From: an uncultured bacterium
GTDB lineage: Bacteria > Fidelibacterota > Marinisomatia > Marinisomatales > TCS55
Direction of reading: 5' to 3'
Assembly: GCA_964466265.1 (NCBI GenBank)
Contig: CAYXMX010000002.1
Coordinates: 15,340 to 79,339, forward strand
DNA: 64,000 nucleotides
This document shows, one piece after another, positions 1-64,000 of the stretch. The position numbers were made by a program, and so were the translations under genes. Every line of letters begins with the position of its first letter. The stretch's first letter is position 1. The notes under the pieces are model-generated. The model made no database searches and had not been told where the DNA came from. It saw only the letters and a list, made by a program, of their open reading frames with translations.

Positions 1-162
1 GTGGGTAAAGTGAATGTTGATTTCAATAAAGATGTCGCTATGAATTACCGAATTACCAGTATTCCAAACCTGCTTATTTTCAATAACGGCGGAGTCGTAG
101 ACTCAATAATTGGTGCTGTTCCAAAGCAGGAAATCACAAAACGATTAGATGCAATTCTTTAA
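1..162 (+). CDS. trxA: thioredoxin, C-terminal fragment (5' end lies upstream of the window)
   Basis: Frame +1 reads VGKVNVDFNKDVAMNYRITSIPNLLIFNNGGVVDSIIGAVPKQEITKRLDAIL-stop. This matches the conserved C-terminal half of thioredoxins (NVD...SIPTLLxFxNG...GAxPK). It is absent from the track because it has no start in the window. It sits directly upstream of trxB. Confidence 0.8.
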   Translation: MGKVNVDFNKDVAMNYRITSIPNLLIFNNGGVVDSIIGAVPKQEITKRLDAIL

Positions 163-178
163 CAAAAAAGTTATATGA

Positions 179-1114
179 ATGATGAATCGTAAGGTCTTAA
201 TTATCGGATCCGGCCCCGCTGGTTTGACAGCGGCTATTTATGCCGCCAGAGCAAATCTTCAACCATTGGTGCTCGAAGGAAGTCAACCGGGTGGACAACT
301 TACCATAACAACTGATGTTGAAAATTATCCCGGATTCCCCGATGGTATTATGGGTCCAGAACTCATGGACTTATTTAGAAAGCAAGCAAAGCATTTTGGT
401 GCAGAATGTCATTTTAAACATGTATCGAAAGTGGATTTTTCCAAACAACCATTTACAGTATGGGTTGGCGATGAAGAATTCACCTCTGATTCTGTCATTG
501 TTGCGACAGGTGCAACAGCCCGTTTGTTGGGGCTCGAATCAGAATCTTTATTAATGGGACATGGTGTTTCTGCTTGTGCTACATGTGATGGTTTTTTCTT
601 TAGAGATAAAAAAGTACTCGTAGTGGGCGGCGGTGATTCTGCCGTTGAAGAAGCCAATTTCTTAACAAAGTTTGCTTCCGAAGTAAAAATAGTTCATCGA
701 AGAGATGAATTGCGCGCATCAAAAATTATGCAGCAACGTGCATTTGATAATCCAAAAATCAGCTTTCTGTGGAATTCTACTGTGACGGAAATAAAAGGAA
801 CAGTGGAAACTGGTGTGACAGGCGTCGTCATTCAAGATACTGTTTCAAAAGAAACCCGTGAAGAATCTTGTGACGGAATATTCATGGCTATTGGACATTT
901 TCCAAATACCAGCCTGTTTGAAAATATATTGGACTTGGATAAGAAAAAATATATTATTACCCAAAATGGGAGTACTATAACCAATATATCAGGCGTATTT
1001 GCCTGTGGAGATGTACAAGATTCTTATTATCGCCAGGCCATTACAGCTGCCGGAAGCGGATGTATGGCTGCCATTGATGCTGAACGATTTTTAGAGAATG
1101 AAGCCCATCATTAA
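179..1114 (+). CDS. trxB: thioredoxin-disulfide reductase
   Basis: 311 aa. FAD fold [16 protein letters not shown], redox-active CATCDG, NADPH fold [13 protein letters not shown]-terminal GDVQD...AAGSGCMAA. Confidence 0.95.
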
Positions 1115-1153
1115 ATAGACCTGCGATTTGTCGCTCATAGAAAGGAAAGAGCG

Positions 1154-1864
1154 ATGAATAGAAAAACTCTCATTTATGAAGTTTATAACCTCAAGAAGGT
1201 TTATAACGATCGAATTACACTTCAGATCGGCAAATTACAAATTCACAAGGGAACCGTTTATGGGATTATTGGTCCTGTGGGTTCTGGTAAAACATCCTTA
1301 CTGCGTGCTATTGCTGGATTAGAAAAACCGACCGAAGGGACTCTCAATTATGATAACGAACCTTTTAAAGTGAATTGGCTTGGTAAACTAACTCCACCCA
1401 AAGAAATTAAATTTGTTGATACAAATGGAACTGGGGGGAGTGATCTTGTTTCTAAATATTTCTCAGGAAAACACGGGAAAAGAAAGGATACAATTCAAAA
1501 AAAATATTTCAATAACGGTTTTCGACGGTTTATGTGGAACCAACCCTTAAATACTTTATCAAGTGGAGAAAACTCGTGGATCAAAATGATTGACGCCATT
1601 GAAAATGATCCAAGAGTATTAATCGTTGATCATTATGCAGCTTTATTGGATGATGATATGGAAAGAGATATGAATCGTCGGTTGAAAAGTATGAATCGAA
1701 ATCTTGGGACTACCATCATTTTATCAGGAGCAGAAAACTCCCGCATTCAAAAATTAGCCTCTGTAATGATTTACATGGATAATGGTCATATCTCTAAGGT
1801 TCGCTCAGGTAATTATAATCGGACGAATCGGCCATATCAGAAACGGTCTAAGGGAAGATCTTAA
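1154..1864 (+). CDS. ABC-type ATPase-like protein with degenerate catalytic motifs
   Basis: Walker A GPVGSGKTS. The signature-like motif is LSSGENSW rather than LSGGQ. The Walker B-like motif VLIVDH has His where the catalytic Glu normally follows the Asp. Basic C-terminal tail; no permease gene adjacent. Confidence 0.65.
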   Translation: MNRKTLIYEVYNLKKVYNDRITLQIGKLQIHKGTVYGIIGPVGSGKTSLLRAIAGLEKPTEGTLNYDNEPFKVNWLGKLTPPKEIKFVDTNGTGGSDLVSKYFSGKHGKRKDTIQKKYFNNGFRRFMWNQPLNTLSSGENSWIKMIDAIENDPRVLIVDHYAALLDDDMERDMNRRLKSMNRNLGTTIILSGAENSRIQKLASVMIYMDNGHISKVRSGNYNRTNRPYQKRSKGRS

Positions 1865-1925
1865 TCATTTTTACTGAATAGGAATCTATCGGTAATCTCC
1901 TAATTCATATTAAATTCCATCTACT

Positions 1926-2561
1926 ATGAAACGTATTTACCGCTCACAAAAAGATCGAATCCTTTCCGGAATTTGCGGGGGATTTGCTGATTACTTTCAT
2001 GTAGATCCCTCTGTGATTAGATTGGTTTGGATATTTTTCACTCTGTTTGGAGGGTCAGGAATTCTGGCATATGTTTTGGCAATTGTGATTATTCCCAACG
2101 AATATGAAGTTCCCCAAAAGAGCCGGCACTATTTTTCTCTTCTCAAAGATGATCGGACCATTTTATGGGGGGCTCTATTAGTTTTTGTTGGTTTTATCCT
2201 TATTTTTCAACATAATGATTTATTAAGGGTCGCATGGAGGGAATTTTGGAATAGTGGAATTAACCTTATTATGGCTGTTGGAATATTAGGTTTCGGCGTT
2301 TATTTACTTTATTCGAAAAGAATTGAATTACTAGCCATGTTTCATGATGGCAATGGATTACCCATGCATCTATCCTTAAAAGATCGAAAAATTGTTGGTG
2401 TTTGCGGTGGAATAGCCGAGTCTCTTAATATAGACAGTACCTTAATACGGTTTATCTGGATATATGTTACTGTCATGAGTGGAGGCTTGGGAATATTATT
2501 ATATTTAGTCTTGGCTCTAATTTTACCTTCAGATACGTTTCATCAAACAAATCAGGAATAA
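1926..2561 (+). CDS. membrane protein with two PspC domains
   Basis: Two copies of the PspC N-terminal motif (ILSGICGGFADYFHVDPSVIRLVWIFF and KIVGVCGGIAESLNIDSTLIRFIWIYV), each followed by hydrophobic helices. Confidence 0.8.
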   Translation: MKRIYRSQKDRILSGICGGFADYFHVDPSVIRLVWIFFTLFGGSGILAYVLAIVIIPNEYEVPQKSRHYFSLLKDDRTILWGALLVFVGFILIFQHNDLLRVAWREFWNSGINLIMAVGILGFGVYLLYSKRIELLAMFHDGNGLPMHLSLKDRKIVGVCGGIAESLNIDSTLIRFIWIYVTVMSGGLGILLYLVLALILPSDTFHQTNQE

Positions 2562-3532
2562 TGAGAATAGAAAAATTACATGAACTAGTTGATCAATTCA
2601 GTCAAAAGCATATTCTCGTTGTGGGTGATTTGATGCTTGATTCCTACATGTGGGGAAGTACAAACCGAATATCTCCGGAGGCTCCTGTTCCGGTAGTGTC
2701 TATTGATAAAACGACGCACAACCCTGGAGGTGCGGCTAATGTTGGTTGGAATATTTCTTCTCTATCTGCTAAAGTATCTATGGTAGGAATTATTGGAGAG
2801 GACGCTTTTGGCGATCAATTGTTAGAAATTATGTCTACTCGGGGCATTAAAGTTGAGGGAGTTGTAAAAGATAGTGGAAGAAAGACAACTGTAAAAACGC
2901 GTATTATTGCTCAGGGACAGCAAGTTGTCAGGACGGATTTAGAATCGTTGAGAACGCCGTCCGACGCTGCCAAAGAATCTGTTTATCAAAAGTTGTCATC
3001 TATCATGGAAGAAGTGGATGGAATAATTATTGCTGATTACAACAAAGGATTATTATCTGCTGATATGATTGATACACTTTTATCCAAGGCAATCAGTTAC
3101 CATCTTCCTGTGTATGTTGATCCTAAAAAAGATCATTATTTCGAATATAAAGATGTAAGACTATTTAAGCCAAATTCGGTGGAGTTTAAACAATCAATGA
3201 ATCAAAATGTTACTGTCGAATCTGCAAATGAATTACGCCACCAATTAAACGCAGACTATATTTTAATTACCATTGGTGCAGATGGAATGCTATTAATCAC
3301 AGATGAGGGTCATTTTAAAATTCCCACCAAAGCCAGAGCTGTTCATGATGTTTCTGGAGCCGGAGATACCGTTATTTCCTTATTTACCTTGGCTGACTTA
3401 TCGGGAGCTTCTCCAGAAGAAGCAGCTATATTGGCGAATCTGGCTGCAGGTAGGGTATGTGAAGAAGTGGGCGTTATGCCAATAAACCTGGATATGTTAA
3501 ACGAAATATTCAATCACCATCACCCATATTAA
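2561..3532 (+). CDS. hldA: D-glycero-beta-D-manno-heptose-7-phosphate kinase (RfaE domain I type, PfkB family)
   Basis: N-terminal ILVVGDLMLDSYMWGSTNRISPEAPVPVV is the RfaE domain I hallmark. Also GGAANV and the PfkB motif DVSGAGDT. ATGA overlap with the upstream stop. Confidence 0.85.
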   Translation: MRIEKLHELVDQFSQKHILVVGDLMLDSYMWGSTNRISPEAPVPVVSIDKTTHNPGGAANVGWNISSLSAKVSMVGIIGEDAFGDQLLEIMSTRGIKVEGVVKDSGRKTTVKTRIIAQGQQVVRTDLESLRTPSDAAKESVYQKLSSIMEEVDGIIIADYNKGLLSADMIDTLLSKAISYHLPVYVDPKKDHYFEYKDVRLFKPNSVEFKQSMNQNVTVESANELRHQLNADYILITIGADGMLLITDEGHFKIPTKARAVHDVSGAGDTVISLFTLADLSGASPEEAAILANLAAGRVCEEVGVMPINLDMLNEIFNHHHPY

Positions 3533-3569
3533 TCCATTTTCATTTAAATACCTCATCCATTAAGGCGTT

Positions 3570-5201
3570 ATGATTCAACATACGTTAAAATTTATTCTTG
3601 TTCTGATTTGTACTTGCCAACTCAATGGACAAAACGATTTCCGTTATGATCCCTTTGATTGGATATTATATAAGCAATTAGGCAATATAACATCTGTTAC
3701 CGAAGGTTTTACTTATTTGTACGTTGGCACAGAGTTTGGGGGAATCATCAGGGTCCATCGATATGGTCACTATTTTGAAGAAACTCTTACAACTGCCCAA
3801 GGGTTAAAGGAAGATAATGTTTCTGCAGTTCATTTTGATCAGAATACTGGAAACCTTTGGGTGGCGACAAGAAATTTCGTTCATTATAGTCATTCCCGTG
3901 AAGGGAATTGGATTACAATTCAAAGAAGTGATTGGGGGTTGCCACAGAATAGTCAGATCTATCGGATGGGATCATCGAAAGATTATATTTGGATTCAACT
4001 GGGGAGTTCATTTGTAAAGTTAGATCATATATCAGGAATTTTTCTCGGAACTTTTCCGATACCAAATGAAAAGGCCATCAACTGGAGTTTAAGTTCAGCC
4101 ACATCCAACTTTTCAACTGAAATCATCAATGAGTATTCATTAACAGGAGGATGGCTTTTAGTTGGAAATAGTTACGTAAATCCCTATGGTAGTAACGGTC
4201 GAATAACTGTTTTTTTTATTGGTCGAGAAGGAGACGTTATTCTTGGTACAGATGATGGAACGATTTTCATCGGCGATAACCGAATGAAATTATTGGACCC
4301 ACTCCAGGCCGGATTGGGTAATAGTGATGTAGAATTTATCTCGGGGGAAAAAAATATTTATCTCGGGGGTCGTTTATCAAATTTAACAAAAGGGTTGACG
4401 ATTTATGATCCTCAACGAAATTATTTTGAAATAAATGATTTTCAGGACCGTATTAATTTATCCCGGGGATCATATTTTTGTTCGCTGGAAATAAATGATG
4501 AGAGGTGGTATGGTGGAAATAATATGATTGCAGTTTATAACAAAAAGGATGATTATTGGCGTATGTTGGATGAAAGCAGAGGGTTTTTCGGTAGAAAGAT
4601 AACTGATTTAGTCGCAGATAGTCAGTTCGTCTGGATCGCCTCTTCCTCAGGATTATTCCAAATGAGTTCAAAAGAAAAACGAGTGGAAACGGTTGGTTTT
4701 GAAAAAATATTTAATAATCGCTATATTTATGATATTGCACTCGTAGATAATTTACTCTGGATTGCTTCAGATTATCATTTAACTATTGTGGATTTATTAA
4801 CGGAAAAATTAATGAACTTTCAAGATATTGGTTTTTTGGGAGATATGGAGGGTAAGGAAAGTCTTTTGTCTGGATTTAGAGTTATTAAAGTTTATAAAAA
4901 TGAAATAATGGTCAGTTCTAATCAAGGAGTGTGGTGTTTTAACATTGTAACCAAAAAGTGGTCTGAATTAGTGGACCCGTCTGTATTTGCAGGACGTGAA
5001 ATCTATGCGATTGCACGGAATGAACAGTATATATTTATGGCAACTAATGATGGTTTCATTCGTTACGATTTAAAAGATAGATTCATTCATGATTATGACT
5101 ATGAATTTATTGGAATTATTCATGATTTAGTAATCGATAATAATACCCTGCTTTTGGGTACCTCAAACGGTTTGATAAAGTTTAAATGGACAAAAGATTG
5201 A
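3570..5201 (+). CDS. secreted beta-propeller repeat protein (two-component-regulator-propeller-like repeats)
   Basis: Signal peptide MIQHTLKFILVLICTCQLNGQ. Recurrent blades of the form V/I..(V/I)xxDxxxLWIAT/SxxGL (VSAVHFDQNTGNLWVATRN, ITDLVADSQFVWIASSSGLFQM, IYDIALVDNLLWIASDYHL, IHDLVIDNNTLLLGTSNGLIKF). Confidence 0.5.
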   Translation: MIQHTLKFILVLICTCQLNGQNDFRYDPFDWILYKQLGNITSVTEGFTYLYVGTEFGGIIRVHRYGHYFEETLTTAQGLKEDNVSAVHFDQNTGNLWVATRNFVHYSHSREGNWITIQRSDWGLPQNSQIYRMGSSKDYIWIQLGSSFVKLDHISGIFLGTFPIPNEKAINWSLSSATSNFSTEIINEYSLTGGWLLVGNSYVNPYGSNGRITVFFIGREGDVILGTDDGTIFIGDNRMKLLDPLQAGLGNSDVEFISGEKNIYLGGRLSNLTKGLTIYDPQRNYFEINDFQDRINLSRGSYFCSLEINDERWYGGNNMIAVYNKKDDYWRMLDESRGFFGRKITDLVADSQFVWIASSSGLFQMSSKEKRVETVGFEKIFNNRYIYDIALVDNLLWIASDYHLTIVDLLTEKLMNFQDIGFLGDMEGKESLLSGFRVIKVYKNEIMVSSNQGVWCFNIVTKKWSELVDPSVFAGREIYAIARNEQYIFMATNDGFIRYDLKDRFIHDYDYEFIGIIHDLVIDNNTLLLGTSNGLIKFKWTKD

Positions 5202-6460
5202 AAATATTTAATAAAATTTTGATTCTAACTCTGTTGTCGCAAATTGTTTTTGCACAGAGAATGCGTGACAGCAATCGTGATTTAAAAACAAGCAATGTGG
5301 AACAGTTTCATATAACCATTGTGCCTGAAGCAGATACTAAAACAAATAAAATTCTCCTAAAAACTTATATATTGATCCCCAGTTACGCATTGCAGTTTGT
5401 GAAAGTAAAAGGTGGGTTTGAATCAAGTTTTGAAATTAGAGTTGTTTTATTTGATGATGAAGGTAATCAATTAGATACAGAATCTATGACTCAAACACTA
5501 TCTGCAGCAGACTACCTGGAAACTGTGAGTCGATCTAACTGGTATTATATAGATCATGTATTCTCTGTTGAGAATAAGAAATATAAAGTTGTTTGCGAGT
5601 TATTCGACCTTGATACGAGAAACAGCGGTGTCAAAGAAAAGAAAATCGATTTAACTGAATATGGTTCTGATTTTACGTTGTTTCCACCGAAAATAATGAA
5701 CCAGTACAAGGGGACATGGCAAGGTGGAACAATACTGTTACCAAGTTTCAATAATGAAATCAGTTTTCAACAATCATTTATCCCTGTACGTCTCTCTGGA
5801 AAAGTATCTCCATCGGATTATGCATTAACATTAAAATTAAGTGATATGAAGGGAAATCTGATTGCACAAATAGATACAACCATTTCCAATACTGAACCTG
5901 TGATAGAGCAGAAGCTTAAGCTGCCTATGGAAGAAATACATGGTCTGCGAGTAAAACTTGATGTCGAGTTAAAGCAAAATAGCAAAATAAGAAAACAAAA
6001 TATTGAACTAAAAATAAAGCGACCGGGTATATCCTCATATGTTAATGACATTGATGAAGCCATTGATCAGATGAGGTATATCTTGACGGCTGATGAGCAG
6101 AGGCAGCTCTCAAAATCGCGGAAAGGTGAGAAAGAAAAATTATTTTATCAATTCTGGAAAGAACGTGATCCAAGTCCTGATACGAATGGGAATGAGCTTA
6201 TGGATCAGTTTTATGTACGCGTGGCTTATGCGAATGAACATTTTACATCGTTTGCTCCCGGTTGGAGAACAGATATGGGTATGATTTACATTCTGTTTGG
6301 TCCTCCAGATGATGTAGAGAGAACATTTATGAATAGCAATCGAAATGCACGCCATACCTGGCATTATTATCGAATTAATCGCACTTTTGTTTTTTATGAC
6401 GAAAATGGTTTTGGAGATTTTCGTTTGACCACACCGTATATTTCCGGCCGTACCTGGTGA
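5186..6460 (+). CDS. GWxTD domain-containing protein
   Basis: Signal peptide. C-terminal FWKERDPSPDT...GWRTDMGMIYILFGPPD is the GWxTD motif block. 16-nt overlap with the upstream gene. Confidence 0.8.
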   Translation: MDKRLKIFNKILILTLLSQIVFAQRMRDSNRDLKTSNVEQFHITIVPEADTKTNKILLKTYILIPSYALQFVKVKGGFESSFEIRVVLFDDEGNQLDTESMTQTLSAADYLETVSRSNWYYIDHVFSVENKKYKVVCELFDLDTRNSGVKEKKIDLTEYGSDFTLFPPKIMNQYKGTWQGGTILLPSFNNEISFQQSFIPVRLSGKVSPSDYALTLKLSDMKGNLIAQIDTTISNTEPVIEQKLKLPMEEIHGLRVKLDVELKQNSKIRKQNIELKIKRPGISSYVNDIDEAIDQMRYILTADEQRQLSKSRKGEKEKLFYQFWKERDPSPDTNGNELMDQFYVRVAYANEHFTSFAPGWRTDMGMIYILFGPPDDVERTFMNSNRNARHTWHYYRINRTFVFYDENGFGDFRLTTPYISGRTW

Positions 6461-7257
6461 GTAATCTTCAGCGTTTTTCTTATAGCGGACTTCAATCGTA
6501 TAAAAAATGTCCGGCTCAATTTAAAATCAGATATATTGAAAAAGTAACAAAACCCGACGAGGGAATTGAAGCATTTATGGGTAAAAGGGTTCACGAAGCA
6601 CTTGAGTTTTTATATAAAGAAGTTGGATCAGGTCGGCTACCAATTGTCGATCTCGTTTTAGATTATTATCATTCGATTTGGCTTGATTCGTGGCATGATC
6701 GGATTGCTATTGCTAAATGGGGAGAGAAAAAAGAAGACTACTACCGATTAGGAGAAGCGTGTATTGCCAGATTCTATCGAAATAATGAGCCATTCAAAGA
6801 AAAAGTAGAAGGAATCGAAATGGTGGTTGACTTTATGTTAAATGGTGAAAGTGATTATCGAATGAAAGGGATTATTGATCGTTTAGATTATCGTGGAAAT
6901 GGCCACTACGAAATTCACGATTATAAAACCGGAAAAAGAGCCTTGGATCAGAAGAAAGCTGATCGGGATGGTCAACTAGCACTTTATCAAATTGCTTTAC
7001 ATCAGGAATATGAAAACGTAAAAACAGTTGAACTGGTTTGGCATTTTGTCAGATATGGGATCGAGGTAAGATCCAGACGAACAGATGATCAATTGAATGA
7101 CCTGACTGCCTCCCTTAAAAAAACAATCGATGAAATACGTCTGAAGGAAAGTATAGGAGAAGAATTCTCGCCCAAACCAATGATACTTTGCAATTGGTGC
7201 TACTATTGGGAAGAATGCCCGGCGAAAGAGGGACCAAATCCCTTTATCAGAGGATAG
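6457..7257 (+). CDS. PD-(D/E)XK nuclease, RecB/AddB/Cas4-like with 4-Cys cluster
   Basis: Nuclease core GIIDRLDY...YEIHDYKTGK and QLALYQ. One N-terminal Cys (YKKCPAQF) plus C-terminal CNWCYYWEEC gives the C-x(n)-C-x2-C-x5-C pattern of Cas4/AddB-type iron-sulfur nucleases. The GTG start overlaps the upstream stop (GTGA). Confidence 0.75.
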   Translation: MSNLQRFSYSGLQSYKKCPAQFKIRYIEKVTKPDEGIEAFMGKRVHEALEFLYKEVGSGRLPIVDLVLDYYHSIWLDSWHDRIAIAKWGEKKEDYYRLGEACIARFYRNNEPFKEKVEGIEMVVDFMLNGESDYRMKGIIDRLDYRGNGHYEIHDYKTGKRALDQKKADRDGQLALYQIALHQEYENVKTVELVWHFVRYGIEVRSRRTDDQLNDLTASLKKTIDEIRLKESIGEEFSPKPMILCNWCYYWEECPAKEGPNPFIRG

Positions 7258-7299
7258 GTTAAGCTTTCATACTGTTGAAAATGGTTCAAAAATAAGAGG

Positions 7300-8598
7300 G
7301 TGACTGTCATTAGAATTAGGTTAAAAATATTCACTATTTTATTCGCATTCATTTTGATTGCTGGATGTCAGCAACTCCATGAATCCTCCACATGGCAAAA
7401 GGGGAATCTCCATACTCATACTCTGTGGAGTGACGGAGATGCACCACCAGAGACCGTTATTCACTGGTACATTCAGCATAACTATCAATTTTTAGCACTT
7501 TCTGATCATAATATATTATCCGAAGGAGAGAAGTGGATTACTATTTATAATTATAGTGATCCGAATATTTGGCCACCCCGGTTTACCAAGGGGAATCTGG
7601 AAAAACTAAAAGAAGAGTTTGGGGAAAATTGGCCTACCTTACGCCAAAAAGGCGATACACTTCAGATGAAGCTCAAAACACTTAAAGAGTTAAAAGAAAA
7701 GTTTGAAGTGCCTGGTAAATTCATTCTCATCCAATCAGAAGAAATATCAGATGCGTATCAAGGGTTTCCTGTCCATGTAAATGCTACCAATATTAAGACA
7801 GTCATCCCTCCCCAAGGTGGACACAGCGCTTACGATGTAATGCAAAGGAATATAGATGCGGTCATTCGACAAAGAATAGAGACGCACCAGCCCATGCTCC
7901 CCCATATAAATCATCCAAATTTTGGATGGGGAATTGTCGCTGAAGATCTCATTCGCTTGAAGGGGGATTCTTTTTTTGAAGTATATAACGGACATCCTAG
8001 TGTAAAGAATTGGGGAGATTTGGGACATCCAGGGTCTGACAGAATTTGGGATATTGTTTTGGCTAACAGGCTTCATAAAGGAATGACAAGTTTGTATGGA
8101 ATCGCAACGGATGATGCACATTCATATTATCAATATCGAGTTGGAAACGCTAATGCCGGCAGGGGATGGGTACTCGTCAATTCAGACTCATTGACTGCGG
8201 CAAGTATCGTCAACGCATTAAGAAAAGGTGGGTTTTATGCAAGTTCCGGCGTTACAATTGATAATATTAGTTATACTGATGACCAATTAATTATCTCTAT
8301 TCACCCAGAACAAGATGTTATTTATACAACTCAGTTTATCGGAACTCCAATGAATTATGATACAACTTCTGTTCCCAATAAAAATAACGGAGAGATGCAC
8401 TCGCTACATATTTCAAGAATTTATAGCGATGATATTGGGCAGGTTCTGTACGAATCCAGGGAAAACCCTGCCATTTATCACTTTCAAAAGGATGAATTGT
8501 ATATTCGTGCCAAAGTCATTTCAAGTAGAAAACATCCAAATCCCTATGCGGAAGGTGATTTTGAGATGGCTTGGACTCAGCCAATTGTACCGTATTAA
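7300..8598 (+). CDS. PHP-domain metal-dependent phosphoesterase-like lipoprotein
   Basis: Lipobox LIAGC. PHP-type metal ligand motifs GNLHTHTLWSDGD, ALSDHN, HINHPNF, TDDAHS. GTG start. Confidence 0.65.
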   Translation: MTVIRIRLKIFTILFAFILIAGCQQLHESSTWQKGNLHTHTLWSDGDAPPETVIHWYIQHNYQFLALSDHNILSEGEKWITIYNYSDPNIWPPRFTKGNLEKLKEEFGENWPTLRQKGDTLQMKLKTLKELKEKFEVPGKFILIQSEEISDAYQGFPVHVNATNIKTVIPPQGGHSAYDVMQRNIDAVIRQRIETHQPMLPHINHPNFGWGIVAEDLIRLKGDSFFEVYNGHPSVKNWGDLGHPGSDRIWDIVLANRLHKGMTSLYGIATDDAHSYYQYRVGNANAGRGWVLVNSDSLTAASIVNALRKGGFYASSGVTIDNISYTDDQLIISIHPEQDVIYTTQFIGTPMNYDTTSVPNKNNGEMHSLHISRIYSDDIGQVLYESRENPAIYHFQKDELYIRAKVISSRKHPNPYAEGDFEMAWTQPIVPY

Positions 8599-8694
8599 TA
8601 GTTATTCCGTTAAATAATATGAATGAACCTGATTTATCTTAATTGAAACACCTATCGTTTCATTAAAATAACTTTTTTATTTTCCACCCTTGTT

Positions 8695-9201
8695 ATGAAA
8701 CTAAAACAGAATGAAAAGACGGCTATTAAGGATTTGCTGGCTAAGGCAGAAAACCGCTCTAATGATATTTTACAAATGCTTTATAAAAAACTTTCAGGAG
8801 ATCATATAATTGAATTATATGTGGATGGGGCAGCGGATCTTCACACGAAAACATCTGGTATTGGAGGTGTTTTTTACCAGAATGGCGAAGAGATTGATTC
8901 ATTCTCAGAATATTTTGGAGACGCAACCAACAATCAGGCAGAATACAGTGCACTGATTCGAGGACTGGAAATGGCGATTGAAATGAACATATCCAGTATT
9001 AAGATTTTTGCAGACAGCCAATTGGTTGTGCGACAAATAAATGGAGAGTATAAAGTAAAACATCATAATATGATCCCTCTCTATACAACTGCTTTGGATT
9101 TGTTAAATCAATTTGAATCTTGGGAAATTCATCATATCCTAAGGGATAAAAATAAAGTGGCAGATCAATTGAGTAAAGCCGGAATGAATAAAGGTCGATA
9201 A
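8695..9201 (+). CDS. ribonuclease H, type 1 (RNase HI-like with about 40 aa N-terminal extension)
   Basis: D-E-D-D catalytic pattern: YVDGA, NNQAEYSALIRGLE, FADSQLVV, NKVADQLSK. Confidence 0.75.
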   Translation: MKLKQNEKTAIKDLLAKAENRSNDILQMLYKKLSGDHIIELYVDGAADLHTKTSGIGGVFYQNGEEIDSFSEYFGDATNNQAEYSALIRGLEMAIEMNISSIKIFADSQLVVRQINGEYKVKHHNMIPLYTTALDLLNQFESWEIHHILRDKNKVADQLSKAGMNKGR

Positions 9202-9302
9202 CAGTCAGATTATTTCTGAAGTGCTCTTTGTTAAAACTAATAGCAGGAGATTATCAATTACTCAAGTGATGAACCTATTAATCGTTATTTAGAAAGTAGA
9301 AA

Positions 9303-10367
9303 ATGAAAGCATTAATCACTGCCGGGGGGCACGGAACAAGGCTACGCCCAATCACACACACTCAGAATAAACACTTGATCCCTATCGCAAATAAACTCAT
9401 GTTGGCATATGCTCTTGAATATGCAAGTGACGCAGAAATTGAGGAAGTGGGTGTGATTATTAATTCAGGAGACCATTCCATTGAAAAAGCATTTGGCAAT
9501 GGGGAAAGGTTTGGGTTAAGGATTACTTATATTGAACAATCTGCACCGAAAGGATTGGGACATGTGGTTAAAATTGCAGAGCCATTTATTGGGAGTGATC
9601 CGTTTGTATTTTACTTAGGCGATAATATCCTTGTGGGTGGAATAAATACGTTTGTGGAAGAATACCACGAAAACCATTCTAACTGTCATTTGGTATTGAG
9701 TAAAGTGCCTGATCCAAATCGATTTGGTGTTGCCGATGTGAAACATGGGAAAATTATTGGGATTGAAGAAAAACCTTCCAACCCAAAAAGTGATTTAGCC
9801 GTAACAGGAATTTATGTATATGACGGTCATATTTTTGAAGCTGTAAATAATATTCTGCCGTCTGAGAGGGGAGAGCTGGAAATATCCGATGCCCATCAAT
9901 ACTTACTGGAGAAGGGATACAGTGTAACCTATTCAGAAATTACCGGTTGGTGGAAAGATACTGGTAAACCATCTGACTTATTAGAAGCGAACCGGTTGGT
10001 ATTGGACAATATTAAAGATAAACGTAAAGGAAAGATTGATTCATCTTCAAATGTTTCCGGTAGGGCGATCATTGGTGATGGATCCCAAATCATAGATTCC
10101 AATGTTCGTGGACCAGTGGTGATTGGAAAAAATGTAAAAATTGAAGGTGCCTATGTTGGTCCCTATACGGCAATTGGAGACAGATGTTTAATTAAAAATA
10201 GTGAAATAGAATATTCTATATTAATGAATGGTTGCGGTATCCAAAATATCTCACAGAGAATCGAAGCTTCACTTCTTGGAAGCGATGTACAGTTAATTCG
10301 GTCTAAGTCTAAACCTGTGACACATCGGTTTATTTTGGGTGACCAGAGCAGGGTTGAAATTGACTAA
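9303..10367 (+). CDS. glucose-1-phosphate thymidylyltransferase-like sugar nucleotidyltransferase (long form with left-handed beta-helix tail)
   Basis: N-terminal MKALITAGGHGTRLRPITHTQNKHLIPIANK nucleotidyltransferase motif. 354 aa with a hexapeptide-repeat-like C-terminus (IIGDGSQIIDSNVRGPVVIGKNVKIEGAYVGPYTAIGDRCLI). Confidence 0.8.
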   Translation: MKALITAGGHGTRLRPITHTQNKHLIPIANKLMLAYALEYASDAEIEEVGVIINSGDHSIEKAFGNGERFGLRITYIEQSAPKGLGHVVKIAEPFIGSDPFVFYLGDNILVGGINTFVEEYHENHSNCHLVLSKVPDPNRFGVADVKHGKIIGIEEKPSNPKSDLAVTGIYVYDGHIFEAVNNILPSERGELEISDAHQYLLEKGYSVTYSEITGWWKDTGKPSDLLEANRLVLDNIKDKRKGKIDSSSNVSGRAIIGDGSQIIDSNVRGPVVIGKNVKIEGAYVGPYTAIGDRCLIKNSEIEYSILMNGCGIQNISQRIEASLLGSDVQLIRSKSKPVTHRFILGDQSRVEID

Positions 10368-10471
10368 ACATTTAATAGAATTAATTTGTGTAATTCTTGA
10401 GGCAAATCGTTCTGATAATAGTTAACTTTACGCCTTCAATTTGAAGTAATAAATAATCCGAGATTCAAATA

Positions 10472-11500
10472 ATGGCAATTCTTTCTGCTCTAACAAACAC
10501 TTTCTCCTGGATTTCCGGTGATATCGCAATAGATTTGGGAACAGCCAATACTCTTCTGTGGGTGAATGGAAAAGGTGTAATGATTAATGAACCTTCTATT
10601 GTGGCTCGTTCCGTCCATGATGGGAAAATTGTAGCAGTTGGAATTGAGGCGAAAGCCATGTTGGGTAGAACCCATCGTGAATTGGAAACAATTCGACCTT
10701 TACAGGATGGTGTCATCGCCGATTTTGACATGACAGACGGGATGCTGCAAGGTTTCATTCGCAGAATCAATATTAACCGTCTGGCCCGTCCAAGAATGGT
10801 CATTTGTGTGCCGTCCGGAGTGACAGAAGTTGAAAGACGGGCTGTCAAGGATTCAGGTGAGCGCGCTAATGCACGTGAAGTATATTTAATTGAAGAACCG
10901 GTCGCAGCTGCTATAGGAATTGGATTAGATATTAGTCAACCTATTGGAAATATTATTGTTGATATTGGAGGCGGAACGACAGAAATTGCTGTAATTGCCC
11001 TCAATGGTGTTGTCACTAAGGAAACCATTCGTATTGCTGGTGATGAAATGGATGAATATGTGGTAATGTGGTTTAGAAATGAGCATAAATTAGACATCGG
11101 TCTGGCCACAGGTGAAGCGATAAAAAAATCAGTTGGTTCTGCGATGAGAATGACAACAGAAACCATATCGGTAAAAGGGAGGGATTTAGTCAGTGGAATT
11201 CCAAAGACCATTGAAGTATCTTCAGATGAGATCCGCCAGGCATTGAAAGAACCGGTCAACAGTATTGTTGAAGCAGTCAAACGTGCTTTAGAGAGAACTC
11301 CCCCAGAGTTAGCTGCTGATATTTTGGATAGAGGAATTATCATGACTGGGGGAGGGAGTTTACTAAAAGGAATGGATCAAATAATTCGTGAACGCACCAA
11401 TGTCCCTGTTAACTGTGCTGAAGATCCTTTACTATCGGTTGTGAAAGGAACAGGAATGGTATTAGAAAATATTCAAAAATACAGACCTGTGCTCATCTGA
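10472..11500 (+). CDS. mreB: rod shape-determining protein MreB
   Basis: Actin-fold motifs IAIDLGTANTL, DIGGGTTEIAV and IMTGGGSLLKGMD. Followed by mreC, mreD, mrdA and rodA. Confidence 0.95.
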   Translation: MAILSALTNTFSWISGDIAIDLGTANTLLWVNGKGVMINEPSIVARSVHDGKIVAVGIEAKAMLGRTHRELETIRPLQDGVIADFDMTDGMLQGFIRRININRLARPRMVICVPSGVTEVERRAVKDSGERANAREVYLIEEPVAAAIGIGLDISQPIGNIIVDIGGGTTEIAVIALNGVVTKETIRIAGDEMDEYVVMWFRNEHKLDIGLATGEAIKKSVGSAMRMTTETISVKGRDLVSGIPKTIEVSSDEIRQALKEPVNSIVEAVKRALERTPPELAADILDRGIIMTGGGSLLKGMDQIIRERTNVPVNCAEDPLLSVVKGTGMVLENIQKYRPVLI

Positions 11501-11506
11501 TATGTA

Positions 11507-12307
11507 ATGAGGAATATTTACCTCGCTTTAATCCGTCAGCGCGATCATATTATTTTTGTTCTCGCAGTCATTTTATCTTTATTTTTTATCCTGTCTAATG
11601 ATTCGCGCGATGTGAATATATTTCGTGGCAAGGTAACAGATTTTTTTTCATTTATTTATAAACCGGTATCCTGGGTTAGATCTATGGCGATCGTGGACGA
11701 AGAAGCTGCCTTACTCCGGGAAGAAAATATCGTGTATTCTCTTCAAATTGAATCCATGAGGGATCTTTCCATTGAAAATCAACGTCTCAGGGAAATGCTT
11801 AATTATAAGCGGGAGAGTAAGCTGCAGTTATTACCAGCTAAGGTGATCAATAAGGGAATTACAGCCAATATGAATACAGTAACAATTGATGTGGGTTCAA
11901 ACCAGGGCATCGAAAAAAATTATGCTGTAATTACGCCTAAATGTGTTATCGGAAAAACAATATTAGTGGGGAAACAAAGCTCCATTGTTCAAATCTTATC
12001 TGATGTCAATTTTCGTGTGAGTGTACAAGTAAAGCCTTCTGGCGCAAGAGGAATTCTACGATGGGTATACGGGGATATCTGTGAAATAAGAGAGATACAG
12101 AAAAATTCTGATATAAACGTAGGAGATTATGTAATCACCTCCGGTTTTAGTGATATTTTTCCAAAAAATCTTCCGGTGGGGAAAGTCATTGGTATTCGTG
12201 ATGAGATTGGTAGTTTTCAGAAAATTGTTTCTGTCCAGTTTCCAGAACAATTAGGATCATTAATCAATTTATTTATTATCGTCGAACAGAAATATGAAGT
12301 GGAATAA
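11507..12307 (+). CDS. mreC: rod shape-determining protein MreC
   Basis: N-terminal TM helix, coiled-coil segment (EEAALLREEN...ENQRLREMLN), C-terminal beta domain. Canonical position after mreB. Confidence 0.85.
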   Translation: MRNIYLALIRQRDHIIFVLAVILSLFFILSNDSRDVNIFRGKVTDFFSFIYKPVSWVRSMAIVDEEAALLREENIVYSLQIESMRDLSIENQRLREMLNYKRESKLQLLPAKVINKGITANMNTVTIDVGSNQGIEKNYAVITPKCVIGKTILVGKQSSIVQILSDVNFRVSVQVKPSGARGILRWVYGDICEIREIQKNSDINVGDYVITSGFSDIFPKNLPVGKVIGIRDEIGSFQKIVSVQFPEQLGSLINLFIIVEQKYEVE

Positions 12308-12785
12308 GTTTATCATCTTATTGATTACTGTTTTTCTGATCCAGTTTTATCTTGCTGAAGTTATGTCTGTTAAAATGGTTCGTCCGGATTTTATGTCTAT
12401 TTTTATACTATACACATCAATTAGATATGGTCGCTTTTATGGAGTGATAAGCGGATTTTCTTTGGGATTGTTGTCTGATCTTTCAGCCGTGGGATCTTAT
12501 TTTGGTCTGTCGTCTCTTTCTTATTCTGTTATTGCTTATCTATCCGGACTGTTAAAGGACAAGTATAATAAATTATTACCCCTTTACTATCATTTATCAT
12601 GGGTAGGGATAATATCTTTTCATTTTCTCGTTTATTGTTATATCCGATACCAATACTTATTTGAAACTGATTTATGGAGGTTTACCCAAATATGGCTGTC
12701 TACAACAGCGTATACTATGGGATTTATTGTTATCCTTCAATTTATCATCCCATTTAAACTCTACTCTCATGCTGAAAGCAGCTAA
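12294..12785 (+). CDS. mreD: rod shape-determining protein MreD
   Basis: 163 aa polytopic hydrophobic protein. Canonical position between mreC and mrdA; 14-nt overlap with mreC. Confidence 0.75.
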   Translation: MKWNKFIILLITVFLIQFYLAEVMSVKMVRPDFMSIFILYTSIRYGRFYGVISGFSLGLLSDLSAVGSYFGLSSLSYSVIAYLSGLLKDKYNKLLPLYYHLSWVGIISFHFLVYCYIRYQYLFETDLWRFTQIWLSTTAYTMGFIVILQFIIPFKLYSHAESS

Positions 12786-14544
12786 TTTAATTCCAAAAAG
12801 AAGAGTCGTCGTAGCCAGCGGTGTCATTATTGTATTAATGGTTTCATTACTGATCCGATTTTTCAGCATACAGGTTTATTCATATGAAAAATACAATAAA
12901 AAGGCAGATGTAAATAGAATTCGTGCCATATCATTGAATGCTCCAAGAGGGTTAATCTTGGACAGGACGGGTGAAATCATTGTTGATAATTATCCTACTT
13001 ATATTTTAACTGGAATTCCTGGCGAAATGGAGGATAAAAAACAAAATTTCAATATTATCAGTAAATATACTGGTTTTGATACAACGGTTTTAAAATCAAA
13101 CTATGAGAAATATTATCGAGGGAGGTTTTTGCCGGTAAGGTTAGCGAAGGATTTAACTTTTAATCAATTGAGTAAAATAGAAGAACATAAGACAGATTTA
13201 ACCGGCATTAATTATTCCAAGCTTCCAGAGAGAACTTATACACCGAGGGTCAATGCCTCTCATTTGCTTGGGTACGTAAAAGAAGTTGATCATGCACTCA
13301 TTAAGGAGTTAGATGAACCAGAAAAATATATTTATGGTGATTTGGTCGGATGGAGAGGGATTGAAAAGGTTTATGAGCAATCACTGCGGGGAGAAAAAGG
13401 CGTTAATTTTATTGAGGTGGACGCCTTGGGTCGTGAAATTGGTGAGTCAACTTCCAGGAATGGCGAATACCCAGTTCCGGGGAATAATTTGATAACTTCT
13501 ATATTATTGCCTTTGCAAGAAATGTTAGAAAACAAAATGGATGATATTAATGGTGTGGCGTTAGTATCAAACCCTAAAACAGGAGAAATACTCGCTTTTG
13601 TAAGTAAACCTGACTATCCTCCAGATTTATTTACAGGAGCAACGACCATCGATGAATGGAAAAAAATTATTAGTAATCCTAATAAACCACTATTGAATAG
13701 AATTACTCATGGGTTATATCCACCTGGATCCACATTAAAAATGATCACTGCGATGACATTGTTGGAGAAAAATAAGGTTAGTTTGACAGAAACAGTCGAG
13801 TGTCAGGGAGTGTACACTTTAGGAAATAGGGAATTTAAATGTTGGAAAAAAGGTGGTCACGGAAAAATCAATTTAGAAGAAGCCATTACCCAATCGTGTA
13901 ATATATTTTTCTATCATGTTGTACAAAGACTAACAGTTAACGAATGGGCGGAATCGTGTCGATTATTTGGGTTTGGCGAACTCACCGGGATTGATTTGCC
14001 ATCAGAAGCAAAAGGAGTAGTACCTACTTCGGAATTTTTCAATAAGAGTTATGGCCGGTGGGGATGGTCAAAGGGACATTTATTAAATATATCTCTGGGG
14101 CAAGGTGAATTGATTGTCACCCCCATTCAAATGCTTAAATATATCAATTTACTTGCAACAAAAGGTCGAACTCCAATCCTTCATACAATTAAGAATAAAA
14201 AAACCAAGATTGATATAATCAGATATTTTTCTCCCCAAACTTGGAAGCAGATGGAATTATATATGCGTCAGGTCATTGTTTCTCCTCATGGTACAGGGAA
14301 GAGATCCGATCCTCATATCCCTGGTCTGGTTATTGCGGGGAAAACGGGTACATCACAGAACCCTCATGGGAACGATGATGCCTGGTACGTGGGATATGGA
14401 AAATACAAAGGAGAAATTATTTCGGTAGTTATCCTGGTCGAGCAGGGGGGGCATGGAGGAGTGGCTGCTGCACCAATTGCCGCATCTGTTTTTGAATTTC
14501 TTTTTTCTTCAAATCAAACAATGAAACTTACATTTGCACAATGA
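12769..14544 (+). CDS. mrdA: penicillin-binding protein 2 (elongasome transpeptidase)
   Basis: SxxK (PGSTLKM), SxN (SCN) and KTG (GKTGTSQ) motifs, with an N-terminal TM anchor VVVASGVIIVLMVSLLIRFF. I prefer ATG 12769 (MLKAANLIPKRR) to the track start 12661, which would overlap mreD by 125 nt. Confidence 0.9.
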   Translation: MLKAANLIPKRRVVVASGVIIVLMVSLLIRFFSIQVYSYEKYNKKADVNRIRAISLNAPRGLILDRTGEIIVDNYPTYILTGIPGEMEDKKQNFNIISKYTGFDTTVLKSNYEKYYRGRFLPVRLAKDLTFNQLSKIEEHKTDLTGINYSKLPERTYTPRVNASHLLGYVKEVDHALIKELDEPEKYIYGDLVGWRGIEKVYEQSLRGEKGVNFIEVDALGREIGESTSRNGEYPVPGNNLITSILLPLQEMLENKMDDINGVALVSNPKTGEILAFVSKPDYPPDLFTGATTIDEWKKIISNPNKPLLNRITHGLYPPGSTLKMITAMTLLEKNKVSLTETVECQGVYTLGNREFKCWKKGGHGKINLEEAITQSCNIFFYHVVQRLTVNEWAESCRLFGFGELTGIDLPSEAKGVVPTSEFFNKSYGRWGWSKGHLLNISLGQGELIVTPIQMLKYINLLATKGRTPILHTIKNKKTKIDIIRYFSPQTWKQMELYMRQVIVSPHGTGKRSDPHIPGLVIAGKTGTSQNPHGNDDAWYVGYGKYKGEIISVVILVEQGGHGGVAAAPIAASVFEFLFSSNQTMKLTFAQ

Positions 14545-15773
14545 TAAAGCTTTTATTGTTAAAATTTCGATCAACATCATCTTTATTGATAATATTATCA
14601 ATATTCCTTTTTTTAATTGGATTAATTACACTTAGAAGTATTGAATCTGGCCAATCGACTAGTTTTTATACTCAATCATTTTATAAACAGCTCATTTTCC
14701 TTATTCCTGCTATGCTCGGTCTATTAATTGCAATTATCATCCCTAGACACACTATTCATCAGTATATATATGTCCTTTATGGTGCTATAATTATTTTTAT
14801 TTTAGTTCCTTATTTTGGTAAGGAAATTGCAAACACATATCGATGGATTGATGTGGGTCTTCCGGTGGGGTTTCAACCCTCAGAATTTGCAAAATGGATT
14901 GTAGTGATTGCCTTAGCCCGATATTTATCAGATCACAATCTTCAAATGAATTATTTTATAGCGAATATTTTTCCAATGATGATTGCCGTAATCCCTGCAT
15001 TTATTATTTTAAACCAACCTGATCTTGGCACGGCGATTATCATCATGGTTCCGGTATTTCCAATGCTGTATTGGGTGGGATCCAGACCATTCCACCTCTT
15101 TTTATTTATGGCACCTCTTATTAGTATATTAACTGCATTTCACTGGTTATCCTTTTCAATTTGGGCCGGTTTAATGATGTTAATCATTTATAAAGCAAAT
15201 CCAAAAGTGTTATTTGGGATAACTACCTTTTTTTCAAATGTCTTTTTAGGGCTATTATCCCCTGTACTGTGGGGAATGTTAAAAGATTATCAGCAAAAAA
15301 GAATTTTAACTTTATTTAACCCACAGTTGGACCCTTTGGGTGCTGCATACCAAATCATTCAAAGTAAAACAGCCATTGGAGCTGGTGGGTTGTTGGGAAA
15401 AGGTTGGGGGCAGGGGACACAGACACATTTGAAATTCTTACCTGTTCAGGAATCTGATTTTATTGTTTCTGTCATTGGAGAAGAGTTTGGTTTTATCGCT
15501 ATTTTAATGATTATTATTATTTTTACAGTCTTTGTATTAAAGAGCATTCGAATGGCTTATCATGTGGATGATCGTTTTTCTAGTCTCGTGATTATTGGAC
15601 TATCCTCCATATTCACAGCACATATCTTTGTGAATTTTGCCATGACGGTAGGAATGATTCCAGTTAAAGGTTTGCCGTTGCCGTTCGTTTCTTATGGAGG
15701 ATCATTTTTGCTTTCCTGTTTTATTATGATCGGGCTAATAATGAATTTGAGTATTGATCCCAAAGATTATTAA
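14541..15773 (+). CDS. rodA: peptidoglycan glycosyltransferase RodA (SEDS family)
   Basis: FtsW/RodA/SpoVE motifs QPSEFAK, DLGTAIII and GLPLPFVSYGGS. ATGA overlap with mrdA. Confidence 0.92.
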   Translation: MIKLLLLKFRSTSSLLIILSIFLFLIGLITLRSIESGQSTSFYTQSFYKQLIFLIPAMLGLLIAIIIPRHTIHQYIYVLYGAIIIFILVPYFGKEIANTYRWIDVGLPVGFQPSEFAKWIVVIALARYLSDHNLQMNYFIANIFPMMIAVIPAFIILNQPDLGTAIIIMVPVFPMLYWVGSRPFHLFLFMAPLISILTAFHWLSFSIWAGLMMLIIYKANPKVLFGITTFFSNVFLGLLSPVLWGMLKDYQQKRILTLFNPQLDPLGAAYQIIQSKTAIGAGGLLGKGWGQGTQTHLKFLPVQESDFIVSVIGEEFGFIAILMIIIIFTVFVLKSIRMAYHVDDRFSSLVIIGLSSIFTAHIFVNFAMTVGMIPVKGLPLPFVSYGGSFLLSCFIMIGLIMNLSIDPKDY

Positions 15774-15845
15774 AAATTGCAATGATCCTTGACTAAATAT
15801 TGGTAAATTTACCAACTCAATTCCTTTGGAAAACAACAAAATATT

Positions 15846-16652
15846 ATGATTAACAAAACCTTGCACATATCTATATTTTTAATCTGTTTATCTGTAGCAG
15901 TCTATGCTCAGAGCGATAAACAAATTAAAGTCTTAAATAATAAAATAGCCCAGCAAAGTGCTCGAATCGATGAACTCGAGACTAAATTAAATATTTTATT
16001 ACCTGAAATTCAAAATACGCTTAAAGCGACAGTCGCGTCCAAGAAACAGACTGACTCTGTTGCAATAATGATTATTAACCGAATTAATACGATTCAGAAT
16101 AAAATTAGATTATTAGAAGATAAGGCAGCTTACTCTGATAGCACTAACTTTGAAGTGCTGGCTCAGCTGGTGATGATTGAGAATAAAATTGTAACTCTAG
16201 CCAATAGTTTTACAGAATTGTACAATATTAAAAATGACCGGACCCCAGCATCTCCGAATTCAAAAATAAATCCTTCGGAGTATAAACGAATATATATTGA
16301 AAGTTTAAGCAATTACCAAAATGGCTTATATGCGCAATCTATCAGCGGATTTTCTAAACTGGTCATTAGTGATCCTCAAAATGATTTAGCTGATAATAGT
16401 CAATACTGGCTGGCTGAATGTTACTATTCACAAAAAAATTATAAGCGTGCTATCATTGAATTTGAAAAAGTTTTTACTTTTGCAGGCACAGATAAAGACG
16501 ATGATGCTCAATTAAAGTTGGGATTAGCTTATCAAAGCATGGGAAATTTGCAAAAAGCCAGAGAAGAATTCCAAAGATTAGTGGATTATTTCCCGGGAAG
16601 TGAATTTTATGATCGTGCAAAAAGCACACTTAATCAGTTAACCATAGAATAG
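15846..16652 (+). CDS. YbgF/CpoB-like periplasmic coiled-coil plus TPR protein
   Basis: Signal peptide, N-terminal coiled coil, C-terminal TPR block (YIESLSNYQNGLYAQSI..., SQYWLAECYYSQKNYKRAIIEFEKV, AQLKLGLAYQSMGNLQKAREEFQRLVDYFPGSE). Confidence 0.6.
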   Translation: MINKTLHISIFLICLSVAVYAQSDKQIKVLNNKIAQQSARIDELETKLNILLPEIQNTLKATVASKKQTDSVAIMIINRINTIQNKIRLLEDKAAYSDSTNFEVLAQLVMIENKIVTLANSFTELYNIKNDRTPASPNSKINPSEYKRIYIESLSNYQNGLYAQSISGFSKLVISDPQNDLADNSQYWLAECYYSQKNYKRAIIEFEKVFTFAGTDKDDDAQLKLGLAYQSMGNLQKAREEFQRLVDYFPGSEFYDRAKSTLNQLTIE

Positions 16653-16667
16653 AGATAGTTTAGTTAT

Positions 16668-17495
16668 ATGAGTAAACTTTTTTACATGACAACGGAAATC
16701 ATTCCGTTTGCAAATACATCAAGTCTTGCATCATTCTCAACCAAAGTTCCTCTCATGCTTCAAGAAAAGGGGCATGATATTCGCACTATTATACCAAAAT
16801 ACGGATACGTCAGTGAAAGAAAATATATTTTGCGCGAAGTGATCCGATTACGGGAAATACCATTTGAATATAGTGGGAGTGAAATGGTCTTATCAGCAAA
16901 AAGCGCTTTTATTCCAAAGACACGTGTCCAGGTTTATTTTTTAGAGGATACCTATTGGTTCAAGCCGCTGACTAACCTCGTTTATAAATCAAAGAATGGT
17001 CGCATTCTATCAGATAATGCTGAAAGATATGCTATTTTTGGTAAAGCAACATTAGCAACTTTGCCGCATCTTTTTTGGAAACCGGATGTTTTTCTTTGTA
17101 ACGGTTGGCAATCATCTTTTTTACCTGCTCTGTATAAGGAGATTTACCAGCATAACGACTTTTACAAGGGGATAAAGACCGTATTAATGGTTCATGATAT
17201 GGATGAAGAATATACTACATTTGAAGAAGTCGCGTTTAAAAATGCCGGCATTAGATTACCTTCGTCTATGAAAAACGGTGAAGTGAATGCCTATGAAGCG
17301 GCAGTAGAAAATGTGGATATGATTATTGCATTAGAAACACCATCCAATGATTTGACTGATAAATTATTATCACTACCAGCCCTAAAAGCTGAAAAGAAAA
17401 AAATATACACTGTTAAAGTTCCTGAAGGTGAAGAACTCGATTATCAGCCTGTAGCTGACGATTTGGATAAAATCCTTGAGAAACTTAACAAATAG
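16668..17495 (+). CDS. half-size glycogen/starch-synthase-like protein (GT5 N-terminal domain only)
   Basis: MSKLFYMTTEIIPFANTSSLASFSTKVPLMLQEKGHDIRTIIPKYG aligns by eye to the GlgA N-terminus (E..PF.KTGGLADV...L...GH.V....P.Y). KTGGL is replaced by NTSSL, and the protein ends at 275 aa without a second Rossmann domain. Confidence 0.55.
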   Translation: MSKLFYMTTEIIPFANTSSLASFSTKVPLMLQEKGHDIRTIIPKYGYVSERKYILREVIRLREIPFEYSGSEMVLSAKSAFIPKTRVQVYFLEDTYWFKPLTNLVYKSKNGRILSDNAERYAIFGKATLATLPHLFWKPDVFLCNGWQSSFLPALYKEIYQHNDFYKGIKTVLMVHDMDEEYTTFEEVAFKNAGIRLPSSMKNGEVNAYEAAVENVDMIIALETPSNDLTDKLLSLPALKAEKKKIYTVKVPEGEELDYQPVADDLDKILEKLNK

Positions 17496-17517
17496 ATTTT
17501 CGTATATAACCTATTCA

Positions 17518-18783
17518 ATGAAAATATTTCGTATTAAACATCTCCTGGTTGCAGGTTTATTTTTTACACTATATAATGGGTGTATGGAAGACCCCATGAG
17601 TGCCGATTTAAACAATGCAAATTTACATTTAGATACTTTAAGCATATCTAGTATTAATGGAGTGACTTATCAGATTCCTCCCTCCATAGGCAGTAAATCA
17701 AGATTGACGTTGGGAAATGCCAATGGATATGATTATAGAGCCATATTATTAAAAACTTCTTTTACATCTGCTCAAAATATTCAATGGTCACTCGCCTCAT
17801 TATTAAATTCATCTGTTGTAATTGATAGTGCTTATTTTACATTACATTTGGAATTGGATACATTGATTAACCCAGTTTCTATTTCCCTTTATACGTTCCC
17901 AAATAGTGGAGATTCTATCTTTAGCGAAACTGAATCGAATTATCTGAATTTTGCAGATAATGAAATGGCTAATGGACATTATGTAACAAGTGCAATGGAG
18001 GAAGAATATAAGTTTTCTGAAGATTCCTTAATTAATTCAATATTTCGATTACGTTTTAATATAAGGGATATGCTTGACTCTGCATTCTTGGATACTGCTT
18101 TGAATTACACCATTATGCTGAAGCAAGATGAATCGACAGATGAACTGCATTCCTACTATAGTAGAGAATATTTTTCTTCAAATGAATTTAACCCGCTATT
18201 TGAAGTGTATTATCATGAATTTACATATCCGGATTCATCAGATACATCTCAGATTACTTTGGTAGATACGCTAAGGAAAACATTTAATATTGTCAATGAT
18301 TTGAGTATTATGGCTCCACCAGAGATTTCATTTGAGGATACGTCTTACATATCTATTAGCAGGGGTAAGGGACTAAGATCTCTAATTTCACTGGAGTTTT
18401 TAGACACCCTAAATTTGCCCAGACAGACTACCTTTGATAAAGCAGAACTGACTTTTTATATTGTTCCTGACACAAATATATCATTATTTACAGTATATGC
18501 TGTTCCCCTTATGGATACAGTAGAAATAAATCATTTTTCTATTTATGATGATGATAGCTTTAAAAGCTATAATTATTTAATTACCAGTGGAATAGTTTCA
18601 AATAACAAAGTGGTTTTGAATATTAAGCACTTTTTACAGGATCATTATTTTGATAATGTAAATAATCTTGGACTAAAGATTTATTCCAGTATTAATAATA
18701 ATCTCCATTCGACAATTCATTTTTATTCTGCTGACAATGATACATTAAAACCAAATTTATTTATTCAATATGTGGCTCCGTAA
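17518..18783 (+). CDS. hypothetical lipoprotein
   Basis: Start moved to ATG 17518 (MKIFRIKHLLVAGLFFTLYNGC, lipobox-like) to avoid overlap with the upstream gene. No motif recognised. Confidence 0.55.
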   Translation: MKIFRIKHLLVAGLFFTLYNGCMEDPMSADLNNANLHLDTLSISSINGVTYQIPPSIGSKSRLTLGNANGYDYRAILLKTSFTSAQNIQWSLASLLNSSVVIDSAYFTLHLELDTLINPVSISLYTFPNSGDSIFSETESNYLNFADNEMANGHYVTSAMEEEYKFSEDSLINSIFRLRFNIRDMLDSAFLDTALNYTIMLKQDESTDELHSYYSREYFSSNEFNPLFEVYYHEFTYPDSSDTSQITLVDTLRKTFNIVNDLSIMAPPEISFEDTSYISISRGKGLRSLISLEFLDTLNLPRQTTFDKAELTFYIVPDTNISLFTVYAVPLMDTVEINHFSIYDDDSFKSYNYLITSGIVSNNKVVLNIKHFLQDHYFDNVNNLGLKIYSSINNNLHSTIHFYSADNDTLKPNLFIQYVAP

Positions 18784-20038
18784 ATTATTTATCCCCATTC
18801 TTATTACGACTACAGTATTGGCTCAGTCAATTCATAATGCGTATGGCTTAGGGGAAATATCATTTGAGCATAATGCTGCATCAACTGCTGTTAGCAGCCG
18901 TGGACTTTTACCAGCTTATAGCGAAAATATCTCATTATCAAATCCTGTTACGTGGAATAATTTGAAGTATGCTTATCTTGCAGGGAATTATACAGGAAAT
19001 GAAGTTAGTAGTGATTTGGGAGTAAATGGATTATCAGGATTCAGTAGCCTGCAATTTGCGGTACCAATTGGAACCAAATATGCCTGGGGTTTTGGAATAA
19101 AACCAGTATTTTTCCAGCAATATATGCTTGAAGGTTCATTAAGTGAATTTATAGCAAACGGAGATACATTAATAACACAGCATATGATGAATGGTTCTGG
19201 AGGGGTTTCTTCTTTATACTCGTCCTTTCGTTTTCCCTTATCATCGACAGAAGCGATGGCTATTGAAGTGGATGCTTTATTTGGATCATTGAGAAGAAAT
19301 ACTAAATTTTTATTGAATGACAGAGCGTATCATCTTTTCCAGCGGAATATATTTACAGGTTCTCTTTATAGACTCTTTATTTCATCAAATAGGTTCTATA
19401 AAGGAAAAACACCCGCAAAAGTTTATTTTATGATTTCACGATCTTTGAAATCTTTGGATGCAAAGCAGTATACTTTTCAACCCTTTGAAGACGTGAATGA
19501 TAATGGATATTTCGACTCCAGTCCCCCAGGAGATAATCCATCTCCTGCCAGTATTCCAAGAGCTGAAATCACTTTTTATCGTCAGATCTATGATCCATCC
19601 GAATTAGGGTTTGGAATCGATTTGAAGAAAAGTGAAAGAATTCATTTAATGGCTGAGTACTACCAATGGAAAGATAAAAGCCAGATTGCTACTGGACTAT
19701 TTCCTTTAAAGTCCCTGTATATTAAGCAATCAAATCAGTTTTCATTAGGAGTTGCAAAATTTTCACCTAATGTCGCATTTAAATTTTTTCATAAAATACA
19801 GCTTCGTAGTGGATTTTATTATCGCAAAGATATTTTATACGATCATTCTTCCCTCATGAATGAATTTGGCTTATCTGTAGGGTTTGGTATTAAATTTGGT
19901 CTAGCGAATAATCAATTAGATTTTGCTTACAAATACGGATTACGCTCTGGTGAAATGATTTCAGATGAAGTAATCCAACATGTATCTTTCGGCATACATC
20001 TTGGTGATCGTTGGTTCGTCAAGCGCCGACCAAAATAA
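18770..20038 (+). CDS. hypothetical secreted, beta-rich protein (possible outer-membrane barrel)
   Basis: Signal peptide MWLRKLFIPILITTTVLAQS. Alternating hydrophobic and aromatic beta-strand-like pattern throughout. 14-nt overlap with the upstream gene. Confidence 0.5.
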   Translation: MWLRKLFIPILITTTVLAQSIHNAYGLGEISFEHNAASTAVSSRGLLPAYSENISLSNPVTWNNLKYAYLAGNYTGNEVSSDLGVNGLSGFSSLQFAVPIGTKYAWGFGIKPVFFQQYMLEGSLSEFIANGDTLITQHMMNGSGGVSSLYSSFRFPLSSTEAMAIEVDALFGSLRRNTKFLLNDRAYHLFQRNIFTGSLYRLFISSNRFYKGKTPAKVYFMISRSLKSLDAKQYTFQPFEDVNDNGYFDSSPPGDNPSPASIPRAEITFYRQIYDPSELGFGIDLKKSERIHLMAEYYQWKDKSQIATGLFPLKSLYIKQSNQFSLGVAKFSPNVAFKFFHKIQLRSGFYYRKDILYDHSSLMNEFGLSVGFGIKFGLANNQLDFAYKYGLRSGEMISDEVIQHVSFGIHLGDRWFVKRRPK

Positions 20039-20048
20039 GGAGAAATAA

Positions 20049-21314
20049 ATGAAAAATAATCGTCTGCCTAAATTGATCAGTATTGGTGTTACAGCCATTT
20101 TTTTCTCAATGTGTGTTCCCCCTGAAGAAAGTACCAATGATGAAGATGCAGCATACAAAGCATATATGGACTCACTCCGTGAAGTGCGTTGTCCAAGACT
20201 CATGAGCAGTGCAGCCGAGTATTATAAAAACAAAGACTGGGAATCCACCATAAATGTCTATCGGGAAATTATTGAATTGGGATGCGATCAGGACGATCCC
20301 GTTTCGGTCTATCAATATTATGCAATTGCATATGAATATTTGGGAATGTTTGATAGTTCTGAGTTTGTTTTAGTCAAAGGATTGCAACAATTACCTAATA
20401 ATGTACAATTACGCAAACGATTAGTATATTCGTATTCTAAACAGGGTAAAACAGACTTGCAGATTTCTGAATTAATTCGCCTAAGTGAGTTAGTACCTAA
20501 TGACATAGAAATCAAAATGGATATTGCTGAATTATACGGTGACCAGGAATTATATACAGACCAAATAGATGTATTAGAAGAAATTCTAAACATTGATCCT
20601 TCAAACGAAAATGCTCAAAGTGAAATTGCAATCGCCTATGAAAAATCTGGAAAAGATCCTCTGGATATTTACCGTGAACGATTTAGAACTAATCCGGAAA
20701 ATGTATCTTATGGTATCGATCTGGCCGAAAGATTACTCATGGAAGAAGAAGCCAATGAAGCGGTTGATGTCCTGAAGAAAGTCATTAAAGTTGATAATAC
20801 GAGTAAACCAGCATATCGGAAACTGGCTCAGGCAAATTTTGCTGCGGATCGAATAGATGATGCCTCCGAAGCCTATGAAGAACTATATAAACTTAATCCC
20901 AGAGATATTCAGGTCGCATTAAAAATTTGTGATGTTAATACAGCAGGACAAAATTATGGTAAAGCATTAAGGTGGGCAGATAAAGTCATTTCGATGGATA
21001 AAAATAATGGAGAAGCCTACGGACGAAAAGGTAATGTTTATTACAAATCTTTTCAAGACTGTAGAACCGCATCCATTTCTTTAGATGATCGTGTAGTTGC
21101 CGCATTGGCACACCTTTATTTCAACAAAGCAGAAGAACATAATTATAATAGTTTTAAAACTTCAAGAACCTGGTTAGAGGAAAATGAAGTTTTATTTACT
21201 CGTGCACAATGGTTTATGCTGGATGACGATATAAAAAATCAAGGATACGTAACTCCCAGAAATGAATGTTATAATTGGGTGCAGGAAAAACTTAAAAAAG
21301 ATCAAAACTGGTAA
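20049..21314 (+). CDS. TPR-repeat lipoprotein
   Basis: AAGGAG 5 nt upstream of the ATG. Lipobox-like AIFFSMC. Multiple TPR-like A..Y......G....A units. Confidence 0.6.
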   Translation: MKNNRLPKLISIGVTAIFFSMCVPPEESTNDEDAAYKAYMDSLREVRCPRLMSSAAEYYKNKDWESTINVYREIIELGCDQDDPVSVYQYYAIAYEYLGMFDSSEFVLVKGLQQLPNNVQLRKRLVYSYSKQGKTDLQISELIRLSELVPNDIEIKMDIAELYGDQELYTDQIDVLEEILNIDPSNENAQSEIAIAYEKSGKDPLDIYRERFRTNPENVSYGIDLAERLLMEEEANEAVDVLKKVIKVDNTSKPAYRKLAQANFAADRIDDASEAYEELYKLNPRDIQVALKICDVNTAGQNYGKALRWADKVISMDKNNGEAYGRKGNVYYKSFQDCRTASISLDDRVVAALAHLYFNKAEEHNYNSFKTSRTWLEENEVLFTRAQWFMLDDDIKNQGYVTPRNECYNWVQEKLKKDQNW

Positions 21315-21335
21315 TTCCTTCATCGGGATTAAATC

Positions 21336-22634
21336 ATGTCTTATTTGAAAGAAACAGATCCACGGTTATATCAAATATTGCAAGAAGAAATATCAAGAGA
21401 ATCGTCAACCCTTGAGCTCATCGCATCTGAAAATTTTGTAAGCTACCCCGTTTTGGAAATGGCCGGAGGGGTCATGACCAATAAATATGCTGAAGGATAT
21501 CCTGGAAAACGATACTACGGTGGGTGCGAATATGTCGATGAAGCCGAAAATTTAGCCCGTAATCGTGCAAAAACGCTTTTCAAGGCAGAATATTCAAATG
21601 TTCAACCTCATTCCGGTTCACAAGCCAATATGGCTGCTTTATTAACTTTCGTTAACCCTGGCGAAACGATTATGGGTTTAGATTTGGCTCACGGGGGGCA
21701 TTTAACTCATGGAAGTCCCGTGAACTTTTCAGGAAAACTGTTTAATGTTGTTTCTTATCATGTCGATCGGCAGACGGGAAGAGTTGATTTTGACGAAGTG
21801 CATAAGCTGGCAAAAGAATTTAAACCAAAACTGATTATTTGCGGTGGGAGTGCTTATCCTCGGTTTATTGAATTTGAAGAATTCAGAGCAGTTGCAGATG
21901 AAATTGATGCATTTCTGATGGCTGATATTGCTCATCCTTCCGGTTTGGTAGCCACGGGGTTACATCCTTCACCAATGCCATATTGTGATGTGGTTACAAC
22001 AACGACCCATAAAACGCTTCGAGGCCCCAGAGGGGGAATGATTCTGATGGGTAAGGACAGGGAAAACCCTTTTGGCATTGTGGCGCCCAAATCTGGTCGA
22101 GTAAAAAATATATCAGAATTAATTGATTCAATGGTGATGCCTGGAATACAAGGTGGACCCTTAATGCACATCATTGCTGCCAAAGCAGTTGCATTTGGTG
22201 AAGCACTTAAACCTGAATTTAAAAAATATACTTCTCATGTTGTCGCCAATGCAAAAAAAATGGCAAATGAATTAATTAAGAAAAATTATCATCTTGTGTC
22301 CGGTGGAACGGATACTCATGTTGTTCTTATTGATTTGACCCAAAAAGGGATTACAGGCAAGACGGCTGAAAAAGCATTGGAAAAAGCAGGAATTACAGTT
22401 AATAAAAATATGGTTCCCTTTGATGAACGGAGCCCGTTTATTACCAGTGGACTAAGGATTGGCACACCAGCAATTACTACGCGGGGTATGAGAGAAGATG
22501 AAATAGTAACCATTTCTAGCTTGATTGATCAAATTATTACCCATCCAGACAATGATGATGTGATTACCTCCGTCCGAAACTCTGTGAAAGAATTATGTAA
22601 AGCATTTCCTCTTTACAGTGATTTGCCAAATTAA
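21336..22634 (+). CDS. glyA: serine hydroxymethyltransferase
   Basis: [22 protein letters not shown] and the PLP-lysine motif [14 protein letters not shown]. Confidence 0.97.
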
Positions 22635-22675
22635 TATCTGTCTACCTTTCTTTAAAACTTATCAATATTTTTCAA

Positions 22676-23533
22676 ATGATACTTAATCGAATTTTTCGGA
22701 TTCTGATTTTATTAGTTGGAATTTTCTGGATATGGTCATGTTCGTCCGCTTATTACTTAGAGCACCATCCAAATCTGACAGAAAATATATTGTATAACCG
22801 TGTGACCCATGCAGAAAAAAAATTAAATCATCGCCCTGCGAATCCTGAATTATTATTAAAAGCTTGTAAACTACGGACTGAATACACTTATGCTTTTACT
22901 ATGGAAGAGGCTGACCGATTAATTGAATCAGATTATCATAAAGGAAAAGAACGATACAATAAAGCACTAACAAGTTTTGAACTGGCTATGGATAATGGTA
23001 AAAAAGCATTGATGATACTTTATCCTGATTTAACTAGCTTGACCCGCGAGACGATAAAGAATCACCGGTTTAAGCAAGATGATATTCCATATTTATATTG
23101 GTTAGCCGCGGCCTATGGAGGAGCTATTAGTTCCAGTAGAGGAAAAGCAAAATGGATTATTCAATTACCAATAGTTGGAGATTTGCTTGAGGCCGCACTG
23201 CAAGTTGATGAATCTTGGCAACAGGGAGCAATTCATAATGCGTTGATAACCTATTCTATGGTTAGAACAGATATAGGTGGTAAAAATGTAGAAGAAGCAA
23301 CTATGCATTATAAAAAAAGTATGGAATTTTCAGAGTCAAAAGATTTAAGTGCTCAGGTATCTTATGCAGAAAATGTTTTAGTATTTTTACAAAAAAAAAC
23401 CGAATTTAACTTTATAATAAATGAAGTGATTAAACAAGATATCTCTGCTTCGAATGACTTAGAATTGGGGAATATCGTTGCTCAAAATAGAGCTCAATGG
23501 TTACTTTCCAGAAAGGATGAATTGTTTTACTAA
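22676..23533 (+). CDS. TRAP-transporter-associated TatT-like helical-repeat protein
   Basis: Lipoprotein-like start (WIWSCSS). YLYWLAAAYGGAISSS and the C-terminal NIVAQNRAQWLLSRKDELF resemble the TatT component family. Sits immediately upstream of the dctP-type and fused dctQM-type genes. Confidence 0.55.
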   Translation: MILNRIFRILILLVGIFWIWSCSSAYYLEHHPNLTENILYNRVTHAEKKLNHRPANPELLLKACKLRTEYTYAFTMEEADRLIESDYHKGKERYNKALTSFELAMDNGKKALMILYPDLTSLTRETIKNHRFKQDDIPYLYWLAAAYGGAISSSRGKAKWIIQLPIVGDLLEAALQVDESWQQGAIHNALITYSMVRTDIGGKNVEEATMHYKKSMEFSESKDLSAQVSYAENVLVFLQKKTEFNFIINEVIKQDISASNDLELGNIVAQNRAQWLLSRKDELFY

Positions 23534-23534
23534 A

Positions 23535-24548
23535 ATGAATAAAATAAAATTTATTTTTTGTTGTTTCCTAATAATGAGCCATGTGTATGGAAAGAAAACA
23601 ATTATTAAAATGGCTACTCTGGTTCCTGAAGGATCTGATTGGTATGGTATGCTGGTTGAAATGGGTCAAAGATGGAAAGAAGAAACTAATGGCCAAATTA
23701 TATTAAGAATATATCCTGGTGGTGTTGTTGGTGACGAGAGAGATATGATCAGGAAAATTCGAATTGGCCAAATACATGCAGCAGCAGTTTCATCTGAAGG
23801 ATTATCAGAAGTAAACCCGGATGTCACCGGGTTTGTCATTCCATTAATTTTCGATGATTATGATGATGTGGATTGGCTTCGTAATAAGATGTCTGTTCAA
23901 CTAGAAGAAGGTATGAGAAAGAATGGCTTCGAAGTGCTACTTTGGGCTGATGTGGGATGGGCGAAATGGTTTTCAACGAAACCCATTGTTTATCTGGATG
24001 ATTTAAAAGGAATGAAAATATTTACTTGGGCAGGAGATTACCGGACCCAAAGTTTGTGGGAAAGCGCTGGATTTCAGGCAGTTCCATTATCTTCCATTGA
24101 TATTTTATCCGGGATGCAGACTGGGCTAATTAATGCTATTGCCACTACGCCCCTATATGCACTATCACAGCAGTGGTTTACAAAAGCAAACTATATGTTA
24201 GATATTAACTGGGGTATTCTGACAGCTGGTGTGATTATTGATAAAAAAATCTGGGATAAAATTCCTTCAGAGCAACAGGTTATATTAAAGAAGATTTCTC
24301 GTGAAATTGGTATCAAACATCAGAAGACAACCCGATTTCAGGATAATGAAGCCATAGAGACCATGAAGGAATATGGGTTAATTGTCCATAAACCTACATT
24401 AGATGAAAAAGCCCAGTGGAAGAACTACTTAAAAACATGGTATCCGGAAATCAGAGGTAAATATGTTACAGAAGAAACATTTGATATGGTAATCAAATAT
24501 ATGGCGGAAAAAGATTCAATTGAATCTAATCTATCCAATAAAAAATAA
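23535..24548 (+). CDS. TRAP transporter substrate-binding protein (DctP family)
   Basis: Start moved to ATG 23535 (MNKIKFIFCCF signal peptide), 1 nt after the upstream stop. DctP-like KMATLVPEGSDW...RIYPGGVVGDERDMIRKIRIGQIHAAAVS. Confidence 0.8.
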   Translation: MNKIKFIFCCFLIMSHVYGKKTIIKMATLVPEGSDWYGMLVEMGQRWKEETNGQIILRIYPGGVVGDERDMIRKIRIGQIHAAAVSSEGLSEVNPDVTGFVIPLIFDDYDDVDWLRNKMSVQLEEGMRKNGFEVLLWADVGWAKWFSTKPIVYLDDLKGMKIFTWAGDYRTQSLWESAGFQAVPLSSIDILSGMQTGLINAIATTPLYALSQQWFTKANYMLDINWGILTAGVIIDKKIWDKIPSEQQVILKKISREIGIKHQKTTRFQDNEAIETMKEYGLIVHKPTLDEKAQWKNYLKTWYPEIRGKYVTEETFDMVIKYMAEKDSIESNLSNKK

Positions 24549-26356
24549 TGTTTGAAATAGTTCCCCAAAAAAAATTGAGCCTTAAATGGGGAGAAGATAT
24601 TCTTGCTCTGACTGTATTTTTTCTTTTGGTTTTTATCCCATTCTTCGAAACGATTTCAAGACTTTTTGGACGATCGGGGGTTCCTGCATCCCCAGTGCTC
24701 GTTCAACATCTGACATTATGGATTGGATTTGTTGGCGCTGTACTAGCAACAAGGCAGAATCGATTACTCGCATTGACCACTAAACCATTATTCATCCCAG
24801 ACGAAGATTTTCATTTAGGGCGGTGGTTGGCAAAAAACGTATCCTTTATCGTAGTTATTATGCTTATGTGGGGAAGTTTTCAGCTGGTGAAAATTGAATT
24901 TCAATATCCTTTTAATATTACTCCTAACATCCCCAGGTGGTTTGTTCAAATTGTAATGCCATTGTCGTTTGCTTTAATGGCGATCCAAATATTTTTAAAT
25001 AGTTTTTCCAATCATGTTCTAAGAAGCACCATGTTGATGATTACCATCATGTGGATGTTTATTGCTTTATCCGATGCGTTTAATGATAATACTATCATTT
25101 TGATTCTGGGTTGTCTTGCGATTCTTGTTTCTTTGTACTACGGTGCACCCATATTTATTGGTTTAGGCGGAATTGCTGCTCTTTTGTTTTGGAGTGATTA
25201 TACGCCGATTTCTGCTATTCCGGCCGATGCCTATAGAATAGTTGTTTCACCCTCATTACCAACTATACCACTTTTTACCTTAGCTGGTTACATACTGGCT
25301 GAGAGTCAGGCCTCATTACGCATTGTGAATGTATTTAGGGTTCTGTTTGGATGGATTCCTGGAGGAACACCGATTGTCATCGTTTTTTTATGTGGATTTT
25401 TTACTGCATTAACTGGAGGCTCCGGGGTAACGATTCTTGCATTAGGAGGACTATTATACCCTTTGTTAAGGAAGGAGGGGTACAATGATCTATTTTCTCT
25501 TGGACTTATTACAGTCTCTGGCTCACTGGGGTTATTGTTTCCACCAAGCCTACCCGCAATCATTTTTGGGGTAACCGCAGGCGTATCTATTAAAGATATA
25601 TTTATGGCGGGGCTCATTCCTGGATTCATTTTAGTAATTGCAGTGGCTGGCTGGTCTATTTTTCAGGAAAGAACGGGAAGTAAGCTAGTGGAACATATTA
25701 AGGCTAAAGATATTGCAGATGCTCTTTGGAAAGCTAAATGGGAAATATTAATTCCTGTTATCGTTCTTGTGGGTATATTTAGTGGTTTCACAACATTGGT
25801 TGAAACTGCAGCAATGATTGTATTCTATACATTTATTATCGAGGTCGTTGTATATAAAGATCTTAAAATGAATGATTTTCCCAAAATTGTTTTAGACTGT
25901 GCTACATTAATCGGTGGTGTGCTGATCATACTTGGGGTAGCTATGGGATTAACAAGTTATCTGGTGGATGCGCAAATCCCTATTCTCTTATTGGACTGGG
26001 TTAAATCAGCAATAACATCAAAAATAGTTTTTCTTCTTATGTTAAATGTTTTTCTACTGGCCGTCGGATGTTTGATGGATATTTTTTCTGCCATTATTGT
26101 TGTTGTACCCCTTATTATGCCATTAGGTAAGCATTTTGGAATTGACCCTGTTCATTTAGCTGTTATATTTATTGCTAATATGGAACTTGGTTTTCTAACA
26201 CCACCTGTTGGAATAAACCTGTTTTTATCTGCCTATCGATTTAACAGAGATATGCCAACCATTTATAAAGCGACCTTACCATTTTTTGTGGTTCGATTTA
26301 TTGTTGTATTATTGATCACTTATGTACCCATTATATCTTTAGGGTTACTTCAGTAA
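24548..26356 (+). CDS. TRAP transporter fused small/large permease (DctQ-DctM fusion)
   Basis: 602 aa polytopic protein. N-terminal module of about 170 aa with 4 TM helices, followed by a DctM-like module (GGSGVTILALGGLLYPLL, LTPPVGINLF). TAATG overlap with the binding-protein gene. Confidence 0.85.
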   Translation: MFEIVPQKKLSLKWGEDILALTVFFLLVFIPFFETISRLFGRSGVPASPVLVQHLTLWIGFVGAVLATRQNRLLALTTKPLFIPDEDFHLGRWLAKNVSFIVVIMLMWGSFQLVKIEFQYPFNITPNIPRWFVQIVMPLSFALMAIQIFLNSFSNHVLRSTMLMITIMWMFIALSDAFNDNTIILILGCLAILVSLYYGAPIFIGLGGIAALLFWSDYTPISAIPADAYRIVVSPSLPTIPLFTLAGYILAESQASLRIVNVFRVLFGWIPGGTPIVIVFLCGFFTALTGGSGVTILALGGLLYPLLRKEGYNDLFSLGLITVSGSLGLLFPPSLPAIIFGVTAGVSIKDIFMAGLIPGFILVIAVAGWSIFQERTGSKLVEHIKAKDIADALWKAKWEILIPVIVLVGIFSGFTTLVETAAMIVFYTFIIEVVVYKDLKMNDFPKIVLDCATLIGGVLIILGVAMGLTSYLVDAQIPILLLDWVKSAITSKIVFLLMLNVFLLAVGCLMDIFSAIIVVVPLIMPLGKHFGIDPVHLAVIFIANMELGFLTPPVGINLFLSAYRFNRDMPTIYKATLPFFVVRFIVVLLITYVPIISLGLLQ

Positions 26357-26517
26357 ATGTGGGAACAATCACATTCCAGATTCATTTCTTGACTATAGAT
26401 GAACGTGAAGAATATATTCGCCACCGTTAAAAAGGAGCTTTATCGAAGGTAAATCGTTATTACTTATTAAAAGAGAATAACAGGCAGGACTTACTGTCGA
26501 AACAGGAGATTATATTA

Positions 26518-27900
26518 ATGAAACGATTATTCATGGTTGTTGCCATGACCTTTTTAACCATCATTAATCCAATTCGTCCACAAAGTGAGGCTGGAGCAAT
26601 CTTTTTGCTCATTTCCCCTGGTGCAAGAGCTGGTGGTATGGGGGAGGCTCAGGTGGCAGTGGCAGATGATGCATATGCTACTTTTTGGAACCCGGCAGGT
26701 CTTGCTTTTTTAAAGGGATCCGAAATGGCCCTTATGCATGTAAATTGGCTTCCAAACCTGGCGGACGACATGTATTATGAATTTTTCGCCTATCGTAAAC
26801 ATATACCATACTTAGGAACTGTTGGAGGCCATTTAATCTATTTGAACCTTGGTGAACAGATCAGAATGGGTGAATCTCCTGATGATTATTTGGGGACATT
26901 TACCAGTTACATGATGGCTTTATCTCTATCTTATAGTTCAATGTTAACTCGTAAAACCTCATTAGGAATTAATGCAAAAGTTTCCTACCAGCATTTAACA
27001 GAATTTGGTGCGGGTGGAGAAAAGGGAAAAGGAACATCAACAGATTTTGGCTTTGATATTGGCTATCTACATAAAGAATTCTTAAGTCCCAGATTGACGA
27101 TGGGAATGACCGTTACCAATATTGGTCCAAAGGTTTCTTTTATTGACCCCGCCCAAGCGGATCCACAACCGACCAACTTTACTCTGGGATTAAATTTTGC
27201 ATTGATTAAATCTCAGTATAATAGACTGAATCTGGTTTATGATGTTGACAAACTTTTGGTTGCTGCTTATCCAGATATGGATTGGGATGGGGATGGCTAC
27301 GTCGGCGGATTTGATGAATTTGGGCATAAATCAGATAAGAATGCCGGGTATAATAAAGATGGACAGCAAGAGACAGCTCACTCGGATCCTATTTACATAG
27401 GTATTTTTACATCGTGGGTAGATGATTGGTTGTTAGGCGGAGATATGGATATGATTGGTAGTACCAGCGATGAATACGACCATTTAATTGGTGGCTATAA
27501 GTGGGATGATCAGTCTGGAAACCCAGATCGCCCCGGTTGGGGGAATGGAAAAATCGAAAAAGATGAAGGCGAAATAATTCCTACAGACGGAAAGCCCGGT
27601 GACCCCGGATGGGGGCCTTATAATGAATTCGGCCAAAAGGAAGTAGGAAGTGCTAAAAGACGTACGATTAAAAATGAACTTGATAAACTGATCCATAATA
27701 TGGGGGTTGAGTACTGGTATGGCGAATATTTTGCCTTAAGGGCTGGTTATCTTTACGATAAAACGGGTAAAATAATGAACCCGACATTTGGTGTAGGATT
27801 AAGGTTTGCAAACTACGGATTTGATTTTGGATATATCTCAGGTGAACCTGATCACCCACTGGCCAATACCATGCGTTTTTCGTTGAATATGGAATTTTAA
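26518..27900 (+). CDS. PorV/PorQ-family outer-membrane beta-barrel with a large acidic insert
   Basis: Signal peptide. The family signature is GARAGGMGEAQVAVADDAYATFWNPAGLAF. C-terminal strands end in MRFSLNMEF (terminal Phe). An Asp/Gly-rich insert of about 150 aa spans residues about 245-392. Confidence 0.7.
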   Translation: MKRLFMVVAMTFLTIINPIRPQSEAGAIFLLISPGARAGGMGEAQVAVADDAYATFWNPAGLAFLKGSEMALMHVNWLPNLADDMYYEFFAYRKHIPYLGTVGGHLIYLNLGEQIRMGESPDDYLGTFTSYMMALSLSYSSMLTRKTSLGINAKVSYQHLTEFGAGGEKGKGTSTDFGFDIGYLHKEFLSPRLTMGMTVTNIGPKVSFIDPAQADPQPTNFTLGLNFALIKSQYNRLNLVYDVDKLLVAAYPDMDWDGDGYVGGFDEFGHKSDKNAGYNKDGQQETAHSDPIYIGIFTSWVDDWLLGGDMDMIGSTSDEYDHLIGGYKWDDQSGNPDRPGWGNGKIEKDEGEIIPTDGKPGDPGWGPYNEFGQKEVGSAKRRTIKNELDKLIHNMGVEYWYGEYFALRAGYLYDKTGKIMNPTFGVGLRFANYGFDFGYISGEPDHPLANTMRFSLNMEF

Positions 27901-27933
27901 TTCCACTATTCTATTCAAGAGTATTTTTTCTAA

Positions 27934-30633
27934 ATGAAACATATATTCCCAATATTCATCATATTGATGATATGCATACCCCTATCTGGAGAAATAACAG
28001 GAGATATTGCAATAAAGGTTATCAGGGTTTCCTTCCTTGAAGATGACATAGAGGGCACAACTGGAAATGGAGATTATCTATATTCTTCAACAATTAGCGA
28101 GTGTGATCAATACACCGTTGACCCTCCACCCCATGATAGAGATTATTTCCAATCTCAATTAACTGCATTGGACCATTATTTTAGAGAAGTGTCTTATGGA
28201 AAGTTTGGCATTGATATAGATCAATCAGTGATTTACCCATCGGTCAATGAAGGCAGTTATCAATTATCCAATCAAATGAATTATTATCATCCATACAGTG
28301 AAGATAATCTTCATGAAAAGAGAATTACCTCTTTATTCGTCGAATCAGTTGAAAAAGCATATGATGATGATGGGATAGAATTTAATTCCCGTGATTTAGT
28401 TGTAGTAATCCATGCAGGGATTGGACAGGATTTTTCATTACCTTTTCTGGATCCTACACCCGAAGATATACCGTCTACGTATATTGATCCTGAAATGTTG
28501 TTGAATTACCATGAGGGACCTGTGGTTATTGGAAATTCCATCATTGAGCATGGAATCATACTACCGGAAACACAAAACCATTTATTATTTGATATCGCAA
28601 AGGACATGTTTGCCAGTTCGGAAACACCTTGTGAGTATCAGTTTGGTCTCACTGGTACATTTTCTCTCATGGTTGGGTTTGCAATCGGCCTTCCACCAAT
28701 GTGGAATGTTGAATCGGGAGAAAGCGGTATTGGTGTGTTTGGCTTGATGGACCAAGGGTCGAATAACGGAAGAGGATTAATTCCTGCACCACCGAATGCC
28801 TGGACACGGATTTATGCGGGGTGGGAAACACCCAGAGTTGTCAGACCTGAACTGGATGTTTATTTATCTTCAAGATCAGAAAATAATATTGTTCAGGTTA
28901 ATATTAATAATCGCGAATATTATTTAATTGAAAACAGAACAAACTGGCATAGAAATAAGGTTTCCATTGATTCATCTAGATTTCTGATTTATAATCAAAA
29001 CGGTAGAGATCGTTACCCACCCTTTGTTGAAGTACTATTCGATTCAGTCAACATTGAAATGGATACAAATGGTGTAGTAATATCTATCCCTGATTATGAT
29101 TTGGGGTTCAGTGCATCAGGCCTTTTAATCTGGCATATCGATGAAGACAGGATTGAGTTAGGGTTAAATACCTATTCAATAAATGGTGATAGAGAGAGTC
29201 GAGGGATAGACCTAGAAGAAGCAGATGGCGCACAGGATATAGGATATCCTAATATATTTTTATTTTCGGATCCGACAACTGGTTATTTTGGGGATATGTG
29301 GTTTCAAGGAAACCCTGAATATGTACGACTTTATCCAGATTATAAAGAGTTGCCCATCGAATTTGGCCCATTTACTTATCCAAATACAAAAAGCAATGAT
29401 GGTGCAACGACCTATTTAAGCATTAACCAAATTGGTATGCCTGGAGATACCATGTCTTTTTCGATTACGAATTCTTTACTTGTTAATGGACTTCCTGATA
29501 CTTCTCTACATATCGGATTGGTTTATGATTTCGACGATAATGGTATTAATGAAATAGTCGGAGGAATAGGAGAATTATGGGTTGGAGAAGAAATGGAATT
29601 AAGTAAGCGAACCACTTTCTACCAAACACCAAATGTAATCTATGATTTTTCAATAGGAACCTTTGATGGAGAAGACAAATTGGTAATATCTGAGAGGGAT
29701 GGATCATCTTCCGTCGTTTCCTATTTTTCATGGAATCCTGTCTCTAATATACTGGAATTGATTAATCAACAAACCATGAACAGCCCTTATATCTTGTTTA
29801 TTAATGAAGGAAATAATAGCCATCTATATTTAGAGAATCCCCAAGAAAGTGAATTAGATACTAAGGTGATTTATGAAGATAACTCCTTAGACAGTGTCTC
29901 AGGAATATCATGGGTTTCTCTTGCAGATATTGACTTAGACGGAAGCCCAGAATACGTATATAATAACGGAGCAGGTAAATTATCTGTAGAACATATGAAT
30001 GGTATTACTTTTTCAGGATTTCCCATGGAGGTGAGGAACAGTGGAAAAACGGCGCTAATAAAAAATATTATTGGTGACAGCCATCCTGAAATCATTATAC
30101 AAAATAGTGCCGGTGAAATCGTAATTATTAATTGGAAAGGGAATATAGAATATCGTTTAACTAATTATGGCAGCTTGGTTTGTTTAAGTGATTATAATGG
30201 GAGAAATGCAGTTGTTACTGAATCAGCAATCTGGGTTTTTAATTTAATCAGTGAAAATTTTGGGAATGAATGGACGTCTACTCATCATGATTTTGGTAAT
30301 TCGAGGACACTTCAATTACAGATTCCCAAACGAATACCAGATACGTCATTAATTGATAAAAAAAAGACGTATGCATACCCAAACCCAGCATATCGTGGGA
30401 ATGTAACTTTCCGAGTAGCAGTAGAATCGGCAGAAAATGTAGAAATTATAATATATGATTTTGCCGGATATTTTGTAAAACGATATAAGATGACTAATCT
30501 AGTTCCCGGAATTGTACATGAAAGGAATTGGAATATAGATAAAGTTGAATCCGGAGTATATTTTGTTAATGTGACTGCAACAAAAGGGACTGAAACGGAT
30601 CTAAAAATATTAAAAATCGGAATTATCAAATAG
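27934..30633 (+). CDS. T9SS-sorted secreted protein with FG-GAP/VCBS-like repeats (protease-like N-terminal region lacking HExxH)
   Basis: Signal peptide. The C-terminal 85 aa, YAYPNPAYRGNVTFRV...VEIIIYDFAGYFVKRY...GVYFVNVTATKGTETDLKILKIGIIK, match the T9SS type A sorting domain pattern. FG-GAP-like DFDDNGINEIVGG and ADIDLDGSPEYVY. GLLIWHIDE and GIDLEEADGAQD resemble InhA/M6-like proteins, but no HExxH is present. Confidence 0.7.
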   Translation: MKHIFPIFIILMICIPLSGEITGDIAIKVIRVSFLEDDIEGTTGNGDYLYSSTISECDQYTVDPPPHDRDYFQSQLTALDHYFREVSYGKFGIDIDQSVIYPSVNEGSYQLSNQMNYYHPYSEDNLHEKRITSLFVESVEKAYDDDGIEFNSRDLVVVIHAGIGQDFSLPFLDPTPEDIPSTYIDPEMLLNYHEGPVVIGNSIIEHGIILPETQNHLLFDIAKDMFASSETPCEYQFGLTGTFSLMVGFAIGLPPMWNVESGESGIGVFGLMDQGSNNGRGLIPAPPNAWTRIYAGWETPRVVRPELDVYLSSRSENNIVQVNINNREYYLIENRTNWHRNKVSIDSSRFLIYNQNGRDRYPPFVEVLFDSVNIEMDTNGVVISIPDYDLGFSASGLLIWHIDEDRIELGLNTYSINGDRESRGIDLEEADGAQDIGYPNIFLFSDPTTGYFGDMWFQGNPEYVRLYPDYKELPIEFGPFTYPNTKSNDGATTYLSINQIGMPGDTMSFSITNSLLVNGLPDTSLHIGLVYDFDDNGINEIVGGIGELWVGEEMELSKRTTFYQTPNVIYDFSIGTFDGEDKLVISERDGSSSVVSYFSWNPVSNILELINQQTMNSPYILFINEGNNSHLYLENPQESELDTKVIYEDNSLDSVSGISWVSLADIDLDGSPEYVYNNGAGKLSVEHMNGITFSGFPMEVRNSGKTALIKNIIGDSHPEIIIQNSAGEIVIINWKGNIEYRLTNYGSLVCLSDYNGRNAVVTESAIWVFNLISENFGNEWTSTHHDFGNSRTLQLQIPKRIPDTSLIDKKKTYAYPNPAYRGNVTFRVAVESAENVEIIIYDFAGYFVKRYKMTNLVPGIVHERNWNIDKVESGVYFVNVTATKGTETDLKILKIGIIK

Positions 30634-30636
30634 AGG

Positions 30637-33591
30637 ATGAAGTATTGTAAATATATCTATTGTTTATTATTACTTGTCAAATTAGACGGCCAATACCAGT
30701 ACAATCATTCTGAGATTGAATGGCAAACATTTGAAACTGAACATTTCCAGATACATTTTTATTCAGGCACGGAAACAACAGCCCGTGAAGGGGCTTATGT
30801 CGCAGAACAAATTTATCCTCATATAACAGGTTTTTATGAATATACTCCACCAACTAAAACGCATCTTATATTCACTGATTTAGATGATTTTTCCAACGGT
30901 GCAGCTTATTATTATGATAATAAAATATTTATCTGGGCATCACCATTAGATTTTGAATTGAGAGGAAGTCACCGATGGTTGCAAAATGTAATCACACACG
31001 AGTTTACCCATATTGTTTCCCTTCAAAAAGCGATGAAAGCAGGATTAAAGTTTCCAGGTGCCTATTTACAGTGGATGGGGTATGAAGATGAAAAACGGAA
31101 AGATGTGTTGTATGGATTTCCTCAAACCATTGTAAGTTATTCTTTGCCGGGAACTGTTGTCCCTCCCTGGTTGGCAGAAGGAAGTGCTCAGTACATGTAC
31201 CCAGGAGCAGATTGGGATATCTGGGACACCCATCGGGATATGATTTTACGAGATCGAACTTTAAATGATAATCTGCTATCATTTACTGAAATGAATACCT
31301 TTGGTAAAAAGGGAATTGGAAATGAGTCAACATATAACGCCGGTTATGCATTGTGCAGATATATTTCAGGAAAATACGGAGAAGAATCATTAAAAAAAAT
31401 TATGGTTGAATTATCAAAACCATTTCAATTCTCCATCAATCAATCCATTCAAAAAGCCATAGGCGTTAATGGAAGTGAATTGTACAAAAATTTTAAAAGT
31501 ATGCTGGAAAATAGATATGAATTATTAACAAAAAATATCAGAGAAACAAAATTAACCGGGAAAATTATTGAGGATGGAGGATCTGCAAATTTGCACCCTA
31601 AATGGTCTCCAGACGGAAATGAAATTGCATTTATATCCAACAGGGAAAATGATTATTTTAGTCAAACGGACTTATTTATTTACGATTTAAGTTCAAGAAA
31701 TACAAAATTAATTCAGCAAGGTGTTACATCTGCTCCCAATTGGCACCCCATAAAAAAGGTGATCTATTATACAAAGAAATCAACCATACCAAATAAATAT
31801 GGGTCAAAGTATTATGATTTGTACATGTATGATCTTGTGAGGGAAAAGGAGACTCGTCTTACAAAAAACCAGAGAGCATACAATCCAGTATTTATGGAGA
31901 AAGATAGTTCAATTGCATTTTTATCCACTTATGACGGTGGCCAAAATATTTACCGGTTAAATTTAAAAGAAAATTCAATTCAGAAATTGACAGATTATGA
32001 AGATCATTCTATTTTAAGTAGCTTAACTTATGATTTCGATAGAGATCGACTCATTTTTAACCGCACACAACATCATTTCCGGGATACTTATTATCTTTCT
32101 ACTGCTGATTCATCTATCGGTGTAATACTTTCAAATCCTTTATGGGATGCACGAGATGCTGTATATCACAATAATAAATTGCTTTATTCAGATGATCGTT
32201 CTGGAATATTCAACCTCTTTATGATTGATGAAAATTCAAAAGAACAAGCTTATGTCACGAATGTAACCGGTGGAGCATTTATGGCTGATATGGATGATAA
32301 TGGGGCCATCGTTTATTCCCTATATCAAAATGGGAAATACAATATAGCCATTATTGATTCGTTAACAATGATTGATGAGGACGTGGTTGGCTACTCCCCG
32401 AAATATTTTATGAGAAATGATGGACTGTCATCCGTTATGAAGGAACAATTAAATACTGAATCAAAACAATATACTGATGAATTTACAACGATGTTTATCC
32501 TCCCCAGACTCATGCTTGATTATGAAACAGTAAAACCTGGATTTTATTTTTACTCATCTGAAGTCATAGAAAGACTGAATGTATTTGGAGGGGCCTCAGT
32601 TAATAAGGTAATGGATGTCGATTTGTTTTTTATATTTGAATTTAGACGATTTTATCCCACTCTGTTTGCAGAGGTATTTTATCTGACGCGTAATATTCAG
32701 CAATCAAATTTTTATTCATCATACGAGTTAGATGATAATTTAAAATTCAGACTTACCCAATTTGATGCAGGAATGAGATTTCCCCTATTTGGAATGACTC
32801 AAATAGAATTAAAATCTACTTGGCAGGTTTACCGTGCGTTTGTAAAAGAGAATATTCCTCAGGAACACCTCATGGCGGGTGTTGCATATGATTATTATAA
32901 AGGTTGGATCAATGGGTTTAAATGGAGTCTGGATAATGTTAAAAGGTTGGTGGATAGTGATATAAACCCATCAAAGGGATATGCTTTTACTTTTTCTGCT
33001 ATGTATGAAAAAAATGATTTTATTAAAGGATTAAATTTGTCAGATGCCGGAACGTTAACCGCCGAATTTTCAGATAATAACACTTGGCGGGTTAATCTGG
33101 ATGGGCACTACTATTTTTCCATACCTAACACGCAACGATGGACTATATCATTGGGATCTCAGATGGGATGGCTATCTAATAATGATGTTGACTCCTTTTT
33201 CAATTATTTTGGAGGGGGATTGATTGGAATTAAAGGATATCCTTTTTATAGTATTGAAGGTACTCGGCAACTCATAAATAATGTTACCTTTCGAATTCCT
33301 CTTTTTATGCAAAAACACATAAAAATAGGCTGGGTAATTATTCAAAACAGTGTACTGGGGATAGAATATCAAAATGGAAATGCCTGGCGAGATAAATTTG
33401 ATGCATCAGAATTAAAATCCTCCATCGGAATTCAATGGAGGTTAAATGGCTTTTCTTTTTATAATTTCCCAACCGCAATTGAGCTTGAAATGCATCGGGG
33501 ATTGGATATTTTTAAAAAAGAAGTAAATGATAAAAAATTTACTTACGGAAATGAAAACAGATTTTATTTCAAACTCTTATTTGGATTTTGA
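30637..33591 (+). CDS. outer-membrane protein: peptidase-MA-like domain + PD40 (TolB-like) propeller + Omp85-like C-terminal barrel
   Basis: HEFTH zinc-site motif at 30997-31011. PD40-type repeats (HPKWSPDGNEIAFISNRENDYFSQTDLFIYDL, YNPVFMEKDSSIAFLSTYDGGQNIYRLNL). The C-terminal 350 aa are beta-rich, with FGGGLIGIKGYPFYSIEGTRQLINNVTFRIPLF, and end in LLFGF. Confidence 0.55.
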   Translation: MKYCKYIYCLLLLVKLDGQYQYNHSEIEWQTFETEHFQIHFYSGTETTAREGAYVAEQIYPHITGFYEYTPPTKTHLIFTDLDDFSNGAAYYYDNKIFIWASPLDFELRGSHRWLQNVITHEFTHIVSLQKAMKAGLKFPGAYLQWMGYEDEKRKDVLYGFPQTIVSYSLPGTVVPPWLAEGSAQYMYPGADWDIWDTHRDMILRDRTLNDNLLSFTEMNTFGKKGIGNESTYNAGYALCRYISGKYGEESLKKIMVELSKPFQFSINQSIQKAIGVNGSELYKNFKSMLENRYELLTKNIRETKLTGKIIEDGGSANLHPKWSPDGNEIAFISNRENDYFSQTDLFIYDLSSRNTKLIQQGVTSAPNWHPIKKVIYYTKKSTIPNKYGSKYYDLYMYDLVREKETRLTKNQRAYNPVFMEKDSSIAFLSTYDGGQNIYRLNLKENSIQKLTDYEDHSILSSLTYDFDRDRLIFNRTQHHFRDTYYLSTADSSIGVILSNPLWDARDAVYHNNKLLYSDDRSGIFNLFMIDENSKEQAYVTNVTGGAFMADMDDNGAIVYSLYQNGKYNIAIIDSLTMIDEDVVGYSPKYFMRNDGLSSVMKEQLNTESKQYTDEFTTMFILPRLMLDYETVKPGFYFYSSEVIERLNVFGGASVNKVMDVDLFFIFEFRRFYPTLFAEVFYLTRNIQQSNFYSSYELDDNLKFRLTQFDAGMRFPLFGMTQIELKSTWQVYRAFVKENIPQEHLMAGVAYDYYKGWINGFKWSLDNVKRLVDSDINPSKGYAFTFSAMYEKNDFIKGLNLSDAGTLTAEFSDNNTWRVNLDGHYYFSIPNTQRWTISLGSQMGWLSNNDVDSFFNYFGGGLIGIKGYPFYSIEGTRQLINNVTFRIPLFMQKHIKIGWVIIQNSVLGIEYQNGNAWRDKFDASELKSSIGIQWRLNGFSFYNFPTAIELEMHRGLDIFKKEVNDKKFTYGNENRFYFKLLFGF

Positions 33592-33593
33592 CC

Positions 33594-34520
33594 ATGATTA
33601 GATTAATAATACTATTACTATTTAGTACCTTTTTATTAGCAAGTGAACCTTATTTGCTAAATAATCAATTTCAACCAGCACTGAGTATGCCATCTTATTT
33701 GGGAAATAGCATGATGGTATCCGATACATCGGATCTTTTTGTTGAGGATTCATTGCTTCTTGTAAATTATCCAGCCAAACCCATGCTGTATTCTTTACTT
33801 ATTCCAGGTTTGGGACAATACAAGAATGGGGATCCAATGTGGAAGTCAGCGATATTTGCCGGGGTAGAAGTAGCTTCTATCATTGGTTGGATACAATGGA
33901 ATAAGCAAGCCGAAGAATCTCGGAAAAAATATGAATTATTTGGCGATAATTATTGGTCATTGAAAAGTTGGGTGGAAAATACATTGCTCAATCCGGTGAT
34001 CAGTGTGTCTCAGTATCATGATTTCAAAGTAGATGGCACTCATAAATTGGATTTGCATTTAACTGGGGCATTGGCCGAGGAATTTGGTGATTTTATCTCA
34101 TCAGATTCATTGGTCAATCATTCTGGATGGGTTTATTCAGGTGATGTGACAGTGAGTAAAGATCAGCACTTTTATGAGAACATTGGCAAATATGATCAAT
34201 TTGTAGGTGGGTGGAATGATATTGACGAATGGTATGTGAAAGAAAAGGCGGTAGAGGATACGATTGAGATTATTTTGATGACTCCAAAAAAGAGTGATTA
34301 TATCAATCAACGTGCCAGGAGTAATGATTATCTAAATTTGGCTAAATATGCTGTTACTGCCCTAATGTTTAATCATGTTATCAGCGGTTTGGAAGCAGTG
34401 TTTACGAATCAGCGGCAGGCAAGAGAAAAAGCAAAAAAAACAAATACAGATTTAGGATTGTACTATAATCCAAAAAATAAATATGGCATCGGCGGTATTA
34501 CACTTTCGGTTAATTGGTAG
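33594..34520 (+). CDS. DUF5683-like membrane-associated protein
   Basis: Signal/TM MIRLIILLLFSTFLLA. SLLIPGLGQYKNGDPMWKSAIFAGVEVASIIGW resembles the DUF5683 motif (PGLGQ.YN..YWK). The ATG at 33594 is preferred over the TTG at 33588. Confidence 0.55.
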   Translation: MIRLIILLLFSTFLLASEPYLLNNQFQPALSMPSYLGNSMMVSDTSDLFVEDSLLLVNYPAKPMLYSLLIPGLGQYKNGDPMWKSAIFAGVEVASIIGWIQWNKQAEESRKKYELFGDNYWSLKSWVENTLLNPVISVSQYHDFKVDGTHKLDLHLTGALAEEFGDFISSDSLVNHSGWVYSGDVTVSKDQHFYENIGKYDQFVGGWNDIDEWYVKEKAVEDTIEIILMTPKKSDYINQRARSNDYLNLAKYAVTALMFNHVISGLEAVFTNQRQAREKAKKTNTDLGLYYNPKNKYGIGGITLSVNW

Positions 34521-34527
34521 GGGAAAA

Positions 34528-35265
34528 ATGAATATTCGAATCTCTATATTATTATTATCTATACTTCTTTCCGGTTGTTCATCGAGTAAACCGGATGAAG
34601 ATATAGATTTTCAGGTGCAGTTTGATAAAGCAATGAATTCGCTAGAAAAGAAACGTTATTTGAGGGCTCAAGAAGAATTTAATTCTATCGCTATTAAAGG
34701 GCTACATACTGAGTTGGGAGATGATGCGCAATTTTATTTAGCGGAGTCATATTTTTATAACAAAGAATATGTCTTAGCTTTATCTGAATATGATCGTTTA
34801 ATCAGAAGAATGGGATTTAGTGAATATGTTCAAAAAGCTAGGTGGCGCGTATGTCAATGTTATGTTAAGCAGTCTCCGAAATATTACCATGAACAAAGTT
34901 CAACTGAAAATGCTTTGGGTAAACTTCAGGAATTCTTGGATGATTACCCTGATTCAGAATTTTCTGATGAAGCCATTAAAACCATTGTTGAGTTAAGAAA
35001 TAAACTGGCAAAAAAGTTGTACGAAACTGGCAGACTTTATATTAAAATGGATGAGTATGAATCAGCGATAATAGCTTATCAGGATCTATTGTTAAATTAC
35101 TATGATACTGATTATGTCAGCGATGCACATGTTCAAATTATTAAATGCTATACTCTTTTAAAGGAAATGGAGAAGGCAAAAGACTATTTTGCAATAAATA
35201 GAAAGCAAATAAAAAATCCTGATCTGCTAGAAAAAGCAGAGAAATTGATAGAAAAAGATCGGTAA
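34528..35265 (+). CDS. bamD: outer membrane protein assembly factor BamD (YfiO-like TPR lipoprotein)
   Basis: Start moved to ATG 34528 (MNIRISILLLSILLSGCSS lipobox). BamD-like TPR layout (AQFYLAESYFYNKEYVLALSEYDRLI, FLDDYPDSEFSDEA, LYIKMDEYESAIIAYQDLL). Confidence 0.75.
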   Translation: MNIRISILLLSILLSGCSSSKPDEDIDFQVQFDKAMNSLEKKRYLRAQEEFNSIAIKGLHTELGDDAQFYLAESYFYNKEYVLALSEYDRLIRRMGFSEYVQKARWRVCQCYVKQSPKYYHEQSSTENALGKLQEFLDDYPDSEFSDEAIKTIVELRNKLAKKLYETGRLYIKMDEYESAIIAYQDLLLNYYDTDYVSDAHVQIIKCYTLLKEMEKAKDYFAINRKQIKNPDLLEKAEKLIEKDR

Positions 35266-35269
35266 TGAT

Positions 35270-35854
35270 ATGAAAAAAGTGTGTCTTTTTGGGGGAACAT
35301 TTGATCCACCCCATATCGGTCATTTACTAATAGCCCAGACGGTTGCTGAAGCCGAAAATTTTGAAAAAATAATTTTTGTATTAGCGAATCAACCTCCTTT
35401 AAAAAACAATTTCTCTACAGTTCCCCATCGTCTATCAATGCTAAAAATGGCGATTGCAAGTAATCCGAAATTCGATTTATCTGAATTAGAAATAAAAAGG
35501 GGCGGTGTTTCTTATTCAATAGATACAATTCAAACTTTTAAAAGAGAAGAAAATATTAAAAAAGAGGAATTATTTTTCTTAATTGGAAGTGATTCATTAA
35601 TGGAATTCCATACTTGGGACAGACCTAAAGAAATCCTAATGGAATGTAAAGTACTGGTAGCGATTCGTCCTGGTTTTCGCCCAAGTGATGTCCCCAGATG
35701 GGTTCTAAAGGAAGTTCAATTTGCTAATATACCCAGATTTGAAATATCTTCAACTACTATTCGAAAACGATGGGCAGAAAATAAAACTATTCGATATATG
35801 GTTACTCAACCGGTCTGGGAATATATAAACGCGCATAATTTATTTTCTAAATGA
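35270..35854 (+). CDS. nadD: nicotinate-nucleotide adenylyltransferase
   Basis: GGTFDPPHIGHL (HxGH class), SYSIDT and ISSTTIR motifs. Confidence 0.9.
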   Translation: MKKVCLFGGTFDPPHIGHLLIAQTVAEAENFEKIIFVLANQPPLKNNFSTVPHRLSMLKMAIASNPKFDLSELEIKRGGVSYSIDTIQTFKREENIKKEELFFLIGSDSLMEFHTWDRPKEILMECKVLVAIRPGFRPSDVPRWVLKEVQFANIPRFEISSTTIRKRWAENKTIRYMVTQPVWEYINAHNLFSK

Positions 35855-36771
35855 CCTTAAGTATAATCTACATCATTTGCGGAGGTGTACTTCTATATTT
35901 TGGTGCTGATTGGATTGTAAAAGGTGGCAGTAAACTAGCAGCGCATTTTGGATTGTCTCCTCTGGTGGTTGGATTAACCATTGTTGCATTTGGTACATCG
36001 CTCCCTGAATTGGTAGTTAGTTTAGCAGCAGCATTAAAAAATTCTTCTAACATTGCTATCGGGAATGTTATCGGTTCCAATATTACAAATGTCGGTCTTG
36101 TATTGGGACTGAGTACTATGATTTTTCCTTTAACTATTCGTTTTTCTCGAATTCGGAATGATTTATTAATTTATTTAGGAGCCGCATCCCTTTTTACTTA
36201 TTTTTGTTTTGATGGCATTATAGAAAGATGGGAAGGGGCAATATTATTTAGTGGGATAATCTTTTACACCGGATATTCACTGATACACCCTTCACGCAGA
36301 GTTGAAAAAATTATTGATGAAAACGGATCAGTTGTTCGGTATGTATTTTTTCTATTGTTGGGTGGAGGATTGCTTTACATTGGATCAAACCTTTTTATTG
36401 AAGGGGCAATCACGTTGTCTAAATTGTTGGGAGTCGGTGAAATTGTTATTGGTATGTCGGTGGTGGCTCTTGGGACATCCCTCCCGGAATTGGCTACTTC
36501 GATCGTTGCAGCTTATCATAAAGAAAATGGGATTTCTGTCGGAAATATTATTGGATCAAATTTATTTAATCTTTTATCAGTAATTGGGATAGTTAGTCTT
36601 TTTCACCCCTTAACTGCACCGCATGAAATTATGTTTTTAGAAATCCCATTTTTATTTGCATTTGGCTTAATATTATTTCCCATTTCCTTTATGAAACAAC
36701 CCATCTCTAGATACATGGCCAGTCTGATGATTGGAGGGTACGGAGTATTTATTATATTGTTATTTATTTAA
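35851..36771 (+). CDS. Ca2+/Na+ antiporter (CaCA family, YrbG-like)
   Basis: Two alpha-repeats, GTSLPELVVS...GNVIGSNITNVGLVLG and GTSLPELATS...GNIIGSNLFNLL. 10-TM-type hydrophobicity. Confidence 0.88.
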   Translation: MTLSIIYIICGGVLLYFGADWIVKGGSKLAAHFGLSPLVVGLTIVAFGTSLPELVVSLAAALKNSSNIAIGNVIGSNITNVGLVLGLSTMIFPLTIRFSRIRNDLLIYLGAASLFTYFCFDGIIERWEGAILFSGIIFYTGYSLIHPSRRVEKIIDENGSVVRYVFFLLLGGGLLYIGSNLFIEGAITLSKLLGVGEIVIGMSVVALGTSLPELATSIVAAYHKENGISVGNIIGSNLFNLLSVIGIVSLFHPLTAPHEIMFLEIPFLFAFGLILFPISFMKQPISRYMASLMIGGYGVFIILLFI

Positions 36772-36820
36772 ATTGATATGAACGTTGGTACTGGAATAAA
36801 AGAGACATTAGATTGAGTTT

Positions 36821-37474
36821 ATGATAAAGCTGGAAAACGCATCTTATTCTTATAAAAAAGGGTTTGCTGTTTCAAATCTTAACTTGGAAATAGAGGATGG
36901 AGAATTTGCCTTTTTAATTGGACCTACCGGCTCTGGGAAAACCACATTGCTCCGGATGATCTATATGGATATCATCCCTGATTCTGGAAAGGTTATCGTT
37001 GGTAATTATTCATCTAATACAATTAAAAAACGGAAAATACCAAAACTCCGCAGAACCATTGGTATGGTCTCACAGGAATATTATTTACTTGATGACAGGA
37101 ATTTATTTGAAAATGTTGCACTACCGCTCCATGTAATCGGGTACAGTAAAAGTGATATCGGCGATTTAGTCATAGAATCATTGGAAGAAGTAGGATTAGA
37201 AGGGAAAGAAAACCATTATCCCTATGAACTGTCAGGCGGTGAGAAACAACGAGCTTGTGTTGCTAGAGCTTTAATTAAGAATCCTGATATTATTTTAGCG
37301 GATGAACCCACTGGGAATCTGGATCCGGTCACAGCATTTGATTTAGTAAAATTACTTGAAGAAATTAACGCTGAAGGTACTACTATTTTTATGGCCTCAC
37401 ATAATTATAGTCTGATCAAAAGTCGAAGCCATAGAATTATTGAAATTCAAGAAGGAAAACTGCGTAGTTCATAA
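36821..37474 (+). CDS. ftsE: cell division ATP-binding protein FtsE
   Basis: Walker A GPTGSGKTT, signature LSGGEKQR, Walker B ILADEPTGNLD. Followed by ftsX. Confidence 0.9.
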   Translation: MIKLENASYSYKKGFAVSNLNLEIEDGEFAFLIGPTGSGKTTLLRMIYMDIIPDSGKVIVGNYSSNTIKKRKIPKLRRTIGMVSQEYYLLDDRNLFENVALPLHVIGYSKSDIGDLVIESLEEVGLEGKENHYPYELSGGEKQRACVARALIKNPDIILADEPTGNLDPVTAFDLVKLLEEINAEGTTIFMASHNYSLIKSRSHRIIEIQEGKLRSS

Positions 37475-38340
37475 TGAATATGTTTTTATTTCTATTTGGC
37501 GAAGGATTAAAAAATTTATGGCGTCATAAATTAACTGTATTTACAGCAGTTTTTTCAATTTTTCTCTCATTAACTACTATTAGTGTCTTATTTATTGCAG
37601 ATCAGCATACGCAAAACGTTATCGAGTATATGAGATCAAAATACAAAATTGAAGTGTTTTTCTCTGACTCTCTTTCAGATAAGGAATCTAAAGAGAGTGT
37701 TGAAATAATTCGGAAAATCCCTGGTGTTTTCTCGACGACTCTCATTTCTAAAGACCAGGCATTGAAAATATATAAATCTCAATTCAACGAAGATATAACT
37801 GAATTTTTGGATTATAATCCGCTTCCAGCAAGCTGTGTGGTTAATATCTCTAGGAAAAAAGATGGCTTACTCAGGGTAGGACCGATTATTAATAAAATTA
37901 AAACAGTCAAAGGAGTAGAATCTGTTAATCATCAGGGAAGATTGATTAGCCGAATCGAAAAATTTTATGAAAAGGGACTTTTAGCATTATCAGGGATTGC
38001 ATTTGTAATTATTTTAGTAACTGTCATGATTATTTCTAATACTATTAAACTGACTATTTACGCAAGAAAGGATCTGATTCAATCGCTGAAAATGATGGGT
38101 GCATCCAATTCATTTATTCGTTTTCCATTTATTTTGGAAGGTATTTTCCAAGGCATAATGGGTGCATTACTAGCGTCAGGATTTATTTATGGTATTATTT
38201 TCGGGGCAAATAATATTTTAAAACAAATCACTACTTATTCTATATCTGTTCAATGGGAGTTTTTAGTTTGGTTATTTCTTATTGCAATTATCATCAGTTT
38301 TTTGGGTAGTACCCGTGCAATTTCTCGTTTTATCAAATAA
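37474..38340 (+). CDS. ftsX: cell division permease-like protein FtsX
   Basis: One N-terminal TM helix, a periplasmic domain and three C-terminal TM helices. TAATG overlap with ftsE. Confidence 0.85.
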   Translation: MNMFLFLFGEGLKNLWRHKLTVFTAVFSIFLSLTTISVLFIADQHTQNVIEYMRSKYKIEVFFSDSLSDKESKESVEIIRKIPGVFSTTLISKDQALKIYKSQFNEDITEFLDYNPLPASCVVNISRKKDGLLRVGPIINKIKTVKGVESVNHQGRLISRIEKFYEKGLLALSGIAFVIILVTVMIISNTIKLTIYARKDLIQSLKMMGASNSFIRFPFILEGIFQGIMGALLASGFIYGIIFGANNILKQITTYSISVQWEFLVWLFLIAIIISFLGSTRAISRFIK

Positions 38341-38397
38341 GGTTAATTGAATGAAATGCGTCTTGTTCACATTCAGCTAAACTTTATAAATTCTTAA

Positions 38398-39432
38398 TTG
38401 ATTATGAAGCAAAACATTATAGATATCTCACCCAGGGAACAGGAAGTCCTGAAAGCAGTCATTGAAGATTATATTATTTCTAACAATCCGATTGCTTCTT
38501 CATTTCTAAAGAATAATCACGCATTTGACTGTAGTCCGGCTACACTGAGAAACACTATGGCTGAACTTGAAAGAAAACAACTTCTAATGCATACTCACAC
38601 ATCCTCCGGCCGAATCCCAACAGACTACGGTTATCGGTATTATGTGGATTACCTGATGGATCATCAGGTTGCTAGTCTTTATAATTTAGAAAATATTGAA
38701 AATATATTAGCTTCAACATCCTCGAACGTTGCAAAGTTGCTTCAAACAACTGCTGCAATGCTTTCAAAAATTAGCCATCTGTTTGGTGTTGCGATGATTC
38801 TCCAATTTGATCGGAGTATTTTACAGGAAATAGAATTGGTTTCTTTGTCACAGGATCAGATAATGGTCGTTTTAGGAATGAAATCAGGTCTGGCACGAAC
38901 CATCGTTTTAAACTTGGAAGTATCTGTAAAAGAAAGTGATTTAATTAAAGTAACTGAATTACTAAAAGAAAAACTATTGGGATTGACTCTTGAGGAAATA
39001 CATAAATCTATTGTTATTAGAATTAAGGACACCCCTTTAGCCAAACATGAAATTATTCAAATATTGCTGAATAATCCTGAAGAGCATTTTTCCTTCCCGG
39101 AAAACCAAATGGTTTTTACTTCATCTGCTATGGAGTTGATTGAGCAACCGGAATACCAACGCGTGGAGAATTTACAAAAAACACTTATTGCCGTCGATAC
39201 TGGAAATGTATTGAATTATTTTAGGACTTACTTAAATAAAAAAAGTAATTACCTGTTTATCGGGAATGAGAATTTGGATGATATATATAACGATTACACA
39301 ATTGTAAGCAATGTTTTTGGTGGCTCCTTGTTTCAGGGGCAAATTGGAATCATTGGGCCCACACGGCTACCTTATGCAAAAGTAACAGGAGTTTTGAATC
39401 ATTTTACGGAAATAATGAAACGTGTCTGCTAA
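38398..39432 (+). CDS. hrcA: heat-inducible transcription repressor HrcA
   Basis: N-terminal winged-helix region REQEVLKAVIEDYI...PATLRNTMAELE and the hallmark SSGRIPTDYGYRYYVD. Confidence 0.9.
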   Translation: MIMKQNIIDISPREQEVLKAVIEDYIISNNPIASSFLKNNHAFDCSPATLRNTMAELERKQLLMHTHTSSGRIPTDYGYRYYVDYLMDHQVASLYNLENIENILASTSSNVAKLLQTTAAMLSKISHLFGVAMILQFDRSILQEIELVSLSQDQIMVVLGMKSGLARTIVLNLEVSVKESDLIKVTELLKEKLLGLTLEEIHKSIVIRIKDTPLAKHEIIQILLNNPEEHFSFPENQMVFTSSAMELIEQPEYQRVENLQKTLIAVDTGNVLNYFRTYLNKKSNYLFIGNENLDDIYNDYTIVSNVFGGSLFQGQIGIIGPTRLPYAKVTGVLNHFTEIMKRVC

Positions 39433-39949
39433 AGTTAAAAAAGTAATAAAATCGAAAAAAACCAAAGAGACAAAAGCACAGCTTTTAGAAAAAAATATTG
39501 AACAGCTTACAATGAAATTAAGCGAATTAGAAGACAAACATGTTCGTTTAAAAGCTGAATTTGACAATTTTCGAAAACGAAAAGTAAAAGAAATTTCAAA
39601 TTTAATTCGATATGAGGGAGAAGATGTTTTCAAAAGTATTCTTTCAATTACTGATGACCTAGATCGCATGAAAAATGCCATAGCAAAAAATAATGATAAG
39701 GATAGCACTGAATCCATTCTTCAGGGAATTGGCTTAATTATGCAAAAAATTAATAAATTATTTGAAGAAAGAGAAATTATACCTTTTGGTAAAGTGGGGG
39801 ATATTCTGGATTCAAATCTGCATGACGCTTTAATGGTACGAGAAGAAAAAGGTAAGAAGGATAATGAAATTTTGGAAGTATTTGAAAAAGGTTTTAAATA
39901 TAAAGATCGCATTATTCGTCATGCAAAGGTAGTAGTGAATAAAGCATGA
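39422..39949 (+). CDS. grpE: nucleotide exchange factor GrpE
   Basis: [12 protein letters not shown] motif, long N-terminal helix, C-terminal beta domain. GTG start overlapping hrcA by 11 nt. Confidence 0.88.
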
Positions 39950-41070
39950 GGGATTTGTATGATGTATTGGGTGTAGATAAAAATGCGACCAATGATGAAA
40001 TCAAAAAGGCATATCGTAAAGTTGCGTTAAAATATCATCCAGATAGAAACCCCGGAGATAAAGAAGCTGATGCCAATTTCAAAGAAGCAGCAGAAGCATA
40101 TAGCGTTTTAAGCGATTCTCAAAAGCGAAGACAATATGATCAGTTTGGCCATGCTGGAGTTGGATTGGGTGATCAATCTCAAGGATTCAGTGGATCCGGA
40201 TTTCATCACATGTCCATGGATGATATTTTCAGTCAATTTGGCGATGTCTTCGGAGATGATCTATTTGGAAGTTTTTTTGGCGGAAGTCGTCATGGTGGAC
40301 AAACTATTCGCAAAGGAAAAGATCTTCGGGCGACCATTCAATTGAAGTATAAGGAAATTGTTACTGGTGTTGAGAAAACCATTAATATAAAAAGATTAGA
40401 ACATTGTGACCATTGTGGTGGCAGCGGAGCATCCCCGGGAACGAGTTCATCTACTTGTCAACAATGCGGTGGTGCTGGGCGAGTCAGACAAATGTCCCAA
40501 TCATTTATTTTTCAATCAGTGGTTGAGCGGGAATGCCCAATTTGCAAAGGATCTGGAAAGGTAATTACTAAACCATGTAAAAACTGCCATATGGGGTTAA
40601 TAAGAAAAACAGTATCTGTAAAGGTAAAAATCCCTGCCGGTGTGGAGTCTGGGAATTATATGCGATTAAATGGGCAGGGAAATAAAGGAGAAAGCGGGCA
40701 TCCGGCTGGTGATCTGGTTGTTTTTTTTGAAGAGGAGGAACATCCATATTTTGAAAGAGATGGAGAGAACATTTTTATCGAAGCATTAATTCCCTTTACT
40801 ACAGCAGCCTTAGGTGGCTCTTTAGAAATACCGACCATTGAAGGTGGAAAAGCAAGTTTAAAAATTCCAGCAGGGATTCAGTCTGGACAAATATTGCGGA
40901 TGAGAAATAAAGGGTTTCCAAGGTTAAGAGGATTATCCAGAGGAGACCAAATGGTACGAATTCAAATTGAAACACCTCATGGATTAAATAGAAATCAGAA
41001 AAATTTATTAACTGAATTAACCAAAATAGAAAGTAAAATTAAACATCCTTTTAGAAAAATAAAAATGTAA
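39946..41070 (+). CDS. dnaJ: molecular chaperone DnaJ
   Basis: J domain with [12 protein letters not shown]-rich linker. Zinc-finger repeats [16 protein letters not shown] and CPICKGSG, plus a degenerate CKNCHMG. Confidence 0.95.
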
Positions 41071-41513
41071 TGACCTTGTTTACTAGCCAAGAAAGAGTGA
41101 TTATTCTTTTTTTAATATTTTCGGTCGCTATCGGGTTAGTTGCCGGAGGAATTAAACGAAAACTATTCTTACCTGATTATACGCAAAGCACAAATCAAGA
41201 AATTGAAGCGTTTAATACGACAGTAAAAAAAATAAAAAAATCTCTATTGATTGAAAATAGTGAATCCTCAACAAAAACGGATGACTTTGAGGTCGAAGTT
41301 TCTGTAATATTATTAAATATTAATTCAGCAAATAAATCAGATTTATTATCTTTACCTAATATTGGTGAAGTAACAGCTAATAGGATAATTCGTTATCGTG
41401 AAGACTACGGTCCTTTTAAATCCATTGATGATTTATTAAAAGTAAAAGGGATTGGTCCGAGAACTTTTAAAAAGATGAAACCATTAATCACAGCAGGAAC
41501 AAATGGAAAATAA
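41070..41513 (+). CDS. comEA: ComEA-like helix-hairpin-helix DNA-binding protein
   Basis: N-terminal TM helix. C-terminal NINSANKSDLLSLPNIGEVTANRIIRYREDYGPFKSIDDLLKVKGIGPRTFKKM is a tandem HhH motif. Confidence 0.75.
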   Translation: MTLFTSQERVIILFLIFSVAIGLVAGGIKRKLFLPDYTQSTNQEIEAFNTTVKKIKKSLLIENSESSTKTDDFEVEVSVILLNINSANKSDLLSLPNIGEVTANRIIRYREDYGPFKSIDDLLKVKGIGPRTFKKMKPLITAGTNGK

Positions 41514-42258
41514 AATTAAAAAACGTCAATTAAGATCAGATATACTGGAATTATTTATTGTGTTATCTTTGATATTTATGATTATTACCATTTATGTCCC
41601 AAAAGCTATATGGGAAGAAGAGGAGATTATTCAGAATAACAGCCGATTCAAAATTCAAAACCTATATGATGTTGAAATGTTTTATCAAACATTAAATGAT
41701 TCATTTAGCATTGATGGAGCCTGGGCCATTGATCTTATAGACGCAATCAGAGACTCGGTTCACGCTGATTCAACTTATATCGGTGAGCAATCATTCACGC
41801 TTAATGGTAAGAAAGTAAACGTCAATATTCCAAAAACATTTGATATTGAATTTGATACTACGTTTGGCTTCCCTCGGACCCGGCGGGATACGATTATTGA
41901 TACAACACACACCATCGTTGTATACTCTGAAGATTTAGGTAGAAACGATACGATTTTTATTCAACATAAGCAGTTAAATCAGTATGAATCTAATCCCAAC
42001 TTTGTTGGATTAGTTGGGACTGAAGTCAAAGAAAGAACTGAGTTAATTAATTATTATGATTCTTATCAACCAGATGACTCATTGCTATATTGTCCATTGA
42101 CACAGGATCCGTACATTATTACTATTTCAGATGATAAAAGTGGTATCAGGGTAGCAAGCCCTATCACCGATTTGTATAAAGAACGTCGATATTTAATCTT
42201 CTCATTCAAAGCACGAAATCACGGTTATATCAATGACGGTATCCGCAGTTGGGACTAA
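41503..42258 (+). CDS. hypothetical protein with pilin-like N-terminal hydrophobic segment
   Basis: The N-terminus KKRQLRSDILELFIVLSLIFMIITIYVP resembles a class III (prepilin-type) signal with a Glu about 5 residues into the helix. It lacks the canonical Gly at -1. Confidence 0.45.
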   Translation: MENKIKKRQLRSDILELFIVLSLIFMIITIYVPKAIWEEEEIIQNNSRFKIQNLYDVEMFYQTLNDSFSIDGAWAIDLIDAIRDSVHADSTYIGEQSFTLNGKKVNVNIPKTFDIEFDTTFGFPRTRRDTIIDTTHTIVVYSEDLGRNDTIFIQHKQLNQYESNPNFVGLVGTEVKERTELINYYDSYQPDDSLLYCPLTQDPYIITISDDKSGIRVASPITDLYKERRYLIFSFKARNHGYINDGIRSWD

Positions 42259-42267
42259 CGTCTCTCT

Positions 42268-43986
42268 GTGATTTATCTTTCATTTAATTCTTCTCATCTG
42301 CTGTGTACCGTATGGTCATACGGTAAGGAGAAACCCATATTAACACACATAGTTGAATTACACTTACCGGCCAATTTTGCGTTGGCTAGGGGGGATGAAC
42401 GACTATTTAAGAAATTATTTAATAACATTATTGAATCACTTACACGGGAAATTTCCTTAGATGGACAGGATATTATTGTAACAATTCCCGATGACTGGGT
42501 TCATCATAATTTTATGCAGGGAGATTTGGGATTAAATAAGGATGATAATTGGAATATCATTTTATGGCAAAAATCACTGCGATATGGACCTCATAGTAAA
42601 GAATTTTCTACATATGCAGAGCCAGTTCAAAATAACTTCATTCATGTGATTCATATACCGACTATTTTTATTTCTTCAATGAAATTTTCATTGATTGAAT
42701 ACGGTGCTTTACCAGTTTGGTTTGGGACTGAATCTATGTCTTTTACAGGAACACAAGATCGTACATTCGGTATCGCCTCAAATGATCAATCTGGATATCA
42801 CCTGTTTATTGTGTCTAATCTCTTGTTTTTTTATGGTACTGCCCGATTCATTAAAGGAAACTGGAAAGTAACTCACTCCTTTGGATTTGATGATGAAATA
42901 AGTAATCTTCTGAATGATAAAACCAGTCCCTCAATTGAATCATTTAATACGATTTATCCTTTGGATGAACTATCGCCATTGCGACAGGCACATTGGTCAG
43001 GTTTTGAGTTAAATTCTATTGAGATTTTCAAAAATGGCTTAATCGAAGTTGCTGAAACTATGGATGAATATTCGCATCATTTGCTTACTATTCAATCTAT
43101 ATTATTGGATGAATCATTTTGTCGATCAGGGCAGAATTTCTTTTTACCGGCGGGTTTTAATGACGATCCGATCAATAAAGAATCTGAAACGCAAAGCGAA
43201 GGAAGAGAAGATGAAAAGTCAGAGAATGTGACTCAACTTCCTAGAGTGAATAGAAAACTGATTAAGACAAAGACCGCTATTGTGCAAAGAGTGGTTGGTT
43301 TTTTTACCATTGTTGTCATTATTCTTGCTTTTATTTATTCCGTTTATCAAAACAAAACCATTGAAACATCCATCATTCCCCTATCAACAGAAAAGACAGA
43401 TGTAGAAGTCTCGCATGAAATAGAGACGATTCAATCAAAATATCCCAGTCAATTACTTGGAATAATGGATCAATCCCAATCCATGATTTCTGCTATTGAG
43501 TTTATTTTTGCAAATGTTGACTATAAAAAAATTACGTTTCTTTCGACCAGTAATCTTGATTTACAAGTCGAGATCGTCAATGGTGAAGAAGTGAAAACTG
43601 ATTTTACTGAATTGGGTACCATGATAAATTATACAGTTACTGGAATAGACTGCTGTGGTGGATATAAACATTTTTATGAATTTCAATTACCCATAATAAA
43701 GTCTATTGATTTGGGAGTGCAAGGAACATCTGCTTCTTTTGAAGCTGTCTTAAATAATATGGATGTTCAAGTCGAGAAGCTTATTCGTAAAGAAAAAGGA
43801 GCATTTACTCAAACGCCGTTTATTATTAAAGGAACGAGTGAACAGAGCCGAAAAGATATTCTAGAGTTAATAAAATATCATGGAGAAAATATATTAATCA
43901 GAAAAGTAATAATAAAAATGGATCTCGAGATTGGTGCCCCAAAAACTGTGTTTTATGTTTCTGTGTTTGAGCGGAAAAATAAATAA
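42268..43986 (+). CDS. hypothetical bitopic protein (cytoplasmic N-terminal domain of about 335 aa, one TM helix, periplasmic C-terminal domain of about 215 aa)
   Basis: GTG start. A single strongly hydrophobic helix, VVGFFTIVVIILAFIYSVY, preceded by an acidic, low-complexity linker. Any PilM/N/O-like reading is inference only. Confidence 0.5.
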   Translation: MIYLSFNSSHLLCTVWSYGKEKPILTHIVELHLPANFALARGDERLFKKLFNNIIESLTREISLDGQDIIVTIPDDWVHHNFMQGDLGLNKDDNWNIILWQKSLRYGPHSKEFSTYAEPVQNNFIHVIHIPTIFISSMKFSLIEYGALPVWFGTESMSFTGTQDRTFGIASNDQSGYHLFIVSNLLFFYGTARFIKGNWKVTHSFGFDDEISNLLNDKTSPSIESFNTIYPLDELSPLRQAHWSGFELNSIEIFKNGLIEVAETMDEYSHHLLTIQSILLDESFCRSGQNFFLPAGFNDDPINKESETQSEGREDEKSENVTQLPRVNRKLIKTKTAIVQRVVGFFTIVVIILAFIYSVYQNKTIETSIIPLSTEKTDVEVSHEIETIQSKYPSQLLGIMDQSQSMISAIEFIFANVDYKKITFLSTSNLDLQVEIVNGEEVKTDFTELGTMINYTVTGIDCCGGYKHFYEFQLPIIKSIDLGVQGTSASFEAVLNNMDVQVEKLIRKEKGAFTQTPFIIKGTSEQSRKDILELIKYHGENILIRKVIIKMDLEIGAPKTVFYVSVFERKNK

Positions 43987-44492
43987 TGCGCATATTGTCT
44001 GGGCGGTATAAAGGTCGTCAGGTAAAGACTATTCAAAATAGTGGTTATCGTCCAACTCAGTCAAAAATTCGTAAGAGCTTATTTGATATATTAGGAAATT
44101 TAGACAATAGCTCCTTTCTAGATTTATATGCCGGGAGCGGTATTGTTGGATTTGAAGCTTCAAGCCGGGGGGCAAAAAAGGTTTCATTTGTAGAGAAAGA
44201 ATCAATATATGTCCAATTATTGAGACAAAATGCAAGACATTTTGAAAATCAACCATTCAATATATATAAACAATCTGTTTTAACGTTTTTAAAAGGTGAT
44301 GATAATTTTGATATCATTTTTGCGGATCCACCTTATCATAGCAATGAATTATTTGAACTGGTTAAATTGGCTCTGGAACATCTATCGAAGAATGGACGTT
44401 TTATCCTTGAAACAAGAAAAGAAACTAAATTACCACTGGGAGCTAACATTAGAACTTACGGTGATACTCATTTGAATATATGGACAAGATAA
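43986..44492 (+). CDS. rsmD: 16S rRNA (guanine966-N2)-methyltransferase RsmD
   Basis: RPTQSKIRKSLFDIL, SAM-binding DLYAGSGIVGFEASSRGA and catalytic ADPPY. Confidence 0.85.
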   Translation: MRILSGRYKGRQVKTIQNSGYRPTQSKIRKSLFDILGNLDNSSFLDLYAGSGIVGFEASSRGAKKVSFVEKESIYVQLLRQNARHFENQPFNIYKQSVLTFLKGDDNFDIIFADPPYHSNELFELVKLALEHLSKNGRFILETRKETKLPLGANIRTYGDTHLNIWTR

Positions 44493-44968
44493 GAAGAATA
44501 CTGTATCCGGGAACATTTGATCCTATTACCAATGGACATTTGGACATCGCCGAACGTGCAGCAAAACTGTTTGATAAATTGGTTTTTGTCGTTGCTAATA
44601 ATGCTGACAAAAATCCGTTATTTAATGTTGATGAACGGATGGAAATGATATTGAAATCTACAGGACACATAAAGAATGTTGTCGTTAAATCTACAAACAA
44701 ATTAATTGTTGATTTTGCCAAAGATATTTCTGCGATGGCTATTATTAGAGGATTGAGACATGTGAGTGATTTTGAATATGAGTTTCAAATGGCCATGATG
44801 AATTATCATATGGCACCGGAAATCACCACAATATTTATGATGCCCGGAGAGAAATATATTCATTTGAATTCATCAGTCCTTAAAGATATTGTCAAATTAA
44901 ATGGGGATGTTTCTGACTTTGTTCCGTCTTACGTATTAGATCAATTACATATCAAATTTGATAGTTAA
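44480..44968 (+). CDS. coaD: pantetheine-phosphate adenylyltransferase
   Basis: YPGTFDPITNGHLDI (T/HxGH) and RGLRHVSDFEYE. Confidence 0.93.
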   Translation: MDKIRRILYPGTFDPITNGHLDIAERAAKLFDKLVFVVANNADKNPLFNVDERMEMILKSTGHIKNVVVKSTNKLIVDFAKDISAMAIIRGLRHVSDFEYEFQMAMMNYHMAPEITTIFMMPGEKYIHLNSSVLKDIVKLNGDVSDFVPSYVLDQLHIKFDS

Positions 44969-45029
44969 TATTTTGTAAATTTGTACTCTTATTTTGTTTA
45001 ACTTTTTTTGTTGATAAAAAGGAAACTCA

Positions 45030-45281
45030 ATGCCTACTTATGATTATAGTTGTAATGAATGTGGACATACCTTTGAAAAGTTTCAATCCATGTCAGATAC
45101 TCCTGTAAAGATATGTCCATTATGCCATGGAAGTGTCCGTCGATTAGTTAGCGGTGGAACTGGAATTATTTTTAAAGGATCTGGATATTATTTTACCGAT
45201 TATAAAAAAAAGAAATCGTCTTCTAATGATAATACTGAACCAAAAACTGAATCAAAAAATAAAGTAAAGAAAGAAAAATAA
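45030..45281 (+). CDS. FmdB-family zinc-ribbon protein
   Basis: MPTYDYSCNECGHTFE...CPLCHG gives two CxxC pairs. Lys-rich tail. Confidence 0.85.
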   Translation: MPTYDYSCNECGHTFEKFQSMSDTPVKICPLCHGSVRRLVSGGTGIIFKGSGYYFTDYKKKKSSSNDNTEPKTESKNKVKKEK

Positions 45282-45284
45282 TAA

Positions 45285-46526
45285 ATGTCAGAAAAAATAC
45301 ATTACACTGTTCCCGCTATGGGTGAAAAAATCTCACTTAATAACGGCGATTTGGTTATCCCTGATCATCCAATCATCCCCTTTATTGAAGGAGACGGAAT
45401 TGGACCAGATATTTGGAGAGCTTCTGAAAAGGTTTTTAATGCTGCGATTAATAAAGCATACAGCGGAGATCGTAAAATTCAATGGATGGAGATTTTTGCT
45501 GGTGAAAAAGCGTATAATTTAACGGGAGAATGGCTTCCCATCGAAACACCGAAGGCAATTGAAGAATATTTCATTGCCATTAAAGGGCCCCTAACAACAC
45601 CGATCGGCGGTGGTATCAGAAGTTTAAATGTGTCCCTCAGACAGCAATTAGATCTCTATACATGTTTGCGCCCAATTCAATACTTTGAGGGAGTACCCAG
45701 TCCAGTCTCGGAGCCAGCAAAATTAAATGTGATTATTTTTAGAGAAAATACTGAAGATGTTTACTCAGGTATTGAGTGGGAGAGTGGATCAGAAGAAGCC
45801 ATTAGTTTAATTAATATAATTAAGGAAAAATTTAATAAGGAGATCAGAGAGTCCTCTGGCATCGGAATTAAACCTATTAGTCCTTTCGGTTCAAAGCGGT
45901 TAATTCGCAAAGCGATTCAATATGCAATTACTCATAACAGGAAAAGCGTGACCATTGTGCATAAGGGTAATATAATGAAATTTACAGAAGGTAGTTTCAG
46001 AGATTGGGGATATGAATTAGCAAAGGAAGAATTTGCTGATGATGTTATCACTGAATCAAAATTCTGGGATAAATATTCAGATATTGGTACAGACAAAGTG
46101 ATCCTTAAAGACAGGATTGCTGATGCAATGTTTCAGCAGGTGTTATTAAGACCAGATGAATATGATGTGATAGCCACTACGAATTTAACTGGTGATTATT
46201 TATCGGATGCATGTGCCGCTCAGGTTGGAGGGCTTGGACTGGCGCCGGGAGCCAATATATCCGATCATATTGCCTTGTTTGAAGCGACTCATGGAACAGC
46301 TCCTAAATATGCCAATCAAGATAAAGTAAATCCTGGTTCTCTTATTTTATCAGGTGTAATGATGTTGGAGTATATGGGGTGGAATGAAGCTGGTAAAATG
46401 ATTACAGACGCAATGGGAAAAACTATCAGACAAAAGAGAGTAACCTATGATTTAGAGAGACAAATGGAAGGAGCTATAAAATTATCAACGTCTGGTTTTG
46501 CGGAAGCAATTATCAGCAACCTGTAA
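45285..46526 (+). CDS. icd: NADP-dependent isocitrate dehydrogenase
   Basis: [18 protein letters not shown] and [26 protein letters not shown]. Confidence 0.95.
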
Positions 46527-46544
46527 GAAATGAAAAAATGTAGG

Positions 46545-46572
46545 AAAGGGTGGGCTTTTTGCGCACCTTTTT
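46545..46572 (+). terminator. putative intrinsic terminator after icd
   Basis: AAAGGGTGGGC-TTTTT-GCGCACCTTT forms an imperfect GC-containing hairpin (one bulge, one mismatch) running into a T-run. It lies in the 60-bp gap before obg. Confidence 0.45.
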
Positions 46573-46586
46573 CATTATAAAGTAAA

Positions 46587-47561
46587 ATGTTTATTGATTA
46601 TACAGTTTTAAAATGCAAGTCTGGACAGGGTGGACCCGGCGCAGTAACTTTTCGACGAGAAAAATTTATCCCCAAAGGAGGTCCTAGTGGAGGAGATGGC
46701 GGGAAAGGTGGCGATATTATTTTCTGTGCTGATCCTCAATTACATACACTTCAAGATGTACGATATAAAAGGACTTACCAGGCTGAAAATGGTCAACCTG
46801 GCTCTTCGAATCAAAAGTCGGGTAAAAATGGAAAGAATAATGTCATTCGAGTGCCCTTAGGAACCGTTATTAAAGTTGAAAGTACCGGGGAAGTAGTGGC
46901 CGATCTTATAAAGGCTGGAGAAGAATTTATTGCACTAAGGGGTGGTAAAGGCGGAAAGGGAAATGCGAAGTTTAAATCTGCTACTCACCAAACACCCAGA
47001 TATGCACAGCCTGGACTGGGAGGTGAACAAGAAATCTTCGCAGTTGAATTAAAAGTATTAGCTGATGTAGGGCTTGTAGGGTTACCAAATGCAGGAAAAT
47101 CAACGTTATTATCCGTCATTTCTTCAGCTAGGCCGAAGGTTGCTAATTATCCCTTCACTACATTAGTTCCAAAACTCGGTATTGTAAAATATGGTGAATA
47201 TAAATCATTTGTCATGGCAGATATTCCAGGACTAATAAAAGGTGCCGCCGAAGGAAAGGGACTAGGACATCAATTCTTGAAACATGTAGAGCGAACACAG
47301 GTCTTATTATTTATGATTGAATACACAGAACCCAATCCGGAGGTTGTTTTTAAAATACTCTATGATGAATTAAAAACATATAACCCAGACTTGGAGAAAA
47401 AACCTTTCTTAATTATTAGAACCAAGATTGATTTGAAAAATGATGAATCAGATAATCGGTGGAAAAAAATAGATCACTACTTCGATATTTCATCTGTAGG
47501 AAATATTGGAATTAAGAAATTAATATCTTCTATTGTTGCCCTGTTAAATGAAAAAGAATGA
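46587..47561 (+). CDS. obg: GTPase Obg/CgtA
   Basis: The Obg fold FIDYTVLKCKSGQGGPGAVTFRREKFIPKGGPSGGDGGKGGDI, G1 GLPNAGKSTLL and G3 DIPGLI. Confidence 0.95.
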   Translation: MFIDYTVLKCKSGQGGPGAVTFRREKFIPKGGPSGGDGGKGGDIIFCADPQLHTLQDVRYKRTYQAENGQPGSSNQKSGKNGKNNVIRVPLGTVIKVESTGEVVADLIKAGEEFIALRGGKGGKGNAKFKSATHQTPRYAQPGLGGEQEIFAVELKVLADVGLVGLPNAGKSTLLSVISSARPKVANYPFTTLVPKLGIVKYGEYKSFVMADIPGLIKGAAEGKGLGHQFLKHVERTQVLLFMIEYTEPNPEVVFKILYDELKTYNPDLEKKPFLIIRTKIDLKNDESDNRWKKIDHYFDISSVGNIGIKKLISSIVALLNEKE

Positions 47562-48642
47562 TCTAATTAACATATTGAACTTGATGAATGTTCCCGGGCT
47601 GGGACCCCAAAGAGTGCGAAACATAACGGCTCATTATGGAACGGTTAATGCTGTTTTCAATGCTTCCAGGAGAGATTTATGTCAGTGTCCTGGGATCGAT
47701 TTGGCAGTAGCTAATTCAATATTATGTTATAAAAATTATGATTTCGGTAAAGCGGAAGTTGAAAAAGCAGAAAAGTCTCAGGTTGCGATAATTACTATTT
47801 GGGACAATGAATATCCAATCCTATTAAAGAAAATATATAATCCTCCTGTTCTTCTATATGTCTATGGAAGACCATTAATGAAGGATGATGATAGTGTAGC
47901 TGTTGTTGGAACAAGAAAACTGACACCTTATGGAAAAAGTATAGCAAAATCCATTGTGAAGGACCTGAATTCTGCCGGGCTAACGGTCGTCAGCGGGCTG
48001 GCTCGGGGAATAGATACAGTTGCACATAGAGAAACAGTTGCTAATGATGCTCGAACCATTGCTGTTCTGGGAAGTGGGATTGATATTATTTATCCTGCAG
48101 AAAATAGGAAATTATTTCATGAAATTTCCGAAAATGGATCTATTATATCTGAATTCAAATTAGGTACGAAACCGGATGGGGGAAATTTCCCTCAGAGAAA
48201 TCGAATTATTAGTGGGTTATGTCATGCAACGATAATAATTGAAGCAGGACATAAAAGCGGAGCAATTTTAACCGCTTTTAATGCCATTGATCAAAACAGG
48301 GACGTATTCGCCGTCCCGGGAAGAGTGACAGATCCTCAGAGTAGAGGTACAAACAGATTAATTCGTCACGGAGCATTTCCTGTTGAGAGAGGGAAGCAGG
48401 TTATTGAGCAAATTCAACCAAAATTATTTAAGCCTCATTACCCGATTCAGGAAAAAATAGATTTAAAATTATCCAATGATGAAAGAGGTTTATTACTCTT
48501 TCTCAATCATCAACCCAAACATATTGATGATATTGTGTTAGCATCTGGCACGAGTTTAACAAAAGTGCTGACGCTACTTTTAGGAATGGAATTGAAGGGA
48601 GTAGTTATACAATTGAGTGGGAAACAGTTTGTACGTGCATGA
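47548..48642 (+). CDS. dprA: DNA processing protein DprA
   Basis: SGLARGIDTVAHRETV, PQRNRIISGL and RGTNRLIRHGA motifs. Confidence 0.9.
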   Translation: MKKNDLINILNLMNVPGLGPQRVRNITAHYGTVNAVFNASRRDLCQCPGIDLAVANSILCYKNYDFGKAEVEKAEKSQVAIITIWDNEYPILLKKIYNPPVLLYVYGRPLMKDDDSVAVVGTRKLTPYGKSIAKSIVKDLNSAGLTVVSGLARGIDTVAHRETVANDARTIAVLGSGIDIIYPAENRKLFHEISENGSIISEFKLGTKPDGGNFPQRNRIISGLCHATIIIEAGHKSGAILTAFNAIDQNRDVFAVPGRVTDPQSRGTNRLIRHGAFPVERGKQVIEQIQPKLFKPHYPIQEKIDLKLSNDERGLLLFLNHQPKHIDDIVLASGTSLTKVLTLLLGMELKGVVIQLSGKQFVRA

Positions 48643-48690
48643 TCAGGTTACTAATTTCCCGGCCGTAAAATCAATACATTTAAAATACTT

Positions 48691-48781
48691 GGAGAGGTGG
48701 CCGAGCTGGCTGAAGGCGCTCGCCTGCTAAGTGAGTAACCGGAGATAATCTGGTTCGAGAGTTCGAATCTCTCCCTCTCCG
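48691..48781 (+). tRNA. tRNA-Ser (anticodon GCU), class II with long variable arm
   Basis: The acceptor GGAGAGG pairs with CCTCTCC. The anticodon stem CTCGC/GTGAG flanks the loop CT-GCT-AA. Variable arm CCGGA-gataa-TCTGG. T arm GAGAG-TTCGAAT-CTCTC. Discriminator G; no encoded CCA. Confidence 0.93.
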
Positions 48782-49130
48782 CAATGTGAAGCAGAAGATG
48801 AAGCAAATATGTCATCTCTGTTTTTGATAAAGAAAATGATTATTTGACCAGTATCCTGCAGAGGACTGAATACTATCCAACCTTTCTCTTTAGTCAACCG
48901 ATTTAAGTGTATTTTAATATTAATGATTTTGAATATAGTGATTATCAGTTTATCAATCATGGAATTATCATAATTGAAAATAAAAAATGACAACCGGATA
49001 CATTTTAAAGTGTCCGTATATTCAGTTGTGAATAGAAAATTAAGCAGGGCACGATAACAAGAGTGAATAGTTCTTGGATCGATTCCGTCATCGTTCGTGT
49101 CCTGTTTAAAAAATAAATTAAAGGAATGAT

Positions 49131-49298
49131 ATGACTAATTTTATTTACCATAAAGAAGCATGGATTCGAAATGGAATTTCCTTTGGGTCTGCAATGTCTA
49201 TTGCGATTTCATTCTCCATCAACAAATCAGTTATATGGGCTATTTTCCACGGTATGTTATCCTGGGTTTATGTTATTTACTACATAGTGGTGTACTAA
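49131..49298 (+). CDS. small two-TM membrane protein (55 aa), below the track cutoff
   Basis: AAGGA lies upstream of ATG 49131. Product: MTNFIYHKEAWIRNGISFGSAMSIAISFSINKSVIWAIFHGMLSWVYVIYYIVVY. Its stop overlaps the next start (TAATG). Confidence 0.5.
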   Translation: MTNFIYHKEAWIRNGISFGSAMSIAISFSINKSVIWAIFHGMLSWVYVIYYIVVY

Positions 49299-49495
49299 TG
49301 GAAAATGTAAAAAAATTATATCGCAATATAAGGCAGGGAAAAATTGCCGGTGTGTGTGCAGGAATTGCCGATTATTTTGAAATTGATCCTGTATTAATAC
49401 GATTGGTATTTATTCTGATGTTTTTCTGGGGAGGAGGAATCATCGCGTATATTGTTGCGTGGTTTATTGTGCCTCCAAAATTTGATAAAACATGA
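49298..49495 (+). CDS. small PspC-domain protein (65 aa)
   Basis: MENVKKLYRNIRQGKIAGVCAGIADYFEIDPVLIRLVFILMFFWGGGIIAYIVAWFIVP is a complete PspC domain. The 46-aa N-terminal extension in the track ORF (49160) has no support. Confidence 0.8.
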   Translation: MENVKKLYRNIRQGKIAGVCAGIADYFEIDPVLIRLVFILMFFWGGGIIAYIVAWFIVPPKFDKT

Positions 49496-49546
49496 TAGAA
49501 TCTGATTTGCTTTTTATAAATTCCCCGCAATTATTTATTCAATCTT

Positions 49547-51598
49547 GTGCGCACATATTTAATTTTCATAGCTATCACCATCGTAATATCTTCTTGTGGA
49601 GATCCTCCGAGGAAAGTTGAAATTCTATGGGATCACTATGGGATTCCTCATATATATGCTCAAAATGTAAATGATCTTTTCTATGCCTATGGCTGGGCAC
49701 AGACCCATGCCCATGGTGATCTACTATTAAAGTTATATGGACAGGCTAGGGGAAAGGCTGCAGAATACTGGGGAGAAGAGTATCTGGAGAGCGATCAGTG
49801 GGTATGGACAAATGGAATTCCTGAAAGATCAGAGCAGTGGGCAAATGATCAATCTGAACCGTATAAGTCCATGTTGGAGAACTATATTGCTGGTATTAAT
49901 GATTATATAATAAAAAATCCACAGGACATTGATGATGCTTATAAAGTAATATTACCGATAACACTGACAGATGTTATGGCCCATGCGCAAAGGTTGTTGC
50001 ACTTTACATTTATTTTTAGTCAGGACGATTTAAAGGGCAGCGTAAAAAAGTGGGCCAACCCAAAAGGTTCAAATGCCTGGGCAATAGGTCCCGGTCGATC
50101 ATCTTCAGGACATGCAATGTTGCTGGCCAATCCTCATTTATTCTGGGGAGATATGTTTACGTGGTTTGAAATTCATCTCAACCTACCAGAGATGAATATT
50201 TATGGTGCCAGTTTAATCGGTTCTCCTGCATTAGGTATTATGTTTAATGAACATCTTGGATATACGCATACGGTTAATACTCATGACGGAGCTGACCTTT
50301 ATGAATTAGCCCTTCGGGATGGAGGCTATGAATTCGATGGTACAATAAAACCATTCCAAATTGATTCTGTTAATTTAAAAATACAAATGGGTGACTCACT
50401 CCGGACAGAGCTATTTATTATAAAAAATGCAATTCAAGGGCCAGTAGTTTATGAAGAAAATGAAAAAGCTCTTGCTTTAAGAATCGTGGCCTTGGATGCG
50501 AGTCAACTTTTCAAGGAACGGTGGGATATGGCTACTGCAACCAACCTTGAAGAGTTTGAGGCAAGTATAAAGAATCTTCAGACTCCTATGTTTACCGTTA
50601 TGTACGCTGATAAAGATGGTAATATTATGCATCTCTTTGGTGGACAAACTCCTAAAAGGCCGTCAGGAAATTTTAACTGGGCTGGAGTTGTTCCGGGGAA
50701 TACATCAATGACTCTTTGGAATAATATACATCCATACAATGAATTGCCCAGGATATTAAATCCTGAGAGTGGTTGGTTACAAAATGCTAACGATCCACCA
50801 TGGACTACCACATTCCCAGAGGAAATTGACGTAACCCATTATCCACCATATATGGCACCACGTCGAATGGGATTTCGTGCACAACGTTCAGCCAGAATGT
50901 TGAGCGAAGATGCCAGCATCACCTATGATGAAATGATTCAGTACAAATTTTCTACAAGAATGGAGCTGGCAGATCGCATCTTGGATGATCTTTTTGATGC
51001 AGCATCGATGGCGAGGGATAAGGATATTCAGGATGCAATACGTGTTTTAAAGCGTTGGGATAGAACAGCTGATAATGCCAGCCGTGGGAGTGTATTATTT
51101 AAGTATTGGGTGGATGCAATGAATTTTCCTGACGATTTTGCGTTACAATGGAATGAGAGAAGTCCCCTTTTATTACCCGATGGTTTAAAAGATAGAACCA
51201 TGGCTGTCCATCGCCTCTTTGGTGCCGCAAAGGATGTGAAAGAAAGATATGGCCGATTGGATGTATTTTGGGGAGAAGTATTTCGTCTGCAGCGAGATAG
51301 TCTGGATCTACCGGCAAATGGGGCTCCGGGAGACCCCTATGGTGTATTTCGCTCATCGTATTTTCGTCCTATAAAGGATCATAGAGAATCCCTCATTGCT
51401 GGAGATTCTTATGTGGCTGCCATTGAATTTGGGGATTCTATTAAAGCTGAAGGAGTCCTTGGTTACGGAAATTTTAGTCAAAAAGGATCTCCACATAGAA
51501 CGGATCAGTTAAAACTGTATTCTGAAAAAAAGTTAAGACCGATTTTATTTTATCGCAAAGATGTGGAAGCGAATACAATGGAAAGAACGGAGTTTTAA
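49547..51598 (+). CDS. penicillin/AHL/cephalosporin-acylase family Ntn hydrolase
   Basis: GTG start; lipoprotein-like ISSCG. N-terminal WDHYGIPHIYAQNVNDLFYAYGWAQTHAHGDLLL. The predicted autoprocessing nucleophile sits in GSNAWAIGP, followed by LLANPHL. Confidence 0.8.
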   Translation: MRTYLIFIAITIVISSCGDPPRKVEILWDHYGIPHIYAQNVNDLFYAYGWAQTHAHGDLLLKLYGQARGKAAEYWGEEYLESDQWVWTNGIPERSEQWANDQSEPYKSMLENYIAGINDYIIKNPQDIDDAYKVILPITLTDVMAHAQRLLHFTFIFSQDDLKGSVKKWANPKGSNAWAIGPGRSSSGHAMLLANPHLFWGDMFTWFEIHLNLPEMNIYGASLIGSPALGIMFNEHLGYTHTVNTHDGADLYELALRDGGYEFDGTIKPFQIDSVNLKIQMGDSLRTELFIIKNAIQGPVVYEENEKALALRIVALDASQLFKERWDMATATNLEEFEASIKNLQTPMFTVMYADKDGNIMHLFGGQTPKRPSGNFNWAGVVPGNTSMTLWNNIHPYNELPRILNPESGWLQNANDPPWTTTFPEEIDVTHYPPYMAPRRMGFRAQRSARMLSEDASITYDEMIQYKFSTRMELADRILDDLFDAASMARDKDIQDAIRVLKRWDRTADNASRGSVLFKYWVDAMNFPDDFALQWNERSPLLLPDGLKDRTMAVHRLFGAAKDVKERYGRLDVFWGEVFRLQRDSLDLPANGAPGDPYGVFRSSYFRPIKDHRESLIAGDSYVAAIEFGDSIKAEGVLGYGNFSQKGSPHRTDQLKLYSEKKLRPILFYRKDVEANTMERTEF

Positions 51599-51604
51599 TC
51601 GAAC

Positions 51605-51781
51605 ATGGAAAAAGTTTTTTATAAACCATCTGATTGCCACGGAAAAATGAACACAGAAACCATCGTTAAATTATCTAAAGATCATTTTGAAATAAACAAA
51701 AATCTTCCTGCTGGCAGTTGCTGCAAGGTTAATAGTATAATTCACTATCCAACCCGATGCCGTATCATTGATGAAAACTGA
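51605..51781 (+). CDS. possible small Cys/His-rich protein (58 aa), below the track cutoff
   Basis: ATG 6 nt after the acylase stop. Product: MEKVFYKPSDCHGKMNTETIVKLSKDHFEINKNLPAGSCCKVNSIIHYPTRCRIIDEN. Codon usage resembles the neighbouring genes; no family recognised. Confidence 0.3.
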   Translation: MEKVFYKPSDCHGKMNTETIVKLSKDHFEINKNLPAGSCCKVNSIIHYPTRCRIIDEN

Positions 51782-51804
51782 AAAAATGGACGGTTCCGGT
51801 CCAT
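51778..51804 (-). terminator. putative intrinsic terminator for a minus-strand transcript
   Basis: On the minus strand, ATGGAC-CGGAACC-GTCCAT is followed by TTTTTT-CAG-TTTT. It is the only minus-strand transcription signal I can see in the window. Confidence 0.4.
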
Positions 51805-52336
51805 TCAGTAAAAGTAACATCCGATGAGGAAAAACGCCCATTTAAAAAGTAAGGGGAGGCAGACCAAATGGATGAGTGGATTCGTCAAACCAAGGAGGAT
51901 AGCCCGCCTCCCAACCACAAAATTAACGTTTATCTGTCATATATTACTGTGATTCACAGCACATAATACCCCTGCAATTATTCAAATTATTAAATGGGTT
52001 TTCATTATTAATAACTTTTGAGGGTGAAATAATTTTTATTTGTCAAAAAAACTGTCATTAAGAAATATGTACTCTATCAACTTCAATCGACTTACAAAAT
52101 AATTCCACTTTTTGGGATGATAAAATTGATAATGTTTATAATCATTGGATTTCTAATATTTATCTTCAAAATTTGGATGTAACAACTTAAAGAATCACCT
52201 ATTTGAAATGTTGCTCAATATAGATGTATCTTCTTTTGATGTAAACCAAGGTAGACAAATGTATTCAAGGTTAAAATTTTCTGAAAATAAGGATCCGATG
52301 CGAGGGAGTTTTATTACTGATTTCCAGGGATAAAGC

Positions 52337-53056
52337 ATGACTCAAGCACACGAAATTCTCGAACCTTTCACTGCCCTCTGGTGGGAGACCATTCTATGGT
52401 CGATCGGAATTATATGGGGACTTCTTTATTTTGCAAAGAAGATGACCCCAAAGCAGATCTCATATCTAATTATTTTCTCCGGTGTTGTGTTGAACGCCAG
52501 AACCTTGTTATTCCAACCGTATATGGTTTATACCCATCAATGGGATATTTATAATAGTTTACCCCTTCATTTATGCGGATTGTCTGCTATTATTTCCGGT
52601 GTGATCATGTTTTATCGAAAGCAATGGCTATACGAACTTCTTTATTTCTGGGGAATCCCGGGAGCTTTCCACTCACTGATTACACCTGAATTTACCCATG
52701 GGACCAGAGGACTGTTTTTTATAGAATATTATATTGCCCATGGGGGCATTATTTTTAGTGCTTTGTTTTGCACGTTAATCCTTGGATTTAAACCGTCAAA
52801 AGGATCATGGTGGAGAGTTTTTCTTTGGACTCAATTACTCTTACCTGTTATTGGTGGGTTCAACTGGCTAATCGGAGCAAATTATATGTATCTCTGTGAG
52901 CCACCTATTGTTAGCAATCCCTTTGTAATAGGGGATTTTCCAGAACATTTAATTGGATTAGAGATTGCTGGATTACTGCATTTTGCGCTGGTATATTTAC
53001 CCTTTGGATTGAGATATCGAAATGAATCAAAAAGTACAGGGACTCCACTTATTTGA
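52337..53056 (+). CDS. 7-TM integral membrane protein, tandem paralog 1 (YwaF/TP0381-like, TIGR02206-type; family name tentative)
   Basis: Shares SLPLHLCGLS, YFWGIPGAFHSLITPEF and GANYMYLCEPP...NPF blocks with the next two genes. Confidence 0.8.
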   Translation: MTQAHEILEPFTALWWETILWSIGIIWGLLYFAKKMTPKQISYLIIFSGVVLNARTLLFQPYMVYTHQWDIYNSLPLHLCGLSAIISGVIMFYRKQWLYELLYFWGIPGAFHSLITPEFTHGTRGLFFIEYYIAHGGIIFSALFCTLILGFKPSKGSWWRVFLWTQLLLPVIGGFNWLIGANYMYLCEPPIVSNPFVIGDFPEHLIGLEIAGLLHFALVYLPFGLRYRNESKSTGTPLI

Positions 53057-53732
53057 CAACCTCCATGTAATCTATTTGGTTACATGGTTAATTATTTGGT
53101 TTACGGTTCCTCTGGTTGGGAAAAAGTATCTCAACAAGCATCAGCAGAAATGGTTTGTTTGGATCATGATTGTTTTCATGGTAGGGCAGGAAATGGTAGA
53201 TTATTGGAACCGAACTCAATTTCGCCATTTATCCTGGGACTTAGACTTACCACTACATTTATGTCATTTATCTCTCATTTTTTCCGTTTATATTCTATTT
53301 AGAAGGAGTCAATTTCTTTTCGAAATTACTTACTTTTGGGGATTGGGTGGTGCCCTTCAAACCATGCTGACACCAGATATGACTAATTTTGATAATTATT
53401 TGGCTATTTTTCTCATGTATGCGCACCACGCAATGATCATTTTAACCTGTCTCTGGTTGGTCGTTGTGGAGGGATATCGTACCCGGTCTGGAGCGATCAA
53501 GCGTACCTTTATTTTTACATATATTGTCATTTGGCCAGTATGGCTGGTGGATTGGATTACTGGGGGAAATTATATGTATTTGATGGAGAGGCCTCCCACA
53601 GAAAGTCCACTTGTATTTGGGAATTGGCCTTGGTACATCATTAATATTCAGGTAGTAGCATTTCTTCTGTTTAACATCATTAATTTGCCCATGATTCTCT
53701 TAAGAAAAAAAGAATCTGTTACATCATATTGA
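53022..53732 (+). CDS. 7-TM integral membrane protein, tandem paralog 2
   Basis: LPLHLCHLS, YFWGLGGALQTMLTPDM and GGNYMYLMERPPTESPLVFGNWPWY. Its start overlaps paralog 1 by 35 nt. Confidence 0.8.
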   Translation: MNQKVQGLHLFDNLHVIYLVTWLIIWFTVPLVGKKYLNKHQQKWFVWIMIVFMVGQEMVDYWNRTQFRHLSWDLDLPLHLCHLSLIFSVYILFRRSQFLFEITYFWGLGGALQTMLTPDMTNFDNYLAIFLMYAHHAMIILTCLWLVVVEGYRTRSGAIKRTFIFTYIVIWPVWLVDWITGGNYMYLMERPPTESPLVFGNWPWYIINIQVVAFLLFNIINLPMILLRKKESVTSY

Positions 53733-54435
53733 ATCAATTTATTCCTCCTGAAGTCTATGGCTCTCTCCATAATATTTATATGCTATCGGAATTGTTTTAT
53801 GGATTATTATTCCTTTTCTTGGAAAAAAATACTTAAATCATAAACATCGAAGGTTAATATCCTTTGTTTTGATTTTCCTCACATTAGGTCAGGAAATTAT
53901 TAATGAATCCGTTCTGTTTTATCAGGGTTTATGGAAACTCTCGGTGAATTTACCGGTTCATTTATGTGGATTTTCCCTTTTTCTGATATCCTGGGTTTTG
54001 GCCACAAAAAAACAAGCTGCCTTTGAATTGGCATATTTCTGGGGAATTGCTGGTGCATCCCAGGCCATATTATCTCCGGATTTGAATGGGATTGGAAATC
54101 CCATGGGCATTTTTATATATTTCTTCTCTCACTCCATTATTGTATTAGATGTGGTTTGGCTGATATATGTCGAAGGAATGAGATTAAGAAAACGTTCATT
54201 ATTGGCTGTCATAATACTGACCAATGGTTTTGCCTTCCTGGTTTCAATTTTGAATAATCTTATCGGAGGAAATTATTGGTATTTATGTTATAAGCCTCAC
54301 TCCAACAGTCCCTTTCTGTATGGTGAATGGCCTTTCTATCTACTAAGTATCGAATTAGCCGGAATTTTTCTTATGGGTTTGATTTATTTACCCTGGATGC
54401 CATTTTTCAGTCATACTTCATCCATAGAAAATTAA
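53729..54435 (+). pseudogene. tandem paralog 3, apparently disrupted by a 1-nt frameshift near 53782 (or N-terminally truncated from TTG 53869)
   Basis: The frame starting at TTG 53729 reads (M)NQFIPPEVYGSLHNIYM, homologous to the paralog 2 N-terminus MNQKVQGLHLFDNLHVIYL. Homology then continues one base back as AIGIVLWIIIPFLGKKYLNHKH (compare TWLIIWFTVPLVGKKYLNKHQ). The rest (LPVHLCGFS, YFWGIAGASQAILSPDL, GGNYWYLCYKP) is intact. Confidence 0.6.
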
Positions 54436-54560
54436 TATTATCAAAATAATGATTTCGTTCAATAATTACTTTCACAGCACTCATTATTAAAATAATAAGT
54501 GAATACCGCTAGATGAATTGATATTGCAGACTGAAACATCGGTATATAAATTCCAAACCA

Positions 54561-55586
54561 ATGACAACACTCTTACTTTACTTTTTCCTCGCCTTGGGTG
54601 TATCCTTTCTCTGTTCCTTATTGGAATCGGTATTATTATCTATGACACGCTCCCACATTGCTGTTTTAGTTAAGGAGGACCACATTTCCGGGCGGTTACT
54701 TGAAAAGCTCAAGAAGAACATCAATCGTCCACTAGCAGCTATTTTATCCCTGAATACCATCGCAAATACAGTGGGTGCTGCGGGGGTTGGGGCGGTTACC
54801 TATAATTTATACGGAAGTAAGTGGGTAGCGGTTACATCAGGTTTATTAACCATGTCAATTCTGATCTTTTCTGAAATTATTCCAAAAACAATTGGAGCTC
54901 ATTACTGGAGACATATTGTATCCCCTTCTGCTTATTTAATCAGGTTTTTAATGGTTTTAATGTATCCATTTGTCATCTTACTGGAATCATTGTCTAATTG
55001 GCTGGAACCGGCTATCAAACAGGATGTTGTCACAAAGGAAGATGTGATCGCCATGGCGGAAATGGGGGAAGACGAAGGGACAATCGAAGAAGACGAAAGT
55101 ACCATAATAGAAAATATTCTTAGGCTGGATAATGTAACTGCAGAAGAAGTAATGACTCCTCGAACGGTTGTTTTTGCATTACAGAAAGATATGACAGTGA
55201 AGGAAGCTTTGGATAAATATCCCATTATTACCTTTTCTAGGATTCCTGTTTATGGTAGAGATATGGAAGATATTGTTGGATTAACCCGCCGGTATGTATT
55301 ACTCAAGAGTAAAGCAGAAGACCAATTTGACTCTACGATGGAAGAATTATCAAATCCGGTCCATGTTGTTTCAGAAAAAGATTCAGTGGGAACTATCCTG
55401 GATGAATTTGTCCGTCGCCGGGAGCATTTATTTATTGTTAAGGACGAGTTTGGACAATTTGCTGGTATTATTACCCTTGAGGATGCCATTGAAACATTGC
55501 TTGGTGTCGAAATCGTAGATGAGATGGATTCGGTTGTTGATATGCGGAAATTAGCTGTTAGTAAAAGTAAAGAACAAAATAAATAA
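54561..55586 (+). CDS. CNNM/CorC-type transporter (DUF21 membrane domain plus CBS pair, no CorC_HlyC tail)
   Basis: The N-terminal 4-TM DUF21 domain ends in SEIIPKTIGA. Two CBS motifs follow (VMTPRTVVFAL...IPVYGRDMEDIVGL and VHVVSEKDSVGTILDEF...LFIVKDEFGQFAGIITLEDAIETLLG). Confidence 0.82.
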   Translation: MTTLLLYFFLALGVSFLCSLLESVLLSMTRSHIAVLVKEDHISGRLLEKLKKNINRPLAAILSLNTIANTVGAAGVGAVTYNLYGSKWVAVTSGLLTMSILIFSEIIPKTIGAHYWRHIVSPSAYLIRFLMVLMYPFVILLESLSNWLEPAIKQDVVTKEDVIAMAEMGEDEGTIEEDESTIIENILRLDNVTAEEVMTPRTVVFALQKDMTVKEALDKYPIITFSRIPVYGRDMEDIVGLTRRYVLLKSKAEDQFDSTMEELSNPVHVVSEKDSVGTILDEFVRRREHLFIVKDEFGQFAGIITLEDAIETLLGVEIVDEMDSVVDMRKLAVSKSKEQNK

Positions 55587-55636
55587 TATAAATTAGCCCG
55601 TTTCTTAAAGGGGAGAGTTAAACTAAATTCGGAGTT

Positions 55637-58600
55637 ATGAAGCGTGCCCTCTGTGTCTTCTCTTTAGTGATCGTTGGTGTCCTTGCATTTGCAGCGACAC
55701 CTACAGTTCGGTTTTACCTAACTGAACTGGACTTTATAAGTAGTCAACCTGTTCCTGAGTCAGAGACACAATTTAGATCACATATAAAAGCAACGTTTGA
55801 TGAAGAAAATAATATTATTAAAAAAACTTATATTGATCCAAATGGGAAGATTAATCAGTCAGAAATTTTTACATATGATTCTACCCATACCTTAATATAT
55901 AAAGATATTTATCTCTCAGGGACACAACTTATCAAACAACTTCTCTTTGGGATGGAAGAAAAGGCAGTTGATTATGTGGAATATGTATATGGCGTTGATA
56001 CGGTAAAAGACTGGACCGACCGGTTCTCAATCCTGGATTACAATCAGCTCTCCCAACTGGTCAATCACGCATTTTTTGATGTAAATGCATTCCAATATGG
56101 ATTCACACATTTTGAATATGATTCACTAGGATATTTATCGAAAGAAGAATGGGTTCGAGAACCCTCAGGGAAAACCATGAGACTCTGGAATCATTTCTTT
56201 GACCCCGCTACTCAACTAACACGAATTATGCAATATGATTCAAATGGTGTGTTGGTTCAGGATTTCCAGTTAAGTCCTGATGGAACTGAATCCATATTCT
56301 GGTTCAAAAACTTGACGGACTCTCTATTTATTAACCATACTTTAATTTCTTTTTCTAATGAAAGTTACTTGGATTGGGGAAAGGTAATATGGATTAGAGT
56401 GGATACAACGGATGCATGTTGTGACAGTATCGAATATCTATTGCCAAAACAGTTTTTGGTAAAAGGACATTTTACTGTGAATACAGGTTTAGATTCTTTT
56501 TTAGTTGACAGTGCTACATACGACATTGTTTTTACCGGAAAGGGTAGTAGTGGCTATGATGCAACAGAACGAAGGGTTAATGGTATTCAATATGATGTTT
56601 CATCTCCCTTATTTGAATTATTTACAAGACAGTTTATCAATAAGCCAATCATTTCTTTTCGTCAGTCAGAACCGACTATTTCAGCTGTTTTAGTATGGAT
56701 GGAAATGGACGACACAACCCAAATAGTGACCTCTATTTTTGATTCGACGGATTTGACCTGGGCTGGAAAGGGAATGTTTACCCCATCCCAGCAACCCAGT
56801 TTAAAAGATAGCATATATTATTCAGTAAGAATTTATGGGACAGACAGAGCAGGGAATCAATCAAATCCCATCGAAGTTGATTCAGTATTTTTTGATGTTC
56901 GGGCTCCTTCCCTAATGATTTCATCTCCTTTAACCGGAGAATTCAGAAATAATCTATCTCTCATATTTAGTCTCAACGAGCCATTACAATCATGGAAAGT
57001 ATCTGTCAAGTCGGTCGGAGGTGAACCGGATCCTAATTCTCCTTACCTATTAGAAATGGATTCATCTCTTTTTGATTTATCTGAAATAGAAAAAGATTTA
57101 GCCGATGAATTCCAACTAAACGATGGAACCATCTATCAATTGATTTTGTCAGGTATTGACCGGGCTGGCAATGTTTCAAGAGCATTGATAGTAGACTCAG
57201 TTACTTATGATATTTCTCCACCTGTTTTAACGACCATTTATCCGGCAACAGGTGCTGCAATCAATCAAACAACAATATCATACAGTATCAATGAACCGCT
57301 GAGAGCTGGTGAATTCCGCTGGGAGCAAACAGAGGGCACCATGGATTCATCAGCTCCACATATTATAGTATTGATGGAAGAGGAGTTGTCTCTGGGAGAT
57401 CATATTAATATTCTTCTGGAGAATCAGACCGAATTGACTGATGGCGCTTCCTATTCACTTTTATTTGTTGGTCAGGATAAAGCAGGTAACGATGGAATTG
57501 CTCCAAACCATATAAATATTTTGTATGATGCTGTCCCACCCAAATTTACTCAGGTTAAACCCCGGCGAGGTTCAGCAATAAACCAAGGGCATGTTTCTTA
57601 CACATTATCGGAAAACACCAAAGAGGGAACGTTTACTTGGAAGTGGATAGGTGGAATAAAAGATCCAATATCCGTCCATACGGCTCAACTGATGAATGAT
57701 GAGAAAAACGCTGGTGTACATGATTCTCTCTTACTATCCCAATCTCCAGAATTGGTAGACGGAGGAATTTATTCCATCGAATTGAATGCGACTGACCGTG
57801 CGGGAAATGATGCAGAAACAATTACAATAGAGAATATCTTATATGATTTTACTCCTCCGACCATAACCATTATTTACCCTGTTTCTATGTCATTCTTACC
57901 TCATAAAAAATGGTCATATTCACTTTCAGAAACATTAGAAGAAGGATCATTTTTTATAAGAAGGACCGGTGGTGCAGAAGATAGAAATTCTCCTTACCGT
58001 ATTGTATTAAATAATAAAGAGAAGTCAGCTGGCGACCACGATGATATCCAGTTGATGTTAATGCCTGATATTGTTGAAGGAACCATTTATGAATTATCTT
58101 TCGCTGGGAGGGATCGGGCAAATAACACAACAGAGTCATTTAGCCTACCAAATATACAATATGATTTTACACCTCCTGTTGTTTCTATTTTGGATTTAAG
58201 CGATAGTACAGACGTGAACCATCAATTAATCAGTTTTGAATTCAGTGAAAAATTAAAAGAGGCATGGATCACTTGGGAATACACTGGGGGAGTGAATGAT
58301 CCCAATGTCATTCATAAACAACCCCTGATTGATGGTGAACTAAATAAAGGAATTCATTCTAATACTCAAATATTAAATTCACCTCAATTGGTCGATGGTT
58401 CAGTATACAAGATTTCCATATTTGGGTTCGACCGGGCGGGAAATAAATCCAATGTGTCCGTTGTAAATAAGATCCGTTATGATGTTACTGCCCCCATGGT
58501 CAATGTAACTTATCCAATCACCCAAACCTATGTTTCATCTCCAGCTATCAGTTTTAACTTGAGTGAAAAACTTTTTTATGGAAAAATTATCTATACTCAA

Positions 58601-61600
58601 ACAGAAGGTACATTTGATCCGCTATCTCCCCAGGAATTTATCATGTGGAGAGAAATTCGTGCCGATGGATCTTATGCAAATGTGTTTTACCAAGATGGTC
58701 CTGAATTAGTCCAAGGGGCGATCTATACTATTTCTATTGAAGGAAGTGACCGTGCAGGAAATATTGCTTCCTTCGCCAGCGTGTCGGGTATTGTTTATGA
58801 TGCTATCCCACCTGTTGTATCTGTTTGGACAGCCGACTCCTCTTTATTCGTTAATCACAATCGTATTACTTACTCGATCAGTGAGGACATTAAAAGCGGG
58901 ACTATTATGTGGAAGGCAATGGGAGGGGAGAATGATCCATCTTCACCCCATATTATTAATTTGATAGCTGACGAATTGAAAGAAAGTAATCTTGAAAATT
59001 ATACGCTGATCAATGCCCCCAGTTTACACGATGGAACTCTATACTCAATTTCAATCTTTGTCAAGGATTTTGCCGGGAATACCAGCGAGACAGCAAAAAT
59101 GGATAATATCTTATTCGATGTTACTCCACCCATTTTGAAAATTGTTTCTCCAGGTGAAAATTATATTACTAAAGGAAGTGAACTGATTTTTTCAATTTCA
59201 GAAGATCTTTTAAATGGTAAAATAACCTGGCAGGGAAATAATGAAAATCTCATGGAAATATCAACCAGTTGGGATTTGCCGGATACTGTATTGAAACAGG
59301 GGCAATATATCTTAAATGAATATTATTATCCGCCTCTTGTTGACGGAGGTGTGTATTCAGTAACCATTACTGGCGAAGACCCTTCTGGAAATATTGCTGC
59401 TCCATCCAATATTTCCAATTACAGGATTGATAGAACATCACCTGTTTTTACTTCCCTTAAGCCTGAATCAGATTCATTTGTAAACCTCGATCATTTGGGA
59501 TATACATTGAGTGAGGAACTCCTCTCCGGGTCTGTCTTAATAAAATGGGATCTGGATCAAATAATAGTGCCACTAAAAAATGAAGAATTATTAGAAGGGG
59601 AGCATCCACTCAATCCATTATTGGCAAAATCGGAGTGGAGAAACGGTCGAAAATATACTATCGAATTTTCAGGAATTGATTTTGCCGGAAATGCTTCAGA
59701 TACATCAAAGATTGAGAATTTGGTTTACGATATTTCTCCACCGGTATTAGCAGTTCTACATCCAAATAATGATTCTTATGTACGATCATCATTGGTATCA
59801 TTTTCAGTTAACGAACAACTATTAGAAGAAGAATTGATATGGTTATCCGAATCTGGATCTCGGGTTGTAGAAAAACTAATTGATTCGAGTTTAACCGTTG
59901 GAGAACACTCATTAGAGCATATGTTAAGTTTGGTTGAAAAAATACCTTATTCTGTTTATATACAAGGGGTGGATCTGGCTGGAAATACAGGTAGATCACC
60001 TATTATAAATAATATACAATATGATACAACAAAACCAGAATTAGTCATATTGTTACCCTTAGAGAATTCAATAATTAATTATAAGGAGGTCACTTATCAT
60101 TTAAACGAGGATTTGAAAGAAGGAAAAATAATTTGGCAAAATTTAAATGGTTTAGATAAAAATCCGATCCATGAAATAATTCTAAAAAATAATGAACTGA
60201 TGGCCGGCGATCATTCGGATATTTCTTTCAATCAAAAACCGGAATTAGTTGAAAATGCTTCGTACATGGTAAGATTAGAGGGGACAGACTTGGCCGGAAA
60301 TAAAAACATCGCTAAACCGGTCCAAAAGTTTACTTATGATTCTTCTCCCCCAGTATTCTCGAATATTTCACTGAAATCAGAATCAATAATTAATCGTGTT
60401 AATCTTGAGTTTACTCTTAGCGAAGACATCCTTTCTGGTAAAGTAACATTTAGCAGAGTGGGAGGTGCATTGGATGATAAAAGTCCCCATTTTGTGAATT
60501 TGAGCGGTAGTAAACTGAAGCATGGGACGCAAGGAGGTGAGTTACCACTTGAATTGATTCCGTTAATCAACGGAGCTGTTTACAATATTGAATTTTATGG
60601 AGTAGATTTTGCTAAAAATGAATCTGGAGAAACATTAATTGAAAATGTTGCATTTGATAATAAGCCACCGGTTCTGTATATCAAAACCCCTCAAAACCAG
60701 TCATCGACCAATCAACTTTCCATTGATTATAGTATTAGTGAAGACATGGCCTCTGGCAGATTACTTATTGATATTGAATCCGGCAGTCAGCTAATCATTA
60801 ACCTGGATGAAAATGAAAGAAAATTGGGTGAATATTTTCAATTCCTCCCACAGGAGATTGGTAGATTAAATGATGGCATAACACTGAATATGACCTTGGA
60901 AGGAAGCGATGCTGCAGGAAATATGGCTACACCTTACACTGTCGAAAATGTCAGGTACGACACCACCCATCCAAAAGTCAATATAACGCTTCCTCTGAAC
61001 AATGACTTCGTGAACAATAATTCAATTTCACTGGAAATCAGTGAAAATTTAGCAGAAGGAAGATTGATCATTACTCAAACAGACGGTATTTTGGATAATC
61101 GTTCACCTCTAACCATCCCCTTTCAAACAAATGAAATGTTGCAGGGAGATTATAATCATATTCAATTGTCCATGGCTGTACCGCTGCTAAATGGCTCTAT
61201 TTATTCCTATGAATTTATTGGAAAGGATTTTGCGGGAAACGATGTTATCTCACAACCTGTTACCCATATTGTTTATGATAATGAACCTCCTGTAGTATCA
61301 TTGAGTAAACCTATCGACTCTGAGCAAATTAAAAATACAGAAATAAGCTACATATTATCTGATCATTTATCCCGGGGAGTAATTATTTTCGAAAGAACTG
61401 GGGGAACAACTGATCCTCATTCACCTCATATTATCAATCTGGAAGGATCCCAATTGCGACAAGGATCTCATATGGATGTTGAAATGAGAATAGTAGACTT
61501 GCTTGCAGATGGAGGAAAATATTCCATATCTATCCGAGGGTGGGATAAAGCGGGGAATGAATCACTCATTTCTTCTGTTAACAATATTCTTTTTGATGTC

Positions 61601-64000
61601 CTCCCGCCCATTTTGACTATTCACAAACCGATGAATGGGGATGCAATACATGAACCGATTGTCACCTTGGAAATGAGTGAAAAGCTGGCAGCAGGTACAT
61701 TAACATTTAAACAAATTGGTGGTGTAATTGACCCGGGGAGTCCCTATGAAATATCATTATTGTCACCCTACAATAGTCAGGGTATTTTTAAAGACATCAA
61801 TTTATCCAATGATGTTACTTTAATGGAGGGGGCTGTTTATTCCATTATATTCAAGGCACAAGATCCGGCCGGAAATATTTCTTTACCGGTGACTGTTTCG
61901 AATATCAGTTATGATATCACCCCTCCCAAGATTATTATATCGGATCCCGTGGAGAATTCACATTTAAATACGTTTTCAGTCTCATTTTCTATTGATGAGA
62001 ATTTGGTCATAGGTCAACTGGAAGTAAAGCGGACGCTGGGTAGCAAAGATGAAGGGAGTCCTCATTCTTTTAACTTAAAAGATAATCTTCTCATGGTGGG
62101 CACCCATACGATGGCAGTTCACGAACTTACAGAACTGATAAGTGGATCAGAGTATATGATTCGGTTAAGCGGGATGGATCGAGCAGGGAACGAAGCCATT
62201 TCTACGGAAGTTGGCCAATTAATATACGATGTTGATCCTCCCATAATGGAGATTATATCACCCTTGACCGGGACAAAAGTAAATCATTCTGTAATTGGGT
62301 TTTCTATTAATGAATCTTTGCAGAATTTAAAAATAATCTGGGTGGATGAAAATGGGCTCGAAGTTACCAGAAATCTCCCGGAAAAATATTATATCCCTCA
62401 AAGGTTTACTCAAGTTGTTTTGAATGATAAACCCCAGTTAGTGAGTGGATCAACTTACTCTATAATCTTGGAGGGAACCGATCTAGCAAGGAATACATCC
62501 GAGACCGAAATCAATCAAATAGAATTTGATAATACTCCACCCCAGTTTACTTTAGCTGATCCATTATCCGGCGATTTCATCAACCGTACTTATATTCAAT
62601 TTGAGTCCAGTGAACCTCTAGAATCTGGTCAGCTTATTTGGAAAGCTGTCGGGGGAATTCCCGACCCACTCAGTCCTCGAGAAGTAGAGTTGGTTAATGA
62701 CGAGCTAATTTACTTCATGGTTTCATCTGGTGACTTAGCTAACCAAATGCCATTGCAAGATGGAACAGTGTATCAAATCATCATAGCCGGTAGAGACCTT
62801 GCAGAAAATGAAAGCCAAATGGTCCTGGCCGACCAGGTTCATTATGATATCACCGCACCTGTGCTTCAGCTAATATCACCAGAAAATAACACATGGGTCA
62901 ATAATGATGATGTGCAGTTTAGCATCAGTGAAAATCTTCAATCTGGCAAAATAACCTGGGTGAGGAAATCAGGTGAAAATGATCCTGTCATTCATACGAT
63001 TGATTTAAAGAGCAATCAATGGGTAGCGGGAACCCACTCTACTTCGGGGCTGGATAATGTACCTTTGATCAGTGGTGTCCAATATCAGATTGAAATAACT
63101 GGAATAGATTTAGCAGGGAACCCTTCGACAAATACTGATTTCAAAATCATTTATTTTGACACTACAGCACCAACGTTAGTTATTAATCAACCAACAGTTG
63201 GTTCATATATTAATCACAAAAATATTTCTTTCTCAGCATCAGAACCTTTAAAATCAGGATCTTTGCAGTTAATAGATCAGAAGTCAGGTGTCATACAAGA
63301 AGTGCTCCTTTCCGGTGAAGAATTGACTATTCTGGATTGGCCAAATAAACCATTAGCTCGTTCATTACCCATCAAAGACGGGGAGATTTATACATATCAA
63401 TTGATTGGAACTGATCTTGCCGGAAATAGAGGTATGTCTGTGAAAGTGCCAGATGTCACGTATGATATATCGAAACCTGTTTTTAAAATAACCAGACCCA
63501 GAGAAAATTATGTAAATATTGAAGGAATTACTTCCTATACTCTCAATGAAGACCTTGTCTCTGGAACGGAAACATGGGTACGTACCGGCGGAAAAATTCT
63601 TGGACCTGTTGCGACGGCCAACATCCCCCAAGTCCTTGAATTAGTGGGGGAGGAGTTACTGGCGGGCGATCACGTTAATATTCAATTTGCCAACGCTCCA
63701 GAATTAAATGCAACGACGAAATATAAGCTTACATTGCAGGGAATAGATAAAGCGGGTAATGAGAGTCTCACCGTCTCAGTAGATGGAGTAGAATTTATTC
63801 CTGATTTAAGGGGAAACTGGTTATTTAAGGGAGCCATCATGACAGTCGTCTGGACGTTTGATCCTGATGAAGGAGTCGACGATCAGTCGACTGGAACATT
63901 CTCCCAAGGAATGCAAATGGGAACTAAGATTAGTAACCAGGAATTCGGTCGATATTCGATTAATTATTCAAAGGTGCCTTGGGAAATGACATATACAATG
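55637..64000 (+). CDS. giant secreted repeat protein, 5' portion (at least 2788 codons; continues beyond the window)
   Basis: ATG 55637 and signal peptide MKRALCVFSLVIVGVLAFAATP. I hand-translated 55637-59470 and 63782-64000 in this frame and found no stop. The (Y/F)D-x-x-PP repeat motif stays in this frame at 23 sites up to 63461. The ORF is absent from the track only because it has no stop in the window. Confidence 0.88.
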   Translation, partial: MKRALCVFSLVIVGVLAFAATPTVRFYLTELDFISSQPVPESETQFRSHIKATFDEENNIIKKTYIDPNGKINQSEIFTYDSTHTLIYKDIYLSGTQLIKQLLFGMEEKAVDYVEYVYGVDTVKDWTDRFSILDYNQLSQLVNHAFFDVNAFQYGFTHFEYDSLGYLSKEEWVREPSGKTMRLWNHFFDPATQLTRIMQYDSNGVLVQDFQLSPDGTESIFWFKNLTDSLFINHTLISFSNESYLDWGKVIWIRVDTTDACCDSIEYLLPKQFLVKGHFTVNTGLDSFLVDSATYDIVFTGKGSSGYDATERRVNGIQYDVSSPLFELFTRQFINKPIISFRQSEPTISAVLVWMEMDDTTQIVTSIFDSTDLTWAGKGMFTPSQQPSLKDSIYYSVRIYGTDRAGNQSNPIEVDSVFFDVRAPSLMISSPLTGEFRNNLSLIFSLNEPLQSWKVSVKSVGGEPDPNSPYLLEMDSSLFDLSEIEKDLADEFQLNDGTIYQLILSGIDRAGNVSRALIVDSVTYDISPPVLTTIYPATGAAINQTTISYSINEPLRAGEFRWEQTEGTMDSSAPHIIVLMEEELSLGDHINILLENQTELTDGASYSLLFVGQDKAGNDGIAPNHINILYDAVPPKFTQVKPRRGSAINQGHVSYTLSENTKEGTFTWKWIGGIKDPISVHTAQLMNDEKNAGVHDSLLLSQSPELVDGGIYSIELNATDRAGNDAETITIENILYDFTPPTITIIYPVSMSFLPHKKWSYSLSETLEEGSFFIRRTGGAEDRNSPYRIVLNNKEKSAGDHDDIQLMLMPDIVEGTIYELSFAGRDRANNTTESFSLPNIQYDFTPPVVSILDLSDSTDVNHQLISFEFSEKLKEAWITWEYTGGVNDPNVIHKQPLIDGELNKGIHSNTQILNSPQLVDGSVYKISIFGFDRAGNKSNVSVVNKIRYDVTAPMVNVTYPITQTYVSSPAISFNLSEKLFYGKIIYTQTEGTFDPLSPQEFIMWREIRADGSYANVFYQDGPELVQGAIYTISIEGSDRAGNIASFASVSGIVYDAIPPVVSVWTADSSLFVNHNRITYSISEDIKSGTIMWKAMGGENDPSSPHIINLIADELKESNLENYTLINAPSLHDGTLYSISIFVKDFAGNTSETAKMDNILFDVTPPILKIVSPGENYITKGSELIFSISEDLLNGKITWQGNNENLMEISTSWDLPDTVLKQGQYILNEYYYPPLVDGGVYSVTITGEDPSGNIAAPSNISNYRIDRTSPVFTSLKPESDSFVNLDHLGYTLSEELLSGSVLIKWDLDQIIVPLKNEELLEGEHPLNPLLAKSEWRNGRKYTIEFSGIDFAGNASDTSKIENLVYDISPPVLAVLHPNNDSYVRSSLVSFSVNEQLLEEELIWLSESGSRVVEKLIDSSLTVGEHSLEHMLSLVEKIPYSVYIQGVDLAGNTGRSPIINNIQYDTTKPELVILLPLENSIINYKEVTYHLNEDLKEGKIIWQNLNGLDKNPIHEIILKNNELMAGDHSDISFNQKPELVENASYMVRLEGTDLAGNKNIAKPVQKFTYDSSPPVFSNISLKSESIINRVNLEFTLSEDILSGKVTFSRVGGALDDKSPHFVNLSGSKLKHGTQGGELPLELIPLINGAVYNIEFYGVDFAKNESGETLIENVAFDNKPPVLYIKTPQNQSSTNQLSIDYSISEDMASGRLLIDIESGSQLIINLDENERKLGEYFQFLPQEIGRLNDGITLNMTLEGSDAAGNMATPYTVENVRYDTTHPKVNITLPLNNDFVNNNSISLEISENLAEGRLIITQTDGILDNRSPLTIPFQTNEMLQGDYNHIQLSMAVPLLNGSIYSYEFIGKDFAGNDVISQPVTHIVYDNEPPVVSLSKPIDSEQIKNTEISYILSDHLSRGVIIFERTGGTTDPHSPHIINLEGSQLRQGSHMDVEMRIVDLLADGGKYSISIRGWDKAGNESLISSVNNILFDVLPPILTIHKPMNGDAIHEPIVTLEMSEKLAAGTLTFKQIGGVIDPGSPYEISLLSPYNSQGIFKDINLSNDVTLMEGAVYSIIFKAQDPAGNISLPVTVSNISYDITPPKIIISDPVENSHLNTFSVSFSIDENLVIGQLEVKRTLGSKDEGSPHSFNLKDNLLMVGTHTMAVHELTELISGSEYMIRLSGMDRAGNEAISTEVGQLIYDVDPPIMEIISPLTGTKVNHSVIGFSINESLQNLKIIWVDENGLEVTRNLPEKYYIPQRFTQVVLNDKPQLVSGSTYSIILEGTDLARNTSETEINQIEFDNTPPQFTLADPLSGDFINRTYIQFESSEPLESGQLIWKAVGGIPDPLSPREVELVNDELIYFMVSSGDLANQMPLQDGTVYQIIIAGRDLAENESQMVLADQVHYDITAPVLQLISPENNTWVNNDDVQFSISENLQSGKITWVRKSGENDPVIHTIDLKSNQWVAGTHSTSGLDNVPLISGVQYQIEITGIDLAGNPSTNTDFKIIYFDTTAPTLVINQPTVGSYINHKNISFSASEPLKSGSLQLIDQKSGVIQEVLLSGEELTILDWPNKPLARSLPIKDGEIYTYQLIGTDLAGNRGMSVKVPDVTYDISKPVFKITRPRENYVNIEGITSYTLNEDLVSGTETWVRTGGKILGPVATANIPQVLELVGEELLAGDHVNIQFANAPELNATTKYKLTLQGIDKAGNESLTVSVDGVEFIPDLRGNWLFKGAIMTVVWTFDPDEGVDDQSTGTFSQGMQMGTKISNQEFGRYSINYSKVPWEMTYTM
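56591..63790 (+). repeat. 23 tandem diverged coding repeats (modal 318 nt / 106 aa) inside the giant ORF, Ig-like (SbsA/Big_5-like) by motif
   Basis: Motif starts: 56591, 56891, 57206, 57524, 57842, 58160, 58478, 58796, 59114, 59426, 59726, 60020, 60335, 60653, 60956, 61274, 61592, 61910, 62225, 62525, 62843, 63155, 63461. Each unit starts YD.TPP...I..P and ends G.D.AGN. Confidence 0.85.

Follow-up and report, generated by a model that had tools for sequence, protein, structure and literature searches.

An intact giant gene of Marinimicrobia encodes 24 tandem Ig-like domains between two previously undescribed end domains

Introduction

The closest described counterparts of the protein considered here are giant proteins built from bacterial Ig-like (BIg) domains. 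SiiE of Salmonella enterica has 53 BIg domains (PDB 2yn3/2yn5). Related to it are other giant BIg adhesins that depend on Ca2+, among them MpIBP/MpAFP, LapA and Bap. Adhesins of the SiiE type carry no Sec signal and are exported via a C-terminal signal by a dedicated, adjacently encoded T1SS, often in the company of RTX repeats. A different combination is found within the superphylum of the organism under study, where SprB of Flavobacterium johnsoniae and GhpA of Aureispira (PDB 9fls/9flp) join a Sec signal to a long Ig-like array; the T9SS is the usual export route of giant Ig-repeat proteins in the FCB group. Marinimicrobia (SAR406), which abound in the dark ocean and in oxygen-minimum zones, have hardly been studied by experiment.

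Here, a stretch of 64,000 nucleotides of Marinimicrobia (Fidelibacterota) DNA, hereafter the window, was found to end inside a gene whose product shares features with both groups. In common with SiiE-type adhesins, the protein is very large and acidic, and it consists of tandem, divergent BIg domains of ~100 aa that contain a D-x-A-G-N motif and are flanked by distinct terminal domains. Unlike those adhesins, it starts with a cleavable Sec signal, and both RTX repeats and an adjacent transporter are missing; moreover, its sequence similarity to SiiE is confined to one motif, and neither end domain is related to any known one. With SprB and GhpA it shares the superphylum, the Sec signal and the long Ig-like array, and T9SS genes are present in its genome, but the protein itself bears no detectable CTD and no gliding or hook partner genes lie near its gene. 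The protein is of an ordinary kind, in a variant that has not been studied. A search of the Marinimicrobia literature (T9SS, giant protein, adhesin, metaproteomics) returned no paper describing the family.

A native and intact giant gene

A preliminary description of the window had proposed that a frame without stop runs from ATG 55637 to the last base, that it was missing from the ORF track only for want of a stop in the window, and that it was by far the largest gene there. Machine translation of 55637-64000 (+) bears this out. Indeed, the frame comprises 2788 codons with 0 stops, including the part between 59470 and 63780 that had earlier been judged from motif phase, and base 64000 closes codon 2788, whereas the other five frames contain 131-256 stops. 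Upstream of the ATG, the nearest in-frame stop is a TAA at 55619. From the base composition of the window, an open frame this long would arise by chance with a probability of ~1e-93. The ORF list shows only ORFs of 61-88 aa in this region because the listing tool leaves out any ORF that is still open where the source ends; the runner-up in the window has 984 aa. Extension of the contig towards the true C-terminus, as had been advised, located the end of the gene: in a public copy of the same contig it stops 43 codons past the end of the window, giving a product of 2831 aa (P0013, L001), and the window does break off within the coding sequence of a very large secreted protein, of which it covers 2788 aa. 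The mature protein has a mass of 313 kDa and is acidic (pI 4.6).

Identical full-length genes are present in an ENA and a Logan assembly, a single amino-acid difference is found in one of the two independent public assemblies, and the full-length 2831-aa product is also recorded for an NCBI contig. Since the repeats within the protein are mutually divergent (pairwise identity 29% on average and 41% at most) and two independent assemblies carry the same gene, mis-assembly is unlikely. The gene has a GC content of 0.379 (remainder of the window, 0.361) and a GC3 of 0.31. Acquisition as a horizontal island was considered and rejected, as the gene does not depart from the genome in GC or GC3 and its upstream synteny is kept. 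The gene is real, native to its Marinimicrobia (SAR406 / Fidelibacterota) host and intact. It begins 50 nt past the stop of a same-strand CNNM/CBS gene and is preceded by a Shine-Dalgarno-like element (Table 1). A scan for promoters and terminators gave nothing convincing and was indistinguishable from the shuffled control; co-transcription with the neighbouring genes may be envisaged. In one JGI contig of the same 90% cluster, the gene is called as four pieces of 579, 253, 453 and 1470 aa, so that it is interrupted in some assemblies.

Table 1. Features of the giant gene and T9SS-related genes in the window (positions are those of the window; residues are those of the precursor)
Feature	Residues	Position	Strand	Remarks
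PorZ-like beta-propeller gene		3570-5201		within the window
PorV-like gene		26518-27900		within the window
T9SS cargo gene		27934-30633		within the window; 899-aa protein with Por_Secre_tail (PF18962)
Shine-Dalgarno-like element		55631..55634	+	GGAG, 2 nt upstream of the ATG; from sequence
Signal peptide	1-22	55637..55702	+	MKRALCVFSLVIVGVLAFA/ATP; Sec/SPase I type, A-x-A cleavage motif
N-terminal domain	23-218 (~195 aa)	55703..56290	+	beta-rich; five YD-like hairpin motifs by eye
Ig0	219-320	56291..56596	+	degenerate first Ig-like domain (self-repeat HMM); ends in boundary motif YDVSSP, codon 319
R01-R23	321-2722	56597..63802	+	23 tandem Ig-like domains of 98-112 aa
R03	526-631	57212..57529	+	best-conserved repeat: 71% identity to orthologues, recognisable across the deep family
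R16	1882-1987	61280..61597	+	'PIDSEQIK' motif; second-best-conserved repeat (65%), position kept in distant members
C-terminal domain, first 66 residues	of 2723-2831	63803..64000	+	begins GNWLFKGAIMTVVWTF; last 43 codons beyond the window

Signal peptide and Ig-like array

The N-terminus of the protein reads MKRALCVFSLVIVGVLAFAATP. Its start, previously noted as resembling a signal peptide, is a Sec-type signal peptide shared by all 13 orthologues, which begin MKRAL[SC]VFS...ASA/ST. In the precursor studied here cleavage is predicted at AFA/AT, and a hydrophobicity scan identifies the signal peptide as the sole strongly hydrophobic 19-residue stretch of the protein. A lipoprotein reading was rejected, as Cys6 is not conserved among the orthologues and there is no lipobox.

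Between its two end domains the protein consists of 24 tandem bacterial Ig-like domains of ~105 aa (Big_3_3/Big_13 type), counted with an HMM for which the repeats of the protein itself served as input. The consensus of R01-R23 is PPv..P...iN..isY.lSE.L.sG.i.W..GG..D..SPh..L...EL..G.H....L...P.L.DG..Y.i...G.D.AGN......v..i.YD. It had been reported that a (Y/F)D-x-x-PP motif recurs at 23 in-frame positions up to 63461. The 23 in-phase sites, at codons 319, 419, 524 and so on to 2609 (the last site, at nucleotide 63461), are real and represent the domain boundaries, but the strict motif fits 14 of them and a looser (Y/F/I)D-x-x-x-P is needed to cover all 23.

Searched as a whole against Pfam, the protein matches Big_3_3 (PF13750; 118.1 bits, E = 3.7e-34) and Big_13 (PF19077; 72.2 bits, E = 5.6e-20), with a cut-off of 27 bits, as well as InlK_D3 (E = 2.3e-12); among the NCBIfam models, the OmpL47-type domain (NF047446) scores 67 bits on the whole protein, above its cut-off. 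A single repeat alone has no Pfam or NCBIfam match. The whole-protein scores thus sum many weak partial matches centred on DxAGN, and the Ig-like domains, each below Pfam detection, form a divergent subfamily. The MXAN_2561 family of MXYO-CTERM-anchored proteins (NF045522) reaches 115.4 bits, under its cut-off of 150 and over profile positions 152-251 only; on inspection, no Cys-containing tail of the MXYO-CTERM type was seen in the C-terminus. In a PDB profile search, the nearest solved structure is that of the SiiE BIg domains (2yn3, E = 7e-4), reached via the DxAGN region.

Across 507 domains from 21 proteins, four positions stand out for their conservation, namely E27 (96%), D88 (96%), N92 (96%) and D105 (93%), with D88 lying in DxAGN and D105 being the aspartate of the boundary motif. 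In SiiE, the type I inter-domain Ca2+ site combines two acidic residues from inside one domain with a third that closes the domain before it (PMC5466336). The conserved acidic positions of the giant protein (E27, D88 and D105) can be placed in parallel with this site, and putative Ca2+ sites are probably located at the domain junctions, judging from the positions of the motifs.

Two undescribed end domains

No part of the protein is better conserved than its two end domains, each 71% identical to its orthologues, and both are previously undescribed and without family assignment. The N-terminal domain has no Pfam or NCBIfam match (residues 1-328, E <= 10) and no PDB profile match; in particular, the RHS_repeat/YD-repeat models of Pfam and NCBIfam find nothing in the same residues at the same threshold; its YD-like motifs were recognised by eye. 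Modelling of the N-terminal 303 aa with AF2 from a four-sequence alignment gave an unusable result (pLDDT 35.5). The same module is also present in small secreted proteins of ~320 aa, and ten proteins containing it (nine of 213-341 aa and one of 655 aa) gave no significant match in Pfam. Exo_endo_phos genes adjoin one of the small proteins, a context that is uninformative.

The C-terminal domain (~109 aa) is basic, with a pI of 9.2, whereas the remainder of the protein has one of 4.5. It has no Pfam or NCBIfam match (E <= 10) and no PDB profile match. In an AF2 model of P0004, which is 78% identical and whose C-terminal model is usable for this domain only, the domain is predicted to be all-beta, with ~7 consecutive antiparallel strands (pLDDT 70-85). 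A Foldseek search of the PDB with this model gave no significant fold match: fragments of GhpA came at the top (E = 0.05-0.3, non-significant), and FABP/CRBP, YxeF and designed barrels were matched at E >= 0.6, likewise non-significant; a GNW motif is present (compare the N-terminal GxW of calycins, which are 8-stranded up-and-down barrels). The C-terminal module, too, is found in small exported proteins, including one bearing a lipobox, an association that would fit a docking role without proving membrane binding. A DUF4384 gene neighbours one of these small proteins; this context is again uninformative.

Conservation and gene neighbourhood

In Marinimicrobia (Fidelibacterota) MAGs, 13 orthologous loci were found. 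The ten complete orthologues (2814-2831 aa) are intact, collinear and 52-61% identical, and they differ by 12 indels in all, each of 1-8 aa, with no gain or loss of a domain. Repeats at the same position in different orthologues are 43-71% identical, as opposed to 29% for paralogous repeats. With indels so few and short and every domain retained at 52-61% identity, the array is frozen and position-specific. Even in distant relatives with 24 domains, 10-19 of the 24 positional best matches fall on the diagonal, compared with ~1 by chance; more distant relatives vary in domain number, from 21 to 28. In all, the family as recovered here has roughly 20 members of full length.

The gene lies among housekeeping genes and is syntenic. 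Here it is flanked by genes for CNNM, TMEM164 paralogues, an isochorismatase and a TA pair, and in the orthologues by genes for a DUF4295-like protein and GltX. No dedicated transporter is adjacent, and no conserved partner genes were found beside the giant gene among the orthologous loci.

Export and anchoring

A Sec signal peptide and T9SS genes are both present in the same genome, and the preliminary description had advised looking for a T9SS sorting domain at the true C-terminus. None was found. The C-terminal 117-123 aa have no match to a T9SS CTD in Pfam or in NCBIfam (E <= 10), a library that presumably contains the tail models TIGR04183 (type A) and TIGR04131 (type B), and the same holds for 11 relatives; as a positive control, the window's own T9SS cargo of 899 aa was recovered at 32 bits (cut-off 27). 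Comparison by hhalign of the C-terminal profile with the genuine CTD of that cargo gave a probability of 0.24%. Signals of other routes were equally missing. The protein contains 0 RTX motifs (GGxGxDxUx), no T1SS ABC/MFP/TolC genes adjoin its gene, no Pfam match to autotransporters, intimin or invasin was found with the whole protein or either terminus, and the C-terminal residue is not aromatic. LPXTG and PEP-CTERM motifs are absent, as is a C-terminal hydrophobic segment. As far as its sequence can tell, the protein has no recognisable signal for outer-membrane export or anchoring, although the phylum has a T9SS.

Alternative explanations

The fragmented gene calls of the JGI contig could be taken to mean that the ORF is an artefact, whether of mis-assembled repeats, of a pseudogene or of a chance open frame. 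This reading is effectively refuted by the negligible probability of such a frame, by repeats too divergent to collapse or mis-join, and by the identical full-length genes in the ENA and Logan assemblies, the NCBI product and the ten intact, collinear orthologues. An export-related alternative is that the protein is a T9SS cargo with a highly divergent CTD, whose last ~109 aa would be recognised and cleaved by PorV/PorU, placing the fibre on anionic LPS as for SprB and gingipain-type cargo of the FCB group. The Sec signal, the PorV-like, PorZ-like and Por_Secre_tail cargo genes within the window and the habit of giant Ig-repeat proteins in the FCB group all favour it, as does a C-terminal domain that is all-beta, with ~7 strands over ~100 aa, and therefore CTD-like in size. 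We nevertheless regard it as improbable. Indeed, neither this C-terminal domain nor those of 11 relatives match PF18962 or any NCBIfam model with a control that passes, and the hhalign comparison with the window's CTD is negative; in addition, the strong conservation of the domain, which few other parts of the protein equal, would be unusual for a sorting tag that is cut off, the domain also occurs as a fusion with a small lipobox-bearing protein, and its predicted up-and-down meander gives weak calycin/FABP-like matches and none to a CTD.

The strict positional orthology, with no domain gained or lost among species at 52-61% identity, could also reflect a structural component of the envelope instead of an adhesin, such as an S-layer-like, periplasmic or envelope scaffold, or a subunit of a defined machine comparable to the heptameric grappling hook GhpA. 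Each Ig domain would then make position-specific contacts, from which the frozen number and order would result. The family-wide conservation of R03 and R16, the failure to find a surface-sorting signal and the housekeeping, syntenic location outside any island agree with such a role, and GhpA fragments head the Foldseek matches. These matches are non-significant, however, no conserved partner genes adjoin, the domain number of distant relatives does vary, and arrays of acidic Ig domains that carry DxAGN typically make up extended adhesin stalks, as in SiiE; all in all, we consider an envelope component rather unlikely.

Proposed function

On balance, we somewhat favour a fixed-length, possibly Ca2+-stiffened cell-surface fibre or adhesin, for which surface exposure is assumed and for which we infer Ca2+ binding, orientation and adhesion. 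The 2831-aa precursor would be exported by Sec and cut by signal peptidase I after AFA. At ~4 nm per domain, the 24 Ig-like domains would form a rod of roughly 90-100 nm, and E27, D88 of DxAGN and the boundary D105 would probably create the junction Ca2+ sites that stiffen it, as in SiiE-type adhesins. The basic, all-beta C-terminal domain may act as a 'base' that fastens the fibre either to the anionic cell envelope or to a partner protein, and the N-terminal beta-hairpin-repeat domain as a 'head' that binds a ligand on particles or on other cells; both roles are proposed from conservation and charge only. The exact number and order of the domains would matter, as expected for a fixed-length spacer or adhesin.

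A bolder version, which we hold to be rather doubtful, would see in the protein a hitherto unrecognised surface organelle specific to the Marinimicrobia/Fidelibacterota lineage. It would be a position-specific 'molecular ruler' fibre of 24 domains, whose ligand-binding head and basic beta-barrel base would both be new and which would cross or attach to the outer membrane by means other than T1SS, T5SS, a T9SS CTD or any C-terminal anchor known so far. If this were true, the frozen domain count would correspond to a required physical reach, for example in attachment to marine particles or partner cells.

For annotation, the analysis supplies the gene model in full length and maps the domains of a family that is now labelled 'hypothetical protein'. 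Two points invite follow-up. One is that the number and order of the domains stay the same over deep divergence, in contrast to the copy-number-variable adhesins, such as Bap and MpIBP, that dominate the literature; the other is the combination of new end domains with no recognisable signal for outer-membrane export or anchoring. The presence of this gene, the largest of the region, syntenic and intact in at least 10 species-level genomes suggests that the protein is a major feature of the cell exterior in these bacteria.

Reading frame and gene end

The preliminary description had proposed that the + strand is open from an ATG at 55637 to the end of the window. Indeed, machine translation of 55637-64000 yields 2788 codons and 0 stops, the final codon closing at base 64000. 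The closest in-frame stop 5' of the ATG is a TAA at 55619, a GGAG lies 2 nt 5' of the ATG, and the remaining five frames contain 131-256 stops. Given the base composition of the window, an open frame of such length has a probability of ~1e-93 by chance, and the GC content of the gene (0.379; GC3 0.31) matches that of the rest of the window (0.361). The ORF track shows only ORFs of 61-88 aa in this stretch; as had been suggested, the gene is absent from it for want of a stop in the window, since the ORF lister omits ORFs running past the source end.

The product of the upstream CNNM/CBS gene is encoded on two public contigs, L001 (ENA ERZ4201062 NODE_26, 81,000 nt, with 2 mismatches to the window over an overlap of 19,440 bases) and L002 (Logan ERR2834522_18178). 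On both, the giant gene has a 2831-aa product, in keeping with the at least 2788 aa predicted, and the window therefore ends 43 codons short of the stop codon. The same full-length product is also on record from a 79,561-nt NCBI contig (P0013), which is identical over all 2788 window-encoded residues and gives the full sequence. Mis-assembly is no concern because the repeats are divergent (mean 29%, maximum 41% identity) and the same gene is found in ENA and Logan assemblies; an artefactual ORF is extremely improbable. On a 71-kb JGI contig, gene calling splits products of the P0013 90% cluster into four, of 579, 253, 453 and 1470 aa (P0134, P0136-P0138), probably because of frameshifts from sequencing or because the allele of that population is disrupted.

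Domain organization

The mature protein comprises 2809 aa (313 kDa, pI 4.57), with Cys261 and Cys262 as its only cysteines besides Cys6 in the signal peptide. The signal-peptide-like start already described is the sole hydrophobic stretch and is kept in all orthologues. A lipobox was considered and rejected: the signal peptide is assigned without one because Cys6 is not conserved in orthologues. A (Y/F)D-x-x-PP motif had been reported at 23 in-frame positions; the 23 in-phase sites are there (codons 319-2609, last nt 63461), but the strict motif accounts for only 14 of them, and a looser pattern, (Y/F/I)D-x-x-x-P, recovers all 23. They correspond to the real domain boundaries in a tandem array.

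Features of the window (nucleotides) and of the giant protein (residues, full-protein numbering)
Feature	Position	Remarks
PorZ-like beta-propeller protein	3570-5201	
GWxTD-domain protein	5186-6460	
PorV-like gene	26518-27900	
899-aa protein	27934-30633	C-terminus matches Por_Secre_tail above threshold
984-aa protein	30637-33591	weak PD40 and peptidase-MA matches
Three tandem TMEM164 (PF14808) paralogues	52337-54435	upstream of CNNM/CBS gene
CNNM/CBS gene	54561-55586	next gene upstream of the giant gene
Signal peptide	residues 1-22	MKRALCVFSLVIVGVLAFA, cleaved before ATP; A-x-A cleavage motif
N-terminal domain	residues 23-218	five YD-like beta-hairpin motifs, by eye
Ig0	residues 219-320	degenerate Ig-like domain
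R01-R23	residues 321-2722	23 repeats, 98-112 aa each
C-terminal domain	residues 2723-2831	begins GNWLFKGAIMTVVWTF; pI 9.2 vs 4.5 for rest of protein

The whole protein matches Big_3_3 (3.7e-34), Big_13 (5.6e-20) and InlK_D3 (2.3e-12) in Pfam and an OmpL47-type domain in NCBIfam, where it scores under the cut-off for the MXAN_2561 family. A lone repeat has no Pfam match, and the repeats therefore form a divergent Ig-like subfamily. Among solved structures, the best match of the 23-repeat profile is to the BIg domains of the Salmonella adhesin SiiE (2yn3, E = 7e-4), the alignment running through the DG..Y......D.AGN region. E27 (S-E-x-L), D88 and N92 (D-x-A-G-N) and the boundary residue D105 are 93-96% conserved across 507 domains of 21 proteins. 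The type I inter-domain Ca2+ site of SiiE, which rigidifies its stalk, combines two acidic residues in one domain with a third from the end of the domain before it (PMC5466336). The spacing of acidic residues in the repeats is analogous, from which it is reasonable to infer that the domain junctions may be stiffened by Ca2+.

The N-terminal domain has no sequence match in Pfam, NCBIfam or PDB. An AF2 model of the N-terminal 303 aa was poor (pLDDT 35.5), the alignment being limited to four sequences. The C-terminal model was built on the relative P0004 (78% identical), as the final 43 aa fall outside the window, and predicts about seven consecutive antiparallel strands (pLDDT 70-85). Foldseek against PDB returned nothing significant for it; the weak, non-significant matches were FABP/CRBP-type barrels, YxeF and a designed beta-barrel, and GhpA fragments for the Ig part.

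Both end domains are mobile modules. Indeed, the N-terminal ~190-aa module also occurs in ~320-aa secreted proteins (P0055, P0057, P0058, P0060; loci L018, L019), in which a PPPRTGN linker joins it to a C-terminal beta domain of ~70 aa; these proteins have no Pfam match, and one of their 90%-identity clusters has 175 members. The C-terminal domain forms the last ~107 aa of two 218-aa lipobox (LITGC) proteins, P0010 and P0011 (L016 1181-1837; L017 229-885). That of P0010 is 96% identical to the C-terminus of the orthologue at locus L014; P0011 occurs on contigs of two independent assemblies, in one case beside a DUF4384 gene. Either recent domain shuffling or chimeric assembly may account for these lipobox proteins.

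Relatives and conservation of the array

Word-indexed protein searches with the end domains yielded no more than a few relatives, all of them fragmentary, of which one bears the name Candidatus Marinimicrobia. Scanning one genome per GTDB species gave 13 orthologous loci, all in MAGs except for one in a draft genome. Apart from four with the label "uncultured bacterium" only, these genomes are assigned to Marinimicrobia, Neomarinimicrobiota or Fidelibacterota, the last a phylum within the FCB group. With the N-terminal profile as query, exhaustive HMMER searching retrieved 122 proteins, the best matches including ~15 full-length or near-full-length giants (2445-3229 aa), and the complete giants among them share the N-terminal domain, the Ig array and a GNW... 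C-terminal domain. NCBI names these relatives "hypothetical protein"; the family is unnamed and uncharacterised, and both end domains are without family assignment.

Ten complete orthologues (2814-2831 aa) share 52-61% identity with the window protein, a greater divergence than that of the products of neighbouring genes (68-86%). The 11-sequence alignment has 2832 columns, with just 12 separate indels, each of 1-8 residues, and no domain gain or loss. Orthologous repeats are 43-71% identical, compared with 29% among repeats inside one protein, which means that every repeat has a lineage of its own. In distant 24-domain relatives, 10-19 of the 24 window domains best match the same ordinal position (~1 by chance); deeper branches have 21-28 domains. 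Conservation is highest in the N-terminal domain, R03 and the C-terminal domain (71% each) and in R16 (65%). Domain count and order are strictly conserved in the family.

Genomic neighbourhood

The gene order upstream of the giant gene is conserved, running from penicillin amidase through two or three TMEM164 paralogues to CNNM. TMEM164 paralogues lie 5' of CNNM and the giant gene in 12/12 loci with upstream matches (two copies in three loci, three in most). Downstream, all ten orthologous loci encode a small, basic "MAKGTSFA..." protein that by eye is DUF4295-like, and after it what look like GltX and GlnS (also by eye; the glutamyl-tRNA synthetase from its N-terminal sequence). Here, by contrast, the genes just past the window end (L001 19608-20870) encode an isochorismatase and the toxin-antitoxin pair PhdYeFM/ParE, which points to a local insertion or rearrangement.

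Within the window, 48/48 ORFs of at least 150 aa (1-64000) are on the + strand, among them mreBCD-PBP2-rodA, hrcA-grpE-dnaJ and those of a TRAP transporter; such strict co-orientation is unusual for 64 kb of sequence. ORFs of 251, 572, 435, 422 and 432 aa (41503-43986, 17476-20038, 7300-8598) have no Pfam match at all.

Export and possible function

Parts of the T9SS are encoded in the same window (PorV-like, Por_Secre_tail and PorZ-like proteins), and the giant protein might be T9SS cargo with an unrecognisably divergent C-terminal sorting domain (CTD). The preliminary description had proposed a search for such a domain at the true C-terminus: none was matched in Pfam or NCBIfam, although the window's T9SS-related genes served as positive control, nor was any in 11 related C-terminal domains, and hhalign gave a probability of 0.24% between the giant's C-terminal domain and the window's own CTD. 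T9SS cargo is an improbable reading. The protein also has no RTX nonapeptides, LPXTG or PEP motifs, no hydrophobic segment beyond the signal peptide and, in Pfam scans, no T5SS beta-barrel translocator domain; no transporter gene lies beside its gene. Judged by sequence, it appears to lack every recognised outer-membrane sorting signal. A structural envelope component or machine subunit, in which position-specific contacts would explain the frozen array, is unlikely too.

The evidence best supports a fibre of fixed length, exported by Sec and made of 24 Ig-like domains, whose head and basic base are both conserved. If extended at the textbook dimension of ~4 nm per domain, the 24 domains would span ~90-100 nm. 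By analogy with SiiE, the fibre is probably stiffened by Ca2+. The Marinimicrobia are known for living in the particle-rich dark ocean, and we think that the fibre is a surface spacer or adhesin. Giant exported proteins of Ig repeats are a well-known kind, and this family is a useful lead for specialists rather than a surprise.

Follow-up and report, generated by a model that had tools for sequence, protein, structure and literature searches.

The giant gene at the end of the 64,000-nt window (the whole stretch of DNA that was analysed) probably encodes a 313-kDa, acidic, Sec-exported fibre of Marinimicrobia, in which a Ca2+-stiffened stalk of fixed length, consisting of 24 domains, bears a C-terminal barrel. 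In order, the protein consists of a signal peptide, an RHS/YD-like module of ~195 aa, 24 Ig/FN3-like domains, and an eight-strand lipocalin-like barrel, which is basic and forms the C-terminal tip. Fibre proteins of this kind are ordinary in bacteria; what mainly sets this one, here termed P0001, apart is a domain count that stays constant across the lineage, and the findings do not overturn current understanding. In the dark ocean, Marinimicrobia rank among the most abundant bacteria; next to nothing is known of their cell surface, and the sole cultured isolate is Fidelibacter multiformis. P0001 is the largest conserved envelope-type protein of this group. A literature search found no paper on it, and in the databases it is labelled only as “Ig-like domain-containing” or “hypothetical”.

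The gene (55,637–64,000, forward strand) is cut by the window end, and a 100%-identical full-length protein of 2,831 aa was recovered, the last 44 aa of which lie outside the window. The reading frame is uninterrupted from 55,622 up to the window end, and its probable start codon is the ATG at 55,637, which is preceded by GGAG. Calculated from composition, mature P0001 has a mass of ~313 kDa and a pI of 4.57, and it contains 2 cysteines in 2,812 residues. The repeat array is acidic as well, with a pI of 4.5 (4.15–4.69 in the orthologs). A Sec-type signal peptide, MKRALCVFSLVIVGVLAFA (55,637–55,693, forward strand), was read from the sequence, and the N-termini of all aligned orthologs are hydrophobic, with no lipobox Cys conserved among them. 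This signal-peptide-like start predicts export of P0001 via Sec. Besides the Sec peptide, neither a T9SS sorting domain nor a T1SS/RTX signal nor a lipobox was detected by Pfam and NCBIfam searches and inspection of the sequence; surface exposure is therefore only assumed.

Units 1–23 (56,591–63,793, forward strand) are tandem Ig/FN3-like domains of 98–111 aa each, as delimited by their spacings, a held-out HMM, AlphaFold2 and Foldseek. A preceding sequence-only reading of this DNA had described 23 units with a strict 106-aa period. The 23 units do begin at the positions it gave, its example unit (58,160–58,477) reads as quoted, and 11 of the 22 spacings are indeed 318 nt (106 aa); however, the remaining spacings are 98–105 aa, so that 106 aa is the modal value and not a strict period. 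An HMM trained on units 1–11 alone and scored on the later units, which avoids circularity, recovered 12 of 12 with 60–89 bits each, while none of 200 shuffled sequences matched. The same held-out model assigned 26 bits (E 4.5e-8) to a degenerate Ig-like unit 0 immediately upstream (aa 215–318; 56,279–56,590, forward strand), which had been missed in the count of 23, lacks the YD-x-TPP and D-x-AGN motifs, and is matched by the unit HMM in every ortholog. The array therefore comprises 24 units. Residues D2, P6, D91 and N95 are invariant across units 1–23 of P0001 (23/23). The repeat is visible at the protein level only: Tandem Repeats Finder reported nothing on the DNA, and pairs of units are on average identical at 29% of amino-acid and 43% of nucleotide positions, in agreement with the earlier remark that neighbouring units have little nucleotide identity. 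Third-codon positions of unit pairs are 32.6% identical, as compared to 28.8% expected from composition. Because synonymous sites are saturated, estimation of dN/dS between units was abandoned, and close orthologs were used instead.

In a search with an alignment of units 16–17, all 35 of the GTDB species matches that bear an organism name belong to Marinimicrobia, Neomarinimicrobiota, Fidelibacterota or the FCB group, and by this sampling of sequences the protein appears to be specific to Marinimicrobia (Fidelibacterota, SAR406). Exactly 24 units are present in 71–73 of the 84 complete family members, and the position-specific unit lengths are kept; minor lineages have 21, 26 or 28 units. Neither the number of units nor the length of the unit at each position varies in the main clade, and this constancy reaches down to 32% sequence identity. 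Units of different species correspond to each other by position, in 24 of 24 cases at 54% identity, 15 of 24 at 37%, and 12 of 24 at 32%. Ratios of dN/dS between close orthologs of 0.09–0.20 indicate that the gene is under purifying selection. The proposal that the array is old and maintained by selection is supported by these data, and the positional orthology of the units rules out a recent amplification or an assembly artefact. Repeat adhesins usually vary in copy number. The repeat number of P0001, by contrast, is constant over deep divergence, which makes the protein a natural choice for studies of bacterial fibres with constrained length.

An AlphaFold2 model of two consecutive units (16–17; pLDDT 96.5, pTM 0.79) shows seven strands per unit in the order A-B-C-C'-E-F-G, forming a two-sheet, Ig/FN3-like β-sandwich of the E-set superfamily, and the pTM value implies a defined inter-domain orientation. 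Each repeat is thus one Ig-like domain. The best Foldseek matches of the unit model were BIg50–52 of SiiE (E 1e-6), the grappling-hook protein GhpA, FN3 tandems, extender repeats of RTX adhesins, and Bap; the 112 PDB matches at E<=0.001 were all of the tandem Ig/FN3 type. The segment W-x3-GG-x2-DP-x-SPH had been regarded as an embedded module of no named family, forming a distinct core. In the model it instead belongs to the same sandwich, where it makes up strands C and C' together with the hairpin between them (strand 34–44, loop 45–51, strand 52–55); in unit 16, for example, FERTGGTTDPHSPH (61,388–61,429, forward strand) begins halfway along strand C, passes through the C-C' loop, and ends with the first residue of strand C'. 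The segment is optional and position-specific, being absent or degenerate in about seven units (0, 1, 9, 10, 11, 20 and 22). An obligate metal site involving the histidines of this region was considered and rejected: in the orthologs, several unit positions have Tyr or Gln in place of His52 of the SPH motif, as would not be expected of an obligate metal ligand, and His66 varies with Tyr or Phe across unit positions and orthologs. From the topology of the seven-strand sandwich, the GG-x2-DP-x-SPH hairpin would be located at the C-terminal pole of the domain and point toward the next one, where it probably tunes the inter-domain junction; units without the hairpin may be more flexible joints. 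The invariant core consists rather of D2, P6, P13, E30, Y83 and D91-x-A-G-N95 across units and orthologs; in units 1–23 of 32 non-redundant orthologs, conservation is at least 90% for D2, E30, D91, A93 and N95.

SiiE of Salmonella enterica, an adhesin with 53 BIg domains (2yn3/2yn5, BIg50–52), was the top match of the P0001 units in both the Foldseek and the PDB profile search. Both proteins consist of tandem Ig-like domains of ~100 aa that form a linear acidic rod, they share the D-x-A-G-N motif of the F-G loop, and acidic residues of the linker and of the B-C loop region are conserved in both. The unit profile aligned the Y-x-I-x3-D-x-AGN region to three SiiE domains; sequence identity is 16–18%, the sequence match is limited to the F-G region, and Ca2+ binding by P0001 is a prediction. 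In SiiE, D43, D97 and D117 make up an interface Ca2+ site, D97-x-A-G-N101 links two types of sites, and the molecules become kinked upon Ca2+ removal (PMC6272769). A putative inter-domain Ca2+ site of P0001, equivalent to the SiiE type I site (D117, D43, D97-x-A-G-N101), would be composed of D2 of the linker, E30 of the B-C loop and D91-x-A-G-N95 of the F-G loop, with loop placement taken from the sandwich topology. Such a site would stiffen the array, which may then serve as a stalk of set length, measuring ~80–100 nm if each domain contributes 3.3–4 nm as in SiiE. The stalk would keep the terminal barrel, which probably binds a ligand or a surface, at a fixed distance from the base. The two proteins differ at their ends: SiiE is secreted by the type I route and has a C-terminal signal and a coiled-coil N-terminus, whereas P0001 begins with a Sec signal peptide and an RHS-like module and ends with the lipocalin-like barrel.

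The N-terminal module (aa 20–214; 55,694–56,278, forward strand) is conserved and contains YD/RHS-like hairpin motifs. It matched no Pfam or NCBIfam model in P0001 and its profile retrieved no sequence from the PDB; in 5 of 13 orthologs a weak RHS_repeat match was obtained (best E 1.1e-5). An outer-membrane β-barrel ahead of the Ig-like array, as in inverse autotransporters of the intimin/invasin type, would fall within aa 20–214, where the searches with P0001 gave no Pfam or PDB sequence match. As the sequence-only reading had observed, a different domain follows unit 23. This C-terminal domain of 112 aa (aa 2,720–2,831), which starts at 63,794 and runs beyond the window end at 64,000 (forward strand), was modelled by AlphaFold2 as an eight-strand, lipocalin-like β-barrel (pLDDT 89.7) and is basic (pI 9.2). 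Best Foldseek matches were the pallilysin Tp0751 (TM 0.59), the lipocalin-family protein 4gzv of Bacteroides, and FABPs. By fold alone (E about 0.03, TM 0.55–0.59), the domain is predicted to be lipocalin-like: Tp0751 and the Bacteroides lipocalin-family protein BACOVA_00364 have the same eight-strand barrel, but with 12–16% identity no sequence relationship to that of P0001. Pfam, NCBIfam and PDB sequence searches with the C-terminal domain gave no match, and a homolog search returned short fragments of the same family only; the domain was found solely at the end of P0001-type proteins.

A stalk bearing a distinct terminal domain is the architecture of fibrillar adhesins, and RTX adhesins, Bap and GhpA, all among the structural matches, have the same overall design as P0001. 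We consider it possible, though unlikely, that P0001 serves to attach the cell to particles or other cells as a classical fibrillar adhesin, with a generic, length-tolerant stalk whose constant unit number is a historical accident. Besides the best structural matches, which are adhesins (SiiE, Bap, RTX-adhesin extender), this would be in line with the scarcity of position-specific invariant residues outside unit 16, and with the occurrence of the same unit type as a spacer in unrelated proteins that contain FG-GAP, CHB_HEX_C_1, LVIVD or Glucodextran_B domains. However, a length-tolerant stalk does not readily account for a unit number and per-position lengths that are kept in most complete family members despite extensive divergence, nor for positional orthology across a phylum-level clade with neither shuffling nor homogenisation of units. 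P0001 moreover differs from fibrillar adhesins in its lipocalin-like tip, and the anchor and secretion signals of known adhesin classes were not recognised in it. For a type I secretion substrate, too, the ends do not fit, since the Sec-type signal is N-terminal and the C-terminus is a folded barrel without a match to RTX/T1SS families.

Upstream of the giant gene, three tandem genes (52,337–54,435, forward strand) code for TMEM164-related integral-membrane acyltransferases (Pfam TMEM164, 134–148 bits; TIGR02206, 118–128 bits, cut-off 75), and a gene located 50 bp ahead of it (54,561–55,586, forward strand) encodes a CNNM/CBS membrane protein of 341 aa (Pfam CNNM, 119 bits, and CBS). Of 29 related loci, 27 have the CNNM/CBS gene upstream, 22 of them as the immediate neighbour, and 26 have TMEM164-type genes there; the 26-unit lineage has neither neighbour. 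GldE is the best NCBIfam model for the CNNM/CBS gene, the lineage belongs to the FCB group, and the window also encodes PorV, a protein resembling PorZ, and a cargo with a Por_Secre_tail domain (27,934–30,633). On these grounds P0001 might be a T9SS cargo or a SprB/RemA-like gliding adhesin, for which the CNNM/CBS protein would take the part of GldE. The structural match to GhpA, a T9SS substrate, points in the same direction. The score for GldE (TIGR03520), however, is 132 bits versus a cut-off of 376, with alignment to positions 3–320 of 408 in a protein that stops at 341 aa; domain searches of this protein revealed only CNNM and CBS domains, and no C-terminal CorC_HlyC domain. Neither a type A (Por_Secre_tail, PF18962/TIGR04183) nor a type B sorting domain was detected on the true C-terminal 112–120 aa of P0001, while the same sorting-domain model does match the neighbouring gene at 27,934–30,633, and the C-terminus is modelled as an eight-strand barrel, not as a seven-strand sandwich. 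The GldE and T9SS-cargo assignments were rejected on score and fold, and the whole proposal is highly improbable. A more novel, though unlikely, reading is that of a phylum-wide molecular ruler: 24 non-interchangeable modules would provide an exactly required length for spacing an outer layer or for holding a lipid- or ligand-binding barrel ~90 nm out from the abundant, largely uncultured SAR406 cells, acting with the upstream acyltransferases and the CNNM protein and exported by a route outside the known sorting signals.

With respect to the family of the unit, the sequence-only reading was right in suggesting a bacterial Ig-like module, but the proposed affinity to SbsA-type Big_5 did not hold, as the units are nearer to Big_3_3, Big_13 and InlK_D3 and, structurally, to the BIg domains of SiiE. 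The whole protein scored 118.1 bits with Big_3_3 (PF13750; gathering cut-off 27 bits; five passing stretches), 72 bits with Big_13 (PF19077) and 47 bits with InlK_D3 (PF18981). The latter two, also above their curated cut-offs, cover the F-G hairpin region only, and the orthologs carry the same precomputed annotations. Single units did not reach any Pfam cut-off (0/23; best E-values 0.003–0.006); membership in Big_3_3 therefore holds for the array, and not cleanly for each unit. Big_5 (PF13205) shares with the unit the superfamily and the PP…D-x-AGN frame. It was missing from the match list of the whole protein and matched 4 of 23 units at E<1 (best E 0.0041), none of which reached the cut-off of 23.6 bits; unit 3, the one for which a bit score is available, had 15.7 bits, the other matches being given by E-value.

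The weak similarity to Big_5 is in line with an envelope component, namely an S-layer-like protein, a sheath, or a ruler of the periplasm or envelope that assembles laterally, possibly with the TMEM164-type and CNNM/CBS products, and the conservation of gene and neighbourhood across the phylum, the fixed length, and a Sec signal found with no outer-membrane translocation signal beside it are consistent with such a role. Nevertheless, this is very unlikely: the Big_5 similarity stays under threshold throughout, P0001 showed neither SLH nor any other domain for S-layer anchoring, a rod of ~90 nm is too long to span a periplasm, the gene order may simply reflect synteny, and the 26-unit lineage does without these neighbours. 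A fibre with a stalk of set length is the reading we prefer. Because no unit passes a Pfam model and unit-bearing relatives such as P0202, P0153 and P0131 are without any Pfam Ig match, the unit represents a divergent subfamily that lacks a Pfam model. About 6,900 of 1.84 billion cluster representatives contain it, and annotation would benefit from a model built for it.

The giant gene located at 55637..64000 (+), which is cut by the window end, most likely codes for an Ig-like stalk of fixed length, probably stiffened by Ca2+, which carries a lipocalin-like domain at its tip. A frame scan of the window revealed a single open frame from 55622 to the window end, with a likely ATG start at 55637; GGAG stands before this start, and a hydrophobic stretch resembling a signal peptide comes after it. 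The complete product was retrieved as a 100% identical protein of 2,831 aa, of which the window lacks only 44 residues. Motif searches reproduced the 23 unit starts (56591..63793) claimed in the sequence-only reading; successive starts lie 106 aa apart in 11 of 22 cases and 98–105 aa apart in the others. D2, P6, D91 and N95 (numbered per unit) are invariant in the 23-unit alignment. In a held-out test, an HMM built from units 1–11 only was run on the remaining array and on 200 shuffled sequences. It matched none of the latter, recovered 12/12 later units with 60–89 bits each, and detected an extra, degenerate unit at aa 215–318 (unit 0, nt 56279–56590). All 23 units are thus present, but the array comprises 24. 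The mature protein has just two cysteines, which sit side by side in unit 0 (DACCDS). Tandem Repeats Finder identified no repeat in the array DNA, and pairwise unit identity is 29% at the amino-acid and 43% at the nucleotide level, with third-codon positions near random, in agreement with the little nucleotide identity noted earlier.

The whole protein passes the Pfam models Big_3_3 (118 bits), Big_13 (72 bits) and InlK_D3 (47 bits); none of the single units tested alone reached the Pfam gathering cut-offs. The suggested resemblance to SbsA-type Big_5 modules was not borne out, this model giving only a weak match to 4 of the 23 units. Searching solved structures by sequence with the unit profile returned nothing beyond the Y-x-I-x3-D-x-AGN region of SiiE, the giant adhesin of Salmonella enterica with tandem BIg domains. 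An AlphaFold2 model of units 16–17, based on 35 aligned sequences (pLDDT 96.5, pTM 0.79), shows seven strands per unit, and Foldseek ranked SiiE BIg50-52 first, followed by GhpA, FN3 tandems, an RTX-adhesin extender and Bap. In the modelled fold, strand C ends at W/F39...G43-G44, x-x-D-P-x-S-P forms the C-C' loop, and His52 begins strand C'. The W-x3-GG-x2-DP-x-SPH segment, previously regarded as an unassigned core, therefore belongs to the sandwich itself rather than forming a module of its own. In 71 orthologs compared, units 2–8, 12–19 and 21 show this hairpin strongly, and it is missing or degenerate in units 0, 1, 9, 10, 11, 20 and 22. Tyr or Gln can take the place of His52, and Tyr or Phe that of His66, which speaks for a part of these residues in packing and against one as obligate metal ligands.

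Of 1.84 billion cluster representatives, the unit profile matched 6,873 at E<=0.001 and 242 at E<=1e-30. Some matched proteins use 2–6 units as spacers beside FG-GAP, CHB_HEX_C_1, LVIVD or Glucodextran_B domains, and the units of several such proteins escape every Pfam Ig model. No dedicated model exists for the unit, which represents a divergent subfamily of Ig-like domains. P0085, a protein of 3,876 aa encoded on an ENA contig of 22.5 kb, contains 37–38 copies of the unit type, 16 of them with a GG-x2-D-x3-PH-type hairpin; in this protein, which lacks the N- and C-terminal domains of the giant-protein family, the unit type has undergone a large expansion of its own.

A full-length homolog search yielded 84 cluster representatives, nearly all of 2,785–2,861 aa or 3,019–3,074 aa; named homologs are annotated only as "Ig-like domain-containing" or "hypothetical" and originate from Marinimicrobia, Neomarinimicrobiota, Fidelibacterota or FCB-group MAGs. 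A scan for the unit-16 signature in one genome per GTDB species detected 35 loci, all named ones belonging to the Marinimicrobia/Neomarinimicrobiota/Fidelibacterota/FCB lineage. Among 84 complete family members (proteins with both terminal domains, pooled from the search sets), 71–73 have 24 units, seven have 26, three have 21 and one has 28. Unit lengths depend on position: the sixth, seventh and eighth spacings between units stay at 104–107 aa, and the one after unit 11 is always 98–99 aa. Units are positionally orthologous between species: the best match occupied the same position for 24/24 units of an ortholog at 54% identity, 15/24 at 37% and 12/24 at 32%, as compared to about 1 in 24 by chance. 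Together with dN/dS values of 0.09–0.20 between close ortholog pairs, this indicates that the array is old, unhomogenised and under purifying selection; the sequence-only reading had already supposed its age and its maintenance by selection. The protein belongs to a known kind, the giant BIg-repeat fibre proteins; literature searches returned nothing on this particular member. It stands out by a unit number and unit lengths that have stayed constant through deep divergence, by its terminal domains, and by having no recognised signal for export or anchoring. Alternative readings are a generic adhesin, for which the conserved length would be incidental, and an S-layer or sheath protein or an envelope ruler; the fixed-length stalk with its tip domain is considered most likely.

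Throughout the units and orthologs, residues D2, P6, P13, E30, Y83, D91, A93 and N95 are at least 90% conserved. The topology of a seven-strand sandwich would place the B-C loop, the F-G loop and the incoming linker at one pole. According to a review of SiiE (PMC6272769), that protein carries one type I Ca2+ site per domain interface (D43, D97, D117), has a D97-x-A-G-N101 motif, and shows kinking upon Ca2+ removal. By position, E30, D91-x-A-G-N95 and D2 of the next linker are plausible counterparts of the type I site, and might constitute a candidate interface Ca2+ site. With its acidic pI of 4.5 and almost no cysteine, the array matches what is expected for an extracytoplasmic rod of the Ca2+ type. 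Unit 16 (61274–61591) is the most conserved unit, with ten position-specific invariant residues, among them those of the A-B loop motif S-x-P-x-D-x-E-x-IK, which occurs in 35/35 GTDB species loci; it may be a specific interaction site mid-rod.

For the conserved C-terminal 112 aa, which have no match in Pfam, NCBIfam or PDB sequences, structure prediction gives an eight-strand barrel (pLDDT 89.7); its nearest folds are the lipocalin-type Tp0751 pallilysin, Bacteroides BACOVA_00364 and FABPs (TM 0.55–0.59). The barrel is basic (pI 9.2), and a homolog search found its homologs only at the end of giant-protein family members. The N-terminal module (aa 20–214) is likewise conserved; it bears only a weak resemblance to RHS repeats, seen in some orthologs, and matches no sequence in the PDB. 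The window contains a PorV gene (26518–27900), an adjoining gene for an 899-aa protein (27934–30633) with a Por_Secre_tail sorting domain, detected by the same Pfam model that was run on the giant protein, and a PorZ-like beta-propeller match at 3570–5201. The organism therefore has type IX secretion (T9SS), yet the giant protein lacks a T9SS sorting domain; its barrel was ruled out as such by the missing Pfam/NCBIfam match and its lipocalin-like eight-strand fold. A role as T9SS cargo or gliding adhesin is thus disfavoured relative to the stalk.

Directly upstream of the giant gene, 52337–55586 comprises three tandem genes for TMEM164-related integral-membrane acyltransferases, followed by a CNNM/CBS gene. 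This order recurs in 26–27 of 29 related loci (Marinimicrobia) and is absent from the 26-unit lineage. The CNNM/CBS protein was rejected as GldE, its score being far below the GldE cut-off. A penicillin-amidase-family gene (49547–51598; 683 aa, Pfam 412 bits) is located further upstream, as is also the case in the distant ortholog locus L007. In the ortholog loci L001 (12176–12682), L006 (16854–17183) and L007 (16667–17272), the next gene after the giant one contains DUF4295; the equivalent position here lies past the window end. In L005 (19065–20504), a locus of the 26-unit lineage, genes for an IS605 OrfB/Cas12f-like TnpB and for phage-like primases are located downstream of the giant gene, suggesting that a mobile element inserted nearby.
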